Shown here: positions 1 to 64,000 of the stretch, piece after piece
Layout: every line of letters starts with the position of its first letter
Numbering within the stretch: the first letter of the stretch is position 1
From: Eukaryota sp. TZLM1-RC
Taxonomy: Eukaryota; Protista; Metamonada: BaSk clade
Direction: 5' to 3'
NCBI GenBank assembly: GCA_040285825.1
Contig: JAUPSS010000003.1
Span: 3,596,001-3,660,000 of the forward strand
Length of the DNA stretch: 64,000 nt
Notes under the pieces: generated by a model
The model's database searches: none
What the model saw: the letters and a program-made list of their open reading frames with translations, nothing else
What the model was told of the DNA's origin: nothing
Program-made: the position numbers and the translations under genes

Positions 1-769
1 ACTCAACTAATAATTAATTCAACCAAAAATAGAATAACAAATCACATTCCATACGAACTGATGTTTGGGTCATCTATCAGCCCAAGATCAGATCCTGCTA
101 ACATCCTAGGAGGCATTTTCGATTTTGAATCCAATGTACCAATTTTGCAAGACTTCAAATTTAAGAATGACCGTCTTCAAAAAAGATGGGAAGAAGCAGA
201 GCATCACCAATTATTAAACACACCCAGTGATACGAAAAACATAGATGAAAACACATTTAATATTGGTGACTATATTCTTCGAAAGACTAAACAACCTAAT
301 AAATGAGCACGGATTTTGGTTAGACTCATAACTGGTTTTAGAAACCCCCTACAACTCCACTTTATTTATAAAGAACCTGACGACTGGTGAACAAACAGAA
401 GTATCCAAGAGGGACTGTAAAATTTACAACACTGATGCTCCTAACGATGTTGATCTACTTAGGGCAATCGCAGCTACAGATTCAGGTAAACATGTCATCG
501 AAGAAATCCTTGACGAGTATAATACTGCTCAAGGAGACTACTGTACTGTAAGATGATTTGGTGGAGATACTACCGAGGAACCACTCCATTCTATCAGAAT
601 TCAGAAGCGTATCAACGATTTAATAAGAAACCAAATAAACGAAAACGTAAATCTATTGAATCCAACAACGCAGCTCGGGCTCTCCCCGTGCATCAGCAAA
701 AGCGTAATCCGCAAAGGAAGTGGAAGAACAACTGTACATAATTTTAATTAAGAAAACAGGAGAAGGTAG
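1..769 (+). pseudogene. 3' end of a degenerate Ty3/gypsy integrase (GPF/chromo-like tail) plus polypurine tract
   Basis: Frameshifted peptides 'PYELMFGSSISPRSDPAN', 'FNIGDYILRK' and 'YCT..W.G' parallel the integrase at 27068-28675. AGGAGAAGGTAG directly precedes TGTAGG. Confidence 0.8.
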
Positions 770-854
770 TGTAGGTATCTCACTAGTGAGTACCTAAGTA
801 TATATATAGAATAACATTAAATAAAATTATCTTTATCCTAACCCACCTTACACA
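770..854 (+). repeat. ~85-bp LTR (family D)
   Basis: Starts TG right after the PPT and ends near CTTACACA. A near-identical inverted copy lies at 60453-60540. Confidence 0.7.
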
Positions 855-859
855 TAAAT

Positions 860-1800
860 CTATACTGACACCCAGCTAGCATAATGCCTAACGGCAACAA
901 ATAAAAACATAGGAACATCGATTTTTGCATCAGGACCACCTGTCAGCTTGACTACTAGCGTCATTCCTTGCGATTCACTTACGACGTCTGCACATCGAAC
1001 TTCTTCATCTCCAACAAACCCTAAAGTCTTCCCATTGTCCATGTTAATTCTGAAATGTGTTTAATTGAAGTTAGAAATAAGAACATCTTCCAAGCTTTCC
1101 GCAAACCTGCGAGAAACAGTTTCTAAATGACACGCCACAGCTCGTTCAATTTGCTCCAGTTTAACAACACCCACAGAAAGTTTTCCTGTCTGTGTACGGT
1201 TGACAATATGTCTTTGTCGTAAACTGCTGTATCCATTTTGTTTGGATTCTTTCGGCAAGTGGTTTTATGCTTTTGTTTTGAGTATCTATTGGATCATGTC
1301 AATTTCTTTCAATTGGGATGGGTACTTTCTCTAAGAATGTGCAAAGCAACCTCTAGTAAGATGCTGGAATCAAGCTTACAGCACACCTTCTTCATAAGCT
1401 CGAATTCTCTTAGAAGATGTTTGTAGAGCCATTCAACTTAAGCAGCTGTTTTTCTTCCTCTTCCAGTTCTGGTCTTTAGCAACAGTTTTTTGACTGTTCT
1501 GCCCTGTTTCCGTTGAATGGAAATTTTTTCTGTTTCGAGGCTTTTCAAAAATGAATGACGTCCACCAGTTTGAAGCTTTCTTAATATTGGCGTTTGCAGA
1601 AGATCTAAAGTGTTCAGGAAACTGTTTGACAGCAGCTGCCATTAATCCTCTTTCAGTGGCTTCTTCTATAGCCCAGTTCTTTATCCACTGTAGAACAGAT
1701 TTTCGGGCTTGTTTTGTGGATACTTGTTGTATTCTTCTTTTGGAACCGACAGTGGAAGAAATTATTTCAGCAACAGGAGAGGTATCAGATTCGTTGATTC
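860..1800 (-). pseudogene. Degenerate DDE_1 (pogo/Tigger-like) transposase remnant
   Basis: Fragments 'ISNFN..INMDNGKTLGFVGDEEVRCADVVS..GMTLVVKLTGG..PMFLF' resemble the NxDET region of DDE_1 transposases. Multiple stops and frameshifts. Confidence 0.5.
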
Positions 1801-2226
1801 AGGCTCAGTAGCACATATATATAGATGGTTGTTCCACGTCTTCATCAAGAGGTGTAATGCGGGAAAATGCCTGGGGAAGAGGATACCCCGAAAAGCGGTT
1901 ATTCATAAATATATGTAATGAAGAATTGGAATTATTACAGTGTACACTTTATTGAATAAATACATTTTTGTTTTGAGCTTGAAGAAATAAAGGGTTGAAA
2001 ACACGAAAATTTACGGTACTGATTGAGGACCTATTTAGTCTCACTGAGACTAATTACTGCCAGCAGTGTAGATTTGAAAGAGGAGCCCAAACGTTGCTAT
2101 TTGTACGTGTTTTGCAAGCGTGTTTAAACACCGGTGTTCGAACACGTGCCGTGTTTTGTGCACTATGGCTTTCACAGAACATTCTAGTTGCTATTTGTAA
2201 ATTTCGCAATTTCAGATAGACTTTCA

Positions 2227-2739
2227 ATGAACTTTATCTCTATTCCTGGAAACTATTCGAGCTCTACAATCCCCACAATCCAATGTGGTTCTGATGGCCC
2301 TCTGTATGAACCAGATGAGGTACATTTATTAAGTGTACCAAATGTCCGGATTACTTATCACTACAGAGTAGCATCAGTGAAACTTGATGCTAGAGGGATC
2401 GTACATCTTACTACCCGTCATTTATATCTTCAAATTCACGATGATCCGGGTGGTACCTATTGTGTTGTTGTTAGCCTGCCTTCTATATCGAATGAACGGT
2501 TCAAACAACCTGTGTTTGGTGCAAATTTTCTGAGTGCCACCACTGTACTCGTTGATTCTACTTCCATGCAATTTAAATTGATCTTTGATAAAGGTGGTGC
2601 TGGGGTGTTTATGCCTCAGTTCTTTCGAGCATTAAGAAAAGCGAGGTTCAGTGAATCCGATGATAATGTTAGTATTCCGAACCTTCCAGAAGAACCTGGT
2701 GTGGGTTTTGAATCTGTAAATGGTAGGGTTTACTTGTGA
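2227..2739 (+). CDS. WBP2-like GRAM-domain protein (170 aa)
   Basis: Motifs G.VHLTT, 'FKQPVFGANFL' and 'FKLIFDKGGAGVF' match the WBP2/WBP2NL N-terminal GRAM domain. First ATG at 2227. Confidence 0.8.
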   Translation: MNFISIPGNYSSSTIPTIQCGSDGPLYEPDEVHLLSVPNVRITYHYRVASVKLDARGIVHLTTRHLYLQIHDDPGGTYCVVVSLPSISNERFKQPVFGANFLSATTVLVDSTSMQFKLIFDKGGAGVFMPQFFRALRKARFSESDDNVSIPNLPEEPGVGFESVNGRVYL

Positions 2740-3727
2740 ATTTGTAAATACAGTACTCATTTTGTTAATCGTTGTTTTTATAGATTGAAAAACACAACAA
2801 TTTCTCAAGGATAATCAATTTCCACATGTACAAATTGTAGAAGGTTCAGCATTTGAAGTGACATTGTGTTGTTTTTACAACAATGGTTTCTGACAGTAAA
2901 TTTGATGCCCCTTTCTATGCGTTTAAATTGAAGCAAAACTATGACAAATTTCACTCATTCTCACTCACACTCAATTCTCTACTTATCTACCTATGGTGAT
3001 AATTTCTCATATTTTTAATGATTGTTTAAGAAAGACCGTCAGAAATTTTACGATATTTTTTAAAATAAAAGAATTGTATTCTTTTTATGGGGATGGCGAA
3101 GAAAGTTTCTGATGCAGTGATTTCTTTTGGATCTAACTAGGAGAGAGTTGCATCTAGTTGATTAGTTTTGGCAGAGATGCATTATATACCTTTTGCTTAT
3201 AAATTATTTATATATTTTATTAATAAGTCGTTGAATAAACACATTTATTTAAAAAGAGACGACCTAAACATACAACTAAATATAAAAACTGACTAAATAT
3301 ACAAAACACAACAATTTCTGTGTAGGTCAAAATGTAAGTCCAAAAGTTTCAGATTACGTTTCCTGTCCCAGCAACAAAGCTGCAAATCTTTGTTTATAGA
3401 GTGAAGTGCTGATGTCCAACTACATGTCTCAAGACCAGAAAAGTGTTTGTTAAAAATTAAGAAAAGTAAAATATGGTCCGTCTACAGTCAACAAAAAAAT
3501 GAATGAATTGAATAGCACATCTAGTTGGAGTCTCTATCAATTTTTGTTTATTTGCTTCAAATTTTCTTTTGAGTGTATTTAGCGGCTTCTGCTATTGAAA
3601 CAAAAAGCGAGTCTAAAATCATTAGTCTAATACATTGTAAACAAACTGATGTGAATTGGTACTAAAAGTGAATTCCGAATGTTAAGTTAAGAATTAGAAC
3701 AACAGATCTACGACATTCACTTAACCC

Positions 3728-5293
3728 CTACAACAAATTTATCAAAATATTAGCATAAGGTTCGGATTGTGATACATTGACCAAAGATTTGGATGCCAGT
3801 ATCAAAAGCTGACTAAAGCTTTTAGCTACTTGAAACTTGGTGGTTCCACTGACAACTTCAACAAATACATCTCCTTGAGGAGGAAGTATATCAATCAAAT
3901 GAGCATAAAATTGGTGAGCATGAGCATCAAGTGAACCATCCAAAGTTGAGAGTGATACAGAATCATCAATGGGGATATCAAGATCAAATTTGTTTTGCAC
4001 CAAGTCAAAGTTATCTGCCAAGTAATCTTCATGACATGGAAAATTGAGTGAACTGGAAGGTGCTGTTGAGTAATCAGAGAACGATCTGTGAGAACCGCGA
4101 GGAGTATTCAATAAATTAGAGATATTTGGAGTATTTGGGTTACTCATAGCTCTCATTGCTTCGACATCGTCAACTTGGGGAATGTTCGAAAAAGATGACG
4201 TTCGGTGATGAAGATGAACATCCTGAACAGACTGTTCTAAACAAACTACATAGTGTGTGCGTAAAGCAAGGGGGCAGAAAAATGGTTCAAAGATGTGAAC
4301 ATCAGAATGTTTGATTTGGCAAACCTTCTTCAATGGAGCACAAATCTTTTTGGTGTTAGTTAACCATGTCCTCAACATTTCATTAGATAATTCAGTCGCT
4401 TCCTCACCAGCTGCTCTTCGCTTTCTTTGCTTTCTTCGAGGTTCAATTGTTGCTTCATCCGGTATTTCTTCGTGCGTTGTTGAGGTTGTGTTGTTAGGAG
4501 ATGCCACTTGATTTGCTTCTTCAGGAAACTCCAATGGAACACCACCAAAAAACGAAGGTAACGGATCATTGACGTTAGGTAGGCTTTCTAAACCATTAAT
4601 TCCAAAGAGGTCAGAATCGATGCCAGTAATTCCATCTATTTCCAATGCTAACACAGACGAGGGTGTGTGAACTGGAGTGCCTTGTGTATCGAACATGTTG
4701 AAACTTGAATTGACAAATGGTGATCCTAAGGACCTTTCTATGGCATCTGTACGTGTTCTTGAGCGAGGTCCGGTGGACGAAGACCGTGGTGTAAATCGAA
4801 TGACAGAACCTGGAATTGAAGCTTCACTGACAAGTTCATCAAGCTCAATAGGAATATCTTCAAAGTTGTAATTAGCACGTGCCTTTGTAACATCAATCAA
4901 CTTTGGTTGTTTCTTTAAATTTGGTTGGAAAGTTTTCCTTACTTTGATGAGAATATCATTGACGTCAGCTGAAGTAAGATAATGAAGGAAAGAGTCATAC
5001 AATAAACATAAGATGTTTTTCTTTCATGAATGACCACAAGACCATACAGAAGTACAGACGAAATTCTAAGCGAGATTTTGTTGGACTGCTGAACTTCAGC
5101 TCTGTGGTGAATGGTAAGCAGCATGGTACACACGCATAATCAACTATGTTTGAATCCATAATTGCCCTTTTTGACAATTTAGATTTCATTGTTCCAGCAA
5201 CCATAAGGTCAGAAGTGTCATGGAATCATACCAAAGCTTGGATAAGGCGCTACGGCTACGTTTACCAAGCACTTGATGTGCTAGAAAGACCAT
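3728..5293 (-). CDS. Rad21/Rec8-family cohesin kleisin, Rec8-like, ~490 aa, 3 introns (5203-5231, 5102-5133, 4969-5000)
   Basis: Spliced N-terminus MVFLAHQVLGKR..LSKLWVAGTMKSKLSKRAI..ISLRISSVLLYGLVVIHERKTSYVYSDVNDILIKVRKTF. C-terminal winged helix 'VAKSFSQLLILASK..VSQSEPYANI'. Removing 93 nt of introns leaves one open frame of 491 codons. Confidence 0.88.
4969..5000 (-). other. 32-nt spliceosomal intron (GTATGA...CTTAC-TTCAG)
   Basis: GT-AG; removal restores the kleisin motif YVYSDVND. Confidence 0.85.
5102..5133 (-). other. 32-nt spliceosomal intron (GTGTGT...TTCAC-CACAG)
   Basis: GT-AG; removal restores the frame (DYAAEVQQ). Confidence 0.8.
5203..5231 (-). other. 29-nt intron with non-canonical 3' end (GTATGA...CTGAC-CTTAT)
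   Basis: Splits the conserved Trp codon (TG|G) and has the same branch-point spacing as the other two introns, but ends AT. Confidence 0.6.
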
Positions 5294-5890
5294 GAGTTCA
5301 GTGGTTAATGTATATGATGGTGTGATAAAATAGAAAAAGACGGCAAAACTCTGTCTTTTCCCCTTTTTCCACATCATTTTGGTAATACCTATCTGCTGAA
5401 CATGTTACTCGTTTTCGTTGTGTACATCATTTATATTAACAAATGTTGATCTCATTTCTGTTCTGTTAACTTTTATCAAATATTACTAAGAATTTTCATA
5501 AATTAAACTGCTTTTGAAGTGTTGGAACATCAGCAAAACTTAATAAAAGTGTTCTTTAGAATCCTGTCCCTATATGCTTCTGTGGCAATTTCTGATTTGG
5601 TTTATAATAATCTCAAATTGTCAACTGAATTGATTTATCCATCCGGAGAGGATAATTCTTGTACTATGTGACAAACCTGAAAGTTCTCAACAATACGAGT
5701 CACTTCCATTGATCAATTGTGATATTCCTCCTTATTTATTAAACAAATGTACCAACATACTTTGTGTGGTACGTACCCATCAATAGAAAAACATTCAAAT
5801 CATAGGATAGTTGGTTAACAACTGGGTGGTTTTGAAAAATGGATTTTTTTACTCCCAACTCCTCAAAGTTCTCTTGATCCTTGTTAAAAC

Positions 5891-6275
5891 TCAGTCCGAC
5901 ACATCATGGTTTGAAACAGTCTCTGCCAATGGAACATACAACTTAGAATCTTCGCAAAACAATCTTCTATAGTTCTTAAATCCTCCTTCGAGAACACAAA
6001 TCTTTGTCTTATTCTGTGGATAGAGGGCTCGAAAAGTGTTTGAAAACACTCTATAACAAAAAGGTCCTCGTTCTTGACTCAAGTGGCAATGAAAGACGAC
6101 GAGATCAGGTGCAGCTTTTGAAACAAGGTGAGCCAGGTTATCGACAACCTGGATATCTTCAAACTGGTGAGAAGGAATGTTGATTGAGGTATGAAGTTTG
6201 CCTGAAGTGTAGTCATATGAATGTCCAACATCAAGGCACTTGTAGATTATTTTGTAGAGGATAGTGTTGGTGATA
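5891..6275 (-). CDS. Cdc25/Acr2-like rhodanese-fold phosphatase; no in-frame ATG found (5'-partial or pseudogene)
   Basis: In-frame 'CLDVGHSYDYTSGKLHTSINIP..VVFHCHLSQERGP..ICVLEGGF' with the HCX5R active-site motif. Confidence 0.7.
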
Positions 6276-7057
6276 GGCCTTCATATTTGTCTTAAGTTAT
6301 AGCTTTTTACTACAGTGAATCTTTTTTTGAAATATATTTATTTATGGTAACAATGTTTTCTTTATTGATGAGTTTCGAACCAGTTGTTGTTGTTTCAATT
6401 GTAAAAAAAGCCCAATATATTTGCAGTAGAGAGAGAAAACCTTATCATATTTCTCCTGTTTCAAACCACCTGAGCATCTATTGTTGACCGGAGAGGAGAA
6501 AAGACCTCCACCTTGAGGGTCTTGGAGCAATTTGGATACTGTTTGTAATACGTGTTCATGTAAGCACCTGTGGCTGGTCTCGTTCCACCTGGACCGGCAT
6601 GGCTATCAGGGACAGGAATGGAAATGTACTGCTTAGGGGAAGGTACGGGAGGTCGTTTGAGACGTGCAGAAGAGCCTTTTTTCTTAGCGGAGGTCTTTGA
6701 ACTGCGCTCGGTACGGGGTTGAGAGCGAGGAGCAGGAGGTGTGTACATGAACTGTAACGGTTGAGGCCTCGGCGGGAGAGTAGCATAAGATGCAGTTTGT
6801 GGAGGGCCAGTAGTGAGGTCATGAAGTGAGGGAGTAATAGAAAGAAGTTAAAAGATTACAGGAAGTCTTAAAGCTCGGAAAAGAAGGTAAGTGAGGGAAA
6901 TTAGAACCTAGTTAATGAAGTGAGGGGTAAGTGTGGGAATAGTGAAAACCTCCCAAAACCAACTTGAGGGTTAAAAACCTCCCAGAACAGACAACCAGAA
7001 GTCGAAAATGGGGCGACAAGTGTAAAATTTGATAGATGAGCTCTTTATTCTTACTAC

Positions 7058-9544
7058 ATGTCAGACACCCACTCTGTGTCACGTGTATTCACTCGGTCTT
7101 GTGCACTTAACTCACTGCTGACCCCTGCAGTGGTGAGCAAATTCGGACTGACCTTCCTTTGTTCACCGAGAATTGTCATGAAGCTTTTTTACTGCTTCAA
7201 TCTTTTCTTCTAAATTTTCCGTTGGCATCTAGAGCTTTAGTGGAACAGGATGTATGGTATCTTTTTATGACCGTCATCACCACTGCTTCTTTTCCAACGC
7301 CATCCACCTCTAAAGGCCAACGCCAATTACTCCATATCTTTTACAGTGGATTTCTTCCTGAATTCCCACAAGACAGGTCTCTTGTTTCTTCATCGCAAAA
7401 ATCTTTGGTGCCTTATAGAAATTCATTCAATCTTTTTCTCAATGCTTGGCTGCCCCTTCGGTATCTCTCAATTTTTGCAGATCTTTTAACAAACTTCGAG
7501 TCAATTTTTTTTCTTTTTTATTAGAAGTAAATGAATCTTTAATTCGAAGTCATGTATTTTGTTCAGCAGATTTGGGTGGCATTGGATTCACCAAATCTTC
7601 GATTCTGTGTAAAGCAGCATTTTTGGGAGGTGGTAAAAATTTTGTTTTTGAATTTTTCCAAAGGTTCCCTTTTGATGTTCATCTGATCAATGGTGAATCA
7701 AATTTTTATTTGAATCAACTTCAAATCGAATTAGATAACTTGCCTAGTGATATCTGGATTCAGTGTTTTCCTCAAAATGTTCAAGAAATTCCCACCCGAT
7801 CACTTCCAAATTTACGTTTTTGCTTGAAAAAGCTTCAGCACCATCTGGTTAAATTATATGAAGGCTTGGATTATGAAGTAAGACTTGGCTTGGCCAAAAC
7901 TAAAAATCCCGCTTTCGGTAATTTTTTAAAAGATATTCGTGATAGTTCAGCTGCTGCTTTAGTAACTCAAGTTCCCTCTGTTTATGGACTTTTGTTAAAA
8001 GACAATGAATGGCTTCTAAACATGCGTTTTCGTTGTTTTCTGTGGCCAAACAATTTGCCCAATCATTTAACTTGTAAATGTGGTAAACCTCTTTTGTTTA
8101 CTCATCTTTTGAACTGTAAACATTTCATTACGTTTAGAAGCAAAGTGCATAATAACGTCAGGGACCAAATTTATGTAATGTGCAAATCATATCGAGTAGA
8201 TTCCTTTTTAGAACCGCTGTTATCAAAATTAATTCTCGATGATCTTAATATTGATAGTACGCGTTACAACAGAGCTTCTATGGGTCTGACTAGAGGTGAT
8301 GTAGTTGTTCCTGGTTTAAATGGTAGTTTTACTATTTTGGACGCCATGTCTATTGACCCTTGTAATTCCTCTAACGAACATTTCATTAACTCGGATGTAA
8401 ATAATCCTCTTCTTGCAGGCGAAAAATATAAAATTGCTAAATATGCGAAACCCATTTCCTCGGTTAATGAAAATTCTCATGCCCAATATAATTTATGTCC
8501 ATTTGTTTTTTCTTTGCTTGGATCTCTAGGTAAGGCTGCTATGGCTTTCCTTGAGGATTTTGTTGTAGTTGTAAAGGAAAGAACTGGAAGAATTTTCAAT
8601 CGTGTTTACTGGCAAAACAGGATTGTATTTTCTATTTTTAAGGGAATGGTAACACTAATTTCTGATTCACTATCTTCTTTTGGGAAATTTTCTGAATCTT
8701 TAGCGATTAATTGTTTTGATGTAGGGGAGGCAGGTTTTGAGGATGTGGAGTTTTAATTGTGTATTTCATATTTGTTGTTGAATAAAAATAAATAAGGTAA
8801 AAAAAATGCTTGGCTGCAGACTCAGATTTGTAATTTTATCACTAGAAAAGGGCTTTCTCCTTATTTTGCTTGTCGGGCTCGTCAATTGGCGTCTAACGTA
8901 AAGACAAGTTTACCTAAAATTTGTCAATCCTGGACAAAAAACTTCATTCGTGCTCATTGTAGAGCTCTAGATAAAACGAATGTCTGTGCCAATTATCTTA
9001 TCTCTCTTTCACCAAATGAACTCTTAGCCCAACCGGAAAAAGTAGTTGGTGATTCTGTTCTCGAACACTACATCAATTTCAATCTGACTAATTCAAGAGA
9101 AAGATTCTTTTTATTAAATGCATGTGAGTTTATCTTGAATCTCCTTCAAAGATTTCCTACCACTGCTTCTCTACTGTCTTCACATGATAAAATCACCTTT
9201 TCATCAAAGAAAATTGGTGAGCTTTTTCTCTTTAATCTTAATATTCCACAATACTTACTCACTTTCTTTTCTCATATGCATTGCTCGAAGAAATTTAGAA
9301 TAATACCTTTAGCTTCTCACAAAGGTTCTAAATTTCATGAGGTACCTTCACATGTTTTCTATTCTGTGAAAAAATTCCCACTTATTGAAGGATCATCTTC
9401 CAAATCAAAGTTCATCAAAAATACATGTCTGAAAACGAATATTCAAACAATGTGCTTACCAAAAATTTAATATCAACAGAAAAAGTTTGAAAAATAGATT
9501 TAAAAAAAATATTTATTGCAAACTAATGGTAATGAACTGCTTTT
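7058..9544 (+). pseudogene. Fanzor1-like gene copy 1 (N-terminal half), interrupted by a CRE-like insert and truncated by an LTR at 9545
   Basis: Colinear with 22981-25582 from ~6935. ATG at 7058; frameshifts near 7137 and 9433. Confidence 0.75.
7454..8804 (+). mobile_element. 5'-truncated CRE-clade non-LTR retrotransposon (thumb, Zn knuckle, RLE endonuclease) with 13-bp TSD AATGCTTGGCTGC (7441-7453 / 8805-8817)
   Basis: 'LGGIG', 'CKC..HLLNC', 'RSKVHNNVRD', 'RGDVVV..ILDA' RLE motifs; A-rich 3' tail; exact TSD. Confidence 0.88.
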
Positions 9545-10097
9545 TAATGCTGTTTGTGTCATGTGAAACAATAAAGCGGGATAAAGAATATTTATTTGAA
9601 ATTCACTGGCCCTTATAAAGGCCATCACTAGTGAAGTCTATACTAGACTAATTGTCCACAGTACAACACTACCTTTTCCCTCTCTTAGATCTCGTGTGAG
9701 AGCTAAAAGAATTAACTGCAGGGGAATTAGTCTTAGAATTAGAATTGGAATTCGTTTTCCGTTTCCTGGTAGTGTGAGGACCAAGGGTACGCAAATATGA
9801 TTGGTATGCCTTAGTGCTTTTGACGTCAGCAACTGGGACAGACAATGTCTCGCCGTCATATCAAACTGCGGTGCAATAAGGAATTTTATTATCATTCGAG
9901 TCTATAAAATCGAAGTGATGCCGTTAGGCAGATGAACACACGAAGGGGAGAGAGAGAAATCTGCGTTTATTAATAAAACTGATTCATAAATGAGTATCAC
10001 ATCATCAGTCGAAATACAAAGAAACCTACTAATTCAATTTGAGTTCAACAACAACACTACTTTTTCCCACTTTTCTGAGGACAAATACAGTACTGTC

Positions 10098-10853
10098 TCA
10101 ATAGAGGGAAGATATGGGGTTTGTTAAACTCTTTGGTGCATCGTTTGTGTGACACACATAATTTACCTCATGTTTGATTTTAGTTGGACAATCGCGGGAA
10201 ATGTGTCCAGGCTTGTGGCACTTGAAGCACGATTGATTTTTTAAATCCTGAGAGCGCCAAGAGGACCTCGTTTTAGTGCCAGCCGTACGTTCCACATCAT
10301 TCACTGAGGTTTTGAAACCACGAGTCCATGAAGCAACCCTAGAGCAGTCCAACAGCTCATCAGTAGTGGTTTCGACAAGAGAGTGAAGATGTGCGAATAC
10401 ATCATCTCGAATTCTCGCTAGTAGAGAACGTTGAAGACCTACGGGAAGAATTCCTCTGGCAAATCGATTCAGAAAAGCTGTGTCTGGTAACTTCAGTCCG
10501 GAAGCCCTACTCTTTACCTGGAGGAAACGTCGCAGGTAACAGGACATACGTTCTCGGACGTCACCAATACGGACATCAAGCCTCAGTTCTGACATAGCCA
10601 GACTAAAATCTTCGTACGTGGCGAACGATACGACAGATTGTAGATGTCTAAGAAGAACATTGTCACTGGAAGAGACGTCGGATTTCTGGAGAGATAGGGA
10701 CTCTAACAGAAAAGAATCGACCAAGAGTCTTGCTGGAACAAGCTCTTTCTTAGAAGTCACAGAAGAATAGATCTTCCACTCTTGTAGGAACAAGAGAACA
10801 CTTTCAACTTTCATGGAAGAAAGAGACGGGAGGTTGACAGAAGGAACAGTCAT
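10098..10853 (-). CDS. Gag-like protein with CCHC zinc knuckle, 251 aa (unit 1, type A)
   Basis: Starts MTVPSV; CFKCHKPGHISRDC knuckle; intact. Confidence 0.8.
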   Translation of the reverse strand: MTVPSVNLPSLSSMKVESVLLFLQEWKIYSSVTSKKELVPARLLVDSFLLESLSLQKSDVSSSDNVLLRHLQSVVSFATYEDFSLAMSELRLDVRIGDVRERMSCYLRRFLQVKSRASGLKLPDTAFLNRFARGILPVGLQRSLLARIRDDVFAHLHSLVETTTDELLDCSRVASWTRGFKTSVNDVERTAGTKTRSSWRSQDLKNQSCFKCHKPGHISRDCPTKIKHEVNYVCHTNDAPKSLTNPISSLY

Positions 10854-11061
10854 CTGAAATAAGAAAAGCCAATAATTATTGATGCCGTTAGGCAGATGAA
10901 CACACGAAGGGGAGAGAGAGAAATCTGCGTTTATTAATAAAACTGATTCATAAATGAGTATCACATCATCAGTCGAAATACAAAGAAACCTACTAATTCA
11001 ATTTGAGTTCAACAACAACACTACTTTTTCCCACTTTTCTGAGGACAAATACAGTACTGTC

Positions 11062-11817
11062 TCAATAGAGGGAAGATATGGGGTTTGTTAAACTCTTTGG
11101 TGCATCGTTTGTGTGACACACATAATTTACCTCATGTTTGATTTTAGTTGGACAATCGCGGGAAATGTGTCCAGGCTTGTGGCACTTGAAGCACGATTGA
11201 TTTTTTAAATCCTGAGAGCGCCAAGAGGACCTCGTTTTAGTGCCAGCCGTACGTTCCACATCATTCACTGAGGTTTTGAAACCACGAGTCCATGAAGCAA
11301 CCCTAGAGCAGTCCAACAGCTCATCAGTAGTGGTTTCGACAAGAGAGTGAAGATGTGCGAATACATCATCTCGAATTCTCGCTAGTAGAGAACGTTGAAG
11401 ACCTACGGGAAGAATTCCTCTGGCAAATCGATTCAGAAAAGCTGTGTCTGGTAACTTCAGTCCGGAAGCCCTACTCTTTACCTGGAGGAAACGTCGCAGG
11501 TAACAGGACATACGTTCTCGGACGTCACCAATACGGACATCAAGCCTCAGTTCTGACATAGCCAGACTAAAATCTTCGTACGTGGCGAACGATACGACAG
11601 ATTGTAGATGTCTAAGAAGAACATTGTCACTGGAAGAGACGTCGGATTTCTGGAGAGATAGGGACTCTAACAGAAAAGAATCGACCAAGAGTCTTGCTGG
11701 AACAAGCTCTTTCTTAGAAGTCACAGAAGAATAGATCTTCCACTCTTGTAGGAACAAGAGAACACTTTCAACTTTCATGGAAGAAAGAGACGGGAGGTTG
11801 ACAGAAGGAACAGTCAT
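11062..11817 (-). CDS. Gag-like CCHC protein (unit 2, type A)
   Basis: Intact 251-aa ORF. Confidence 0.8.
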   Translation of the reverse strand: MTVPSVNLPSLSSMKVESVLLFLQEWKIYSSVTSKKELVPARLLVDSFLLESLSLQKSDVSSSDNVLLRHLQSVVSFATYEDFSLAMSELRLDVRIGDVRERMSCYLRRFLQVKSRASGLKLPDTAFLNRFARGILPVGLQRSLLARIRDDVFAHLHSLVETTTDELLDCSRVASWTRGFKTSVNDVERTAGTKTRSSWRSQDLKNQSCFKCHKPGHISRDCPTKIKHEVNYVCHTNDAPKSLTNPISSLY

Positions 11818-12023
11818 CTGAAATAAGAAAAGCCAATAATTATTGATGCCGTTAGGCAGATGAACACACGAAGGGGAGAGAGAAATCTGCGTTTATTAAT
11901 AAAACTGATTCATAAATGAGTATCACATCATCAGTCGAAATACAAAGAAACCTACTAATTCAATTTGAGTTCAACAACAACACTACTTTTTCCCACTTTT
12001 CTGAGGACAAATACAGTACTGTC

Positions 12024-12779
12024 TCAATAGAGGGAAGATATGGGGTTTGTTAAACTCATTGGTGCATCGTTTGTGTGACACACATAATTTACCTCATGTT
12101 TGATTTTAGTTGGACAATCGCGGGAGATGTGTCCAGGCTTGTGGCACTTGAAGCACGATTGATTTTTTAAATCCTGAGAGCGCCAAGAGGACCTCGTTTT
12201 AGTGCCAGCCGTACGTTCCACATCATTCACTGAGGTTTTGAAACCACGAGTCCATGAAGCAACCCTAGAGCAGTCCAACAGCTCATCAGTAGTGGTTTCG
12301 ACAAGAGAGTGAAGATGTGCGAATACATCATCTCGAATTCTCGCTAGTAGAGAACGCTGAAGACCTACGGGAAGAATTCCTCTGGCAAATCGATTCAGAA
12401 AAGCTGTGTCTGGTAACTTCAGTCCGGAAGCCCTACTCTTTACCTGGAGGAAACGTCGCAGGTAACAGGACATACGTTCTCGGACGTCACCAATACGGAC
12501 ATCAAGCCTCAGTTCTGACATAGCCAGACTAAAATCTTCGTACGTGGCGAACGATACGACAGATTGTAGATGTCTAAGAAGAACATCGTCACTGGAAGAG
12601 ACGTCGGATTTCTGGAGAGATAGGGACTCTAACAGAAAAGAATCGACCAACAGTCTTGCTGGAACAAGCTCTTTCTTAGAAGTCACAGAAGAATAGATCT
12701 CCCACTCTTGTAGGAACAAGAGAACACTTTCAACTTTCATGGAAGAAAGAGACGGGAGGTTGACAGAAGGAACAGTCAT
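12024..12779 (-). CDS. Gag-like CCHC protein (unit 3, type B)
   Basis: Intact 251-aa ORF with E/D/M variants. Confidence 0.8.
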   Translation of the reverse strand: MTVPSVNLPSLSSMKVESVLLFLQEWEIYSSVTSKKELVPARLLVDSFLLESLSLQKSDVSSSDDVLLRHLQSVVSFATYEDFSLAMSELRLDVRIGDVRERMSCYLRRFLQVKSRASGLKLPDTAFLNRFARGILPVGLQRSLLARIRDDVFAHLHSLVETTTDELLDCSRVASWTRGFKTSVNDVERTAGTKTRSSWRSQDLKNQSCFKCHKPGHISRDCPTKIKHEVNYVCHTNDAPMSLTNPISSLY

Positions 12780-12987
12780 CTGAAATAAGAAGGGCCAATA
12801 ATTATTGATGCCGTTAGGCAGATGAACACACGAAGGGGAGAGAGAGAAATCTGCGTTTATTAATAAAACTGATTCATAAATGAGTATCACATCATCAGTC
12901 GAAATACAAAGAAACCTACTAATTCAATTTGAGTTCAACAACAACACTACTTTTTCCCACTTTTCTGAGGACAAATACAGTACTGTC

Positions 12988-13743
12988 TCAATAGAGGGAA
13001 GATATGGGGTTTGTTAAACTCATTGGTGCATCGTTTGTGTGACACACATAATTTACCTCATGTTTGATTTTAGTTGGACAATCGCGGGAGATGTGTCCAG
13101 GCTTGTGGCACTTGAAGCACGATTGATTTTTTAAATCCTGAGAGCGCCAAGAGGACCTCGTTTTAGTGCCAGCCGTACGTTCCACATCATTCACTGAGGT
13201 TTTGAAACCACGAGTCCATGAAGCAACCCTAGAGCAGTCCAACAGCTCATCAGTAGTGGTTTCGACAAGAGAGTGAAGATGTGCGAATACATCATCTCGA
13301 ATTCTCGCTAGTAGAGAACGCTGAAGACCTACGGGAAGAATTCCTCTGGCAAATCGATTCAGAAAAGCTGTGTCTGGTAACTTCAGTCCGGAAGCCCTAC
13401 TCTTTACCTGGAGGAAACGTCGCAGGTAACAGGACATACGTTCTCGGACGTCACCAATACGGACATCAAGCCTCAATTCTGACATAGCCAGACTAAAATC
13501 TTCGTACGTGGCGAACGATACGACAGATTGTAGATGTCTAAGAAGAACATCGTCACTGGAAGAGACGTCGGATTTCTGGAGAGATAGGGACTCTAACAGA
13601 AAAGAATCGACCAAGAGTCTTGCTGGAACAAGCTGTTTCTTAGAAGTCACAGAAGAATAGATCTCCCACTCTTGTAGGAACAAGAGAACACTTTCAACTT
13701 TCATGGAAGAAAGAGACGGGAGGTTGACAGAAGGAACAGTCAT
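12988..13743 (-). CDS. Gag-like CCHC protein (unit 4, type B)
   Basis: Intact 251-aa ORF. Confidence 0.8.
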   Translation of the reverse strand: MTVPSVNLPSLSSMKVESVLLFLQEWEIYSSVTSKKQLVPARLLVDSFLLESLSLQKSDVSSSDDVLLRHLQSVVSFATYEDFSLAMSELRLDVRIGDVRERMSCYLRRFLQVKSRASGLKLPDTAFLNRFARGILPVGLQRSLLARIRDDVFAHLHSLVETTTDELLDCSRVASWTRGFKTSVNDVERTAGTKTRSSWRSQDLKNQSCFKCHKPGHISRDCPTKIKHEVNYVCHTNDAPMSLTNPISSLY

Positions 13744-13951
13744 CTGAAATAAGAAGGGCCAATAATTATTGATGCCGTTAGGCAGATGAACACACGAAGG
13801 GGAGAGAGAGAAATCTGCGTTTATTAATAAAACTGATTCATAAATGAGTATCACATCATCAGTCGAAATACAAAGAAACCTACTAATTCAATTTGAGTTC
13901 AACAACAACACTACTTTTTCCCACTTTTCTGAGGACAAATACAGTACTGTC

Positions 13952-14707
13952 TCAATAGAGGGAAGATATGGGGTTTGTTAAACTCTTTGGTGCATCGTTT
14001 GTGTGACACACATAATTTACCTCATGTTTGATTTTAGTTGGACAATCGCGGGAAATGTGTCCAGGCTTGTGGCACTTGAAGCACGATTGATTTTTTAAAT
14101 CCTGAGAGCGCCAAGAGGACCTCGTTTTAGTGCCAGCCGTACGTTCCACATCATTCACTGAAGTTTTGAAACCACGAGTCCATGAAGCAACCCTAGAGCA
14201 GTCCAACAGCTCATCAGTAGTGGTTTCGACAAGAGAGTGAAGATGTGCGAATACATCATCTCGAATTCTCGCTAGTAGAGAACGTTGAAGACCTACGGGA
14301 AGAATTCCTCTGGCAAATCGATTCAGAAAAGCTGTGTCTGGTAACTTCAGTCCGGAAGCCCTACTCTTTACCTGGAGGAAACGTCGCAGGTAACAGGACA
14401 TACGTTCTCGGACGTCACCAATACGGACATCAAGCCTCAGTTCTGACATAGCCAGACTAAAATCTTCGTACGTGGCGAACGATACGACAGATTGTAGATG
14501 TCTAAGAAGAACATTGTCACTGGAAGAGACGTCGGATTTCTGGAGAGATAGGGACTCTAACAGAAAAGAATCGACCAAGAGTCTTGCTGGAACAAGCTCT
14601 TTCTTAGAAGTCACAGAAGAATAGATCTTCCACTCTTGTAGGAACAAGAGAACACTTTCAACTTTCATGGAAGAAAGAGACGGGAGGTTGACAGAAGGAA
14701 CAGTCAT
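13952..14707 (-). CDS. Gag-like CCHC protein (unit 5, type A)
   Basis: Intact 251-aa ORF. Confidence 0.8.
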   Translation of the reverse strand: MTVPSVNLPSLSSMKVESVLLFLQEWKIYSSVTSKKELVPARLLVDSFLLESLSLQKSDVSSSDNVLLRHLQSVVSFATYEDFSLAMSELRLDVRIGDVRERMSCYLRRFLQVKSRASGLKLPDTAFLNRFARGILPVGLQRSLLARIRDDVFAHLHSLVETTTDELLDCSRVASWTRGFKTSVNDVERTAGTKTRSSWRSQDLKNQSCFKCHKPGHISRDCPTKIKHEVNYVCHTNDAPKSLTNPISSLY

Positions 14708-14913
14708 CTGAAATAAGAAAAGCCAATAATTATTGATGCCGTTAGGCAGATGAACACACGAAGGGGAGAGAGAAATCTGCGTTTATTAATAAAACTGATT
14801 CATAAATGAGTATCACATCATCAGTCGAAATACAAAGAAACCTACTAATTCAATTTGAGTTCAACAACAACACTACTTTTTCCCACTTTTCTGAGGACAA
14901 ATACAGTACTGTC

Positions 14914-15669
14914 TCAATAGAGGGAAGATATGGGGTTTGTTAAACTCATTGGTGCATCGTTTGTGTGACACACATAATTTACCTCATGTTTGATTTTAGT
15001 TGGACAATCGCGGGAGATGTGTCCAGGCTTGTGGCACTTGAAGCACGATTGATTTTTTAAATCCTGAGAGCGCCAAGAGGACCTCGTTTTAGTGCCAGCC
15101 GTACGTTCCACATCATTCACTGAGGTTTTGAAACCACGAGTCCATGAAGCAACCCTAGAGCAGTCCAACAGCTCATCAGTAGTGGTTTCGACAAGAGAGT
15201 GAAGATGTGCGAATACATCATCTCGAATTCTCGCTAGTAGAGAACGCTGAAGACCTACGGGAAGAATTCCTCTGGCAAATCGATTCAGAAAAGCTGTGTC
15301 TGGTAACTTCAGTCCGGAAGCCCTACTCTTTACCTGGAGGAAACGTCGCAGGTAACAGGACATACGTTCTCGGACGTCACCAATACGGACATCAAGCCTC
15401 AGTTCTGACATAGCCAGACTAAAATCTTCGTACGTGGCGAACGATACGACAGATTGTAGATGTCTAAGAAGAACATCGTCACTGGAAGAGACGTCGGATT
15501 TCTGGAGAGATAGGGACTCTAACAGAAAAGAATCGACCAAGAGTCTTGCTGGAACAAGCTCTTTCTTAGAAGTCACAGAAGAATAGATCTCCCACTCTTG
15601 TAGGAACAAGAGAACACTTTCAACTTTCATGGAAGAAAGAGACGGGAGGTTGACAGAAGGAACAGTCAT
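14914..15669 (-). CDS. Gag-like CCHC protein (unit 6, type B)
   Basis: Intact 251-aa ORF. Confidence 0.8.
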   Translation of the reverse strand: MTVPSVNLPSLSSMKVESVLLFLQEWEIYSSVTSKKELVPARLLVDSFLLESLSLQKSDVSSSDDVLLRHLQSVVSFATYEDFSLAMSELRLDVRIGDVRERMSCYLRRFLQVKSRASGLKLPDTAFLNRFARGILPVGLQRSLLARIRDDVFAHLHSLVETTTDELLDCSRVASWTRGFKTSVNDVERTAGTKTRSSWRSQDLKNQSCFKCHKPGHISRDCPTKIKHEVNYVCHTNDAPMSLTNPISSLY

Positions 15670-18224
15670 CTGAAATAAGAAGGGCCAATAATTATTGATG
15701 CCGTTAGGCAGATGAACACACGAAGGGGAGAGAGAGAAATCTGCGTTTATTAATAAAACTGATTCATAAATGAGTATCACATCATCAGTCGAAATACAAA
15801 GAAACCTACTAATTCAATTTGAGTTCAACAACAACAGAAGTGATCTATAATCTTAATGATTACAGATTCTTCCATATCACCGGCAGCAATGTTCTTATGC
15901 CAATCTATAATTTCTTTAGGGAAGTCAAAGAGGTATAGTTTACAACGATTAATACTTGCCGTAGACATCGAACCAGTGACGAGATTCTTGAGTAATAAAC
16001 TTTTATTGGATTTAACTTCTTCAACGAGAAAAGGGCCAGCGAAGCAACCATGGAGTTTACCATTAGTCTTTAATCACAAAACTAAGTCCCCTTTAGTAAA
16101 AGGGTTCCTATATTTGTTAACTTCAGGCAGTTGTTGAGCTTGCCTGAGCTCTGCTTCTTCTCTCTTCTTTGAAATCCTTTCAAGTTTTGCTTCAAGATCT
16201 TTAACAAAGGGAATATTAACATTAGCTGATTTTATTAGTTCAAATATATTACCAGGATAAGCTCTAAGGCTGTGGTCGCTACCAAACATCAAATTGTAGG
16301 GCGAATGACCAGTAACTCTACTAATAGTTGAATTGATTTGAAATTGTACAATTGGGATATATTCACTTCAATTGCTATAATCGCCAGAGTTCACCAAAAT
16401 CTATCTTAGACTTTGTAAAATGTCTCTGTGCCGTCTTTCTACTAAACCATTGCTTTGTGAAAAGCTAGTTAGTGAACGACTTACTTCAATGTTTAATAAA
16501 TCGCATAACCCTTTGAATATGGCATTTGCAAATTCAATACCATTGTCGCTATGAATCAACAGTGGGATACCAAAAATTGATACTACACTCTATAGGAGGT
16601 GATTGGTTGCCTCCACTGTATTCAATTCCTTTACAGGGCAAGTGATCGTATACCTAGTGAACGAATCTACAAAAACTATTAAATATTTGAATCCATTATC
16701 ATCTTGTTGTAATGGTCCAAAAGTGTCTGCATTTGATCGAGCAAAAGGTCGATCAGCCCAAAGAGAGCCAGATGATTCAATGACATTTTTAGGCACATGT
16801 GCCGTCTTTTGACATGCTGGGCATCTCTTAATATGATTAATCATGTCTTTGCGCATGTCGGGCCAAAAGTAATTACTATTGAGTAATTTCTTTACGCTAG
16901 CCGTCACACTAGGATGGCCAACATTTGCATGTCCATGAATTATAGTTAAGGTCTGCTTCTTTAAACTATCTGGGATAACACTCTTCCCACGATTGTTGGT
17001 ATACAATTGAATATCTGAATTATAATTGTAATCTTTGTAATAATTAGGATTTGAATCAACATCTATAAGTTGTTCTTGCCTAATCTTTGAGATCCAAGTG
17101 TCAAATAAATCAAATTTAGTATCCTCAACTGCTTCTTTTAAGGCAGATAAGCTATTGATTGTGGGTAGCTCAATTGTGGACGGTTGACTAATATCACCCC
17201 TTAACAAATTAACTCTAGTTAATAAATTTAAATAGGGTAATTGTTCTTCAACTCTGTGAGGTGCCAAGTTTCTCACTTGTTGGACTCGAAGGGTTTTGGG
17301 TTTGGTATCAACCAATCTAGACAACATGTCTGCCCAATAATTCTCCTCGCATGCAGTGTGGACTACATCAAAATTGAATTCTGACAATATTGGTAGCCAC
17401 CTCTTCACAATTCTGTTCTTTTCAGGAGCTGATCTAAGGTATGCTAAGTTTCTATGATCAGTGAATATAGTTAATTTCCTCGAAATTAAATAATTTTCTA
17501 AACTACTGTCACTGAGAATTAGTAAAATTGCATACAACTCTTTCTGAAGTACAGACCAATTTTTTTGTGAAGTTGATAATAATCTGCTATAGAAGGCAAT
17601 AGGTACAACCTTTCTCTTAATTAGCGGTGTCGTAGGATCCTTAGGTGGGTTAGCTTCTTGCCATATTACTCCACCTACAGCCACATCAGACGCGTCAGCA
17701 CTTATTAAAATATGCTTGTTTTCTGAGGGCAATTCAAGAGGGTTATTTGCTTTAATAAGATTTATAATCTTATCAAAAGCCCCGTCATGATCAGAAGTCC
17801 ACTTGATTTTTGACGGTTTGTTTCTGGTTAATTTGTTGATTGGTTCTATCAAATTAGACAAATTTGGCAACCAGTCAGGTATATAATTGATCAAACCTAT
17901 AAAACTCCTAACTTCAGGTAATGTCCTGGGTTTGGGTAGGTTGATCAGTCCCTCAATCTTAGATTCATCTATATAACGGGTCTTGTTTACAAAAATACTA
18001 CCTAGAATTTTTATTTCATGTCTGCAAGTGGTTAAGCTACACTTGGGTAGGCCCAGGTTAACTGGATTTATAAATGGAAAAATAATTTCACCAGAATTAA
18101 TCTATCTATATTTATTGAGCATGCACAATAAAAAATTTGATAACATAATTGCTGCTGACGTTAGCACTTTTGTTCCAGAAAGTAAACAGCAAATTAATCA
18201 CTTTTTGGCTGTTTTGCTGAAATT

Positions 18225-19440
18225 TATTTTTATTTATTGAATTTGCACACTTAATTAAATTAACTCATAACTAATGGGACGACTATCATTGAACCAAGAT
18301 TTCCTCTACAAAATCTTGATCTGCTTGCTGTCTAGCTAAAGCTTCTCTTATTCGATTGAAAAACCGAGGTAATCTATTAATAATGGCAAATTGAATCCGT
18401 GAACGCCATAAAAAAATATCAAATCTTTTCATTGTTTTTTCTTGAACCATTTTTTGGAAGTCATTCAAAAAAGTTTCTGCTTCATCTGATAATCTTCCGT
18501 TTATCGAAAATGGGAAGCAATAAAAACCAGCTGTGTATTTCTATCGGCATTAGCCTCTTCAATATCTTTATCATATTTTCTATGTTTCTCTTTTGCTTTA
18601 AAATCCAGAGCAGTTACAGGATTAAGTTTTCTTCTGTGAACCAAAGTATCATTTGCAACATTACATGAGACAAAGTCAACAATAGCTTCAGAATTATCAA
18701 TCCAATCACAGTATACATCACCTCTATCATCAGAACCAAAATTATTCAGAGAAAGTGTTTCCTTCAGCAGGGGTTCTTTGATACACGATATCCTTGCAGT
18801 TTGTGCCATATTGAAAACAGTGTCTCTAACAGCATCATGTAATGAAGAACGATAAGTTATCAATTTAGAGCAATTCAGAGCATGGCGGAAAGTGAGTTGA
18901 GGTGAATTCGAAAAATACATTTTTCTTTTGATAATAATTGATTAATGGGGATGTTCAAATATAATCTCATTTTTGTTACAAATGTCATTTTTTGGAAGTC
19001 ATTCAAAAAAATTTCTGCTTCAACTGACAATCTTCCGTTTATTGAAAATGGAAAAGCAATAAAAACTAGCTGTGTATTTCTATCAGCATTAGTTTCTTCA
19101 ATATCTTTGTCATCTTTTCTATGTTTTTCTTTGGGTTTGAATTCAAGAGCATCTACAGCATTAAGTTTCCTTCTTTGAACCAAAATAACATTTGCAACAT
19201 TACAGAAGACAAAGTCAACAACAGCTTCAGAGTTCTCAATCCAATCACAGTATACATCACCTCTATCATCAGAACCAAAATTATTCAGAGAAAGTGTTTC
19301 CTTCAGCAGGGACTCTTTGATATACGATATTCTTGCAGTTTGTGCCATATTGAAAACAGTGTCTCTAACAGCATCATGTAATGAAGAACGATAAGTTATC
19401 AATCTCTCACAATTAAGAGAATGTTGCAAAGTGAGTTGTT
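18225..19440 (-). mobile_element. Two tandem 3' fragments of a CRE-like element (same subfamily as 33843-34733)
   Basis: 'HALNC..YRSSLHDAVRD..DRGDVYCD' occurs twice; 3' UTR and A-rich tail match 34670-34724. Confidence 0.8.
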
Positions 19441-20287
19441 CTTTTGCTTGAATATAACTAATTGACAATTATAAGAGTTTTTTAAGCACTTTAAACGTGT
19501 GGATAACCCCATAACTTTCAGTTACCATTAGAATTATAAGCAGATTTAACAGTAGAAATAAGAGAACTCTCTCTCAGCAATTAACAAATTTGAACCACAA
19601 CTTTCAGTTTTTAACCAATGTGATCTTGGTGCAAAATTGGAACCTTTGAAACTCCCTTAAATCTTCAAATGCGATCAGCAACTTACAGCAAAACACTTTA
19701 CATGCCTTTCAACACACTTTGCAAGGACGATTTTGATTTAGGACCTGAAATAATCAATTAATTCAAACAATCAAAATTGATTGACCTCGTGATTTTCTTT
19801 TTTCCATTCAAAATCAAAATTGGTCTCTGCACATACTATGAATTACAATGAAGCAGAGTTTTCCACTATCTTAGCTCAACATGAATACAGGACCATTGCC
19901 CCACTCTCCATTGGACCTCTCCTGCCATCATCTTATAAAGTACCTTCAGATCTTCCTTCTCCAAATTATCCTACAGTTTCTGCCGTTGATCTCGATAGCA
20001 CCACTGTATCTTCCCTTGGAGTACCATGCTTTCATCACTCTTCCTTCCAATGTCACGATAAACCAATAACTTCTACCAAATATATCCCATCCGTTCGCAA
20101 GCTCGCCACGGATTAAGTTTTCTTCTGTGAAACAAAGTATCATTTGCAACATTACATGAGACAAAGTCAACAATAGCTTCAGAATTATCAATCCAATCAC
20201 AGTCACTCTAAAACGTTTGGCGTGTTCTAGGACCGTACCTCCTCTTGATAGAAATTCATCTAAGGTTGAAGCTACTATTATAATAAC

Positions 20288-20936
20288 GAAAAATTTACAC
20301 AAAAGGACCACTTGGCAACATGAATTTGCAAAAATAGGACCTTCTCCAATAGAACCTTCCCACCCATAAAGTACTTACAAATGACTTCTGCAAAAAAGAT
20401 GGCGGACATTGGTGGAAACAGTTGTTCCTCCTGTTTATACAAAGAGAGTTGGTAGAAGAAGGAAGAAACGATTTCGTAGACAATCAAGAAAGACTGTGAA
20501 GAGAGAACGGCTAGAAGAAAAGGAGCTTGATGCTATACTCAAGGGAGAGTTCGATTGTTGTGCGGAAAAAGCCGTTGTAAATATAGAAGAGCAGGAACTG
20601 CAGCATCACGAAAAGGAGACGATGGAAGCATTAGACTTTGATATCGAAGTATCGGGATTGTCTCCATTGGATGAGTTGTTACATTTTTGAGGCTGAGGTT
20701 TCTATATTTATAGATGTTGATTCTAAAAGTGTTTGTTTATCAGTGATAGTGAATAGCAAAATAACTGACAGAAGTGACGAAGTTTATTTAACAGAAAACA
20801 ATGGGACAATGGTAATGTACTTAAGAAGATAGGACCAATGAGAGTGAAAACAGGGTCCAATTTTGCAAAAGCATTTGTGGATGGACCCAAACTTGCATAA
20901 TGAAAAATTCAGCTGGACCTGTTTTGTCAATCCCCC
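20288..20936 (+). mobile_element. Non-autonomous MULE/Mutator-like element with 9-bp TSD TATAATAAC
   Basis: TSD at 20279-20287 and 20937-20945 inside the gypsy RT. Imperfect TIRs (GAAAAATTTACACAAAAGGACCA vs GGGGGATTGACAAAACAGGTCCA). Internal 'PPVYTKRVGRRRKKR' resembles a MULE C-terminus. Confidence 0.7.
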
Positions 20937-22918
20937 TATAATAACATCGATAAATGTAAATACACCTTCGGAATCAAAGATTTCCATCATCATGTTTTAG
21001 AAGACTGCAGGAACCTTCTTCAAACCAAAACAAGCCCTTTTGAAACTGATCGACATCCCCGGAATTAATACGGTAGTTTTATTAATACTATCTTTTGCAA
21101 TTTTGAGCTGTCAAGATGCCTTAAGTAAATCTAGAGTTGCTATATAATTAGCTTTATTTAAAAACTCTAAAATGTCGCTAATCCTGGGCAAATTTGCCTC
21201 TACAGGTTTAGTTAAATCATTTACTCCACCTATACCACTAAAATCGCCAGTTAATCGTGGTTTCCTGTGATCAGGGTAAGTCACAAGACAGATGGGACTG
21301 CTGAATTGAGACTTTGCGGGCACAGCAAATCCATTACGGATCAATTCGTTAAAAATTTCCTCGGCTACCCGTTGTGTTTCTGGGTTTAATCTTCGAGGTT
21401 TCTTTTTGACGACCTTACTTTCGTCATAAACTGGAATGTTCATCGGCTGACAATCAATTCCATCCGGGTGGGGTAGCCCACTAAATACAATTCTGCATTT
21501 TTCGAGTAGCACGACTAGGCGTTCTTCGTCCCTAATGTTATCCAGGCATCTTCTACAGCACAACTCATATAAATCATGTCTGAATGTGGAGTGCCCAAAA
21601 TCATTACCTAAGTCTGATTTATTACTCAATTGTTCTATGAATCTAAGTGGTTGACAAATTCTATTATCGAACTCACATTCAGCATTTAAGATGGTGCGGT
21701 GTTCGCGATCCAAATTAATATTGAAACCGTGCTCCGTGCGTAGCCCCAAGGTTTGTAATAAGTCTCTTCCGATCAAAAAATTATTGGTACCAGGAATAAT
21801 CTGGAATTCGATCCTTAAAAACACTTGAGTGGCCAAGCTACCCACATTTAGAGCAAAAACACCACTTGCACATTCCAGGGTCGTGGAGCGAATACGATTT
21901 GCCGATAGGTATTCGACGGTCTTATTGTCATCAACCGTCTTATTACATTTAGAGGCTAAATCCATGATATTGCTGAAAATGCAGCTCCATTATCAATTTT
22001 GCCCTGTACTTCCGCGTTGTTTATGGTGCAAATTAACCAGAGTTCCCCGTTAGAACTTTCTTGGTTATCTGCTACCCTGGACAGTCTAACACTGTGGATA
22101 AAACCCACAGGATTGGATGACTCTCTAAATCTCTTTAATGGATTTAGGTATTTATAATTCGAATCAAATTTGCTCATTTTATAAATGAAATTGGTTGAAA
22201 TTATATGTAAGGTTTAAAGATGGATATTTATCTTATTTATTACTACTATTACGTTTTCTATCACGTTTCTTGCCTCCTTGACGCTTTTTAGAACCTGGTC
22301 TTCCCATTGTTTTAAAACATTTCTCTTCAGGATGTTTATTGATTTTGCTTTATTGATTTGGTCTCATTCCAAAACGCAAAAGAATCCTGTAGAATCACAG
22401 CCTTTGCTTCAGCAGCACTTTCTCATACAGTTCTGTTGGAACTGCGAATTCTTTCACAAAACATTGGTTGCTCCACTAAATGTTCCAAAATCGATCTGTT
22501 CAACAGCAATCTTTGAAGTGTTATAATTAAGTATGCGAATATGGTAACAGGAAACAATTTTGGATGAAGTTGCTGAGTCTCTTGACATCGCATAGTATTT
22601 TATCACGAAAACGCGTGGAGAATGTAGCATGAGACTCGAACCCACAAGAAATACAACGGAAGTCAAACTTGCCCTTCTTCTGGTGGCGCACAAGAACAAG
22701 TTTGTATAGAGGACTTTCTGAGCTCCCACAGTAAGTGTGGAATATACTATCGTCCTGGGACTCATGTTCCGTGGAAGAGAGAGACATTGAGCAGAAAAGG
22801 TTATATTAAAGTTCAAGTTTTTGCACACAAAGTTTATGACTATTTACTTTATGGCTATTTTAACTATTAATAGCACTCCAGATTATGATGTATGTCTGTT
22901 GAGCAAAAAAATGAAGGT

Positions 22919-22952
22919 TTGTGATCACATGTGATCACAATCACGTGTGATT
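22919..22952. repeat. 22-bp perfect palindrome TTGTGATCACATGTGATCACAA plus adjacent TCAC/GTGA near-palindromes
   Basis: Seen directly in the sequence. Confidence 0.8.
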
Positions 22953-23099
22953 ACACTGTGAATGTGATCCACAAGTATGGTGGGAATAGTGAAAACCTCC
23001 CAAGTTGAGGGTAAAAACCCTTTTCAGAACAGGCAACCAGAAGTCGAAAATGGGGTGACAAGTGTAAAATTTGATAGATGAGCTCTTTATTCTCATTAC

Positions 23100-26000
23100 A
23101 TGTCAGACACCCACTCTGTGTCACGTGCATTCACTCGGTCTTGTGCACTTAACTCGCTACTGACCCCTGCAGCGGTGCAACAGATTCGGACTGACCTTCC
23201 TTTGGTCACCGAGATTTGTCATGAAACTTCGTTATTGCTTCAATCTTTTCTTCTAAATTTTCCGTTGGCATCTAGAGCTTTAGTGGAACAGGATGTATGG
23301 TATCTTTTTATGACCGTCATCACCACTGCTTCTTTTCCAACGCCATCCACCTCTAAAGGCCAACGCCAATTACCCCATATCTTTTACAATTGATTTCTTC
23401 CTGAATGCCCACAAGACAGGTCTTTTGTTTCTTCATCGCAAAAATCTTTGGTGCCTTATAGAAATTCATTCAATCTTTTTCTCAATGCTTGGCTGCCCCT
23501 TCGGTATCTCTCAATTTTTGCAGATCTTTTAACAAACTTCGAGTCAATTTTTTTTCTTTTTTATTAGAAGTAAATGAATCTTTAATTCGAAGTCATGTAT
23601 TTTGTTCAGCAGATTTGGGTGGCATTGGATTCACCAAATCTTCGATTCTGTGTAAAGCAGCATTTTTGGGAGGTGGTAAAAATTTTGTTTTTGAATTTTT
23701 CCAAAGGTTCCCTTTTGATGTTCATCTGATCAATGGTGAATCAAATTTTTATTTGAATCAACTTCAAATCGAATTAGATAATTTGCCTAGTGATATCTGG
23801 ATTCAGTGTTTTCCTCAAAATGTTCAAGAAATTCCCACCCGATCACTTCCAAATTTACGTTTTTGCTTGAAAAAGCTTCAGCACCATCTGGTTAAATTAT
23901 ATGAAGGCTTGGATTATGAAGTAAGACTTGGCTTGGCCAAAACTAAAAATCCCGCTTTCGGTAATTTTTTAAAAGATATTCGTGATAGTTCAGCTGCTGC
24001 TTTAGTAACTCAAGTTCCCTCTGTTTATGGACTTTTGTTAAAAGACAATGAATGGCTTCTAAACATGCGTTTTCGTTGTTTTCTGTGGCCAAACAATTTG
24101 CCCAATCATTTAACTTGTAAATGTGGTAAACCTCTTTTGTTTACTCATCTTTTGAACTGTAAACATTTCATTACGTTTAGAAGCAAAGTGCATAATAACG
24201 TCAGGGACCAAATTTATGTAATGTGCAAATCATATCGAGTAGATTCCTTTTTAGAACCGCTGTTATCAAAATTAATTCTCGATGATCCCAATATTGATAG
24301 TACGCGTTACAACAGAGCTTCTATGGGTCTGACTAGAGGTGATCTAGTTGTTCCTGGTTTAAATGGTAGTTTTACTATTTTGGACGCCATGTCTATTGAC
24401 CCTTGTAATTCCTCTAACGAACATTTCATTAACTCGGATGTAAATAATCCTCTTCTTGCAGGCGAAAAATATAAAATTGCTAAATATGCGAAAACCATTT
24501 CCTCGGTTAATGAAAATTCTCATGCCCAATATAATTTATGTCCATTTGTTTTTTCTTTGCTTGGATCTCTAGGTAAGGCTGCTATGGCTTTCCTTGAGGA
24601 TTTTGTTGTAGTTGTAAAGGAAAGAACTGGAAGAATTTTCAATCGTGTTTACTGGCAAAACAGGATTGTATTTTCTATTTTTAAGGGAATGGTAACACTA
24701 ATTTCTGATTCACTATCTTCTTTTGGGAAATTTTCTGAATCTTTAGCGATTAATTGTTTTGATGTAGGGGAGGCAGGTTTTGAGGATGTGGAGTTTTAAT
24801 TGTGTATTTCATATTTGTTGTTGAATAAAAATAAATAAGGTAAAAAAAATGCTTGGCTGCAGACTCAGATTTGTAATTTTATCACTAGAAAAGGGCTTTC
24901 TCCTTACCTTGCTTGTCGGGCTCGTCAATTGGCGTCTAACGTGAAGACAAGTTTACCTAAAATTTGTCAATCCTGGACAAAAAACTTCATTCGTGCTCAT
25001 TGTAGAGCTCTAGATAAAACGAATGTCTGTGCCAATAATCTTATCTCTCTTTTACCAAATGAACCCTTAGCCCAACCCGAAGAAGTAGTTGTTGATTCTG
25101 TTCTCGAACACTACATCAATTTCAATTTGAATAATTCAAAAGAAAGATTCTTTTTATTAAATGCATGTAAGTTTATCTTGAATCTCCTTCAAAGATATCC
25201 TACCACTGCTTCTCTCCTGTCTTCACAAGATAAAATCACCTTTTCATCAAAGGAAGTTGGTGAGCTTTTTCTCTTTAATCTTAAAATTTCACAATACTTA
25301 CTCACTTTCTGTTCTCATATGCATTGCTCGAAGAAATTTAGAATAATACCTTTAGCTTCTCACAAAGGTTCTAAATTTCATGAGGTACCTTCACATGTTT
25401 TCCACTTTGTGAAAAAATTCCCACTTTTTGAAGGATCATCTTCCAAAACAAAGTTCATCAAAAATACATGTCTGAAACGAATATTCAAACAATGTCCTTA
25501 CCAAAAATTTAAGATCAACAGAAAAAGTTTGAAAAATAGATTTAAAGAATTTTTATTGAAAACTAATGGTAATGAACTGCTTTTGACCTTTGAAGGTAAA
25601 AATAATGACTCAAAAAACACAGATGATCTGGATGAACCACCGAAAAAGAAACAAGGATTGAAAAAGGAAATGAAGAGTGACCCTGATGCCAACAAAACCA
25701 GAGAAACACAGTTCAAGGGCATTAAAAAAAGGCCCCGTCGAAAACGTAGACATACAGTCGAAATTTTACCTGAAAGGCCCCTTATTGGCGTTAATCTGGG
25801 CCAATCTAGATTATGTCGTTACTTCTTAAATGATAATCAATGTGGAGTTATCCCTTGTCCAACTGGCAGAAGAAACATGACAAAACCTTCACCCAGTAAA
25901 CACTCGCCCAACCAATATTCCGTTCAAAATTTCAACCAATATTTGAACCATTGGAATTTGGTCAGGAGGAAAGTGTATTTGGAAAATAATCGCCAGGAAT

Positions 26001-26412
26001 GGAAAATAATTAAATTCGATAACTGTAGACGAAAAGAGAGACGGTTCAGAGAGAGTCTCAACAAATTTCAAAAGCTGGCTGGACATTCTGAAAAACTCTA
26101 TCTTGCTGTGGGTTCTGCTAATTTCCCTTCTCATTGCCGAAAAGTCAATCGATATGGATCAGCAAGGGCTTTCAGAAAATGATTGTGTTATCAAAAGACG
26201 TGAAGCACTTGTCAACCAGTGAATTTAATACAAGCAAACTGTCCAGCTGTTGCAGGGCCGAGAATATTCAATCAGGCTCATGGCAAATGCGTATTTGTAC
26301 TGAGTGTCAAATAGTATATGACAGAAATATTGCAAAAGATATTCAAATTAAGAAGAAAGCGGAATTATGGCCGGAAAGATACATTTGCCCAGAAGCTCTG
26401 TTGAGGAGATGA
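23100..26412 (+). pseudogene. Fanzor1-like (TnpB-family) RNA-guided nuclease gene, ~649 aa when reconstructed (23100-23496 + 24861-26412)
   Basis: Removing the CRE insert and one TSD gives in-frame NAWLQTQICNFITRKGLSPYLACRARQLASNVK. RuvC-I LIGVNLG, 'LAVGSANF', RuvC-II SEFNTSKLSSCC, Zn finger CTEC, RuvC-III YDRNIAKDI. Lesions: TGA at 23391 and a 1-nt loss in the A-run at ~26177. Confidence 0.82.
23497..24847 (+). mobile_element. 5'-truncated CRE-clade element, TSD AATGCTTGGCTGC (23484-23496 / 24848-24860)
   Basis: Nearly identical to 7454-8804. Confidence 0.88.
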
Positions 26413-27067
26413 ATGGGGTACCTGAGCATAGAGAAACAAAAACTTTTGAAAAACTGATATTTTATTTTGAGTTGTTTATTTTTGATTAAATCCTCTTGTC
26501 ACTGGGCCTTTGGCTCAGAAGTTTAATGAATTACGTGCAAAAATTCTGTCACAATTAGTGGGATGTAAAATGTTCCAAATTCCAGACCATGCTTATCTTA
26601 GTCCACATTATGGCGGTTTAGGTTGGACGAAGGCTTCTATTCTTACCTCGTGTGCTTTTGTTGGTGGATGCAGAAATGCAATCTTTGAGTTTTCCGAAAG
26701 ATTTGCAGATTGGGAAAATTTATTGCTGACAACGCAAAGTTCCACTGTTTTTGCATTAAATGAAGAAATTTCAAAAATTGATGCAGAAAAATGGGGTCGA
26801 TGCTTTCCCCAATCATTCAATGGCAATATTCCAGAAAAGAATGTTTTAAATTTGAAGTACACTCTTCGAACATTACAAAAACGATTGACTGGAATGTATG
26901 AAAATGATCTCTATAATAATATATGCAGCTCGTGATGCTTTATCCATATATGATAACAAAGAATAAGGGTAATTTATTAGAATTTCACCGGCCCTTATAA
27001 AGGCCATCACTAGTGAACTATACTATATAAATACAAATGTACTAGACTAATTGTCCACAGTACAACA

Positions 27068-30000
27068 CTACCTTTTCCCTCTCTTAGATTCCGAACGAGA
27101 GTTACGAGAACTGACTGCGGGGGAATTAGTCTTAGATTTGGAATTAGAAGATGCCTTCCGTTTCCTGGTAGTGTGAGGACTAATAGAGCGCAAATATGTT
27201 TGATATGCCTCAGTGCTTTTGACGTCAGCAACTGGGACAGACGAAGTCTCGCCGCCATACCAAACTGCGGTACAATAAGGAACTTTATTATTGTTCGAAT
27301 CTACGTAATCAAAGTGATCTATAATTTTAACGATTACAGATTCTTCCATATCACCAGCAGCAATATTCTTATGCCAATCAAGATCTTCTTTAGGGAAGTC
27401 TGAAAGGTATAGTTTACAATGATTTATACTTGCCGTAGACATCGAACCAGTGACGAGATTCTTGAGTAATAAACTTTTATTGGATTTAACTTCTTCAACG
27501 AGAAAAGGGCCAGCGAAGCAACCATGGAGTTTACCATTAGTCTTTAATCGCAAAACTAAGTCACCTTTATTAAAAGGGTTCCTATGTTTGTTAACTTCAG
27601 GCAGTTGTTGAGCTTGCCTGAGTTCTGCCTCTTCTCTCTTCTTTGAAATCCTTTCAAGTTTTGCTTCAAGATCTTTAACAAAGGGAATATTAACATTAGC
27701 TGATTTTATTAGTTCAAACATATTACTAGGATCAGCTCTAGGGCTGTGGTCGCTACCAAACATTAAATTGTAGGGCGAATGACCAGTAACTTTACTAATA
27801 GTTGAATTGATTTGAAGTTGTACAATTGGGATATATTCGCTCCAATTGCTATAATCGCCAGAGTCTACCAAAATCTTTCTAAGACTTTGTAAAATGTCTC
27901 TGTGTCGTCTTTCTACTAAACCATTGCTTTGTGAAAAGCTAGTTAGTGAACGACTTACTTCAATGTTTAATAAATCGCATAACCCTTTGAATATGGCATT
28001 TGCAAATTCAATACCATTGTCACTATGAATCAACAGTGGGATACCAAAAATTGATACTACACTCCATAGGAGGTGATTGGTTGCCTCCACTGCATTCAAT
28101 TCCTTTACAGGGCAAATGATGGTATACCTAGTGAACGAATCTACAAAAACTATTAAATATTTGAATCCATTATCATCTTGTTGTAATGGTCCAAAATTGT
28201 CTGCATTTAATCGTGCAAAAGGTCGATCAGCCCAAAGAGAACCAGATGATTCAATAACATTTTTAGGCACATGTGCCGTCCTTTGACATGCTGGGCATCT
28301 CTTAATATGATTAATCATGTCTTTGCGCATGTCGGGCCAAAAGTAATTACTATTGAGTAATTTCTTTACGCTAGCCGTCACACTAGGATGGCCAACATTT
28401 GCATGTCCATGAATGATAGTTAAGGTCTGCTTCTCTAAACTATCTGGGATAACAATCTTCCCACGATTGTTGGTATACAATTGAATATCAGAATTATATT
28501 TGTAATCTTTGAAATAGTCAGGGTTTGAATCAACATCTATAAGTTGTTCTTGCCTAATCTTTGAGATCCAAGTGTCAAATAAATCAAATTTAGTATCCTC
28601 AACTGCTTCTTTCAAGGCAGATAAGCTATTGATCGTGGGTAGCTCAATTGTGGACGGTTGAGTGAGTAATATCATCCCTTAACAAATTAACTCTAGTTAA
28701 TAAATTTAAATAGGGTAATTGTTCTTCAACTCTGTGAGGTGCCAAGTTTCTCACTTGTTGGACTCGAGGGGTTTTGGGTTTGATATCAACCAATCTAGAC
28801 AACATGTCTGCCCAATAATTCTCCTCGCCTGCAGTGTGAACTACATCAAAATTGAATTCTGACAATATTGGTAGCCACCTTTTCACAATTCTGTTCTTTT
28901 CAGCAGCTGATATAAGGTATGCTAAGTTTCTATGATCAGTGAATATAGTTAATTTCCTCGAAATTAAATAATTCTCTAAACTACTGTCAGTGAGAATTAG
29001 TAAAATTGCATACAATTCTTTCTGAAGTACAGACCCATTCTTTTGTGAAGTTGATAATAATCTGCTAAAAAAGGCAATAGGTACAACCTTTCTCTTAATT
29101 AGCGGTGTCGTAGGATCTTTAGGTGGGTTAGCTTCTTGCCATATTACTCCACCTACAGCCACATCAGACGCGTTAGCACTTATTAAAATATGCTTGTCTT
29201 CTGAGGGCAATTCAAGAGGGATATTTGCTTTGATAAGATTTATAATCTTACCAAAAGCCTCGTCATGATCAGGAGTCCACTTGATTTTTGACGGTTTGTT
29301 TCTGGTTAATTTGTTGATTGGTTCTATCAAGTCAGACAAATTTGGCAACCAGTCACGTATATAATTGATTGAACCTATAAAACTCCTAACTTCAGGTAAT
29401 GTCCTGGGTTTGGGTAGGTTGATCAGTCCCTCGATCCTAGATTCATCTATATTACGGGTTTTGTTTACAAAAATACTACCTAGAATTTTTATTTCATGTT
29501 TGCAAGTGGTAAAGCTACACTTGGGTAGGCCCAGGTTAACTCTAAAACGTTTGGCGCGTTCTAGGACCGTACCTACTCTGGATAGAAATTCATCCAGGGT
29601 CGAAGCTACTATTATTATATCATCGATATAAATAAATACGCCCTCAGAATCAAATATTTCCATCATCATGTTTTGGAAGACTGCAGGAACGTTCTTTAAA
29701 CCAAAACAAGCCCTTTTAAAACTGATCGACATCCCGGGAATTGATACGGTAGTTTTATCAATATCCTCTTCTGCAATTTTGAGCTGCCAAAATGCCTTAT
29801 GTAAATCTAGAGTTGCTATATAATTAGCTTTACTTAGAAACTCTAAAATGTCGCTAATCCTGGGCAAATTTGCCTCTACAGGTTTAGTTAAATCATTTAC
29901 TCCACCAATACCACTAAAATCGCCAGTTAATCGTGGTTTCCTGTGATCAGGGTAAATCACAAGACAGATGGGACTACTGAATTGAGACTTTGCGGGCACA

Positions 30001-30641
30001 GCAAATCCATTACGGATCAATTCGTTAAAAATTTCCTCGGCTACCCGTTGTTTTTCTGGGTTTAATCTTCGAGGTTTCCTTTTGACGACCTTACTTTCGT
30101 CATAAAATGGAATGGTCATCGGCTGACAATCAATTCCATCCGGGTGAGGTAGCCCACTAAATACATTTCTATATTTTTCGAGTAGCACGACTAGGCGTTC
30201 CTCGTCCCTAATGTCATCCAGGCATATTCTACAGCCGAACTCATCTAACTCATGTCTAAATGTGGAATGCCCAAAATCATTACCTAAGTCTGATTTATTA
30301 CTCAATTGTTCTATGAATCTAATTGGTTGACAAATTCTATTATCGAACTCACATTCAGCATTTAAAATGGTGCGGTGTTCGCGATCCAAATTAATATTGA
30401 AACCGTGCTCCGTGCGTAGCCCCAAGGTTTGTAATAAGTCTCTTCCGATCAAAAAATTATTGGTACCAGGAATGATCTAGAATTCGATCCTTAAAAACAC
30501 TTGAGTGGCCAAGCTACCCACATTTAGAGCAAAAACACCACTTGCACATTCCAGGGTCGTGGAGCGAATACGATTTGCCGATAGGTATTCGACGGTCTTA
30601 TTGTCATCAACCGTCTTATTACATTTAGAGGCTAAATCCAT
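27068..30641 (-). pseudogene. pol: protease C-half, RT (YIDD), RNase H, integrase (HHCC, DDE, GPF, chromo-like tail)
   Basis: Canonical motifs, with a TAG at ~30478 and a 4-bp duplication frameshift at ~28660. Confidence 0.9.
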
Positions 30642-33600
30642 GATATTGCTGAAAATGCAGCTCCATTATCAATTTTGCCCTGTACTTCCGCGTTGTTTAT
30701 GGTGCAAATTAACCAGAGTTCCCCGTTAGAACTTTCTTGGTTATCTGCTACCCTGGACAGTCTAACACTGTGGATAAAACCCACAGGATTGGATGACTCT
30801 CTAAATCTTTTTAATGGATTTAGGACATTATAATTCGAATCTGCTTTGCTCATTTTATAAATGGATTTGATTGAATTATTTGTAAGGTTATTGTTAAAAG
30901 ATGTATAATCATCTGATTTATTACTACTACTTTTACGTTTTCTATCACGTCTTTCACCTCCTTGACGCTTTTTTGAACCAGGTCTTCCCACTAATTTAAA
31001 ACATTTCTCTTCAGGATGTTTATTGGTTTTGCATAAGTTACACCATTGCTCTGAAGGGATGGGTCGACTGCTTGCTCTAGTGTTCTTAAAAGGACCTTTT
31101 GACTGGCTTCGTCCTTTTTGCGCAGGAGCGTGAGCACCAAAAGCTGTTCTTATCAAATTCATGTCTTTGATCGAGGATTCAAGGCTATTGATCTTGTTAA
31201 CAAATGCGTTACCTAAATCGTAAATCGCATCGCCCAGTTTCTCGTTACTCGAATCAAACTTGCCAATCCAAATGATATATGTGTCCATCAATTGATTGTT
31301 TGTTTTGTCGTTAATAGTTTCGAGAAATCTCTTTGCTGGGTAGACGACAAACGGATTACCATCCGTTCCAGGCATAATTGTACAGCGTCGAATTATATAT
31401 ATGATCTGCTCCATGAAGGCTGTCCATGAAGATTCAGCAGTCATTTTGCGACTGATCTCAGGTGGTCTTACAGACCTTAAAGCCTTCTCAACATCGGTAG
31501 GGTAATTGTACTGGGTGCTGAGTAGCAAATATTCCCAGATTTCGGCGTCAGATGGGTTGTTGCCTAACACGTTTGTTCGGCCTCCATAAAAATTCTGCCA
31601 TTCTGCGATGACCTTACCCTCGATCATAAATCTCAAATACAAAGGGTCCACTTCGAAGAACATAGATCTAACGAAGTCGTACTGATGAACAGGTTGACCG
31701 TATTTGGTGATCGGCGTAAATGCTCTGGTGGGTCCATCGCGATCCCTAACTGTTTTAGCCCAATTGCCAAAGTTAAGAACAAAGTCGAAGATCTTCTTGG
31801 CGTCAAACGCTTCATTTAACTTAACTAGGCATCTCAGTTTGTCGTCTATTCTTTTCCTCAATTTCTCCTCGTCTGTTACAGGAGTTCTATAAAGACCGAG
31901 GGTGTCGACGAGAGAATCTCTTGGAGCATTTGTTCCTAGGGGTTGCGTGGGTATAGATGATTTTATAACAGATGCTTGTGTAGGAGTTGCTTCACAAGAA
32001 GCTCTCCTAGATGCCAGAGGCCCTACAGAAGGTGTACTAAATAGGTTCATATTCCTCTCTTCTGAAGGCAATGTTTCGCCCAACTTTATGATAAATCTTG
32101 TCTTAGGAGGTTCCTCCTGCACAGGTACAGTCTGGGCTGGTGGCCTTAAATCCACCCAATCTGGTGCATCTTTAGATCCTCTAGGGACCCCTGCTAGTTT
32201 ATGATCATATGGAAGGCAACTGCTCTTTATTAAGACATTCTCAAAAACATTTTGGTCGGGCCAGCTATCAACCCATGCCTTAAGTTTAGCCATCCATGCA
32301 TCAGGATATACTAATTTTAACTTGTTAGGGCCAACACGCTGCTCTTTCAATTCAATTACCCTAGTGCCTATTTCTCTAATGTAGGACTCTTTGGTATGAA
32401 ATTGAAGAGTGTCACCTCGAGATTCATCGAATCTGCTCCCAAGCATAATAAAAATGTCCGCAATGGAATCTTTTGGGTGTACGTTCTCCACTAGGAAATG
32501 CCTTACGACGCCTCTGAGGTTTCTACCTTGTTGATTATGAGGATACATTTTAGCTATCCAAAATAGTCTGTCGTAAGCTTCTTGATTTCCACTGAAATAT
32601 ATTTTGTGGTCATCAATTGCATCCCTATGCCATTAGGCAGGCCTGGGAGTAGCAGCTTGATACTTTGAACGAGGAGCGCTGAAATAGCAATCCTCGACTG
32701 CACTCATCCTACACGAGACTGCCGAATCGGTAAGATCATCCAATCTCTTTAAAAGATTTGGACTTTGATCATAACTCTCGTAGACGACGTCGTCAAGTGT
32801 TTTGCCGTGGGCTTCCCCAAAGAGGAAGGGCCAACGTTTCGCTAAATAGTCACGTCGGACCTTCTCACATTCGGCTGAGTCTACGTCTCCCGCAAGACGT
32901 TCTGACTCATTCTCAGCCATTTTTAATAATTCGTCAGCACTCCAATCCATTACATCTTCGGGAGGATTGGCGATGAGGTCCAATAAGAAATCTCTAGTTA
33001 CAGCCTCAACTGCCTTTGCTAATTTCCTTCGGTAAAGACCATGAGAAGTCTTTTCCGTAGATGGGAAACTAGGAGTTGGATTAGGAGGATTGGGTGTATG
33101 AGGTGGTTCATCATCGCTCTCATCCCCTCTCCTGCTGTAGTTCTGATTAAGAGATCCTCTGGAATCACTTTGAGGTTCCTCACTTGAGCTGATGTCAGTA
33201 GGTGAGGAGGGAGTTTTACGTGAGGAGCTAGTCGTAGACTGTTGCTCGCCTTCGCCTCCTTCACCCTCTGTACAAGCGTCAGATTTATTACTTACAACAA
33301 ACGCTTTGAATCTTCGTTGCTCGCTCGGGGTGAGAAAACTCTTCCTACAAGGAAGGAGCTCCGAGGAGTTATTGGGATATGTGTACAGTTCTGTCACATC
33401 CACATCGTGATTACCTCTCTCCTTATTAGGGAGGTGACTTCCTTTCTGGGAGGAAGGGCTCTCCTCAGTGTGAAGTTCACTCTCCTTATTGGGGAGGTGG
33501 CTTTCTTTCTGAAAGGCAAGGCTCTTCTCAGCGGAAAGCTCACTCTCCTTAGGAGGATTACTCTTCCCGAAGGAAGGATTACTCTCCGTAGGTGGAGGAT

Positions 33601-33718
33601 TACTCACCGTGGGTGGTGGATTGTTCTCCTTCAAAGAAGGGACATTACTCTTCCTCAGAGAGGAAGGAGGGTTATCATTGTGGCTTTTCAGGCCATTAAT
33701 TAATGATGCTTTATCCAT
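30632..33718 (-). pseudogene. Very long gag (S/P/E-rich N-terminus, capsid-like core, CNLC..H....C knuckle) and protease N-half; single in-frame TAA at 32633-32635
   Basis: ORFs 32633-33781 and 30632-32548 share one frame, with 28 open codons between the TAA and the next ATG. Confidence 0.75.
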
Positions 33719-34787
33719 ATATGATAACAAAGAATAAGGGTAATTTATTAGAATTTCACCGGCCCTTATAAAGGCCATCACTAGTGAACTATACTATATA
33801 AATACAAATGTACTAGACTAATTGTCCACAGTACAACACTCGGCTGTTTTAAATCAAGATCTTCACTCACTGTTATTGGAAAAGGGTGTTTGTGAAAACA
33901 AGTCATCAGATTCTTCACTTTTTGTAACCATTGTACCACGAAGATTTGGATTGTGTGCCACTAATGAAGCATTTGTAACAAAAATGAGCTCATATTTGAA
34001 CATCCCCATTAATCAATTTTTATCAAAAGAAAAATGTATTTGTTCGAATTCACCTCAACTCACTTTGCGCCATGCTCTGAATTGCTCTAAATTGATAACT
34101 TATTGTTCTTCATTACATGATGCTGTTGGAGACACTGTTTTTAATATGGCACAAACTGCAAGAATATCGTGTATCAAAGAGCCTCTGCTGAAGGAAACAC
34201 TTTCTCTGAATAATTTTGGTTCTGATGATAGAGGTGATGTATACTGTGATTGGATTGATAATTCTGAAGCTATTGTTGACTTTGTTTCATGTAATGTTGC
34301 AAATGATACTTTGGTTCACAGAAGAAAACTTAATCCTGTGAGTGCTCTTGATTTTAAAGCAAAAGAAAAACATAGAAAATATGACAAAGATATTGAAGAG
34401 GCTAATGCTGATAGAAATACACAGCTGGTTTTTATTGCTTTCCCATTTTCGATAAATGGAAGATTATCAGATGAAGCAGAAACTTTTTTGAATGACTTCC
34501 AAAAAATGGTTCAAGAAAAAACAATGAAAAGATTTGATATTTTTTTATGGCGTTCACGGATTCAATTTGCCATTATTAATAGATTACCTTGGTTTTTCAA
34601 TCGAATAAGAGAAGCTTTAGCTAGACAGCAAGCAGATCAAGATTTTGTAGAGGAAATCTTGGTTCAATGATAGTCGTCCCATTAGTTATGAGTTAATTTA
34701 ATTAAGTGTGCAAATTCAATAAATATTTTTGTATTATTTTTGATTATTTTTTTGAAAAACTTTTGAGACCGATCTACAAATACCTTA

Positions 34788-35036
34788 GTAGCATTTGGTA
34801 GGTCCACTTAGATACATCAAGTCGCGAGGCTTTGTTCTGTGAAAGCAGTAGGTGTATTTAAGTGAGGTAGCCCATTGATGAAGATCATGATTGTCTTTGT
34901 CAAATGATGCTACATGTCTCTTACAGCCTGTGAGTAGACATTGAGAAAGTTGAAAACAGGAGTGAATTTTACAGGGGAATGTATGATAAGTAAAAATCTC
35001 AGTTACTCCCAAACTTTGAGTTGCAAACCCAACTCA
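34788..35036 (+). ncRNA. Structured non-coding segment; candidate Fanzor omega-RNA scaffold
   Basis: 14-bp stem 34805-34818/34851-34864 with two G-U pairs, enclosing GCGA (34819-34832) and GAAA (34837-34848) tetraloop hairpins. Outer stem 34788-34802/34896-34913. Hairpins at 34914-34941, 34959-35009 and 35017-35036. Confidence 0.6.
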
Positions 35037-35136
35037 GTATAGATTCTGATTTTTGAAAAGACCAACTTAATTCATCTTATCCTCCGATAATCTCACCACG
35101 GGTTGCTACTTCTTGACATTTTTGTACTACCAGCTG

Positions 35137-35646
35137 ATGTCAGATCCAGGAAGTGATAACAATAAGGAATCAGATTTTCAACGCATGAAAGAGCGTCTTC
35201 AGCAGCTTGCTGAAGAACGTAGAAAACTTTCAGAAGTTACAAAGGCCACTTCGCCTGCTGCTAATGGCACTCCTTCCCACGAGTCTTCCACGTCTCGTCC
35301 CCAGTTATCGTGGTCTCAAAAGGAAGAGATTGATTCTCGTAGCGTTTTTGTTAGCAATTTGGACACCGTGATAACTACAGAGGATATTCAAGATCACTTC
35401 TCAGCATGTGGCTCAATAGAACGAGTTACTCGGCTTACTAACTCCTTTGCTGTACCCAAACCTTTTGCTTATATTGAATTTGCTGATAAGGCGCAAGCAG
35501 AAGCTGCTCTCACATTAGATGGTAGCATAATCAAAGACAATGGTAGGCAGATCAAGGTTGCTCCTAAGCGAACCAATATTCCCTATCTGTCAAGAGGTCG
35601 AAGACGTGCCAGATCATTTAGAGGTAGAGGACGGAGAGGTTTTTAA
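35137..35646 (+). CDS. PABPN1: Nuclear poly(A)-binding protein (PABP2/PABPN1)
   Basis: Coiled coil, 'KEEIDSRSVFVSNLD', RRM with 'FAYIEF', 'GRQIKVAPKRTNIP', RG-rich tail. Confidence 0.9.
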   Translation: MSDPGSDNNKESDFQRMKERLQQLAEERRKLSEVTKATSPAANGTPSHESSTSRPQLSWSQKEEIDSRSVFVSNLDTVITTEDIQDHFSACGSIERVTRLTNSFAVPKPFAYIEFADKAQAEAALTLDGSIIKDNGRQIKVAPKRTNIPYLSRGRRRARSFRGRGRRGF

Positions 35647-35727
35647 TATATTTAAAAGTTGTTATTACTGGAAAAACATTATTGAGATAGATAAATTTAC
35701 AATAAAATTGTTATTAACATTTGAACT

Positions 35728-36639
35728 CTACTTTCTTGGCTTTTTTATTTTTACAATTAAGGAACCACAAGTTTTCTTTAATGGAGGTAGGTCAAAAAAT
35801 AGAGATTTACCAGACAATCTACACCTTGATCTACTTGTTGTTCGAACCTTTCTATTAAAAACTTTCAATTCATGGGAAATCTTTTTTTCAATCCTAAAAT
35901 CGGATTCTCTCAAATAGTCCTGCATTTGCTGATGTAAACAAAGGTAATATTCATCTGAACTGTCATAATCATCAATTTGGTCAAGTATTTCATTTGAAAC
36001 ATCAATAAATGGAGATGCTTTGCGGTAACCGGGAACGTCAATCTCCTTGAACTGACAGCTATTTATTGATGTGTTGATTTGTGTTTTCTTGGGTCTAGAT
36101 GAACTGATTTTAACTGCTTCTACATCAGGTATTGGTGTTGGAGGTTTAGTGGCATGTTGCTCTCGCCATTCATTTAGCAATAAATGTCTCTTAGTAATGG
36201 AATGTGGCAATCTGATGGGAGGACACTCAAAAAAGAGCCTAAACCCGTTACATCTGGACAGACAATGAACCGTGGGATGTGGAAGAAAAGAGTTGGTGGT
36301 GAAGGGAATACCACTGGTCAAAGGAGAGAGCGCCAAGAGAGGATGAGAAGCCAGTGCTCTGTGCGAAACAGGAAAAGGAACAGTGCACGTTGAAAAAGAC
36401 GTACTTACTGGAGAACAATTAGGAATGGCTTCAAGAAGAGATTCGAGTTGAACAATACGAAGCGAGAGCCATCGACATCGCCACTCTAAATCTGAGAAAA
36501 CGTAACCAAATGATGGTAGTGAGTGTTCATTGTCTGAACAAAAAGGATTGTAAAAATCTAATAGTTGTGACTGCTGAGAAAAGACTAGTTCATCTGCTAC
36601 TAGAGTATACTCGTCCTCGGAATCAGTGTGATAGCACAT
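35728..36639 (-). CDS. PEHE-domain (KANSL1/MSL1-like) protein
   Basis: 'LEWRCRWLSLRIVQLES' coiled coil, 'IDVPGYR' and 'DSSDEYYLCLH' resemble the NSL1/PEHE motifs. Confidence 0.55.
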   Translation of the reverse strand: MCYHTDSEDEYTLVADELVFSQQSQLLDFYNPFCSDNEHSLPSFGYVFSDLEWRCRWLSLRIVQLESLLEAIPNCSPVSTSFSTCTVPFPVSHRALASHPLLALSPLTSGIPFTTNSFLPHPTVHCLSRCNGFRLFFECPPIRLPHSITKRHLLLNEWREQHATKPPTPIPDVEAVKISSSRPKKTQINTSINSCQFKEIDVPGYRKASPFIDVSNEILDQIDDYDSSDEYYLCLHQQMQDYLRESDFRIEKKISHELKVFNRKVRTTSRSRCRLSGKSLFFDLPPLKKTCGSLIVKIKKPRK

Positions 36640-39600
36640 TCGGAACTGTAATGGAAAATTGGTTCAGTTTGGATTTCAATTTGAGTTTGTTGAATAAGGC
36701 GGGGGCAGGAATTGTGGAATTGTAGCTGAACTGATCTGACTCAAGTCGACTCGACTCATTCTTACATCCATTGACACAAATCCTCCTTAACATGATCATG
36801 GCCATTGTTCTTTTCGTATCTTCATTATTGTTTTGTTCAAAAATCATGTTATATCAAATAAAAATCATACTTTATCTCAAAAAAAATCAAACAGAAATAC
36901 TAAAATCTACTCACTTAACTGTAACCTAACTGTCCACCATAATGTGCTGTTTTTTATACCATGACCTTAATTGATACGGAACTGGGTTGTACAACAAGAT
37001 AATCTTTTGCAATCTGACCCAAGCTTGGATACTTATTCACATTCTTCTTCCACCACAGATAGGGACCAGTTTCAAAATTCACAATACCTTCCTTAAAATA
37101 AGACTTCAGCTCATTTTCGGCATGTAACAATGTCATTGGATATCTTAGCAGCGATTTTATTGAACAATCATTTTTCCTCACTGTTTGCTTCATTCCGGGT
37201 TCTACATTGGTCGGTTGATTCTTTAAAGTGACTGTTTGAATCATTCTATTCAGTTGAGCGAAATCAGCAACAACTTCTTGTAGTTCTACTGGTACAAGAC
37301 CTTCACTGTTTTTAATCCTAGTATTGGCGCCCTTAGGCTTATATCATATGAATAGAAAATAAATCAGACTTTTTCTTTATTACAACCGACTTTAGGCAAC
37401 AATAATTATTGGCCATTTTAAAGTCAAGGTATACCACTCATAACTCCAGCAATTTACTAGTAACCATCTTCCAGAAACCTTTACAGCATGTCAGACATCT
37501 CTCAGCAAGATATCTCTGACCCCAATTCCTCACCTAACATGCAGCAACAGGAATCAGCAACACACATACATACACACAATAAAGACGTTAACGAAGTGAC
37601 GGACCCGGATCCCACCTCCCCCTCCCCAAAAGTTAAAGATGAAAGAGCGGACGAGGTCCCTCCTTCTTCAGTTATAAAAGAGGTTATGAGAACAGACCCG
37701 GCTCCCTCTCCCCTCCCAAATATAGAATTCATCTCAAAGGAAACGGATGGAAATCCCATCTTAGACACGTGTTTCCCCACTAGGAGAGTATGAAGAAATT
37801 CAATCTCAACTAGATGAAATGGAAGTAAAAGACGACTCATCAGAGGGGTTCTATAAGCTTTTAAAAGAGGATGCAGAAGCTTACCTCGAACCTACAGATT
37901 TCTGTCTGTTCGAGCAGCCTCCTCCTCTGTGGATCTTTATTTCAAAACGAGGCAGAAACGTAGGTTTCCAAACCCTCGGTATGGTCGGGGATACCCAAAA
38001 GGTAGTAGAAATTTTCCTTAACGAAAGGAATGAAGCTCTTCATTAAAGCTCTTGACAAATTCAGCAGAGCGACGTCCCAGAACCTCTGGCATGGACAAAA
38101 GAATTAAAGAAATAATCTCCCTTCCCATCAAGGATAGATTGGATTGGAAGGCCTCCTTCCTAACATGGCAAAAGAAAAAGGTTTCTCTCCATCGAGCAAA
38201 GAAGTAGGACCAACTCGGAAAACATCCTACAATCCAAATTGCCTGCCTGGTTCAATCGCAACTTCGTTACGGAAATTCATAATTACACGGAGTTAACAGA
38301 GGGTGTTCCCACATAATTTAGGGAATTCATGGAGCAGGAGACAGTAGTGAACCGGACAAGCTTGAACCAGTAACACCCTGGTTCGATGCAGACGCTCTAA
38401 ACAATATTCATACGAAACGATCATCTGTATCCACGTATAGGAGCCGTCCTAACAACTACATACAACAACACGGTAACTCGTTCACGAAACAACGAGATTT
38501 CAGACAATGGGCAACGGGAGATTTATGCACATCTCTCCACCTTCCCAAATTACCCGTTGTAGCTCCCATGATTTCTGAAAAAAGCCAACCAATACAGGTC
38601 TGCTCTATCAACAGCATACCCGAACACGTTCCAACAGTGAACGTCCCGGAACCTGTAGCAAGACAAGACGTTGCACCTCAGGAAGAACCAACTTCCTCTC
38701 AACCCATAGAAAGCGAAATTGGAGAACACAAAGAAATGAACGGGCCAGTCGTTGGAGAAACAACTCTTCCTCAACCCTCAGTAAGAAACTCTTTTTCTGA
38801 CAGACCCATGCGTATTGAGGACCTGCAATCCTCAAGAAGAGCTATTGACATGAGCATAGCCAGTAACCTTTAGAGACAAATTCACCCACGGTCTAAGGAC
38901 ATCGACTATAAAAGACCTCGATTATCCGCTGATGACCCTATTGAAAAAATGTCTCTCATAGCTTTTCTTTTAAAATATCAAACTTGGGATAAATACGGGC
39001 GAATGATAGCTAATAGAAGCTTTGTAGCCCCAGGTCAATCAGATTGGACCAGAGCCTTCATGATAGCTACCCAGCTTTTCGGAGAAGGCCAAACAGAGAT
39101 AACCCATGATAGGATTAAGGATCTCCCCAAACATATACGTGACAAGATCGCAAGGGATACAACTCAGCCTTTGGTAAGGATTGACCCAGCTATAACAGAT
39201 AAGCTTGGACCACCAATACACCATTACGATTTATTCAGGAGCATGATGATGAGCACTTGCCCTACAGGAATATCCAGCATGATTGACCCTAGCCTTCTAT
39301 CAAGATGGAAGAGTCAAGGATTACTCGGTGTTGATTATACCGACGCTGACGTCATGGTATTTCTGTTTGAAAGAACGCAATTCACATCATATCATGAGGC
39401 ATGTACAGCTCTAATGAAGCCTAGAATAAACTGGAGAAAAATCCACAATAGGCACGAGGCTGACAACGGATTTGGTCGTTATGTAGAAGAATTTGAAGAC
39501 GTCTTAAGAATGACCACCTACATGACCGACCTGACCATCCCTGATTTCATTAGAGAAAGCAGTGGGCTGATAACCATATCTCCCGCTCTAATAGCCGAAT

Positions 39601-42482
39601 ACTTCCTTACGGGTTTGGACAACTTTGCTATATCAAGCGAACTTTTCCCAGTATAGAGTAGAGAATCTTTGTGGGATTCGTTTAACAGAACAACTCTACT
39701 CGATTTAATATCGACAACTAGAAGGCACTTCCTCGCTTGGTGTTTCACAGCAGGGAACAAGCCCACTATGGACATACTAAGGAACAGGGCTAACGAAGAA
39801 GATATTTCTTTGGGACTCACGGCGATGAGAACATATTCAAGAGGAATAACCCCATCAGCCCAGAAGGAGCAAGACGATCAGGTGGAAAGTTGAGAGGAAC
39901 CCATCAACACAAATACATTCCTGAAAAGCATGAACGAGAAGGTTCGAAATTTTGTACATTGTGCAGTAACGTCAAAGGTAAAAACCCTGTCGGCCATTGT
40001 ATTCGAATGTAAAGACCCTCGTTGTGCTAGAAGCAGAATACCCAAAGAAGAAAGATTCACATTGGGAGAACAGGAGGCGCCTACTAGCAGAGGCAGTGTA
40101 GAAAGGTGTCGAGGTGGCCGAGGTAGACGTGTACATAGATTTAAATTTAGAAACCGTGGAGGCCGTTTTAGAGGACATAAAGGAAGAGGTCAGTATAGAC
40201 CTGTATATAACACCAACACAACAGAGGACATATCATAAAACGCTTCCTTCACTGAAACAAAACCGACCCGTTCGAGTACGGTTCCTCACAGACGGATCAA
40301 CAACAGCAACCGGAATAGCAGGACAGGCAACTTTCTCAATCGGGTACATATCAATGCAATTAATCACAACCAATCAACAACCGATTTAGGAAACCCGGTC
40401 AACAACTTTCCAACAGCTCAACAAATTTCTTAATTCCTCTACAAATTTACCAAACCAGCTCTGATATCAATAGTATTTTTGATATTAATTCTACGGTTAG
40501 TGAAAACCACATCAGATCCCAGCGTTCTCCATTTCTAAGACTGAAAATATCAATAAACGATATCAAAATGATCGCAACTATTAATTTGGCTGCGTTTTGC
40601 TCAGTTATTACTGCAGATTTAGCTGAACAATGCCATATGTCAATCAATAGCAAAGATACTATTCAGTTCTTACAAGCTAATAATGTATCTACAAAATCGC
40701 TAGGGAGTGCAAATGGTATTCTGTCGTTCAACGTAGGAAGCATTGCGCTACAAGTTCATTATAAACATACTCTTTTCATAATCCTGGGTTCGAACAAATT
40801 ATTAATAGGGAAAGACATGTTAAAAGCACTTGGGCTTCAGACGGATGATGGTCTTTTCATTAGATTAGACAAAGAACACCGCACTTTGTTAAATGCAGAA
40901 TCAGAATTCGACTCCAGGATCGCTCAACATTCGATTGGGAACTTAGATAACCAATCACCAAGTCGTTCTGATTTTGAGAAGCAATCAACAAGATCTGGAT
41001 GTGAGATAAAATTAGATGATAGTAATAATAAATTAAAATTGCCGAGTCTACTGAAAATTTTCAGCGATGTTTTTAGTGAAACTCCAAACAAAAAAGGTAT
41101 TGATTGCAGTCCTCTTACAATCCCCTTTCGCGATGAAAACGCTATCGTATACAAACCTGCTAGACGGTTAAACCCAAGCAAATTAGAAATAGCCAACAAA
41201 ATATTCGACGAATTGATAGAAATGGGTTATGCAGTTGAATCCAATTATAGATTCAGCTCTCCTATTGTCCTAGTTGTTTACCCAGATGATAGAAAACCTA
41301 GATTAACTGGTGACTTTAGTGGTAAAGATGATGTTAATGCCCATACAATTCCTGTCGAACCTAATTTACCGCGGATTAGTGACATATTAGAATTTTTAAG
41401 CAGAGCTGACTACATTGCCACACTTGATTTCCCAAAAGCTTTTTGGCAAATGAACGTAGCAGAAAAAGATATTGAAAAAACATCAATTTCAATACCTGGA
41501 AGGTCCGTCATGTTTAAAAGAGCTTGCTTCGGTTTAAAGAATATCCCGGCAGTATTCCAAAATGTAATAATGGAAATTTTCCAAATAGACGGCGTTTTTA
41601 TATACATAAACGACATCATAATAGTCGGTATTTCATTTGATAAATTCTACAGAAGACTACAAAGAGTCCTCGAATGCGCCAGAAAAAGACGGGTAACCAT
41701 TGGTTTACGAAAATGCAAATTCGTCACAGCCAAACACCCCATTTACATATTAGGATGCACCTTCCAGAACAAAACTAGGTTTATCAGCAAGAAAAGATTG
41801 AAGCCCTTATGGATATACCCAGACCAAAAACAGTGAAAGAGGTTCGCTCCTTGGTTGGATCAATCAATTACATAAGAGATTGGCTTCCTGGAATTTCTGA
41901 ATAAATAGCTCCAATTAACGAGTTAATAAAAGGAAAACCTAGAATTATCAAATGGACCAATGAGCATGACGATTATCTTAACCAAATCAAAGATTTAATA
42001 GTAAACCACTTGCCCCTAGAATTACCAGCTCCGGACAAGCGAGTATTAATAGGTATTGACGCTTCAAATGTAGCAGTAGGAGGCGTAATTTGTCAAGAAA
42101 TTGAACCCTACTCCCCTGCAGGAACCCCGCTAAATAAAAGGAAAGTAAAACCTTTGTCGTTCTATAGTAAATTACTTACAGAAACACAAAGAAAATGGTC
42201 CACTGCACAGAAAGAAATATGCAATACTTTTAATTTTAACTGAAAGTTGTTTAAAAAGCTACCTGTTAACTAGATATTTAACAATTTTCACAGATCATAA
42301 AAACATTGCATTCCTGGCTACAGCCCCAGAGAAAATAGAATTGTAAAGAGATAACTGCCGATACTATCTGGATTCGACTTTGATATAGTCCATGAACCAG
42401 GTGAAGACAACCATTGGGCAGATATGCTATCGAGGAATATTGATTTGGATCAAAACGAGGAAGCTCCTTCTACTTGTAGTAT

Positions 42483-42867
42483 TGATGCCGTCCGGCAGAA
42501 ATACCAAAGATGAAAAGAAGAAAAGAGGGCTTAATTAATAAAAATACTTGTTTTTGAACAAGTGCCACGTCATCATGTGAATTCCTCATCTGTCTACCAA
42601 GTTATTTTATCAGTAACAACATCACAACATCTTCCCATTTTCTTTCAACAGTTTCGTAAACCATTTAGGATAATGAAGATAGGGGATTTGTGAGATACTG
42701 AGACACGTGGTGTAAATTATTTACTTCGTGCTTAACTTTTGAGGGGCAATCACGAGCTAGATAACCTTTCTGATGACATTTGAAACATGTCCCGTCAGTC
42801 AGATTGCGAGACCTATGGGATGAACGAGACTTCATACCAGCTTGACTCACAGAGTCAGTATTTTCAG
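42483..42867 (-). mobile_element. 3' fragment (LTR 42483-42621 plus gag C-terminus) of a diverged gag-only element
   Basis: 'CFKCHQKGYLARDCPSKVKHEVN..LTNPLSSL' is homologous to the array units. The LTR begins TGATGCCGT on plus. Confidence 0.8.
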
Positions 42868-44250
42868 AAACAGTCTTTGAAGACCTGTTCCAAGAAGCTA
42901 CTCAATTTTTATGGCTTACAGTCGACTCTTGTATATGAGGAATTCAATCTAATATCATCATCTGGTGTCAAACAAGTTGATCCATTAGGTCCTTTCTTTT
43001 TCTGCCTTGCTATCCATCCTTTAATGTGTGAATTAACACAAGAATTTCCAGATGTTCATATAACTGCTTATATGGATGACATATCAATAATTGGTCCAAT
43101 TGATTCACTGAGAACATTTGCTGAAATTGTTCAACAGCGCTATTATCAAATTGGTCTTTCTCTAAATATTTCCAAATGTTTATTGATTAATAGAGAGCCT
43201 GCTGATCTCATTATTGATGATCAAAGTGTTCCTTTTATCAATTATTTTGAATCAGGATTTCGTTTTTTAGGTTGTTATTTAGGCAATTTTGATGAAATTT
43301 GAAATCAACTTTCCTCTCTTTAGTATAATTTTGAAGAGGAATTGATTGTTCTTTCAAATTTAAATATTGAAAAACATCTTAAATTTTTCTTCCTCAGAAT
43401 TTGTTATTCAGGGAAATTTACTCATATCTTACGACCAACATCACCAACTATATCTCTCGAATTTTGCAGAATTTTCAATGAATTAAGAACAAAATTTTTG
43501 TCTAATTTGCTTGACCTTGATTCTTCTTAATTACGCAGTCATATTTTTTGTACCACAGAATTGGGAGGCCTGGATTTCCACAAATCTAAATATTTGTGTA
43601 AAGCTGCATTTATCGGTGGAGGCAAAAATTTCGTTTTTGAATTTTTGAAACGTTTTCCTGAAAACCAACATTTAATAGAATATTGTGTTAGTGACTATTT
43701 AGTGTCCGTGCAGAATAAAATTGAATACATCTCTCCTCACATATGGTCCAAATGCTTTCCTGCTGATATTCAAGAAATTCCACCCAGAAGTTTGATTTCC
43801 TTGAAATTTGCATATGCTAAATTGCAGAAAAAGATATTAAAAGTTTTTGAAAACTTGGATTTCACTGTTCGTCTTAGCTTGGCTAAAGAAAAGAATCCCG
43901 TTTTTGCAAATTTTTTAATTGATCTTAAGGAAAGCAGCTCAAGTTGTCTCATTTCCCAGATTACAAATGTATATGGTTTATTATTAACTGATCATCAATG
44001 GACAACTGCCTTCAGGATGAGGTGTATTCTGTGGCCATGTAGTGTGCCAAATGATTTGATTTGTCGTTGTGGTCAGCTCATCAATCTGAATCATTTATTT
44101 AATTGCAAATTTAGTATTACATATCGGTCAGTTGTTCACGATGCTGTTAGAGACCAACTATACGCTATGTGGAAAAGTCATCACATTGAAGCTTTTGTTG
44201 AACCACTTGTGCGAAGGTTGTCATCTGAAAATGAAAATCCTCTCAGATTA
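42868..44250 (+). pseudogene. CRE-like RT/RLE fragment
   Basis: GVKQ.DPLGP, YMDDI, LGGL, CRC..HLFNC. Confidence 0.85.
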
Positions 44251-47200
44251 TAGTTCTGATTCAGGTAGTTTCTGTACTGTTCAATGGTTTGGCGGTGAAA
44301 CAACAGAAAAGCCTCTCCATTCAGTTAAACATTCAGAAGCTTCTAAGCTGTTCAGTAAGAATAACAAGAAAATTGGTAAACGTACTACTAGTCAACGTAA
44401 AGGTACCTCCAATGAGTCTACGCCTTCCAAGAGGCCTAGACGTAGTAATAGTATTAGGAAGCGAAGCTAATTTTTAGTTTATTTAGATTATTTAGTTATT
44501 TATTATAGTTTGTTTCTTATTCATATAAGCTGATTTATTTTGAAAAAGGGAAGAAGCAGTGTTGGAGCCCTTAGGCTTATATCTTATGAATAGAAAATAA
44601 ATCAGACTTTTTCTTTATTACAACCAACTTTAGGCAACACTAGGGTCCAAAATAGTTACAATCAAAACCATTTCGTCATACAATAAACTTCTCTATATGG
44701 TACACGGTTTCTGCTTCCACTTTCCCACTTTTTGAGAATATTTGTAAATGCTTATTGGACACAGTCAGGTATATCCATTGCGACGATCAAATCTTCAGCT
44801 TTTTGGATGATCAACTTCATTGATACAGAAGTTACACCAATTGTACACGACTCACTTTCAACATCATCAGTGCCATCTTTCAAGAGTTCCAGTATTTCTA
44901 CAAATGTTTTCAAGTGTAACTTTTCTATGTCAGTCAATAAGTATTTAGCAAGAGCTTTATCGCCCTGTAAAAGTGGTTGGACACAATTTACTACACGGTA
45001 AGTTGCCAACATTTGATAAAAGGAATTCCAGCTTGTTTCAACATACATTGGAATCGTACTAAGGTTGTAGCCTGCATTTTTCAATATGCATATAAATTTC
45101 AGATACAGTGTGATCCAGAAAGATCAAAAACAGAATTTTTGAATTTTCGTGTTAAACCAGCCGTAGATTAACATAATCATGAACAAAAGTATTGAAAACA
45201 TGAGTAGAACATCTGTAGCCATTCGAAATCAAATTTGCAACATTTGATACTACTAATTCGTTTTCCACAGTGATAAAAATGACCCTTTCTTTAAGCTAAA
45301 AATCTTTGACAATAGTCCCAAAATTAAAGAACATTTCCGAACAGAGTATTCGATTGAATGAGATTGTTTGTTTTCCAAATAGGATGTTGAAAATTAAGGT
45401 GCGTCTTGATTGTGGTGGTTGAGAGTAATTGGGAATTTCAGAACGGTCCATGACAATGCTTGTGTGTCTTTTTGTCAAAAACGCTTTGCTTACCTGTTAC
45501 AAGAGATCACACATCAAATCTTTGTCGGGGAGAGGGGAGAGGGAGTTATTCCAGTGGTTGTTTGAGTTTCAGAACCATCATCGTAATTCAAGGAGTCAAA
45601 TCTGTTTAGAATAGTGGAAATGGGTACAACAAGGTTTTTAATATTTGAGGATCGACAACTTTAATTTTGTAATGGATAAGCCTCCTTTCGTCCTTGAACT
45701 TGGACATCATCAGGGTTGATGACTGAGAACCAACATCTTTCAGGTTGTACCGAATTCGTTACACTTTGGGCCGATACGCTTGCAGCAGATAACTCATTAC
45801 TCTTCGACTCCCCCTGCCTCAACCTATAGAGAAGATATTCCTTGGCGTGCCTTATTGAATTTTTTAAGCCAGCAATGTCTGAATTGTGGTACGAACTCTC
45901 CCAATTGGTACCCAAACAATGGATCGGCTTAAACAACTGTTACTTGAACAGCTTGAAATCAAAATTGAAATGATTCAAGATATGTTTTTTTCGATGTTCT
46001 AAACACAAGAACATCGTTGCAAGCTGGTTCGCCTGACGTTTCACAGAATTTTTTTAACTGAACAGAAGACGCTGAGGACGTTTTTCACAAATTCAAAGAC
46101 ATTGGAAATCGGAAAAATTGAAGTTCTTTGGTTTTGAATTTCATAATTAATAAATCAATTATTTATTCATAGCATTTAAAATAACTTTAGATAACAAAAA
46201 AGGCATATATATTATAAAAGGCTACCATTTAATCAAACATCCAGTTTTAAGCAATTTACGTCGTGATGATAATGCTTTTGAAGAACTAGAATCAAAATAT
46301 GGTGAATCGTATGGTTTTAGATATTTGGCCAACCAGCATGATCAGAAATGTGTGCAAAATTGTTGGACATTTGTATTTCTAAAACATAGTTGATGACTTT
46401 CACATGATCAGTATGATCATTATTGAAACAAAAATCTCGTATTATTTTCCAATATTGCAAAAAAACACCTGAATAGGATTCAGTTCGAAACGATAAAGTG
46501 GTACCATCCTATATTGTACATCATTCCGTCACATTGTCTCATTAATGAATGGATGTTTGTATATTGAACAATGATGGAGCGTCTACCTCCTGTTGTTCTA
46601 AGTAAACCTTTGCGCAATAAATTTTTCAAAAAATCTATAGATAAAGATCTTTGAAAGTGACCTTTTCTGTTGTGACAAAAAAGGTAACAATCAACTATGA
46701 TTGCTACAAAAAACCAACAAGTTCATCTTTAAATTGGGGCAGTATTGAGACAACTTCTTCTCCACTTGGGGATCGACCGTACTTTCTTGGAAAATCTTCA
46801 ATGCGAAAACTCATATCATCAATAAATACTAATTGTTCTTGTACCACAACTCCATTAAAATTATTAAAATTGTTGCAAACAGTAGCTCATAAATTGAGAC
46901 GTGCGCGATGTACCATTCTCCCTGCCTTTTTTCTGGTAAACTTACATTTTATCAAGATGGCAACGATGAAATGTTGAGATCGAAACCTTTTTGTCCAGTT
47001 CTCCTTCAATCATTCTCTTAATTTTTCCCGAAAACAAAAATGGCTTTTTCTTCAATGAGTGTGAAATATTGAGTGTCATTAACAATCAATGTCGTACGTG
47101 AATTTGTGTCGGAATGGCTAGGCATGCAGTTGGTTTTCTCCTTGTCTTTTTTTTTCAAAAAGGTCAGTAAACCATCACAGAAATGGTACTTTGATTGACC

Positions 47201-47320
47201 CACAAAAAATTGTCCAATCACAGCTTGAGATTATTTTAAATAAAAATAAGTGTAAAAAGTGTGTCTATATTAATCAAAACTGTTACTGCTTTTAATGCAA
47301 TAGTCCTTCCTTGCAATTTC

Positions 47321-47830
47321 TTAAATGATATACGCTGCGCTTTCTGCTAAACTATCAATAAAATCCAATTCTTCCAGTTTTTGTTCATTATTTGGTAGAG
47401 CGTTTAATATTGTCTTGTTATTGACAAATGTTGTCGGTATGAATTTTTTAAGCTTTTTGTAGCGGCTCAACATTTTCCTAACGCTCGACCATCTGGTTGT
47501 GTTTTTCCTAATGGGCTTAATTGGAGATTTTGACACGGCTGAGCGTTACTTTTTTCTAAAAAAGACATCAGCTTGTCCACCTCTGCAATGACATTAAAGG
47601 AAAAAGAAAAGAATTCGTTCAGCTGTATGTGCCATCTATGAAAGGCACAGCCAACGATAGGAAGTTTGAGCCTTGTACCAATGTTCTTGTTTGTGTTTTT
47701 GGTATCACACGCAATAAACAAAACCTGTTCTGGTTGCTTATTAAATTTCAGGAAATTTTCCTTGATCAAACTACCGTAGCAGTACCTTCAAACAACTTCC
47801 GTCCTTTGAAGCGAATATATGGAGCAACTC
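47321..47830 (-). pseudogene. hAT-like transposase remnant
   Basis: 'FIACDTKNTNK..LPIVGCAFHR' and 'NTTRWSSVRKML'. Confidence 0.6.
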
Positions 47831-47889
47831 ATTGATCTTCAATAAAAAAATTTTTTTTCTCCTTTGATAATGATTTCTAACCAACCAAA

Positions 47890-50800
47890 AAACTTTTTTT
47901 TTGAAATGTATTTATTTATTAGAAAACTTATAAATCAACATCTAAATAATCCATCTCCCAAAACAAAACAACTAAATGCAACTCTCTTATAGTGAGATTC
48001 AAGAGAAAGCAATGCATCAGAAACCATTTTCAACATCCGCGTAAGAATAGAAAATACAATTCTATTTTGCCAAAACAATCTGTTGAAATTTTTGTTTGTT
48101 CTTCTCTTTACAATCATTTCAAAATCTGCCAAAAAGCGTATAGCCGTGGGAGCAAATGAGCCAAAAAGAGAAAATTCAAATGTATACAAATTGTATTTTG
48201 CATGCTGTTGGCTGGACAATTTTGGATAAAGCCTTATTGTATTTTTTGATTCTGAAATTTCCAGCATTTGAAAGTGGATTATTGAATTTCAAAATTAGCA
48301 AGCCTTTCATTTGAGGCATTACAAGGATCAACAGACATTACATCCAGTAAAATGAAAGTTCCATCTAATCCAGGTATTATGACATCACCTCTATCGTTCT
48401 CATGAAAATCATCTTCAGTATCGAACAGATTTGACAACAGAGGTTCCAAAAAGGATTCAATTCTATAAGACTTACACATACAATATAATTGGTCTCTAAC
48501 ATTATCGTGAACCTTGCTTCTAAAAGTAATAAAGTGTTTACAATTTAACAAATGAGTAATCGTAATTTTTCGAGAACATTTACAAATAAAATTGCGAGGT
48601 AAATTATCAGGCCAGATAAAGGAACGAAATTTGATATTCAAAGTCCAAGCAGAATCAATCAAGAGAGTGCCATAAACTTGAGGAATTGTTGTTACTAAGG
48701 CAGAAGAAGTACTATCACACATATCTTGTAAAAGATTTCTAAACGCGGACTTCTTTTTCTTGGCCAAGCTTAGTTTAACATCAAAATTTAAGTTGTCAGA
48801 AATCTTTAACAATTTTTGTTGAAGCTTTTACAGCAAAACTGCAAATTAAAAAGAGATCGTTTTGGAATTTCTTGAATTGATTGGGAAAAACATTTGGTCC
48901 ATATTTGTGGTGGAACCCTGTTGAGTTCACAAGATAACTCATTCAAAAATGGACTGCAACTTGGAACTAACAAATGAGAATCTTCATGAAATCTACGAGA
49001 AAATTCATAAATATAATTCTTGCCTCCATCCAAAAATGCTGATTGACACAAAATAGAAGATTTTTAAATCCAATACCACCAAAATTTGCTGCCGAAAATA
49101 AGTGATTTTTCAACATTCCTGTTTCTACATCCAATAAATCAGCAAAATATTCTGTTCTCAATGAATTAAAGGAACGACAAAAATTTAATGCTATGGATGG
49201 AGCACAACTCAAAATGTGGGTTATTCTTCCAGTATAGCAAATTTTAAGCATAAAAACTTTAATTTCTTTTTCTAAATCTAAGGAAGAAATTGAATCAAGT
49301 TCAATTTTCATTTTTCCCAAAATAATGTGTAATTCATTCTGAATTTGAGGCACATTTTCTAACCAACAACCAAAAAACTTCACAGCATCACTACTATAAT
49401 TAGTAAAAGGGACAGCAAAATCATTAATCACAAAATCCTGAGCAGAAGAGCCAATCAGAAGGCATTTGCTCGCATTAAAATGAAGCACAATATTGTCATA
49501 TGAATCGGCAATTTCTTGAGCAACCAATTGTAGTAAATCAAATGAACCAATCAGGGATATTTCATCCATATAAGAAACTATCTTTAGGGAAGGGTATTTT
49601 TGCTTAATGATATCCAAAAATTTGTGAATAGCTAAACAAAACAATAAAGGTCCTAAAGGATCACCTTGTTTTACACCACAAAATGATTTTAAACCAAAAG
49701 AATTAAATATTAATCTGATTCTTTACCATAAAAGTGGTGTAAAAAAACTTCAGAGCTCAGGAAAATCAGGTTTAATTACTTCAAAAATTTCTTTTCGGTT
49801 TACAGAATTAAAAGCATTTTCAAAGTCGAGATTAAAAATAATATTATTATTATCTGAATAAGAAAAAAAGTCAGAAACAAGAGCAGCAACAGAAGTACCA
49901 TCAATTGTGTTTATTCCAAATTGATAAGAATTTAAAAATGTAGAAGCTTTGTCTTTGACACGAGCAAAGACAATCGATGCCAACAAACGGAACAAAGATT
50001 CACCAACGGCAATGGGGCGTATACCATCAGGTATAATTCCATTACCTAGCTTTACTAAAGCAATCAATCGTGCAGCTAATAATTCAAATTGAGGATCAAT
50101 TTTCAAAACAATTAATTGTTGAAAATAATTGGCAAGATCATCAGCAATTTCAGTGCCACTGGAACACCCTATTTTCAACAAATCAAAAGAAATTCCAGAT
50201 CGGCCTGCAGCTTTTCCTTTTGGTAGTTTGAAATTGCTTTGAAAAGTTCAATTGCGGAAATTGGATTTTCGATCCAAAAAGGATAAACATCAGGCTTGCT
50301 ACACTTGAAACTGTCTTGAGGATGCAACTTTTGAAGTTTTTTCAAGAGTTTCAGAAGTTGCATCAGCCAAAGAAGAGGAAAACAAGGACTGTTTTGCAGC
50401 TCCATAACGACCACGTAAGCACAATTTTCGGATAACTTTTGATTTTCCAATTTTTTTCATTCCAAAATTTTTTTTACAACATCTTTTGTTTTTTCTTGCA
50501 AAATATTTTTAGGATGAAAAATTACACTTGTTGTTTTTTAATTCAGAAGTGAAAGTTCGCATTTCCATTGAAAAAGGAATTGTATTGGCGGGACTAATTT
50601 CCACTGGAATCTGAAGTGGTCGTCGAACAGTGGCAGCAGCTTTTCAATTGGTACAAAACAAATGTTCGACCATTTTTTGGGCAGAATTTAATTCAATTTC
50701 TTTTTTTGAAGAAATTACTTTTGAGATATCGGTTGGTATGTAATTGCTCAAAATTACTGTCGCTTTCCGATGTAGGAGCTCAGAAAGTTCTTCAAGATTT

Positions 50801-50985
50801 CAATGACTACTGACAATGTGTTGCCAAAAGTAGGTACAAGATTCACCGTGTGCCTGTGATTTCACTACACTAAAGTGACATTTATAGTGACTGGAAGTAT
50901 CTGCAACATTTTTGGTGAGGTAGAAAGAGTTGGACCTAGGTAAGTGTGTGAAGTAGGCAGAACAAATGTCTTTCTTGTCTGTCAT
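47890..50985 (-). mobile_element. Near full-length but frameshifted CRE-clade non-LTR retrotransposon
   Basis: GIRPIAVGE, LDFENAFNSV, GVKQGDPLGP, YMDEI, FGGIG, CKC..HLLNC, RGDV..LLDV; A-rich tail near 47890-47920. Confidence 0.88.
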
Positions 50986-51154
50986 ATCTTTTAAAAGAAG
51001 ATCGAATAGACTGAGAAGTCATATATTGCACAGTTGTGTTAGTCTTGAATAGTATTTATAGTTTATTTGTATAGTTTATTAGTATTCCGCCTATTAGTTT
51101 AAGAAGAGAGAATACAGTTCCTCTTCGTAATAAATTTCATTACTTTTCTACTGT

Positions 51155-54100
51155 ATGTCTAACATTAACGAGCAAAGACCATCAATACGTATTGGGTCGT
51201 CCCCGGCTCAACGCAGGATCCATGAGGAAGAGACTGGTCTCTCTTCCTCACCACTAACCACAGACCCAGCTACCGTGCCTTCTTCTTCAGTAGAAGCTTC
51301 TGCGCTTCCTGAAGCCACTCCTCCTGAGGGTTCTACCCCAAGGGAAGACAGTTCCTTTCCAGAGGATTCCGTTCCAATGGAAGGAAGCTCCCCTCCTCGG
51401 GATTCCGTTCCTGTGGAAGGAGACAACCCTTTTAAGGATTCTATTCCTTCGGAAGGAAGAAGCCCTTCGTTAGTCTCCTACGACGACGAAGATGCTGAGG
51501 ATTCCGTTGCTCCTCCCCCTCCTTCGCAATTGAGGGCATCTGAAGTCCCACCTTCTCCCCTCTCTGAAAGAGGTTCTGAAGTACCACCTTCACCTTCTAC
51601 TCAAAACAGAGAGACTGTTCAACCTTCTCTCGCTGCAAAGGAAGGATTGGAAGATCAACCCTCTTCCTCCCTTACAAAGGCCATTGAAGTACCATCTTCA
51701 TCCCTTCCATCCAGTTCTGAGGTTCCACCCTCTCACTCTCAACAGCTCCTCCCTCCAGTTCCAACTGTTAGGAGGAATATTCAAAATCCTGCTGTTCCAA
51801 CTTCAGGATCTCCTCTAACTTCAACAGTAAGTGGAGTTAATAATCTGTCTGTTTCCCCTTTCCAGGCTAGTGATTCCATTCCTAGCTCTTCGAACCTTCC
51901 TTCGTATCTTTCTGAAGAGCAAAGGAAAAGGTACGAACAAATCTTTCAGATTTAGTAGAGTACGAGGAACCTCCCAAGGAATTCTCCCCTTTACCTCAAC
52001 ACCAGGTCCCTCTTACGGCACCTCCATCCGAAATTGACAGAATTCCTGGTGAGGTCTCTAAAGAATATGTAGAGCGTTTTCTTCAAGAAGAACGAAACTG
52101 GGAACACAGAAAAAGACTGGATAGAAAGATTGAAGCTAGAAGAGGAACATCCTCTACACCTGCTCAACCTACCCCTTCTCAAGCTAGCTCCTATGCTAGT
52201 TCAAGTGTTCATCGTGGTGCTTCCCGTCAGCACAATCCTTATGCCCGTTATAGGGATCCGCAAGTAATTCCAGAAGACCCTGAAGCCATCCCTCCCACGG
52301 AGATGAGCAACGGGCGTCCTCCTTTCTTCGGTCCTAGAGTCGAAAATGACCTAGGATTATGGATCACTCCAAGGATTGGTCCATATCTCTTCGACGAAAA
52401 AATTACCCCAGAGAGCACGAGACACAATCCAGTACCCACTCACGACCCTAGACCCGGAGTTAGGTTCATGAGAACTACTCGAGAAGGAGTATTCAGACGC
52501 TTCGCTGGAGATGAAGATAACCTCTTCATAAATGCCTACAACCCTTGCCCCTATCCTAGGTTCAGCCCTGGGTACAACGCATCTCTCGATATCCTTATCG
52601 ACAGAGATTATAGAACAGGGTGGTGATTTATCGAAACCACATATGGTGAAAGACTCTTCCTTTACGACAAACGTCCTGACCATATAGCTTCATATTGCGG
52701 TCCTGACCACAGAAGATCAGGTAAACTTCAAAGAGCTCTCCAGCTCGTCACTATTTTCCCTGGATGTATAGAATCCAGGATGTTAAAATGGGTCATGGTA
52801 AAAGGTCGCATTGAAAAGACACGCTTGGTTCAACCAGCGATCTCTTCATATCAGGTCCCAGCCCAGATTGAAGAGACAGAACCTTCTCCTCAACCCCAAC
52901 CTCAACAGAGTGAAGCTCCATCTTCCTTCGCTCAACCTCCCGAATCATCACAACGTCCTATGGAAACTGATTCATTTTCTACCACGGAAACCCCTAATCC
53001 CAACCAATCTGCTAGGGAACAAGCCGACGACGACGTCATCACTGTGAGCAGTGAATCACCCACCCCCATCACATCTTCTGATGCAGTACCTGCTCCCATC
53101 ACTCCCGTTAGTCGAGCTCCTCAACCCCAACCTACACCTTCCACGACAGGTTCAACAACCTCCATTTCCTCACATCAATCACCCTTCTTGGGCACATACG
53201 AAAGTAGCCTTCTCCTTTCTTCAATGATTGGATCAAGAGATCGAGATGACAGACGTAAAGACCGTCCAAAACGTCCATATCGTGAAGCTTCCGATTTGAG
53301 AGATGCTGATAAACTTCTAAAGTTTGTCAACAAATTCATTCTCTGGAGTCGTACCGACCGAGTCCTAAGAGAAACGAGAGGTAACGTTGAGGATCCAGCC
53401 CAGATAGCTCTAGCCAACGAAGTTGCCAGACTACGTGAAGAATTAGAGCTAGCTAGAGAAGGTTCCCAACCATCGATCGATGAGTATTTTGGTAACATCA
53501 CTGGAGAACCAGTTCACGAATGGGACTTGTTCCGTCAAGCCATGAGGATCAACCCCCGAGGCCTCGCTGAATGTGTCACCCCTGAGGTGCTAAATGCGCT
53601 AAGATATCAAGGTGCTCACCTAGCTATCTCTTCTCCCATGGTCCCTACCTCAAGAGACGAACGCATCATTTGGGCTCAAATTCTAAGAAGAACCCAATTC
53701 AGCAGACTGGATGAGGCTAATCGAGCTCTCCGCGCAACTAACATGGACTGGTCGGAAAGAGATTATGGCAATAGATGGATTGACTTCATGGTCAACATTG
53801 GCAGAGTTTTGACTCGCTCTACTGCCATCCAAGAGTTTAGGGGCATCTCTCAACAATTGAGAACATTCTCCATAAGCTCCACTTCTCCAGCTGACAGACT
53901 TTCAGACTGGGTAGTTGCTACTCATGTCCTAGAAAGCGTAGGAATTATCCCTATCAGAGACAGACTCCTCAGGATCTGGTCCTCTCCCTCTCACTACTCA
54001 TCTGATGGCCACACCCTTGGCGAATTCTTTAGTGTTCTTCAAATTGAATACGAGAATTTTTGTAACGCCAGATCGTTCATGGAACAGCTAAACCATGTCG

Positions 54101-54267
54101 ATTTCACCTATCAGAACCAAATAAATCACCAGCAGGCCTCTCGCCGACCTCCCATGGTCGTTCCCTCCCCACCTGACATTCCCAGACCACGAGGTTCTGG
54201 TCCAGGTAAACGCCCCAAACAAAGTAAGAGAGGAGGAAGCCTAAAACAATCGTTTTCCCAGGATTAG
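51155..54267 (+). pseudogene. Long gag of a third gypsy family (C), disrupted
   Basis: S/P-rich N-terminus. Core 'PVHEWDLFRQAM..TQF' matches 'PVHQYDFVRSM..TQY' (family A) and 'PIHHYDLFRSM..TQF' (family B). Confidence 0.7.
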
Positions 54268-56094
54268 CGACATTTTAGAGTTTCTAAGTAGAGCTAATTA
54301 TATAGCAGTCTAGATTTACCTAAGGCATTTTGGCAGCTCAAAATTGCAGAAAAGGATATTGATAAAACTACCGTATCAATTCCTGGGATGTCGATCAGTT
54401 TTAAAAGGGCTTGTTTTGGTTTGAAGAACGTTCCTGCAGTCTTCCAAAACATGATGATGGAAATTTTTGATTCCGAAGGTGTATTTATATATATCGATGA
54501 TATTATAATAGTAGCTTCAACCTTGGATGAATTTCTATCAAGAGTAGGTACGGTCCTAGAACGCGCCAAACGTTTTAGAGTTAACCTGGGCCTACCCAAG
54601 TGTAGCTTTACCACTTGCAAACATGAAATAAAAATTCTAGGTAGTATTTTTGTAAACAAAACCCGTTATATAGATGAATCTAGGATCAAGGGACTGATCA
54701 ACCTACCCAAACCCAGGACATTACCTGAAGTTAGGAGTTTTATAGGTTCAATCAATTATATACGTGACTGGTTGCCAAATTGTCTGATTTGATAGAACCA
54801 ATCAACAAATTAACCAGAAACAAACCGTCAAAAATCAAGTGGACTTCTGATCATGACGAGGCTTCTGGTAAGATTATAAATCTTATTAAAGCAAATATCC
54901 CTCTTGAATTGCCCTCAGAAGACAAGCATATTTTAATAAGTGCTGACGCGTCCGATGTGGCTGTAGGTGGAGTAATATGGCAAGAAGCTAACCCACCTAA
55001 AGATCCTACGACACCGCTAATTAAGAGAAAGGTTGTACCTATTGCCTTCTTTAGCAGATTATTATCAACTTCACAAAAGAATTGGTCTGTACTTCAGAAA
55101 GAATTGTATGCAATTTTACTAATTCTCACTGACAGTAGTTTAGAGAATTATTTAATTTCGAGGAAATTAACTATATTCACTGATCATAGAAACTTAGCAT
55201 ACCTTATATCAGCTGCTGAAAAGAACAGAATTGTGAAAAGGTGGCTACCAATATTGTCAGAATTCAATTTTGATGTAGTTCACACTGCAGGCGAGGAGAA
55301 TTATTGGGCAGACATGTTGTCTAGATTGGTTGATATCAAACCCAAAACCCCTCGAGTCCAACAAGTGAGAAACTTGGCACCTCACAGAGTTGAAGAACAA
55401 TTACCCTATTTAAATTTATTAACTAGAGTTAATTTGTTAAGGGATGATATTACTCAACCGTCCACAATTGAGCTACCCACGATTAATAGCTTATCTGCCT
55501 TAAAAGAAGCAGTTGAGGATACTAAATTTGATTTATTTGACACTTGGATCTCAAAGATTAGGCAAGAACAACTTATAGATGTTGATTCAAACCCTGACTA
55601 TTTCAAAGATTACAAATATAATTCTGATATTCAATTGTATACCAACAATCGTGGGAAGATTGTTATCCCAGATAGTTTAGAGAAGCAGACCTTAACTATC
55701 ATTCATGGACATGCAAATGTTGGCCATCCTAGTGTGACGGCTAGCGTAAAGAAATTACTCAATAGTAATTACTTTTGGCCCGACATGCGCAAAGACATGA
55801 TTAATCATATTAAGAGATGCCCAGCATGTCAAAGGACGGCACATGTGCCTAAAAATGTTATTGAATCATCTGGTTCTCTTTGGGCTGATCGACCTTTTGC
55901 ACGATTAAATGCAGACAATTTTGGACCATTACAACAAGATGATAATGGATTCAAATATTTAATAGTTTTTGTAGATTCGTTCACTAGGTATACCATCATT
56001 TGCCCTGTGAAGGAATTGAATGCAGTGGAGGCAACCAATCACCTCCTATGGAGTGTAGTATCAATTTTTGGTATCCCACTGTTGATTCATAGTG
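54257..56094 (+). pseudogene. Family A pol fragment (RT-RNase H-IN N-half)
   Basis: Near-identical to 28020-29865 in the opposite orientation; both ends truncated. Confidence 0.9.
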
Positions 56095-56414
56095 AAATTG
56101 AATCAAGTTCAATTTTCATTTTTTCCAAAATAACTTGCAATTCATTCTGAATTTGAGGCACGTTTCCTAACCAACAACCAAGGAACTTAAAAGCATCACT
56201 ACTATAATTAGTAGAAGGGACAATAGAATCGTTTATCACGAGATTTTGAGCAGAAGAGCCAATCAGAAGGCATTTGCTCGCATTAAGATGAAGCCCAATA
56301 TTTTCATATGAATCGGGAATTTTTGAGCAACCAATTCTAGTAAATCAAATGAACCAATCGAGGATATATCATCCATATAAGCAACTATTTTTATAGAAGG
56401 GTATTTTTGCTTAA
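56093..56414 (-). pseudogene. CRE-like RT fragment
   Basis: Similar to 49286-49608; YMDDI. Confidence 0.75.
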
Positions 56415-57091
56415 TGGCCAGAATTCGTTATATTTTAGCTGAGTACTATGGGCAAGATATAGTGAAAGCAAGAAGTGCATTTCCACAGGATTTTGAAAAC
56501 TTTGTTTATGGTGAAAGAGTTTATACTTTAAGAACTACCTTTGAGCAACAAAAGTTAAACAAAACATTGAGTTATCTTGATCACTTAAGACACAAGCCTG
56601 AACAGTTTCGACAATTTCTAACTGATGGCTTCAATAGACCACCTGAGTATATGGCCCCAGCAAAGTGTGCCAATTTTGAGAATAAATTGAAATTCAATTA
56701 TGAAAAAACATATCAATCGTTTTATTAATGTTTATTTTGAAAAACCAGATGTGCAAAATGTGTTGACAGAGATGCACAAGCTGGGTGGATACTGAACGCC
56801 ATTATCTACAATTATTTCACTTCAGAGATTTAGGCTTCGTCAATTCAAAAACTTGTTTTTAGTTGAAAATAGAGATTGCTTGAGTTCTTTGGTTTATCAT
56901 CCTTTAAATGTTGCAGATCCTCTGAATGATGAATTTTTCGATTTATGTGAACAACATGATATAAGAAATAATGATCGTAGCTACATCTTTGAAGGTCTTA
57001 TTGAGACATTTACTGGTCAAATTGAGAATTTGGTCAATGACGAGAATTTAGTTAATAACATATTTCCAGTGGATATTCATTTTGTTGCAGA

Positions 57092-59966
57092 AGTTGACGC
57101 CCTAGGGCTTATATGTTATGATTAGAAAATAAATCAACTTTTCCTTATTATCTTTATCTCAACCACTTTTGCAACCTAAGGCAACAATAATTATTGGCCA
57201 TATTAGGTTATAGGTATACCACTTTGTTATAACACAGCTTTTCTACAGAGGATATCTTCAGCAGATATCAAGTCAGTCCTTTTCAGCCAAAACACTGACA
57301 CCGTTAAAACTAACATGCAAAAACATAAAAGGTGTGCAATTAGCATACAAACAGTAGTAGTAGGAGTAGTAAAGACCAGTAAAGTCGAGGACTCGGGCTC
57401 GAGACCACCCTCCGCCCCTCCTCAAAGAAAAACGATGGAAACAGGCACGGAACCACCTCCCACCTCTTCCAAATCAAAATAATGGAAACAGGCACGGAAC
57501 CACCTCCCGCCTCTTCCAAATCCAACCTAATGCCACAAAAGGTTTCAGGAACGGGACCACACCCCTCCTCACCAAAAACGCGAATGTTGGTTCAAGTCCT
57601 GAAAATTTGACTAGTCCTTCAAGGATATGAAGAACTTCAGTCCATTTTAGACGAACTGGATGACGAAGAGAAAGAACTTCGCCAACAAATCGTGAAGGAT
57701 GCGGAGGCTCACCTCGAACCTACAGATTACTGTTTGTTTGAGCGGCTCCCTTCCTTATGGAAGCAAATTTCAAAGACAGAAAGATGACTCCAGTGATGGA
57801 TTCTACAAACTCCTCACAAGGACACAAAGCTTTACCTCGAATCAATTGACTTTTATCCATTCGAGCAGCTCCCTTCCTTACGGAGCCAAACACGAGAAAA
57901 GTCGACCAAATACGAGGTAACGAGTAGAAACTCCACCTCCACTATTATTGTACTACAATGCAAAGATACGGTCCTTGCTCCTCTGATATTTCTAGTCGTA
58001 AAGCCCGTACTTTAACAACAAAAGACGCCACCTTCAGGTCTCTGAAGTTTCTTACTTTGTTTACTGTTGTTTTTGATCCAACATAAACCCTGCATAATCA
58101 TCAACGAATCCATTCGTCGATTCCATGATACCTTTACTAAACGACACCACCACGTTTCTCGTTTACGAAAAAGGGAAGCAGCAGAGCATCTTTATGTAGC
58201 GACTAAAACATACACAACAAAGTATTCAAACACACAGATCTTGAAACGAGGCCCTTTTCAGTTATTGCTTACTACTTTATACTAACATTGTTCTGGGAGA
58301 GCCATAGTACATCAATTGTCGATCTTGAAAATGTGAATCCCAGTGTTTGTGTGAATCCCAATCATTAGAAAGATAATTGTAAACAATAGCAAACATTAGA
58401 ATTTAGTATTTAGTTCTTAGTTTTTATAGTTATTTAGTTATTTGTTATAGTTTTGTTTCATATTCATATAAGCTGATTTATTTTGAAAAAGGGAAGAAGC
58501 AGTGTTGACGCCCTAGGGCTTATATGTTATGATTAGAAAATAAATCAACTTTTCCTCATTATCTTTATTTCAACCATTTTTGCAACCTAAGGCAACAATA
58601 ATTATTGGACATATTAGGTTATAGGTATACCACTTTGTTATAACACAGCTTTTCTACAGAGGATATCTTCAGCAGATATCAAGTCAGTCCTTTTCAGCCA
58701 AAACACTGACACCGTTAAAACTAACATGCAGGAACATAACAGGTATGCAATAAGCATACAAACAGTAGTAGTAGGAGAAATAGTAAAGACCAGTAAAGTC
58801 GAGGACTCGGGCTCGAGACCACCCTCCGCCCCTCCTCAAAGAAAAACGATGGAACAGGCACGGAACCACCTCCCGCCTCTTCCAAATCCAACCTAATGCC
58901 ACAAAAGGTTTCAGGAACGGGACCACACCCCTCCTCACAAAAAAAAACGCGAATGTTGGTTCAAGTCCTGAAAATTCGACTAGTCCTTCAAGGATATGAA
59001 GAACTTCAGTCCATTTTAGACGAACTGGATGACGAAGAGAAAGAACTTCGCCAACAAATCGTGAAGGATGCAAAGGCTCACCTCGAACCTACAGATTACT
59101 GTTTGTTTGAGCAGCTCCCTTCCTTATGGAACCAAATTTCAAAGACAGAAAGATGACTCCAGTGATGGATTCTACAAACTCCTCACAAGGACACGAAGCT
59201 TTACCTCGAATCAATTGACTTTTATCCATTCGAGCAGCTCCCTTCCTTACGGAGCCAAACACGAGAAAAGTCGACCAAATACGAGGTTACGAGTAGAAAC
59301 TCCACCTCCACTATTATTGTACTACAATGCAAAAATACGGTCCTTGCTCCTCTGATATTTTTAGTCGTAAAGCCCGTACTTTAACAACAAAAGACGCCAC
59401 CTTCAGGTCTCTGAAGTTTCTTACTTTGTTTACTGTTGTTTTTGATCCAACATAAACCCTGCATAATCATCAACGAATCCATTCTTCGATTCCATGATAC
59501 CTTTACTAAACGACACCACCACGTTTCTCGTTTACGAAAAAGGGAAGCAGCAGAGCATCTTTATGTAGCGACTAAAACATACACAACAAAGTATTCAAAC
59601 ACACAGATCTTGAAACGAGGCCCTTTTCAGTTATTGCTTACTACTTTATACTAACATTGTTCTGGGAGAGCCATAGTACATCAATTGTCGATCTTGAAAA
59701 TGTGAAACCCAGTGTTTGTGTGAATCCCAATCACTAGAAAGATAATTGTAAACAATAGCAAACATTAGAATTTAGTATTTAGTTCTTAGTTTTTATAGTT
59801 ATTTAGTTATTTGTTATAGTTTTGTTTCATATTCATATAAGCTGATTTATTTTGAAAAAGGGAAGAAGCAGTGTTGGCGCCCTTGGGCTTATATGTTATG
59901 ATTAGAAAATAAATCAACTTTTCCTCATTATCTTTATCTCAACCACTTTTGCAACCTAAGGCAACA
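57092..59966 (+). mobile_element. Tandem dimer of a non-autonomous (TRIM-like) family-B derivative; three 95-bp LTRs (57092-57186, 58503-58597, 59872-59966); TSD CAGA
   Basis: CAGA at 57088-57091 and 59967-59970. Shares the gag remnant 'KDDSS.GFYKLL', the 3' UTR and the PPT with 37322-44639. Confidence 0.88.
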
Positions 59967-60452
59967 CAGACGCTGTTGAAAAAAATCCTCAAATACTCCT
60001 GAGACCAGCAATTGCAATTGCCCAATAAATTTGCAGTAGAGAGAGAAACATTTATCATATTTCTCCTGTTTCAACCACTGTAGGTCCAGGATAATTTCCT
60101 ATTGATACGAGAACAATATGGACAATTATTAAACAAAGGTTAATTGACGATTTATCACCTACACAGACGCTAAAAATGTCCAATACACTAGCCCAACTTA
60201 CGAAATTCAAACCACCTCAGCAATTTGAATTTTGGTCTATTATTCTCAAGATAAACCAGCCATTGTTCAAACAGAAGAGCTAAAAATCCAACAACATTAT
60301 CCACACAGATGGTTTTAATAGTGCAGTGTAATTCGTTCGTCGACACTTGGAAGGCCAGAAATGTAACTAGACAACAAGGCCAGTATTTCTGATCTGTATA
60401 TTGATGATGTTGATGTTTTGCCGTTGAGCATTATGCTAGCTGAATGTTAGAA

Positions 60453-60540
60453 TGTTTAGTAAGGCGGGTTAAGATAAAGATAATTTTATTTAATACTATT
60501 ACATATATATACTAAGGTACTCACTAGTGAGAAACCTACA
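60453..60540 (-). repeat. Solo LTR, family D
   Basis: Reverse-complement match to 770-854. Confidence 0.7.
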
Positions 60541-60566
60541 GATGTTGAAAATTTTCAATAGTGATA

Positions 60567-63500
60567 TGATGCTTTATCCATATATGATAACAAAGAATAA
60601 GGGTAATTTATTAGAATTTCACCGGCCCTTATAAAGGCCATCACTAGTGAACTATACTATATAAATACAAATGTACTAGACTAATTGTCCACAGTACAAC
60701 ACTACCTTTTCCCTCTCTTAGATCTCGAACGAGAGCTACGAGAACTGACTGCGGGGGAATTAGTCTTAGATTTGGAATTAGAAGATGCCTTCCGTTTCCT
60801 GGTAGAGTGAGGACTAATAGAGCGCAAATAAGTTTGATATGCCTCAGTGCTTTTGACGTCAGCAACTGGGACAGACGAAGTCTCGCCACCATACCAAACT
60901 GCGGTACAATAAGGAACTTTATCATTGTTCGAATCTACGTAATCAAAGTGATCTATAATTTTAATGATTACAGATTCTTCCATACCGCCAGTAGCAATAT
61001 TCTTATGCCAATCAAGATCTTCTTTAGGGAAGTCTGAAAGGTATAGTTTACAATGATTTATACTTGCCGTAGACATTGAACCAGTGACGAGATTCTTGAG
61101 TAACAAACTTTTATTGGATTTAACTTCTTCAACGAGAAAAGGGCCAGCGAAGCAACCATGGAGTTTACCATTAGTCTTTAATCGCAAAACTAAGTCACCT
61201 TTATTAAAAGGGTTCCTATGTTTGTTAACTTCAGGCAGTTGTTGAGCTTGCCTGAGCTCTGCCTCTTCTCTCTTCTTTGAAATCCTTTCAAGTTTTGCTT
61301 CAAGATCTTTAACAAAGGGAATATTAACATTGGCTGATTTTATTAGTTCAAACATATTACTAGGATCAGCTCTAGGGCTGTGGTCGCTACCAAACATTAA
61401 ATTGTAGGGCGAATGACCAGTAACTTTACTAATAGTTGAATTGATTTGAAGTTGTACAATTGGGATATATTCGCTCCAATTGCTATAATCGCCAGAGTCT
61501 ACCAAAATCTTTCTAAGACTTTGTAAAATGTCTCTGTGTCGTCTTTCTACTAAACCATTGCTTTGTGAAAAGCTAGTTAGTGAACGACTTACTTCAATGT
61601 TTAATAAATCGCATAACCCTTTGAATATGGCATTTGCAAATTCAATACCATTGTCACTATGAATCAACAGTGGGATACCAAAAATTGATACTACACTCCA
61701 TAGGAGGTGATTGGTTGTCTCCACTGCATTCAATTCCTTTACAGGGCAAATGATCGTATACCTAGTGAACGAATCTACAAAAACTATTAAATATTTGAAT
61801 CCATTATCATCTTGTTGTAATGGTCCAATAGTGTCTGCGTTTAAACGTGCAAAAGGTCGATCAGCCCAAAGAGAGCCAGATGATTCAATGACATTTTTAG
61901 GCACATGGGCCGTCTTTTGACATGCTGGGCATCTCTTAATATGGTTAATCATGTCTTTGCGCATGTCGGGCCAAAAGTAATCACTATTGAGTAATTTCTT
62001 TACGCTAGTCGTCACACTAGGATGGCCAACATTTGCATGTCCATGAATGATAGTTAAAGTCTGCTTCTTTAAACTATCTGGGATGACAATCTTCCCACGA
62101 TTGTTGGTATACAATTGAATATCTGAATTATAATTGTAATCTTTATAATAATCAGGATTTGAATCAACATCTATAAGTTGTTCTTGCCTAATTTTTGAGA
62201 TCCAAGTGTCAAATAAATCAAATTTAGTATCCTCAACTGCTTCTTTCAGTGCAGATAAGCTATTAATCGTGGGTAGCTCAATTGTGGACGGTTGAGTAAT
62301 ATCATCCCTTAACAAATTAACTCTAGTTAATAAATTTAAATAGGGTAATTGTTCTTCAACTCTGTGAGGTGCCAAGTTTCTCACTTGTTGGACTCGAGGG
62401 GTTTTGGGTTTGGTATCAACCAATCTAGACAACATGTCTGCCCAATAATTCTCCTCGCCTGCAGTGTAAACTACATCAAAATTGAATTCTGACAATATTG
62501 GTAGCCACCTTTTCACAATTCTGTTCTTTTCAGCAGCTGATATAAGGTATGCTAAGTTTCAATGATCAGTGAATATAGTTAATTTCCTCGAAATTAAATA
62601 ATTTTCTAAACTACTGTCAGTGAGAATTAGTAAAATTGCATACAACTCTTTCTGAAGCACAGACCAATTCTTTTGTGAAGTTGATAATAATCTGCTAAAA
62701 AGGCAATAGGTACAACCTTTTTCTTAATTAGCGGTGTCGTAGGATCTTTAGGTGGGTTAGCTTCTTGCCATATTACTCCACCTACAGCCACATCGGACGT
62801 GTCAGCACTTATTAAAATATGCTTGTCTTCTGAGGGCAATTCAAGAGGGATATTTGCTTTAATAAGATTTATAATCTTACCAGAAGCCTCGTCATGATCA
62901 GAAGTCCACTTGATTTTTGACGGTTTGTTTCTGGTTAATTTGTTGATTGGTTCTATCAAATCAGACAAATTTGGCAACCAGTCACGTATATAATTGATCC
63001 AACCTATAAAACTCCTAACTTCAGGTAATGTCCTGGGTTTGGGTAGGTTGATCAGTCCCTCAATCCTAGATTCATCTATATTACGGGTTTTGTTTACAAA
63101 AATACTACCTAGAATTTTTATTTCATGTTTACAAGTGGTAAAGCTACACTTGGGTAGGCCCAGGTTAACTCTAAAACGTTTGGCGCGTTCTAGGACCGTA
63201 CCTACTCTGGATAGAAATTCATCCAGGGTCGAAGCTACTATTATTATATCATCGATATAAATAAATACGCCCTCAGAATCAAATATTTCCATCATCATGT
63301 TTTGGAAGACTGCAGGAACGTTCTTCAAACCAAAACAAGCCCTTTTAAAACTGATCGACATCCCGGGAATTGATACGGTAGTTTTATCAATATCCTCTTC
63401 TGCAATTTTGAGCTGCCAAAATGCCTTAGGTAAATCTAGAGTTGCTATATAATTAGCTTTACTTAGAAACTCTAAAATGTCGCTAATCCTGGGCAAATTT

Positions 63501-64000
63501 GCCTCTACAGGTTTAGTTAAATCATTTACTCCACCAATACCACTAAAATCGCCAGTTAATCGTGGTTTCCTGTGATCAGGGTAAATCACAAGACAGATGG
63601 GACTACTGAATTGAGACTTTGCGGGTACAGCAAATCCATTACGGATCAATTCGTTAAAAATTTCCTCGGCTACCCGTTGTTTTTCTGGGTTTAATCTTCG
63701 AGGTTTCCTTTTGACGACCTTACTTTCGTCATAAAATGGAATGGTCATCGGCTGACAATCAATTCCATCCGGGTGAGGTAGCCCACTAAATACATTTCTA
63801 TATTTTTCGAGTAGCACGACTAGGCGTTCCTCGTTCCTAATGTCATCCAGGCATATTCTACAGCCCAACTCATCTAACTCATGTCTAAATGTGGAATGCC
63901 CAAAATCATTACCTAAGTCTGATTTATTACTCAATTGTTCTATGAATCTAATTGGTTGACAAATTCTATTATCGAACTCACATTCAGCATTTAAGATGGT
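60567..64000 (-). mobile_element. Family A gypsy copy (3' LTR 60567-60701, IN-RH-RT), running off the window
   Basis: LTR matches 26933-27067. Frameshift at ~62700 and TGA at ~62560. Confidence 0.92.

Follow-up and report, generated by a model that had tools for sequence, protein, structure and literature searches.

The gene studied here lies in pieces within the window (the whole 64,000-nt stretch of DNA that was analysed), which comes from the protist Skoliomonas litria TZLM1-RC. The two coding pieces, 23100-23496 and 24861-26412, align one after the other, with 82-93% identity, to P0022, an intact 651-residue protein encoded by a single open reading frame in the same genome, and they are collinear with natural intact proteins of three genomes. 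The length of ~649 residues estimated in an earlier note on this DNA was therefore right. The pieces are separated by a 1,351-bp insert ending in an A8 run and bounded by two copies of a 13-bp target duplication, AATGCTTGGCTGC, at 23484-23496 and 24848-24860. When the window pieces were compared with the intact copy by BLAST, their overlap was exactly the same 13 nt. The ORF of the insert (23489-24799) is 50% identical to the ORF after the RVT_1 ORF at 42787-44253. Excision of the insert and one repeat copy, as was proposed earlier, keeps the ORF starting at 23100 in frame into that starting at 24929, and the intact copies show both halves contiguous.

On the left, the stretch at 22952-22979 was compared with the reverse complement of the right-end hairpin and gave a score of 26 (shuffles: mean 13.9, maximum 28). 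On the right, the repeat AAAAACTTTTGA was found at both junctions of the nested insertion. A search of the window against Rfam found no family. The segments 22980-26449 and 34756-34998 very probably represent a dead copy of a short-form DNA transposon of ~2.4 kb, which encodes a 651-residue Fanzor1-like, TnpB-derived nuclease. Copy 1 of the same element, also located in the window, shares the retrotransposon insert, down to the base of insertion.

Table 1. Features of the two element copies in the window and motifs of the broken gene
Feature	Positions	Strand	Remarks
Copy 1, same element	6906-9544 (6906-7453 + 8805-9544)	+	cut off by LTR element at 9544
Possible remnant of left terminal repeat (TACACTGTGAAT...)	22952-22979	+	directly abuts internal leader; low confidence
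Leader / 5' UTR, common to other family copies	22980-23099	+	92% identity to L004 upstream of ATG
Fanzor coding piece 1, codons 1-132	23100-23496	+	in-frame TGA at 23391-23393 (Gly98 in intact copies)
Non-LTR retrotransposon, 3' fragment	23497-24847	+	ORF, A8 tail, 13-bp target duplication on both sides
Fanzor coding piece 2, codons 133-651	24861-26412	+	D444N, W573*, 1-base deletion, D622N, 6-nt deletion
IGVNLG	25784-25801	+	motif of window copy
AVGSANF	26105-26125	+	motif of window copy
SEFNTSK	26218-26238	+	motif of window copy
SSCC	26242-26253	+	motif of window copy
CTEC	26296-26307	+	motif of window copy
DRN	within 26317-26343	+	motif of window copy
3' untranslated region, first 37 nt	26413-26449	+	homology to other copies ends at 26449
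Nested insertion, 8.3 kb	26450-34755	.	non-LTR fragment (26450-26932, 33839-34755) enclosing Ty3-like LTR retrotransposon
Displaced right end, omegaRNA-like scaffold	34756-34998	+	96% identity to scaffold of intact copies; terminal hairpin damaged

Comparison with the intact copies revealed numerous lesions in the window copy. At the first stop, TGA at 23391-23393, copy 1 reads GGA, as had been noticed, and copy 1 has indels of its own. The earlier note would have restored one A at ~26177; the intact copies show instead a second stop, W573* (TGG to TGA, 26180-26182), and then the loss of one base near 26197, in codon 578, which shifts the frame. The join proposed there would swap six real residues (WLCYQK) for out-of-frame ones. 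A consensus rebuilt from the two copies, which the same note suggested, is not needed, since natural intact copies exist, deposited as 'hypothetical protein'. Asparagine occupies two of the three catalytic positions (D444N at 25793-25795 and D622N at 26326-26328), N628D is also present, and a 6-nt deletion, not mentioned in the earlier note, lies near 26331, at codons 623-625. There are 81 non-synonymous differences, many of them at positions invariant in the family, and pN/pS is 0.40, against 0.25-0.33 among the good copies. A deamination-like bias was considered as the source of both D-to-N changes and rejected, because the substitutions are symmetrically distributed (G>A 20, C>T 22, A>G 15, T>C 19). 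The only Pfam match of the coding pieces themselves, to PF07282, scores 17.5 bits, under the cut-off of 26.3, and the same pieces used as single-sequence queries against the PDB gave either no match or one weak Cas12m match. With two stops, a frameshift, two catalytic asparagines, a retrotransposon within the gene and 8.3 kb of retroelements before the scaffold, this copy cannot work. It is ordinary transposon debris, and intact 651-residue copies are found elsewhere in the same genome.

In the protein of the intact copies, a basic NLS-like linker follows a putatively helical N-terminal half and precedes a split RuvC domain, into which a zinc ribbon is inserted. RuvC-I is represented by GVDLG (D444), the glutamate of RuvC-II is relocated to EFNTSK (E587), and RuvC-III is RD (D622). 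All motifs listed in the earlier note were recognized in the window copy in the order given there. The best PDB match of the family profile is the Fanzor1 protein SpuFz1 of Spizellomyces (8GKH), with E = 1.6e-9 over profile positions 239-589 (~350), from the WED region to the C-terminus. In this alignment D444, E587 and D622 correspond to D777, E935 and D1000 of the 8GKH chain, that is, to D383, E541 and D606 of SpuFz1, which were named as Mg ligands (PMC10432273). The TnpB zinc-ribbon family PF07282 was recognized above the Pfam gathering cut-off (26.3 bits; intact members 27.6-28.8 bits) in P0022, P0035, P0001, P0002 and P0042.

Bao and Jurka (2013, PMC3627910) described a motif common to Fanzor and TnpB proteins, D-X(125,275)-[TS][TS], a C4 zinc finger and RD, with the finger 2 residues after [TS][TS] and RD 5-50 residues after the finger. 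In the family 146 residues separate D444 from T590/S591, both invariant, and the invariant R621 and D622 lie 7 residues past C615; in the window copy position 444 is Asn, and RN replaces RD. The finger contains the invariant C597, C612 and C615, with Cys596 beside C597, and its first knuckle is S-x-C-C, not C-x-x-C, the first Cys position being occupied by Ser, Asn, Tyr or Gly. The x-x-C-C form occurs in all skoliomonad families, and C-x-x-C in the outside relatives P0066 and P0068. Positions D444, G550, E587, C597, C612, C615, R621 and D622 are invariant in four skoliomonad families and two outside relatives. In Fanzor1 the glutamate of RuvC-II is relocated and glycine stands at the old site (G500/E536 of SPu-1-1p). 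The family has both residues, as the invariant G550 and E587, 37 residues apart. Another Fanzor1 feature, a repeated mobile element in a eukaryotic nuclear genome, was found in three skoliomonad assemblies.

Only the C-terminal half yielded a usable predicted structure. The full-length AF2 model of P0022, based on a six-sequence alignment, had pLDDT 31.6 and was unusable, whereas the core of the model of residues 285-651 reached pLDDT 75-94. In Foldseek the best 49 matches of this model were all Cas12, TnpB, TranC or Fanzor (lowest E 4e-5), and VIA-align of model residues 145-367 gave Z values of 11-13 to PpFz, SpuFz, Cas12 types and TnpB. The model thus places the protein in the TnpB/Cas12 superfamily, with its RuvC fold and the zinc-ribbon (TNB) domain inserted in it; since Z values are tied among Fanzor, Cas12f and TnpB, the fold searches fail to separate Fanzor from the other two. 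The Fanzor1-like identity suggested earlier is borne out by the profile, which matches SpuFz1 best, by PF07282 and by the C-terminal model, which matches only Cas12f, TnpB and Fanzor.

SpuFz1 (PDB 8GKH, 9CEU-9CEZ) is similar in size (~640 residues against 651), has the relocated glutamate beside the zinc ribbon and a Gly-containing strand at the canonical RuvC-II position, and its guide-RNA scaffold, like the candidate scaffold of the family, is located past the gene at the right end of the element; in both cases the copies encode no transposase. The proteins differ in that identity is only ~12-15%, RuvC-I reads DLG in the family and DPN in SpuFz1, and the first zinc knuckle has the form S-x-C-C; the terminal repeats measure 13 bp in GEM-RC1 and 30 nt for SpuFz1. 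ISDra2 TnpB and Cas12f share the RuvC and zinc-ribbon fold (Z 11-12) and derive their guide RNA from the right end of the element, as is proposed for the family, but have ~400 residues, a canonical RuvC-II glutamate and a prokaryotic IS200/605 context with TnpA. Mimivirus Fanzor2 (ApmFz2, PDB 9B0L) shares with the family a relocated glutamate and the fold of the C-terminal part (Z 11.7), but is shorter, IS607-linked and viral, and was not found by the sequence profile of the family.

The family is multicopy, its cluster counting 82 members in TZLM1-RC and 11 in GEM-RC1. Its copies, with defined ends, sit on Mb-scale contigs of three skoliomonad assemblies, where their neighbours are eukaryotic genes and where both LTR and non-LTR retrotransposons have interrupted them. 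Natural intact genes are present in two species, the proteins of TZLM1-RC and GEM-RC1 being 58% identical. Bao and Jurka (2013, PMC3627910) reported elements that carry Fanzor1 only and have Mariner-type ends with TA duplications, such as PUl-4. The GEM-RC1 copy L005 is alike, with the Fanzor1-type gene alone between short terminal inverted repeats and TA at both flanks; the copies in TZLM1-RC, by contrast, have an imperfect left repeat, and most of them are short forms with a deletion at the 5' end. A candidate Tc1/mariner-type transposase partner would have ends beginning CTGTGAATTTC. The right end is sharp in all six good copies, and TA directly follows each. The idea that it docks on host start codons was rejected, as the next start codon on the same strand is ~60-140 nt away in the window copy, L007 and L008 and ~630 nt away in L002, and L001 and L004 are each followed by a gene on the opposite strand.

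Directly downstream of the gene, a scaffold of ~240 nt ends at the right terminus (GAAATTCACAG, then TA). It is conserved between TZLM1-RC and GEM-RC1, with folding z-scores of -5.0 and -5.6; pairing occurs in 99.2% of the pair cells of the consensus structure, compared with 35-42% in slid controls, and both-sided changes occur at five pairs, this covariation coming from two lineages only. Such conservation and strong structure suggest an omegaRNA-like scaffold, which may be used with a guide derived from the flank. A transcript reading past the right terminus would carry a guide particular to each copy. The candidate guide RNA would start near GAGACCGATCT, be 240-260 nt long and extend 15-25 nt beyond GAAATTCACAG-TA. 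If the protein binds this RNA, the complex would, by analogy with SpuFz1 and TnpB, cut guide-matching DNA beside a short motif.

Several other readings of these data were weighed. That the family arose from TnpB in a eukaryotic radiation of its own, outside the Fanzor1 clade proper, and resembles Fanzor1 only in size and layout, seems unlikely, although multiple eukaryotic radiations of TnpB homologues were reported by Jiang et al. (PMC10530073). Among 1.84 billion representatives only 33 proteins match the profile at E<=0.001, nearly all of them from skoliomonads, to which the family, going by these matches, is apparently confined; a search from the outside relative P0066 gained only one protein, so that the alignment was not deepened. 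The DLG of RuvC-I, against DPG/DPN in SpuFz1 and other skoliomonad families, and the odd first knuckle also speak for separate origin. Against it, no solved structure gives a longer or better sequence match than the Fanzor1 protein SpuFz1, the outside relative P0113 matches Guillardia Fanzor1 best, and the extra Gly and Glu typical of Fanzor1 are invariant. Assignment to Fanzor2 or IS607-type TnpB, or to bacterial contamination, is highly improbable: the PF07282 ribbon and RuvC fold are common to TnpB, Cas12f and Fanzor2, but the 651 residues include a long putative helical N-terminal half, sequence matches to TnpB and Fanzor2 span the last 50-80 residues only, no serine recombinase lies near the copies, and their eukaryotic surroundings and retrotransposon interruptions speak against contamination.

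For the window copy itself, asparagine at both D444 and D622 could be read as the mark of a nuclease-dead RNA-guided DNA binder, a TldR-like regulator, instead of simple decay. We consider this extremely improbable, given that the same copy has its stops, frameshift, 6-nt deletion, N628D, retrotransposon in the ORF, displaced scaffold, many non-synonymous differences and an unbiased substitution spectrum, and that D444 and D622 are kept in all other copies examined. Practically negligible is the notion of three unrelated ORF fragments joined in frame by chance, for which nothing speaks beyond the prior that short ORFs may so join, and which is opposed by their collinearity on the natural proteins. 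A decayed copy of a Fanzor1-like element is thus the preferred reading.

In the sister strain TZLM3-RCL the family has a further form, a fusion (KAL0209630.1), in which one ORF of 1,323 codons comprises a leader ending in the 2A-like DVEPNPG, an EXO1-type 5'-3' nuclease that keeps all seven acidic active-site residues, and Fanzor. No EXO1 remnant was found in the 5' regions of the TZLM1-RC and GEM-RC1 elements or in the window. In our opinion, it is possible, though rather less than probable, that skoliomonads have in this family a live RNA-guided nuclease system of their own, and that DNA-end resection has become naturally coupled to it in the TZLM3-RCL branch. Should the fusion act as a single enzyme, resection would immediately follow a guided break and drive it towards homologous recombination, and such repair would restore the element to the emptied site.

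The suggestion that the family is possibly undescribed stands as far as the literature could be searched: no paper combining Fanzor with Skoliomonas and no description of the family were found, and metamonads are not mentioned in the main texts of the Fanzor surveys searched. The window copy itself matters little; the family matters more, for it extends the Fanzor1-like proteins by a divergent lineage from a free-living metamonad. A test of guided cleavage needs no reconstruction, since natural intact genes and a defined 240-nt scaffold are available in two species. The unusual zinc knuckle and the EXO1-Fanzor fusion are natural experiments on the ties of transposon nucleases to DNA repair.

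The 97-codon ORF that begins at 23100 stops at a TGA (23391-23393), and, by the ORF listing and by direct reading, the same frame is then open to 23496. The 13-mer AATGCTTGGCTGC at 23484-23496 is repeated at 24848-24860, and the 1,351 bp between its two copies end in an A8 run. As the earlier note had proposed, removal of this block with one copy of AATGCTTGGCTGC restores the reading, the 23100 frame continuing into the ORF at 24929. The 436-aa ORF of the insert is 50% identical to the ORF at 43561-44253, directly downstream of an RVT_1 reverse-transcriptase ORF, which identifies the insert as the 3' portion of a non-LTR retrotransposon.

The pieces of the window gene were searched singly, and an intact relative, P0022 (KAL0223451.1, 651 aa), was used as the natural full-length form in their stead. 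The 444-aa piece at 24848-26179 matches only proteins of TZLM1-RC (84–89% identity) and of another skoliomonad assembly, GEM-RC1 (51%). P0022 belongs to a 90%-identity cluster of 82 members and is encoded by one uninterrupted ORF, and the intact members from GEM-RC1 have 648 and 646 aa. Four window pieces cover P0022 collinearly with 82–93% identity. Contiguity of the two halves in other genomic copies had been set beforehand as a point on which the reconstruction could be refuted, and in these copies the halves are indeed contiguous.

Copy 1 of the arrangement has GGA where the gene under study (copy 2) has TGA, as had been noticed earlier, and carries its own indels. The inserts of the two copies share the same base of insertion and the same 5' end, and they are ~99.6% identical (5 differences in ~1,350 nt), whereas the flanking Fanzor sequence is only ~94% identical, a pattern that points to gene conversion or to a defined short element inserting repeatedly and site-specifically. 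The LTR element that truncates copy 1 is closely followed by a tandem array of 6–7 units of 962–964 bp, in which every unit has an ORF of 251–288 codons on the minus strand; the one 288-codon ORF scanned has a gag-like CCHC zinc knuckle.

Coordinates of the features in the window and in the related loci
Feature	Location	Positions
Copy 1 of the whole arrangement, same insert at same base	window	6906-9544
Retrotransposon insert, copy 1	window	7454-8804
Retrotransposon insert, copy 2	window	23497-24847
Tandem array	window	9916-15836
Non-LTR fragment in Fanzor 3' region	window	26450-26932 and 33839-34755
Non-LTR fragment in Fanzor 3' region	L004 (TZLM1-RC)	10222-11560
Uninterrupted ORF of P0022	L004 (TZLM1-RC)	8001-9956
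Left module, inside putative left terminal repeat	L008 (TZLM1-RC)	1190-2565
Left module, inside putative left terminal repeat	L001 (TZLM1-RC)	4843-5849
Left module, inside putative left terminal repeat	L004 (TZLM1-RC)	6740-7851
Fusion ORF	L009 (TZLM3-RCL)	2501-6472
Fusion with one frameshift	L006 (TZLM3-RCL)	878-4980

The window fragment alone gives a sub-threshold 17.5 bits with the Pfam domain PF07282, and intact members of the family pass its gathering score. In a profile search run exhaustively against 1.84 billion representatives, 33 proteins matched, nearly all from three skoliomonad assemblies; they include three more distant families (P0062, P0064 and P0065; 539–605 aa) and a few unnamed metagenomic proteins. 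Twelve positions, in P0022 numbering, are invariant across the alignment: D444, G550, E587, T590, S591, C597, C612, C615, R621, D622, A625 and N628. The RuvC/TnpB relationship read earlier from motifs was borne out, the best PDB hit of the family profile being SpuFz1, the Fanzor1 of Spizellomyces punctatus (8gkh; E 1.6e-9, profile positions 239-589), and with TnpB, Cas12f, Cas12m and TranC the match is confined to the last 50–80 residues. In the profile alignment, D444, E587 and D622 correspond to residues 777, 935 and 1000 of the 8gkh chain, which a tag offset of 394 converts to D383, E541 and D606 of SpuFz1; these residues coordinate two magnesium ions (Saito et al., PMC10432273). The family agrees with published signatures in that it fits the Bao–Jurka motif D-X(125,275)-[TS][TS]-...-RD, retains the additional Gly and Glu characteristic of Fanzor1 (PMC3627910), and has its glutamate at the relocated position reported by Jiang et al. 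and by Yoon et al. One departure from these signatures is the first zinc knuckle (P0022 594-597), which reads x-x-C-C in every skoliomonad Fanzor family examined and C-x-x-C in the outside relatives P0066 and P0068.

The full-length model gave no usable fold (pLDDT 31.6). A model of residues 285-651, built from a 16-sequence alignment, reached pLDDT 75–94 in the RuvC and zinc-ribbon core, and the structural match expected for the C-terminal part was obtained: the 49 leading Foldseek hits consist entirely of Cas12f, TnpB, Fanzor1, Fanzor2, TranC and other Cas12 types. VIA-align Z values of 11–13 (model residues 145-367) are tied among PpFz, SpuFz, Cas12 variants, ApmFz2 and ISDra2 TnpB; the predicted fold thus places the protein in the TnpB/Cas12 superfamily, and the term 'Fanzor1-like' is left to the sequence profile.

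In TZLM1-RC the copies share ~2.38 kb. The shared stretch begins 150 bp ahead of the ATG and has a sharp right end at GAAATTCACAG, with TA next to it; past this point all similarity is lost among six copies of two species. The ~240 nt before this end are more strongly conserved between TZLM1-RC and GEM-RC1 than the coding sequence and fold far better than shuffles (z -5.0 and -5.6). They have a common structure of five stems and 69 pairs, with 99.2% of pair cells paired, compared with 35–42% when the partners are slid, and, in two lineages only, five pairs changed on both sides. In the last of the hairpins, GUGAAUUUCA...UGAAAUUCAC, the stem is preserved and the loop varies in length and sequence between copies. 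Judged from these two lineages only, the region looks as the scaffold of an omegaRNA with a flank-derived guide should look.

In the window copy, homology ends 37 nt past the stop codon, at 26449, and resumes at 34756-34998 with 96% identity. AAAAACTTTTGA is found at both junctions of this 8.3-kb interruption, which consists of a non-LTR fragment with a Ty3-like LTR element inside. The same fragment family occurs in the 3' region of another Fanzor copy, in L004, at a different position and in opposite orientation: it lies in the 3' UTR in the window and cuts the terminal hairpin at GAAATTCA in L004. In the window copy, where the hairpin of the right end (34952-34998) has decayed, one pair is kept by a two-sided change, C-G to U-A, beside other pairs that are broken.

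Three GEM-RC1 loci have 3.43 kb in common, bounded by the perfect 13-bp inverted repeat TACTGTGAATTTC, and one of them (L005) has TA on both sides of the element. Three TZLM1-RC loci share a further 1.0–1.4 kb on the left; this module starts with TATTAC(T/A)GTGGTTGAATTT, an imperfect copy of the GEM-RC1 repeat, and carries an opposite-strand ORF with an MJ1316 domain (PF04457, RNA cyclic-end recognition). L004 has lost ~150 bp at an ATAC microhomology. The left region of GEM-RC1 (1.2 kb) is unrelated to it and has no ORF longer than ~100 codons. The window copies and the locus L002 are short forms without the left module. The element encodes no transposase. A TA-targeting transposase could mobilise it in trans, as an analogy with the Mariner-type, Fanzor1-only elements of Bao and Jurka suggests.

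The counterpart in TZLM3-RCL (GCA_040285805.1) is 31% identical to P0022 (E 1e-85) and forms part of one uninterrupted 1,323-codon ORF comprising a leader, an EXO1-type nuclease and then Fanzor. XPG_N and XPG_I exceed the Pfam cut-offs, and residues 99-380 match residues 1-289 of human EXO1 (E 4.6e-39). Each of the seven acidic positions of the active site, numbered after human EXO1, is retained. The native N-terminus of the nuclease, MGIKNLL, comes directly after the terminal DVEPNPG of the leader, a 2A-like motif without the usual final Pro. L006 is laid out alike, with one frameshift. Only ~45 nt are shared after the Fanzor stop codon (L006:4981-5065 and L009:6473-6579), and a same-strand host gene begins 85–107 nt past it, so that the arrangement of the right end, and of any guide RNA, must be unlike that in TZLM1-RC and GEM-RC1. 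In the literature searched, Fanzor is nowhere paired with XPG, and only two broad reviews name both Fanzor and EXO1.

The lesions of the window copy differ in part from those supposed before. Restoring one A at ~26177 is a wrong repair, since in intact copies the first frame continues past this point (...FRKW LCYQK DVKH...). Compared with these copies, Trp573 has become TGA (26180-26182), one base is lost near 26197 (codon 578), 6 nt are missing near 26331 (codons 623-625), and Asp444 and Asp622 are changed to Asn (25793-25795 and 26326-26328). Over ~1,950 aligned bases there are 135 substitutions (76 transitions and 59 transversions), with no strand-biased excess among them. The pN/pS ratio is 0.40 for the window copy against an intact copy, 0.25–0.33 among good copies and 0.32 between the two species; these values indicate that the lineage evolved under constraint and that the window copy then decayed. 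No paper joining Fanzor with Skoliomonas was found in the literature searched, and metamonads are unmentioned in the main texts of three Fanzor surveys, including PMC3627910. The gene in the window is a dead copy of a member of this Fanzor1-like family.

Follow-up and report, generated by a model that had tools for sequence, protein, structure and literature searches.

The 64,000-nt stretch of DNA from Skoliomonas (strain TZLM1-RC) analyzed here (the window; features are on the + strand unless stated otherwise) contains a decayed copy of a Fanzor1-type transposon, nested retroelements and an RRM (PABPN1-like) gene. The 5' part of the Fanzor copy (22980..23496; blastn matches to loci L001, L002, L004 and L006 at 92-94%) includes an N-terminal ORF piece at 23100-23393. 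This copy is left-truncated: its homology starts at 22980, and other copies reach further left. The rest of the ORF (24861..26412) is split by a frame break into 24929-26182 and 26134-26412, so that the ORF comprises three pieces in all and is interrupted by a 1.35-kb insertion. The inserted sequence, RLE-1 (23497..24849), is an RLE-type non-LTR retroelement flanked by an 11-nt target duplication (TGCTTGGCTGC at 23486-96 and 24850-60). Its site is empty in L002, L004 and L006, and a twin at 7454-8806 is 99.6% identical. The window also holds a second Fanzor copy (6933-9544), which is cut at the equivalent of 25584.

A protein search with the largest piece of the window's Fanzor ORF identified 21 relatives, all from TZLM1-RC (84-90% identity) or from the related Eukaryota sp. 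GEM-RC1 (52%). Two intact relatives, P0037 (651 aa, encoded by a single ORF in L011) and P0026 (648 aa), carry the motifs GVDLG and YDRD(I/V)SAAKNI together with a CC..CxxC finger, and score 27.6 and 28.8, respectively, against the Pfam Cas12f1-like TNB model (cut-off 26.3); the RuvC-II glutamate was not located. The best PDB match of the family profile is SpuFz1 (8gkh; E = 1.3e-10), and its match to TnpB in the PDB is weak (E ~7e-4). The best seven fold matches, which rest on a poor AlphaFold model (mean pLDDT 60, TM ~0.3), are all Fanzor1 structures, from S. punctatus (SpuFz1), P. parasitica (PpFz1) and G. theta (GtFz1). By profile similarity and predicted fold, the intact relative is a Fanzor1-like protein. 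Among 1.84 billion representative proteins, 32 match at E <= 0.001, indicating an isolated lineage. The window copy itself reads GVNLG at RuvC-I and YDRNIAKDI at RuvC-III, with a D-to-N change in both motifs compared to the intact relatives, and its Pfam TNB match is weak. With its ORF in pieces and catalytic residues lost from these motifs, the window's own nuclease is dead.

Nested insertions downstream of the Fanzor ORF

The Fanzor stop codon is followed by a 37-nt spacer (26413..26449) and then by two nested elements. The outer one, RLE-2, is the 3' part of an RLE-type non-LTR retroelement (26489-26932 plus 33841-34725), with ORFs at 26510-26935 and 33822-34670 that are homologous to those of RLE-1. 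Its 3' end lies at 34725, where a 97-100% identical copy at 18989-18231 also ends; many contig loose ends at 34725/6 agree with this position. Nested within RLE-2 is a 6.9-kb gypsy element (~26933-33840, - strand) with Pfam matches to IN, RT and RNase H and with 137-bp LTRs that are 100% identical (26933-27069 and 33704-33840). An initial annotation of this DNA had described a CRE element holding a 6.9-kb gypsy. The nesting stands, but the CRE label is not established: the CCHC-like and RGD..D..K..KY (restriction-like endonuclease) motifs that give the retroelement ORFs their RLE/CCHC layout were recognized by eye, a Pfam search of these ORFs returned no match, and the inserted retroelement parts lack the RT portion.

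We examined both junctions of RLE-2 against intact Fanzor copies. The last 12 nt of the spacer (26438-26449) are the left copy of AAAAACTTTTGA; the right copy lies at 34755..34766, where homology to intact Fanzor copies resumes. Between the left copy and RLE-2 lies a 39-nt AT-rich junction filler (26450..26488), and between RLE-2 and the right copy lies a 29-nt T-rich filler or tail (34726..34754); both are absent from intact copies. The 13-mer TTATTTTTGATTA stands at the end of the 5' filler (26476-26488) and again inside the 3' filler (34734-34746), the two positions noted earlier, and it occurs nowhere else in the window (0.02 expected by chance). It had been taken for a duplicated Fanzor target site. 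This is ruled out, as the 13-mer is missing from intact copies and lies in AT-rich filler. The duplicated sequence is instead AAAAACTTTTGA: we assign this 12-mer as the target duplication because it occurs once in intact copies and twice in the window, and because the two other RLE insertions that could be read duplicate 11 nt. One such insertion, in L011, shows an 11-nt duplication (AGTGAAATTCA) and also a T-rich tail of variable length at the RLE 3' junction. The filler would derive either from a separate earlier insertion or from a by-product of reverse-transcriptase priming. In the order of events that we propose, an RLE-type retroelement would have inserted at the 5' edge of the segment described below, duplicating AAAAACTTTTGA and adding AT-rich filler, and the gypsy element would have landed later, inside the retroelement.

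A non-coding module at the right end of Fanzor elements

The segment beyond the insertion recurs in other Fanzor loci. We compared the window with eight TZLM1-RC loci (L001, L002, L004-L006 and L011-L013) and with four GEM-RC1 loci (L003 and L008-L010), the latter being more diverged from the window. In 12/12 of these copies, blastn and alignments place a homologue of 34755-35003 directly 3' of a Fanzor ORF; in the window, the module adjoins the ORF only once the insertion is taken out. In every one of these loci, the homologue of 34755 follows the homologue of ...26449, 37 nt past the Fanzor stop. Because intact loci have it right after this position, the segment is the Fanzor element's own 3' module, which has been displaced. 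A contig of run X2, from a second organism, likewise joins the Fanzor stop region straight to 34755. In intact copies the module starts 26 nt past the stop codon, on the same strand, and reaches the right terminus of the transposon, ...GAAATTCACAG, usually with TA next.

These comparisons confirm, in 12 other copies, the earlier proposal that nested insertions had displaced a 3' non-coding module of the Fanzor element, and show the module to be multi-copy and always linked to a Fanzor ORF. They also revise its details. Of the segment proposed at 34747-35040, the core holds, with 34747-34754 belonging to the junction filler and everything right of 35003 to unique flank. Position 34788 does fall after the stop once the insertions are excised, at 58 nt as measured against intact copies and not at the ~120 nt given before. 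No second copy of the module was found within the window. Rfam 15 gave no gathering-score match anywhere in the window, and a permissive search of 34600-35150 returned two chance-level matches alone (E = 1.1 and 6.8), so that no known host ncRNA family was recovered. An invariant 23-mer of the module, TTGATGAAGATCATGATTGTCTT, had one metagenome match (L007), on a GC-rich bacterial contig without Fanzor similarity; we consider this match a chance occurrence.

The right boundary of the module is abrupt. All 13 copies, GEM-RC1 included, end alike in ...GAAATTCACAGT and then continue into unrelated sequence, which is the conserved-to-variable transition that had been proposed as a check on copies 3' of Fanzor ORFs. 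The next base is A in 10 copies and T in three, and TA stands right after the right end in 10/13. In the window the right end is 35003. In assembled contigs of public runs, summed contig depth drops from 36-160 across 34755-34999 to 2-4 further right, and heterogeneous loose contig ends gather at 35003. By analogy with SpuFz1 (PMC10432273), the first 20 nt of the unique flank (35004..35023, start +/- ~2 nt) are the putative position of a guide. They lie 114-133 nt upstream of the ATG (35137) of the PABPN1-like gene. A guide beyond the element's 3' end and upstream of PABPN1 had been suggested before; the position is retained, with its start moved to ~35004 from a point after 35040 and with the scaffold correspondingly 37 nt shorter.

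Pairing within the module

The module folds more stably than shuffled sequence on the + strand, and less markedly so on the - strand. Against shuffled sequence, 34747-35040 scores z = -3.2 on the + strand, as the initial annotation would have led one to expect, and z = -1.5 on the - strand. Folded as single sequences, the window copy scores z = -3.15 and the GEM-RC1 copy L008 z = -5.29, and L008 folded alone adopts the same layout as the consensus. This consensus, obtained with RNAalifold on 11 copies, contains 73 pairs in eight helices: a closing helix surrounds three long stems, A, B and C, of which B carries two small hairpins; toward the 3' end follow a short CCUG/CAGG helix and a terminal stem, GUGAAUUUCAC/GUGAAAUUCAC, stopping 3 nt short of the terminus.

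We mapped this layout onto the window, where alignment, RNAalifold, pair counts and single-sequence folds place the candidate omega-RNA scaffold at 34758..35003. The closing helix has two mutually exclusive options, 34758-64/34945-51 and 34765-69/34916-20. In TZLM1-RC copies a 20-nt indel adds a hairpin and would let a different closing helix form (AACUUUU/GRRAGUU), for which support is about equal. Stem A is formed by 34771-83/34791-804, stem C by 34867-87/34892-913 and hairpin D by 34914-25/34929-41. Stem B, 34805-18/34851-64 (CACTTAGATACATC/GGTGTATTTAAGTG), is the stem on which the first reading of this DNA had centered; it is present as described, with two G-U pairs, and encloses hairpins at 34819-32 and 34837-48 with GCGA and GAAA loops. 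Of the three further hairpins reported after it, the last (~35016-35037) drops out, as it lies in unique flank. The terminal stem (34962-72/34990-35000) contains the right inverted repeat of the transposon and is followed by the last bases, AGT (35001-03).

The pairing pattern is maintained between copies. Paired cells amount to 98.5%, compared to 36-45% with slid partners, as counted on the very alignment that was used to predict the structure. Double changes occur in six pairs of the 11-copy alignment, and its covariation score was matched by 0/500 shuffles. Between TZLM1-RC and GEM-RC1, all 14 pairs that differ are still paired (14/14), five through double changes and nine via G-U; since this covariation comes from two lineages only, each change counts as one event. 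The nine G-U changes would be A-C mismatches if read on the opposite strand. All nine wobble changes thus pair on the + strand only, and therefore indicate the Fanzor strand, in agreement with the polarity deduced earlier from the G-U pairs of stem B. By a rough estimate, nine of nine single changes would keep their pairs with a probability of order 1e-4 without selection. Read together at the level of sequence, cross-species conservation and strand-specific compensatory changes favor a + strand RNA.

Breaks unique to the window copy affect three pairs, 34782/34792, 34963/34999 and 34966/34996, the last two in the guide-adjacent terminal stem, and one pair is compensated. All helices are retained because the insertion struck the extreme 5' edge of the conserved scaffold. 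The scaffold layout is thus intact, yet lies 8.3 kb from its dead nuclease gene, and the scaffold is cut off from the Fanzor mRNA that presumably carried it. The window copy is a decaying relic.

Readings of the module and its relation to known systems

We read 34755-35003 as the right-end non-coding module of a decayed Fanzor1-type transposon copy and, with good though not full confidence, as its omega-RNA scaffold; a scaffold of ~240 nt is the best reading of the segment. In the working that we propose, the omega-RNA would start near ...CUUUUGAGACC and form a multi-stem RNA of ~240 nt, whose last stem would be made by the right inverted repeat and its internal complement. The transcript would run on into 15-20 nt of flanking DNA, which would act as the guide for a Fanzor nuclease. 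We infer this transcription, protein binding and guide use for the candidate scaffold from its resemblance to characterized systems.

The termini of the element bear on a first alternative, which is unlikely: that the segment is a cis-acting right end alone, conserved for transposition and not for an RNA, with an inverted repeat and subterminal sites in the DNA at which a transposase encoded elsewhere would act. We checked the termini for the inverted repeats and TA duplication of a TA-targeting, Tc1/mariner-like DNA transposon. L008 is bounded by TA-CTGTGAATTTC ... GAAATTCACAG-TA, so that each end carries an 11-nt inverted repeat next to a TA, and in L006 a degenerate left repeat can be recognized at a distance of 3.43 kb from the right end. 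Three informative left flanks for a transposon-adjacent motif (TAM) were found; we would expect a TAM that ends in TA. The 5' regions of TZLM1-RC copies are mosaic, and several loci have common flanks beyond their apparent end. The element encodes no transposase, and therefore its ends must be recognized in trans. An unbroken ~240 nt of conservation, however, far exceeds the needs of an end, and nothing similar is seen at the left end: the 5' non-coding regions of TZLM1-RC and GEM-RC1 do not align at all. Moreover, duplex DNA sites would not select for nine wobbles that hold on the + strand only or for five double changes. The two roles may also coexist; to our knowledge, every OMEGA element combines an end role with an RNA role.

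Conservation relative to the ORF bears on a second, very unlikely alternative, under which the segment would belong to the Fanzor mRNA as a structured 3' UTR, acting in mRNA stability, in formation of the 3' end or in control of translation but not as a guide. Its position and strand would fit, and structure alone does not discriminate between a UTR and a scaffold. Comparing the intact TZLM1-RC copy L011 with the intact GEM-RC1 copy L008, we found 59% protein identity and 62% DNA identity for the Fanzor ORF, with 78% identity at codon position 2 and 43% at position 3. For the non-coding tail, identity is 80% over the whole length and reaches 88% in the core. It would be unusual for a UTR to be more conserved than codon position 2 of the ORF that it accompanies. 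Furthermore, the conserved stretch stops exactly where the transposon does and takes in the inverted repeat, which is also the case for proven omega-RNAs (PMC10432273).

A host feature, whether promoter or 5' leader of the PABPN1-like gene or a host ncRNA, with a fold due to chance or host function, is highly improbable. The segment does share its strand with the PABPN1-like gene, 134 nt upstream of the ATG, and in 10/12 loci with a called neighbor the gene beyond the right end has the same orientation as the element, which would be compatible with ends co-opted as upstream regions. Exact docking on a start codon was not found in this family, in which 43-630 nt separate the right end from the next called start. 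The same sequence, however, stands before unrelated genes at at least 12 other loci, always behind a Fanzor ORF, unique sequence starts at 35004 only, Rfam gives no match, and a host origin of the segment is already refuted.

If the segment is an omega-RNA scaffold, the genes that follow the right ends raise a further idea, which we regard as quite improbable. Orphan scaffolds might be transcribed, for example by retroelement read-through, and loaded in trans by a P0037-like family member; their guides would then be host promoters or leaders, and the RNPs would be aimed upstream of genes. Fanzor RNPs would in that case serve homing, or would form a co-opted regulatory or targeting system. For the window copy itself, transcription and loading of a Fanzor in trans, as suggested earlier, are speculative; among the public runs that contain the stretch, none is recorded as RNA.

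A Fanzor1 protein with a probable omega-RNA is of a known kind, in a lineage without published Fanzor work; among the searchable papers, none names both Fanzor and Skoliomonas. The comparison of TZLM1-RC with GEM-RC1 gives cross-species evidence for a Fanzor1 family with a probable guide-RNA scaffold in skoliomonad metamonads. Intact P0037, combined with the unusually large and well-defined scaffold, would offer a ready construct for a divergent eukaryotic RNA-guided nuclease. What the locus itself shows is mainly a matter of anatomy: a scaffold can be separated from its gene by nested insertions of retroelements and still stay unbroken.

Among known systems, the closest parallel is the SpuFz1 omega-RNA (Saito et al, 2023; PMC10432273). 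As there, the candidate lies between the Fanzor stop and the right inverted repeat and spans the repeat, on the strand of the ORF, and sequence particular to each locus follows the conserved scaffold. SpuFz1 is also the best match of the family's protein, both in sequence and in fold. The SpuFz1 element is likewise multi-copy, without a transposase gene, and subject to gypsy/Ty3 insertions (PMC10432273). The two differ in size and sequence. SpuFz1 has a 75-nt scaffold of two stem-loops and a 14-15-nt variable guide (PMC10432273), whereas the candidate scaffold, at ~240 nt and six to eight helices, would be three times longer; its inverted repeat measures ~11 nt compared to 30 nt, and the two RNAs share no sequence similarity.

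Scaffold size differs widely among Fanzor1 proteins (PMC11423790), and the omega-RNA of Guillardia theta GtFz1 (Xu et al, 2024; PMC11423790) resembles the candidate in its larger, multi-stem-loop scaffold (SL1-SL4). In GtFz1, the last 17 codons of the ORF are also part of the omega-RNA (PMC11423790), whereas the conserved part of the candidate begins ~26 nt past the stop. The omega-RNA (reRNA) of ISDra2 TnpB shares the general plan of a right-end scaffold, a guide in the flank and a nuclease with RuvC and zinc-finger (TNB) parts, which here is predicted. ISDra2, however, belongs to the bacterial IS200/IS605 elements: it has a TnpA transposase, lacks inverted repeats and keeps most of its scaffold within the 3' end of the ORF.

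Finally, the fate of the window copy recalls the 'ghost' Spu-1 elements, which lack an ORF but keep the right-end region; the paper that describes them also reports gypsy/Ty3 insertions into Fanzor loci (PMC10432273). Like the ghosts, it presents a right end bearing a candidate scaffold apart from an intact nuclease gene, so that it could act only in trans. The Spu-1 ghosts are deletion derivatives with both inverted repeats, whereas the window copy was orphaned by an 8.3-kb nested insertion together with decay of its ORF.

Right ends of Fanzor copies and their flanking genes

We examined the genes adjoining the right ends of Fanzor copies across loci L001-L013 and the window (unique flank, 35004-35137). 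In 10 of the 12 loci with a called neighbor, a gene on the same strand faces the right end, an orientation bias with p of about 0.02 by a simple binomial estimate. This bias does not amount to base-exact docking onto start codons: the gaps between the Fanzor right end and the called start of the next gene range from 43 to 630 nt. At the TZLM1-RC locus L005, a second, partial right end (AAGTGAAATTCAC; L005:4857-4895) lies 14 nt past the first.

The TZLM1-RC locus L011, which encodes the 651-aa protein P0037, holds the sole intact, single-ORF Fanzor copy among those examined. Its right end is interrupted by a restriction-like-endonuclease (RLE)-type retroelement in reverse orientation (L011:4716-6825). 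The insertion sits within the terminal stem, is marked by the duplication AGTGAAATTCA, and displaces the final 5 nt of the Fanzor element, together with the guide, by 2.1 kb.

Closing helix of the candidate scaffold

Alignment of scaffold copies from both species (A5) revealed a 20-nt indel between TZLM1-RC and GEM-RC1 (columns 205-224; window 34931-34950); with it, the helix that closes the multi-stem domain changes. In GEM-RC1 copies, this helix is GAGAC/GUCUC. In TZLM1-RC copies, AACUUUU/GRRAGUU can form an alternative closing helix, accompanied by an extra hairpin, and AAA/GGG variants among these copies maintain U-A or U-G pairs.

Nested insertions and junction filler

Each of the two Fanzor copies in the window carries an RLE-type retroelement inside its ORF (23497-24849 and 7454-8806). 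These two retroelements are 99.6% identical, whereas the Fanzor DNA flanking them is just 93.5% and 95.4% identical, and the insertion site of the 23497-24849 element is empty in other Fanzor copies. Two causes could account for this pattern: a site-specific RLE element that targets a transposon and inserted more than once at one and the same base, or gene conversion. The 23497-24849 element and a second RLE-type element (26489-34725, minus its nested gypsy) are both about 1.33-1.35 kb long and start at an equivalent residue, even though their proteins share only 30-36% identity; this combination suggests a preferred 5′ truncation point or else a short non-autonomous form.

The gypsy element (26933-33840) inserted very recently, judging from its short, 137-bp LTRs (26933-27069 and 33704-33840), which are 100% identical. 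A contig from public sequencing run X3 with a loose end at window position 34766 agrees with the window as far as ...AAAAACTTTTGA; beyond that point it reads TTATTATTTTTGATTATAATTT, which is similar to the junction filler, indicating that the filler motif also adjoins the duplicated 12-mer at another place in the genome.

An MJ1316-domain ORF on the 5′ side

On the 5′ side, the opposite (−) strand of three TZLM1-RC loci contains an ORF that encodes an MJ1316 domain (RNA cyclic-end recognition; L002:2371-2793, L006:1862-2440, and L013:1777-2022). The ORF starts about 27 nt to the left of the point at which L001 and L004 diverge from other TZLM1-RC copies. It may be either part of the Fanzor element or a co-duplicated host gene; in GEM-RC1 copies, its place is taken by about 1.2 kb of 5′ DNA without ORFs.
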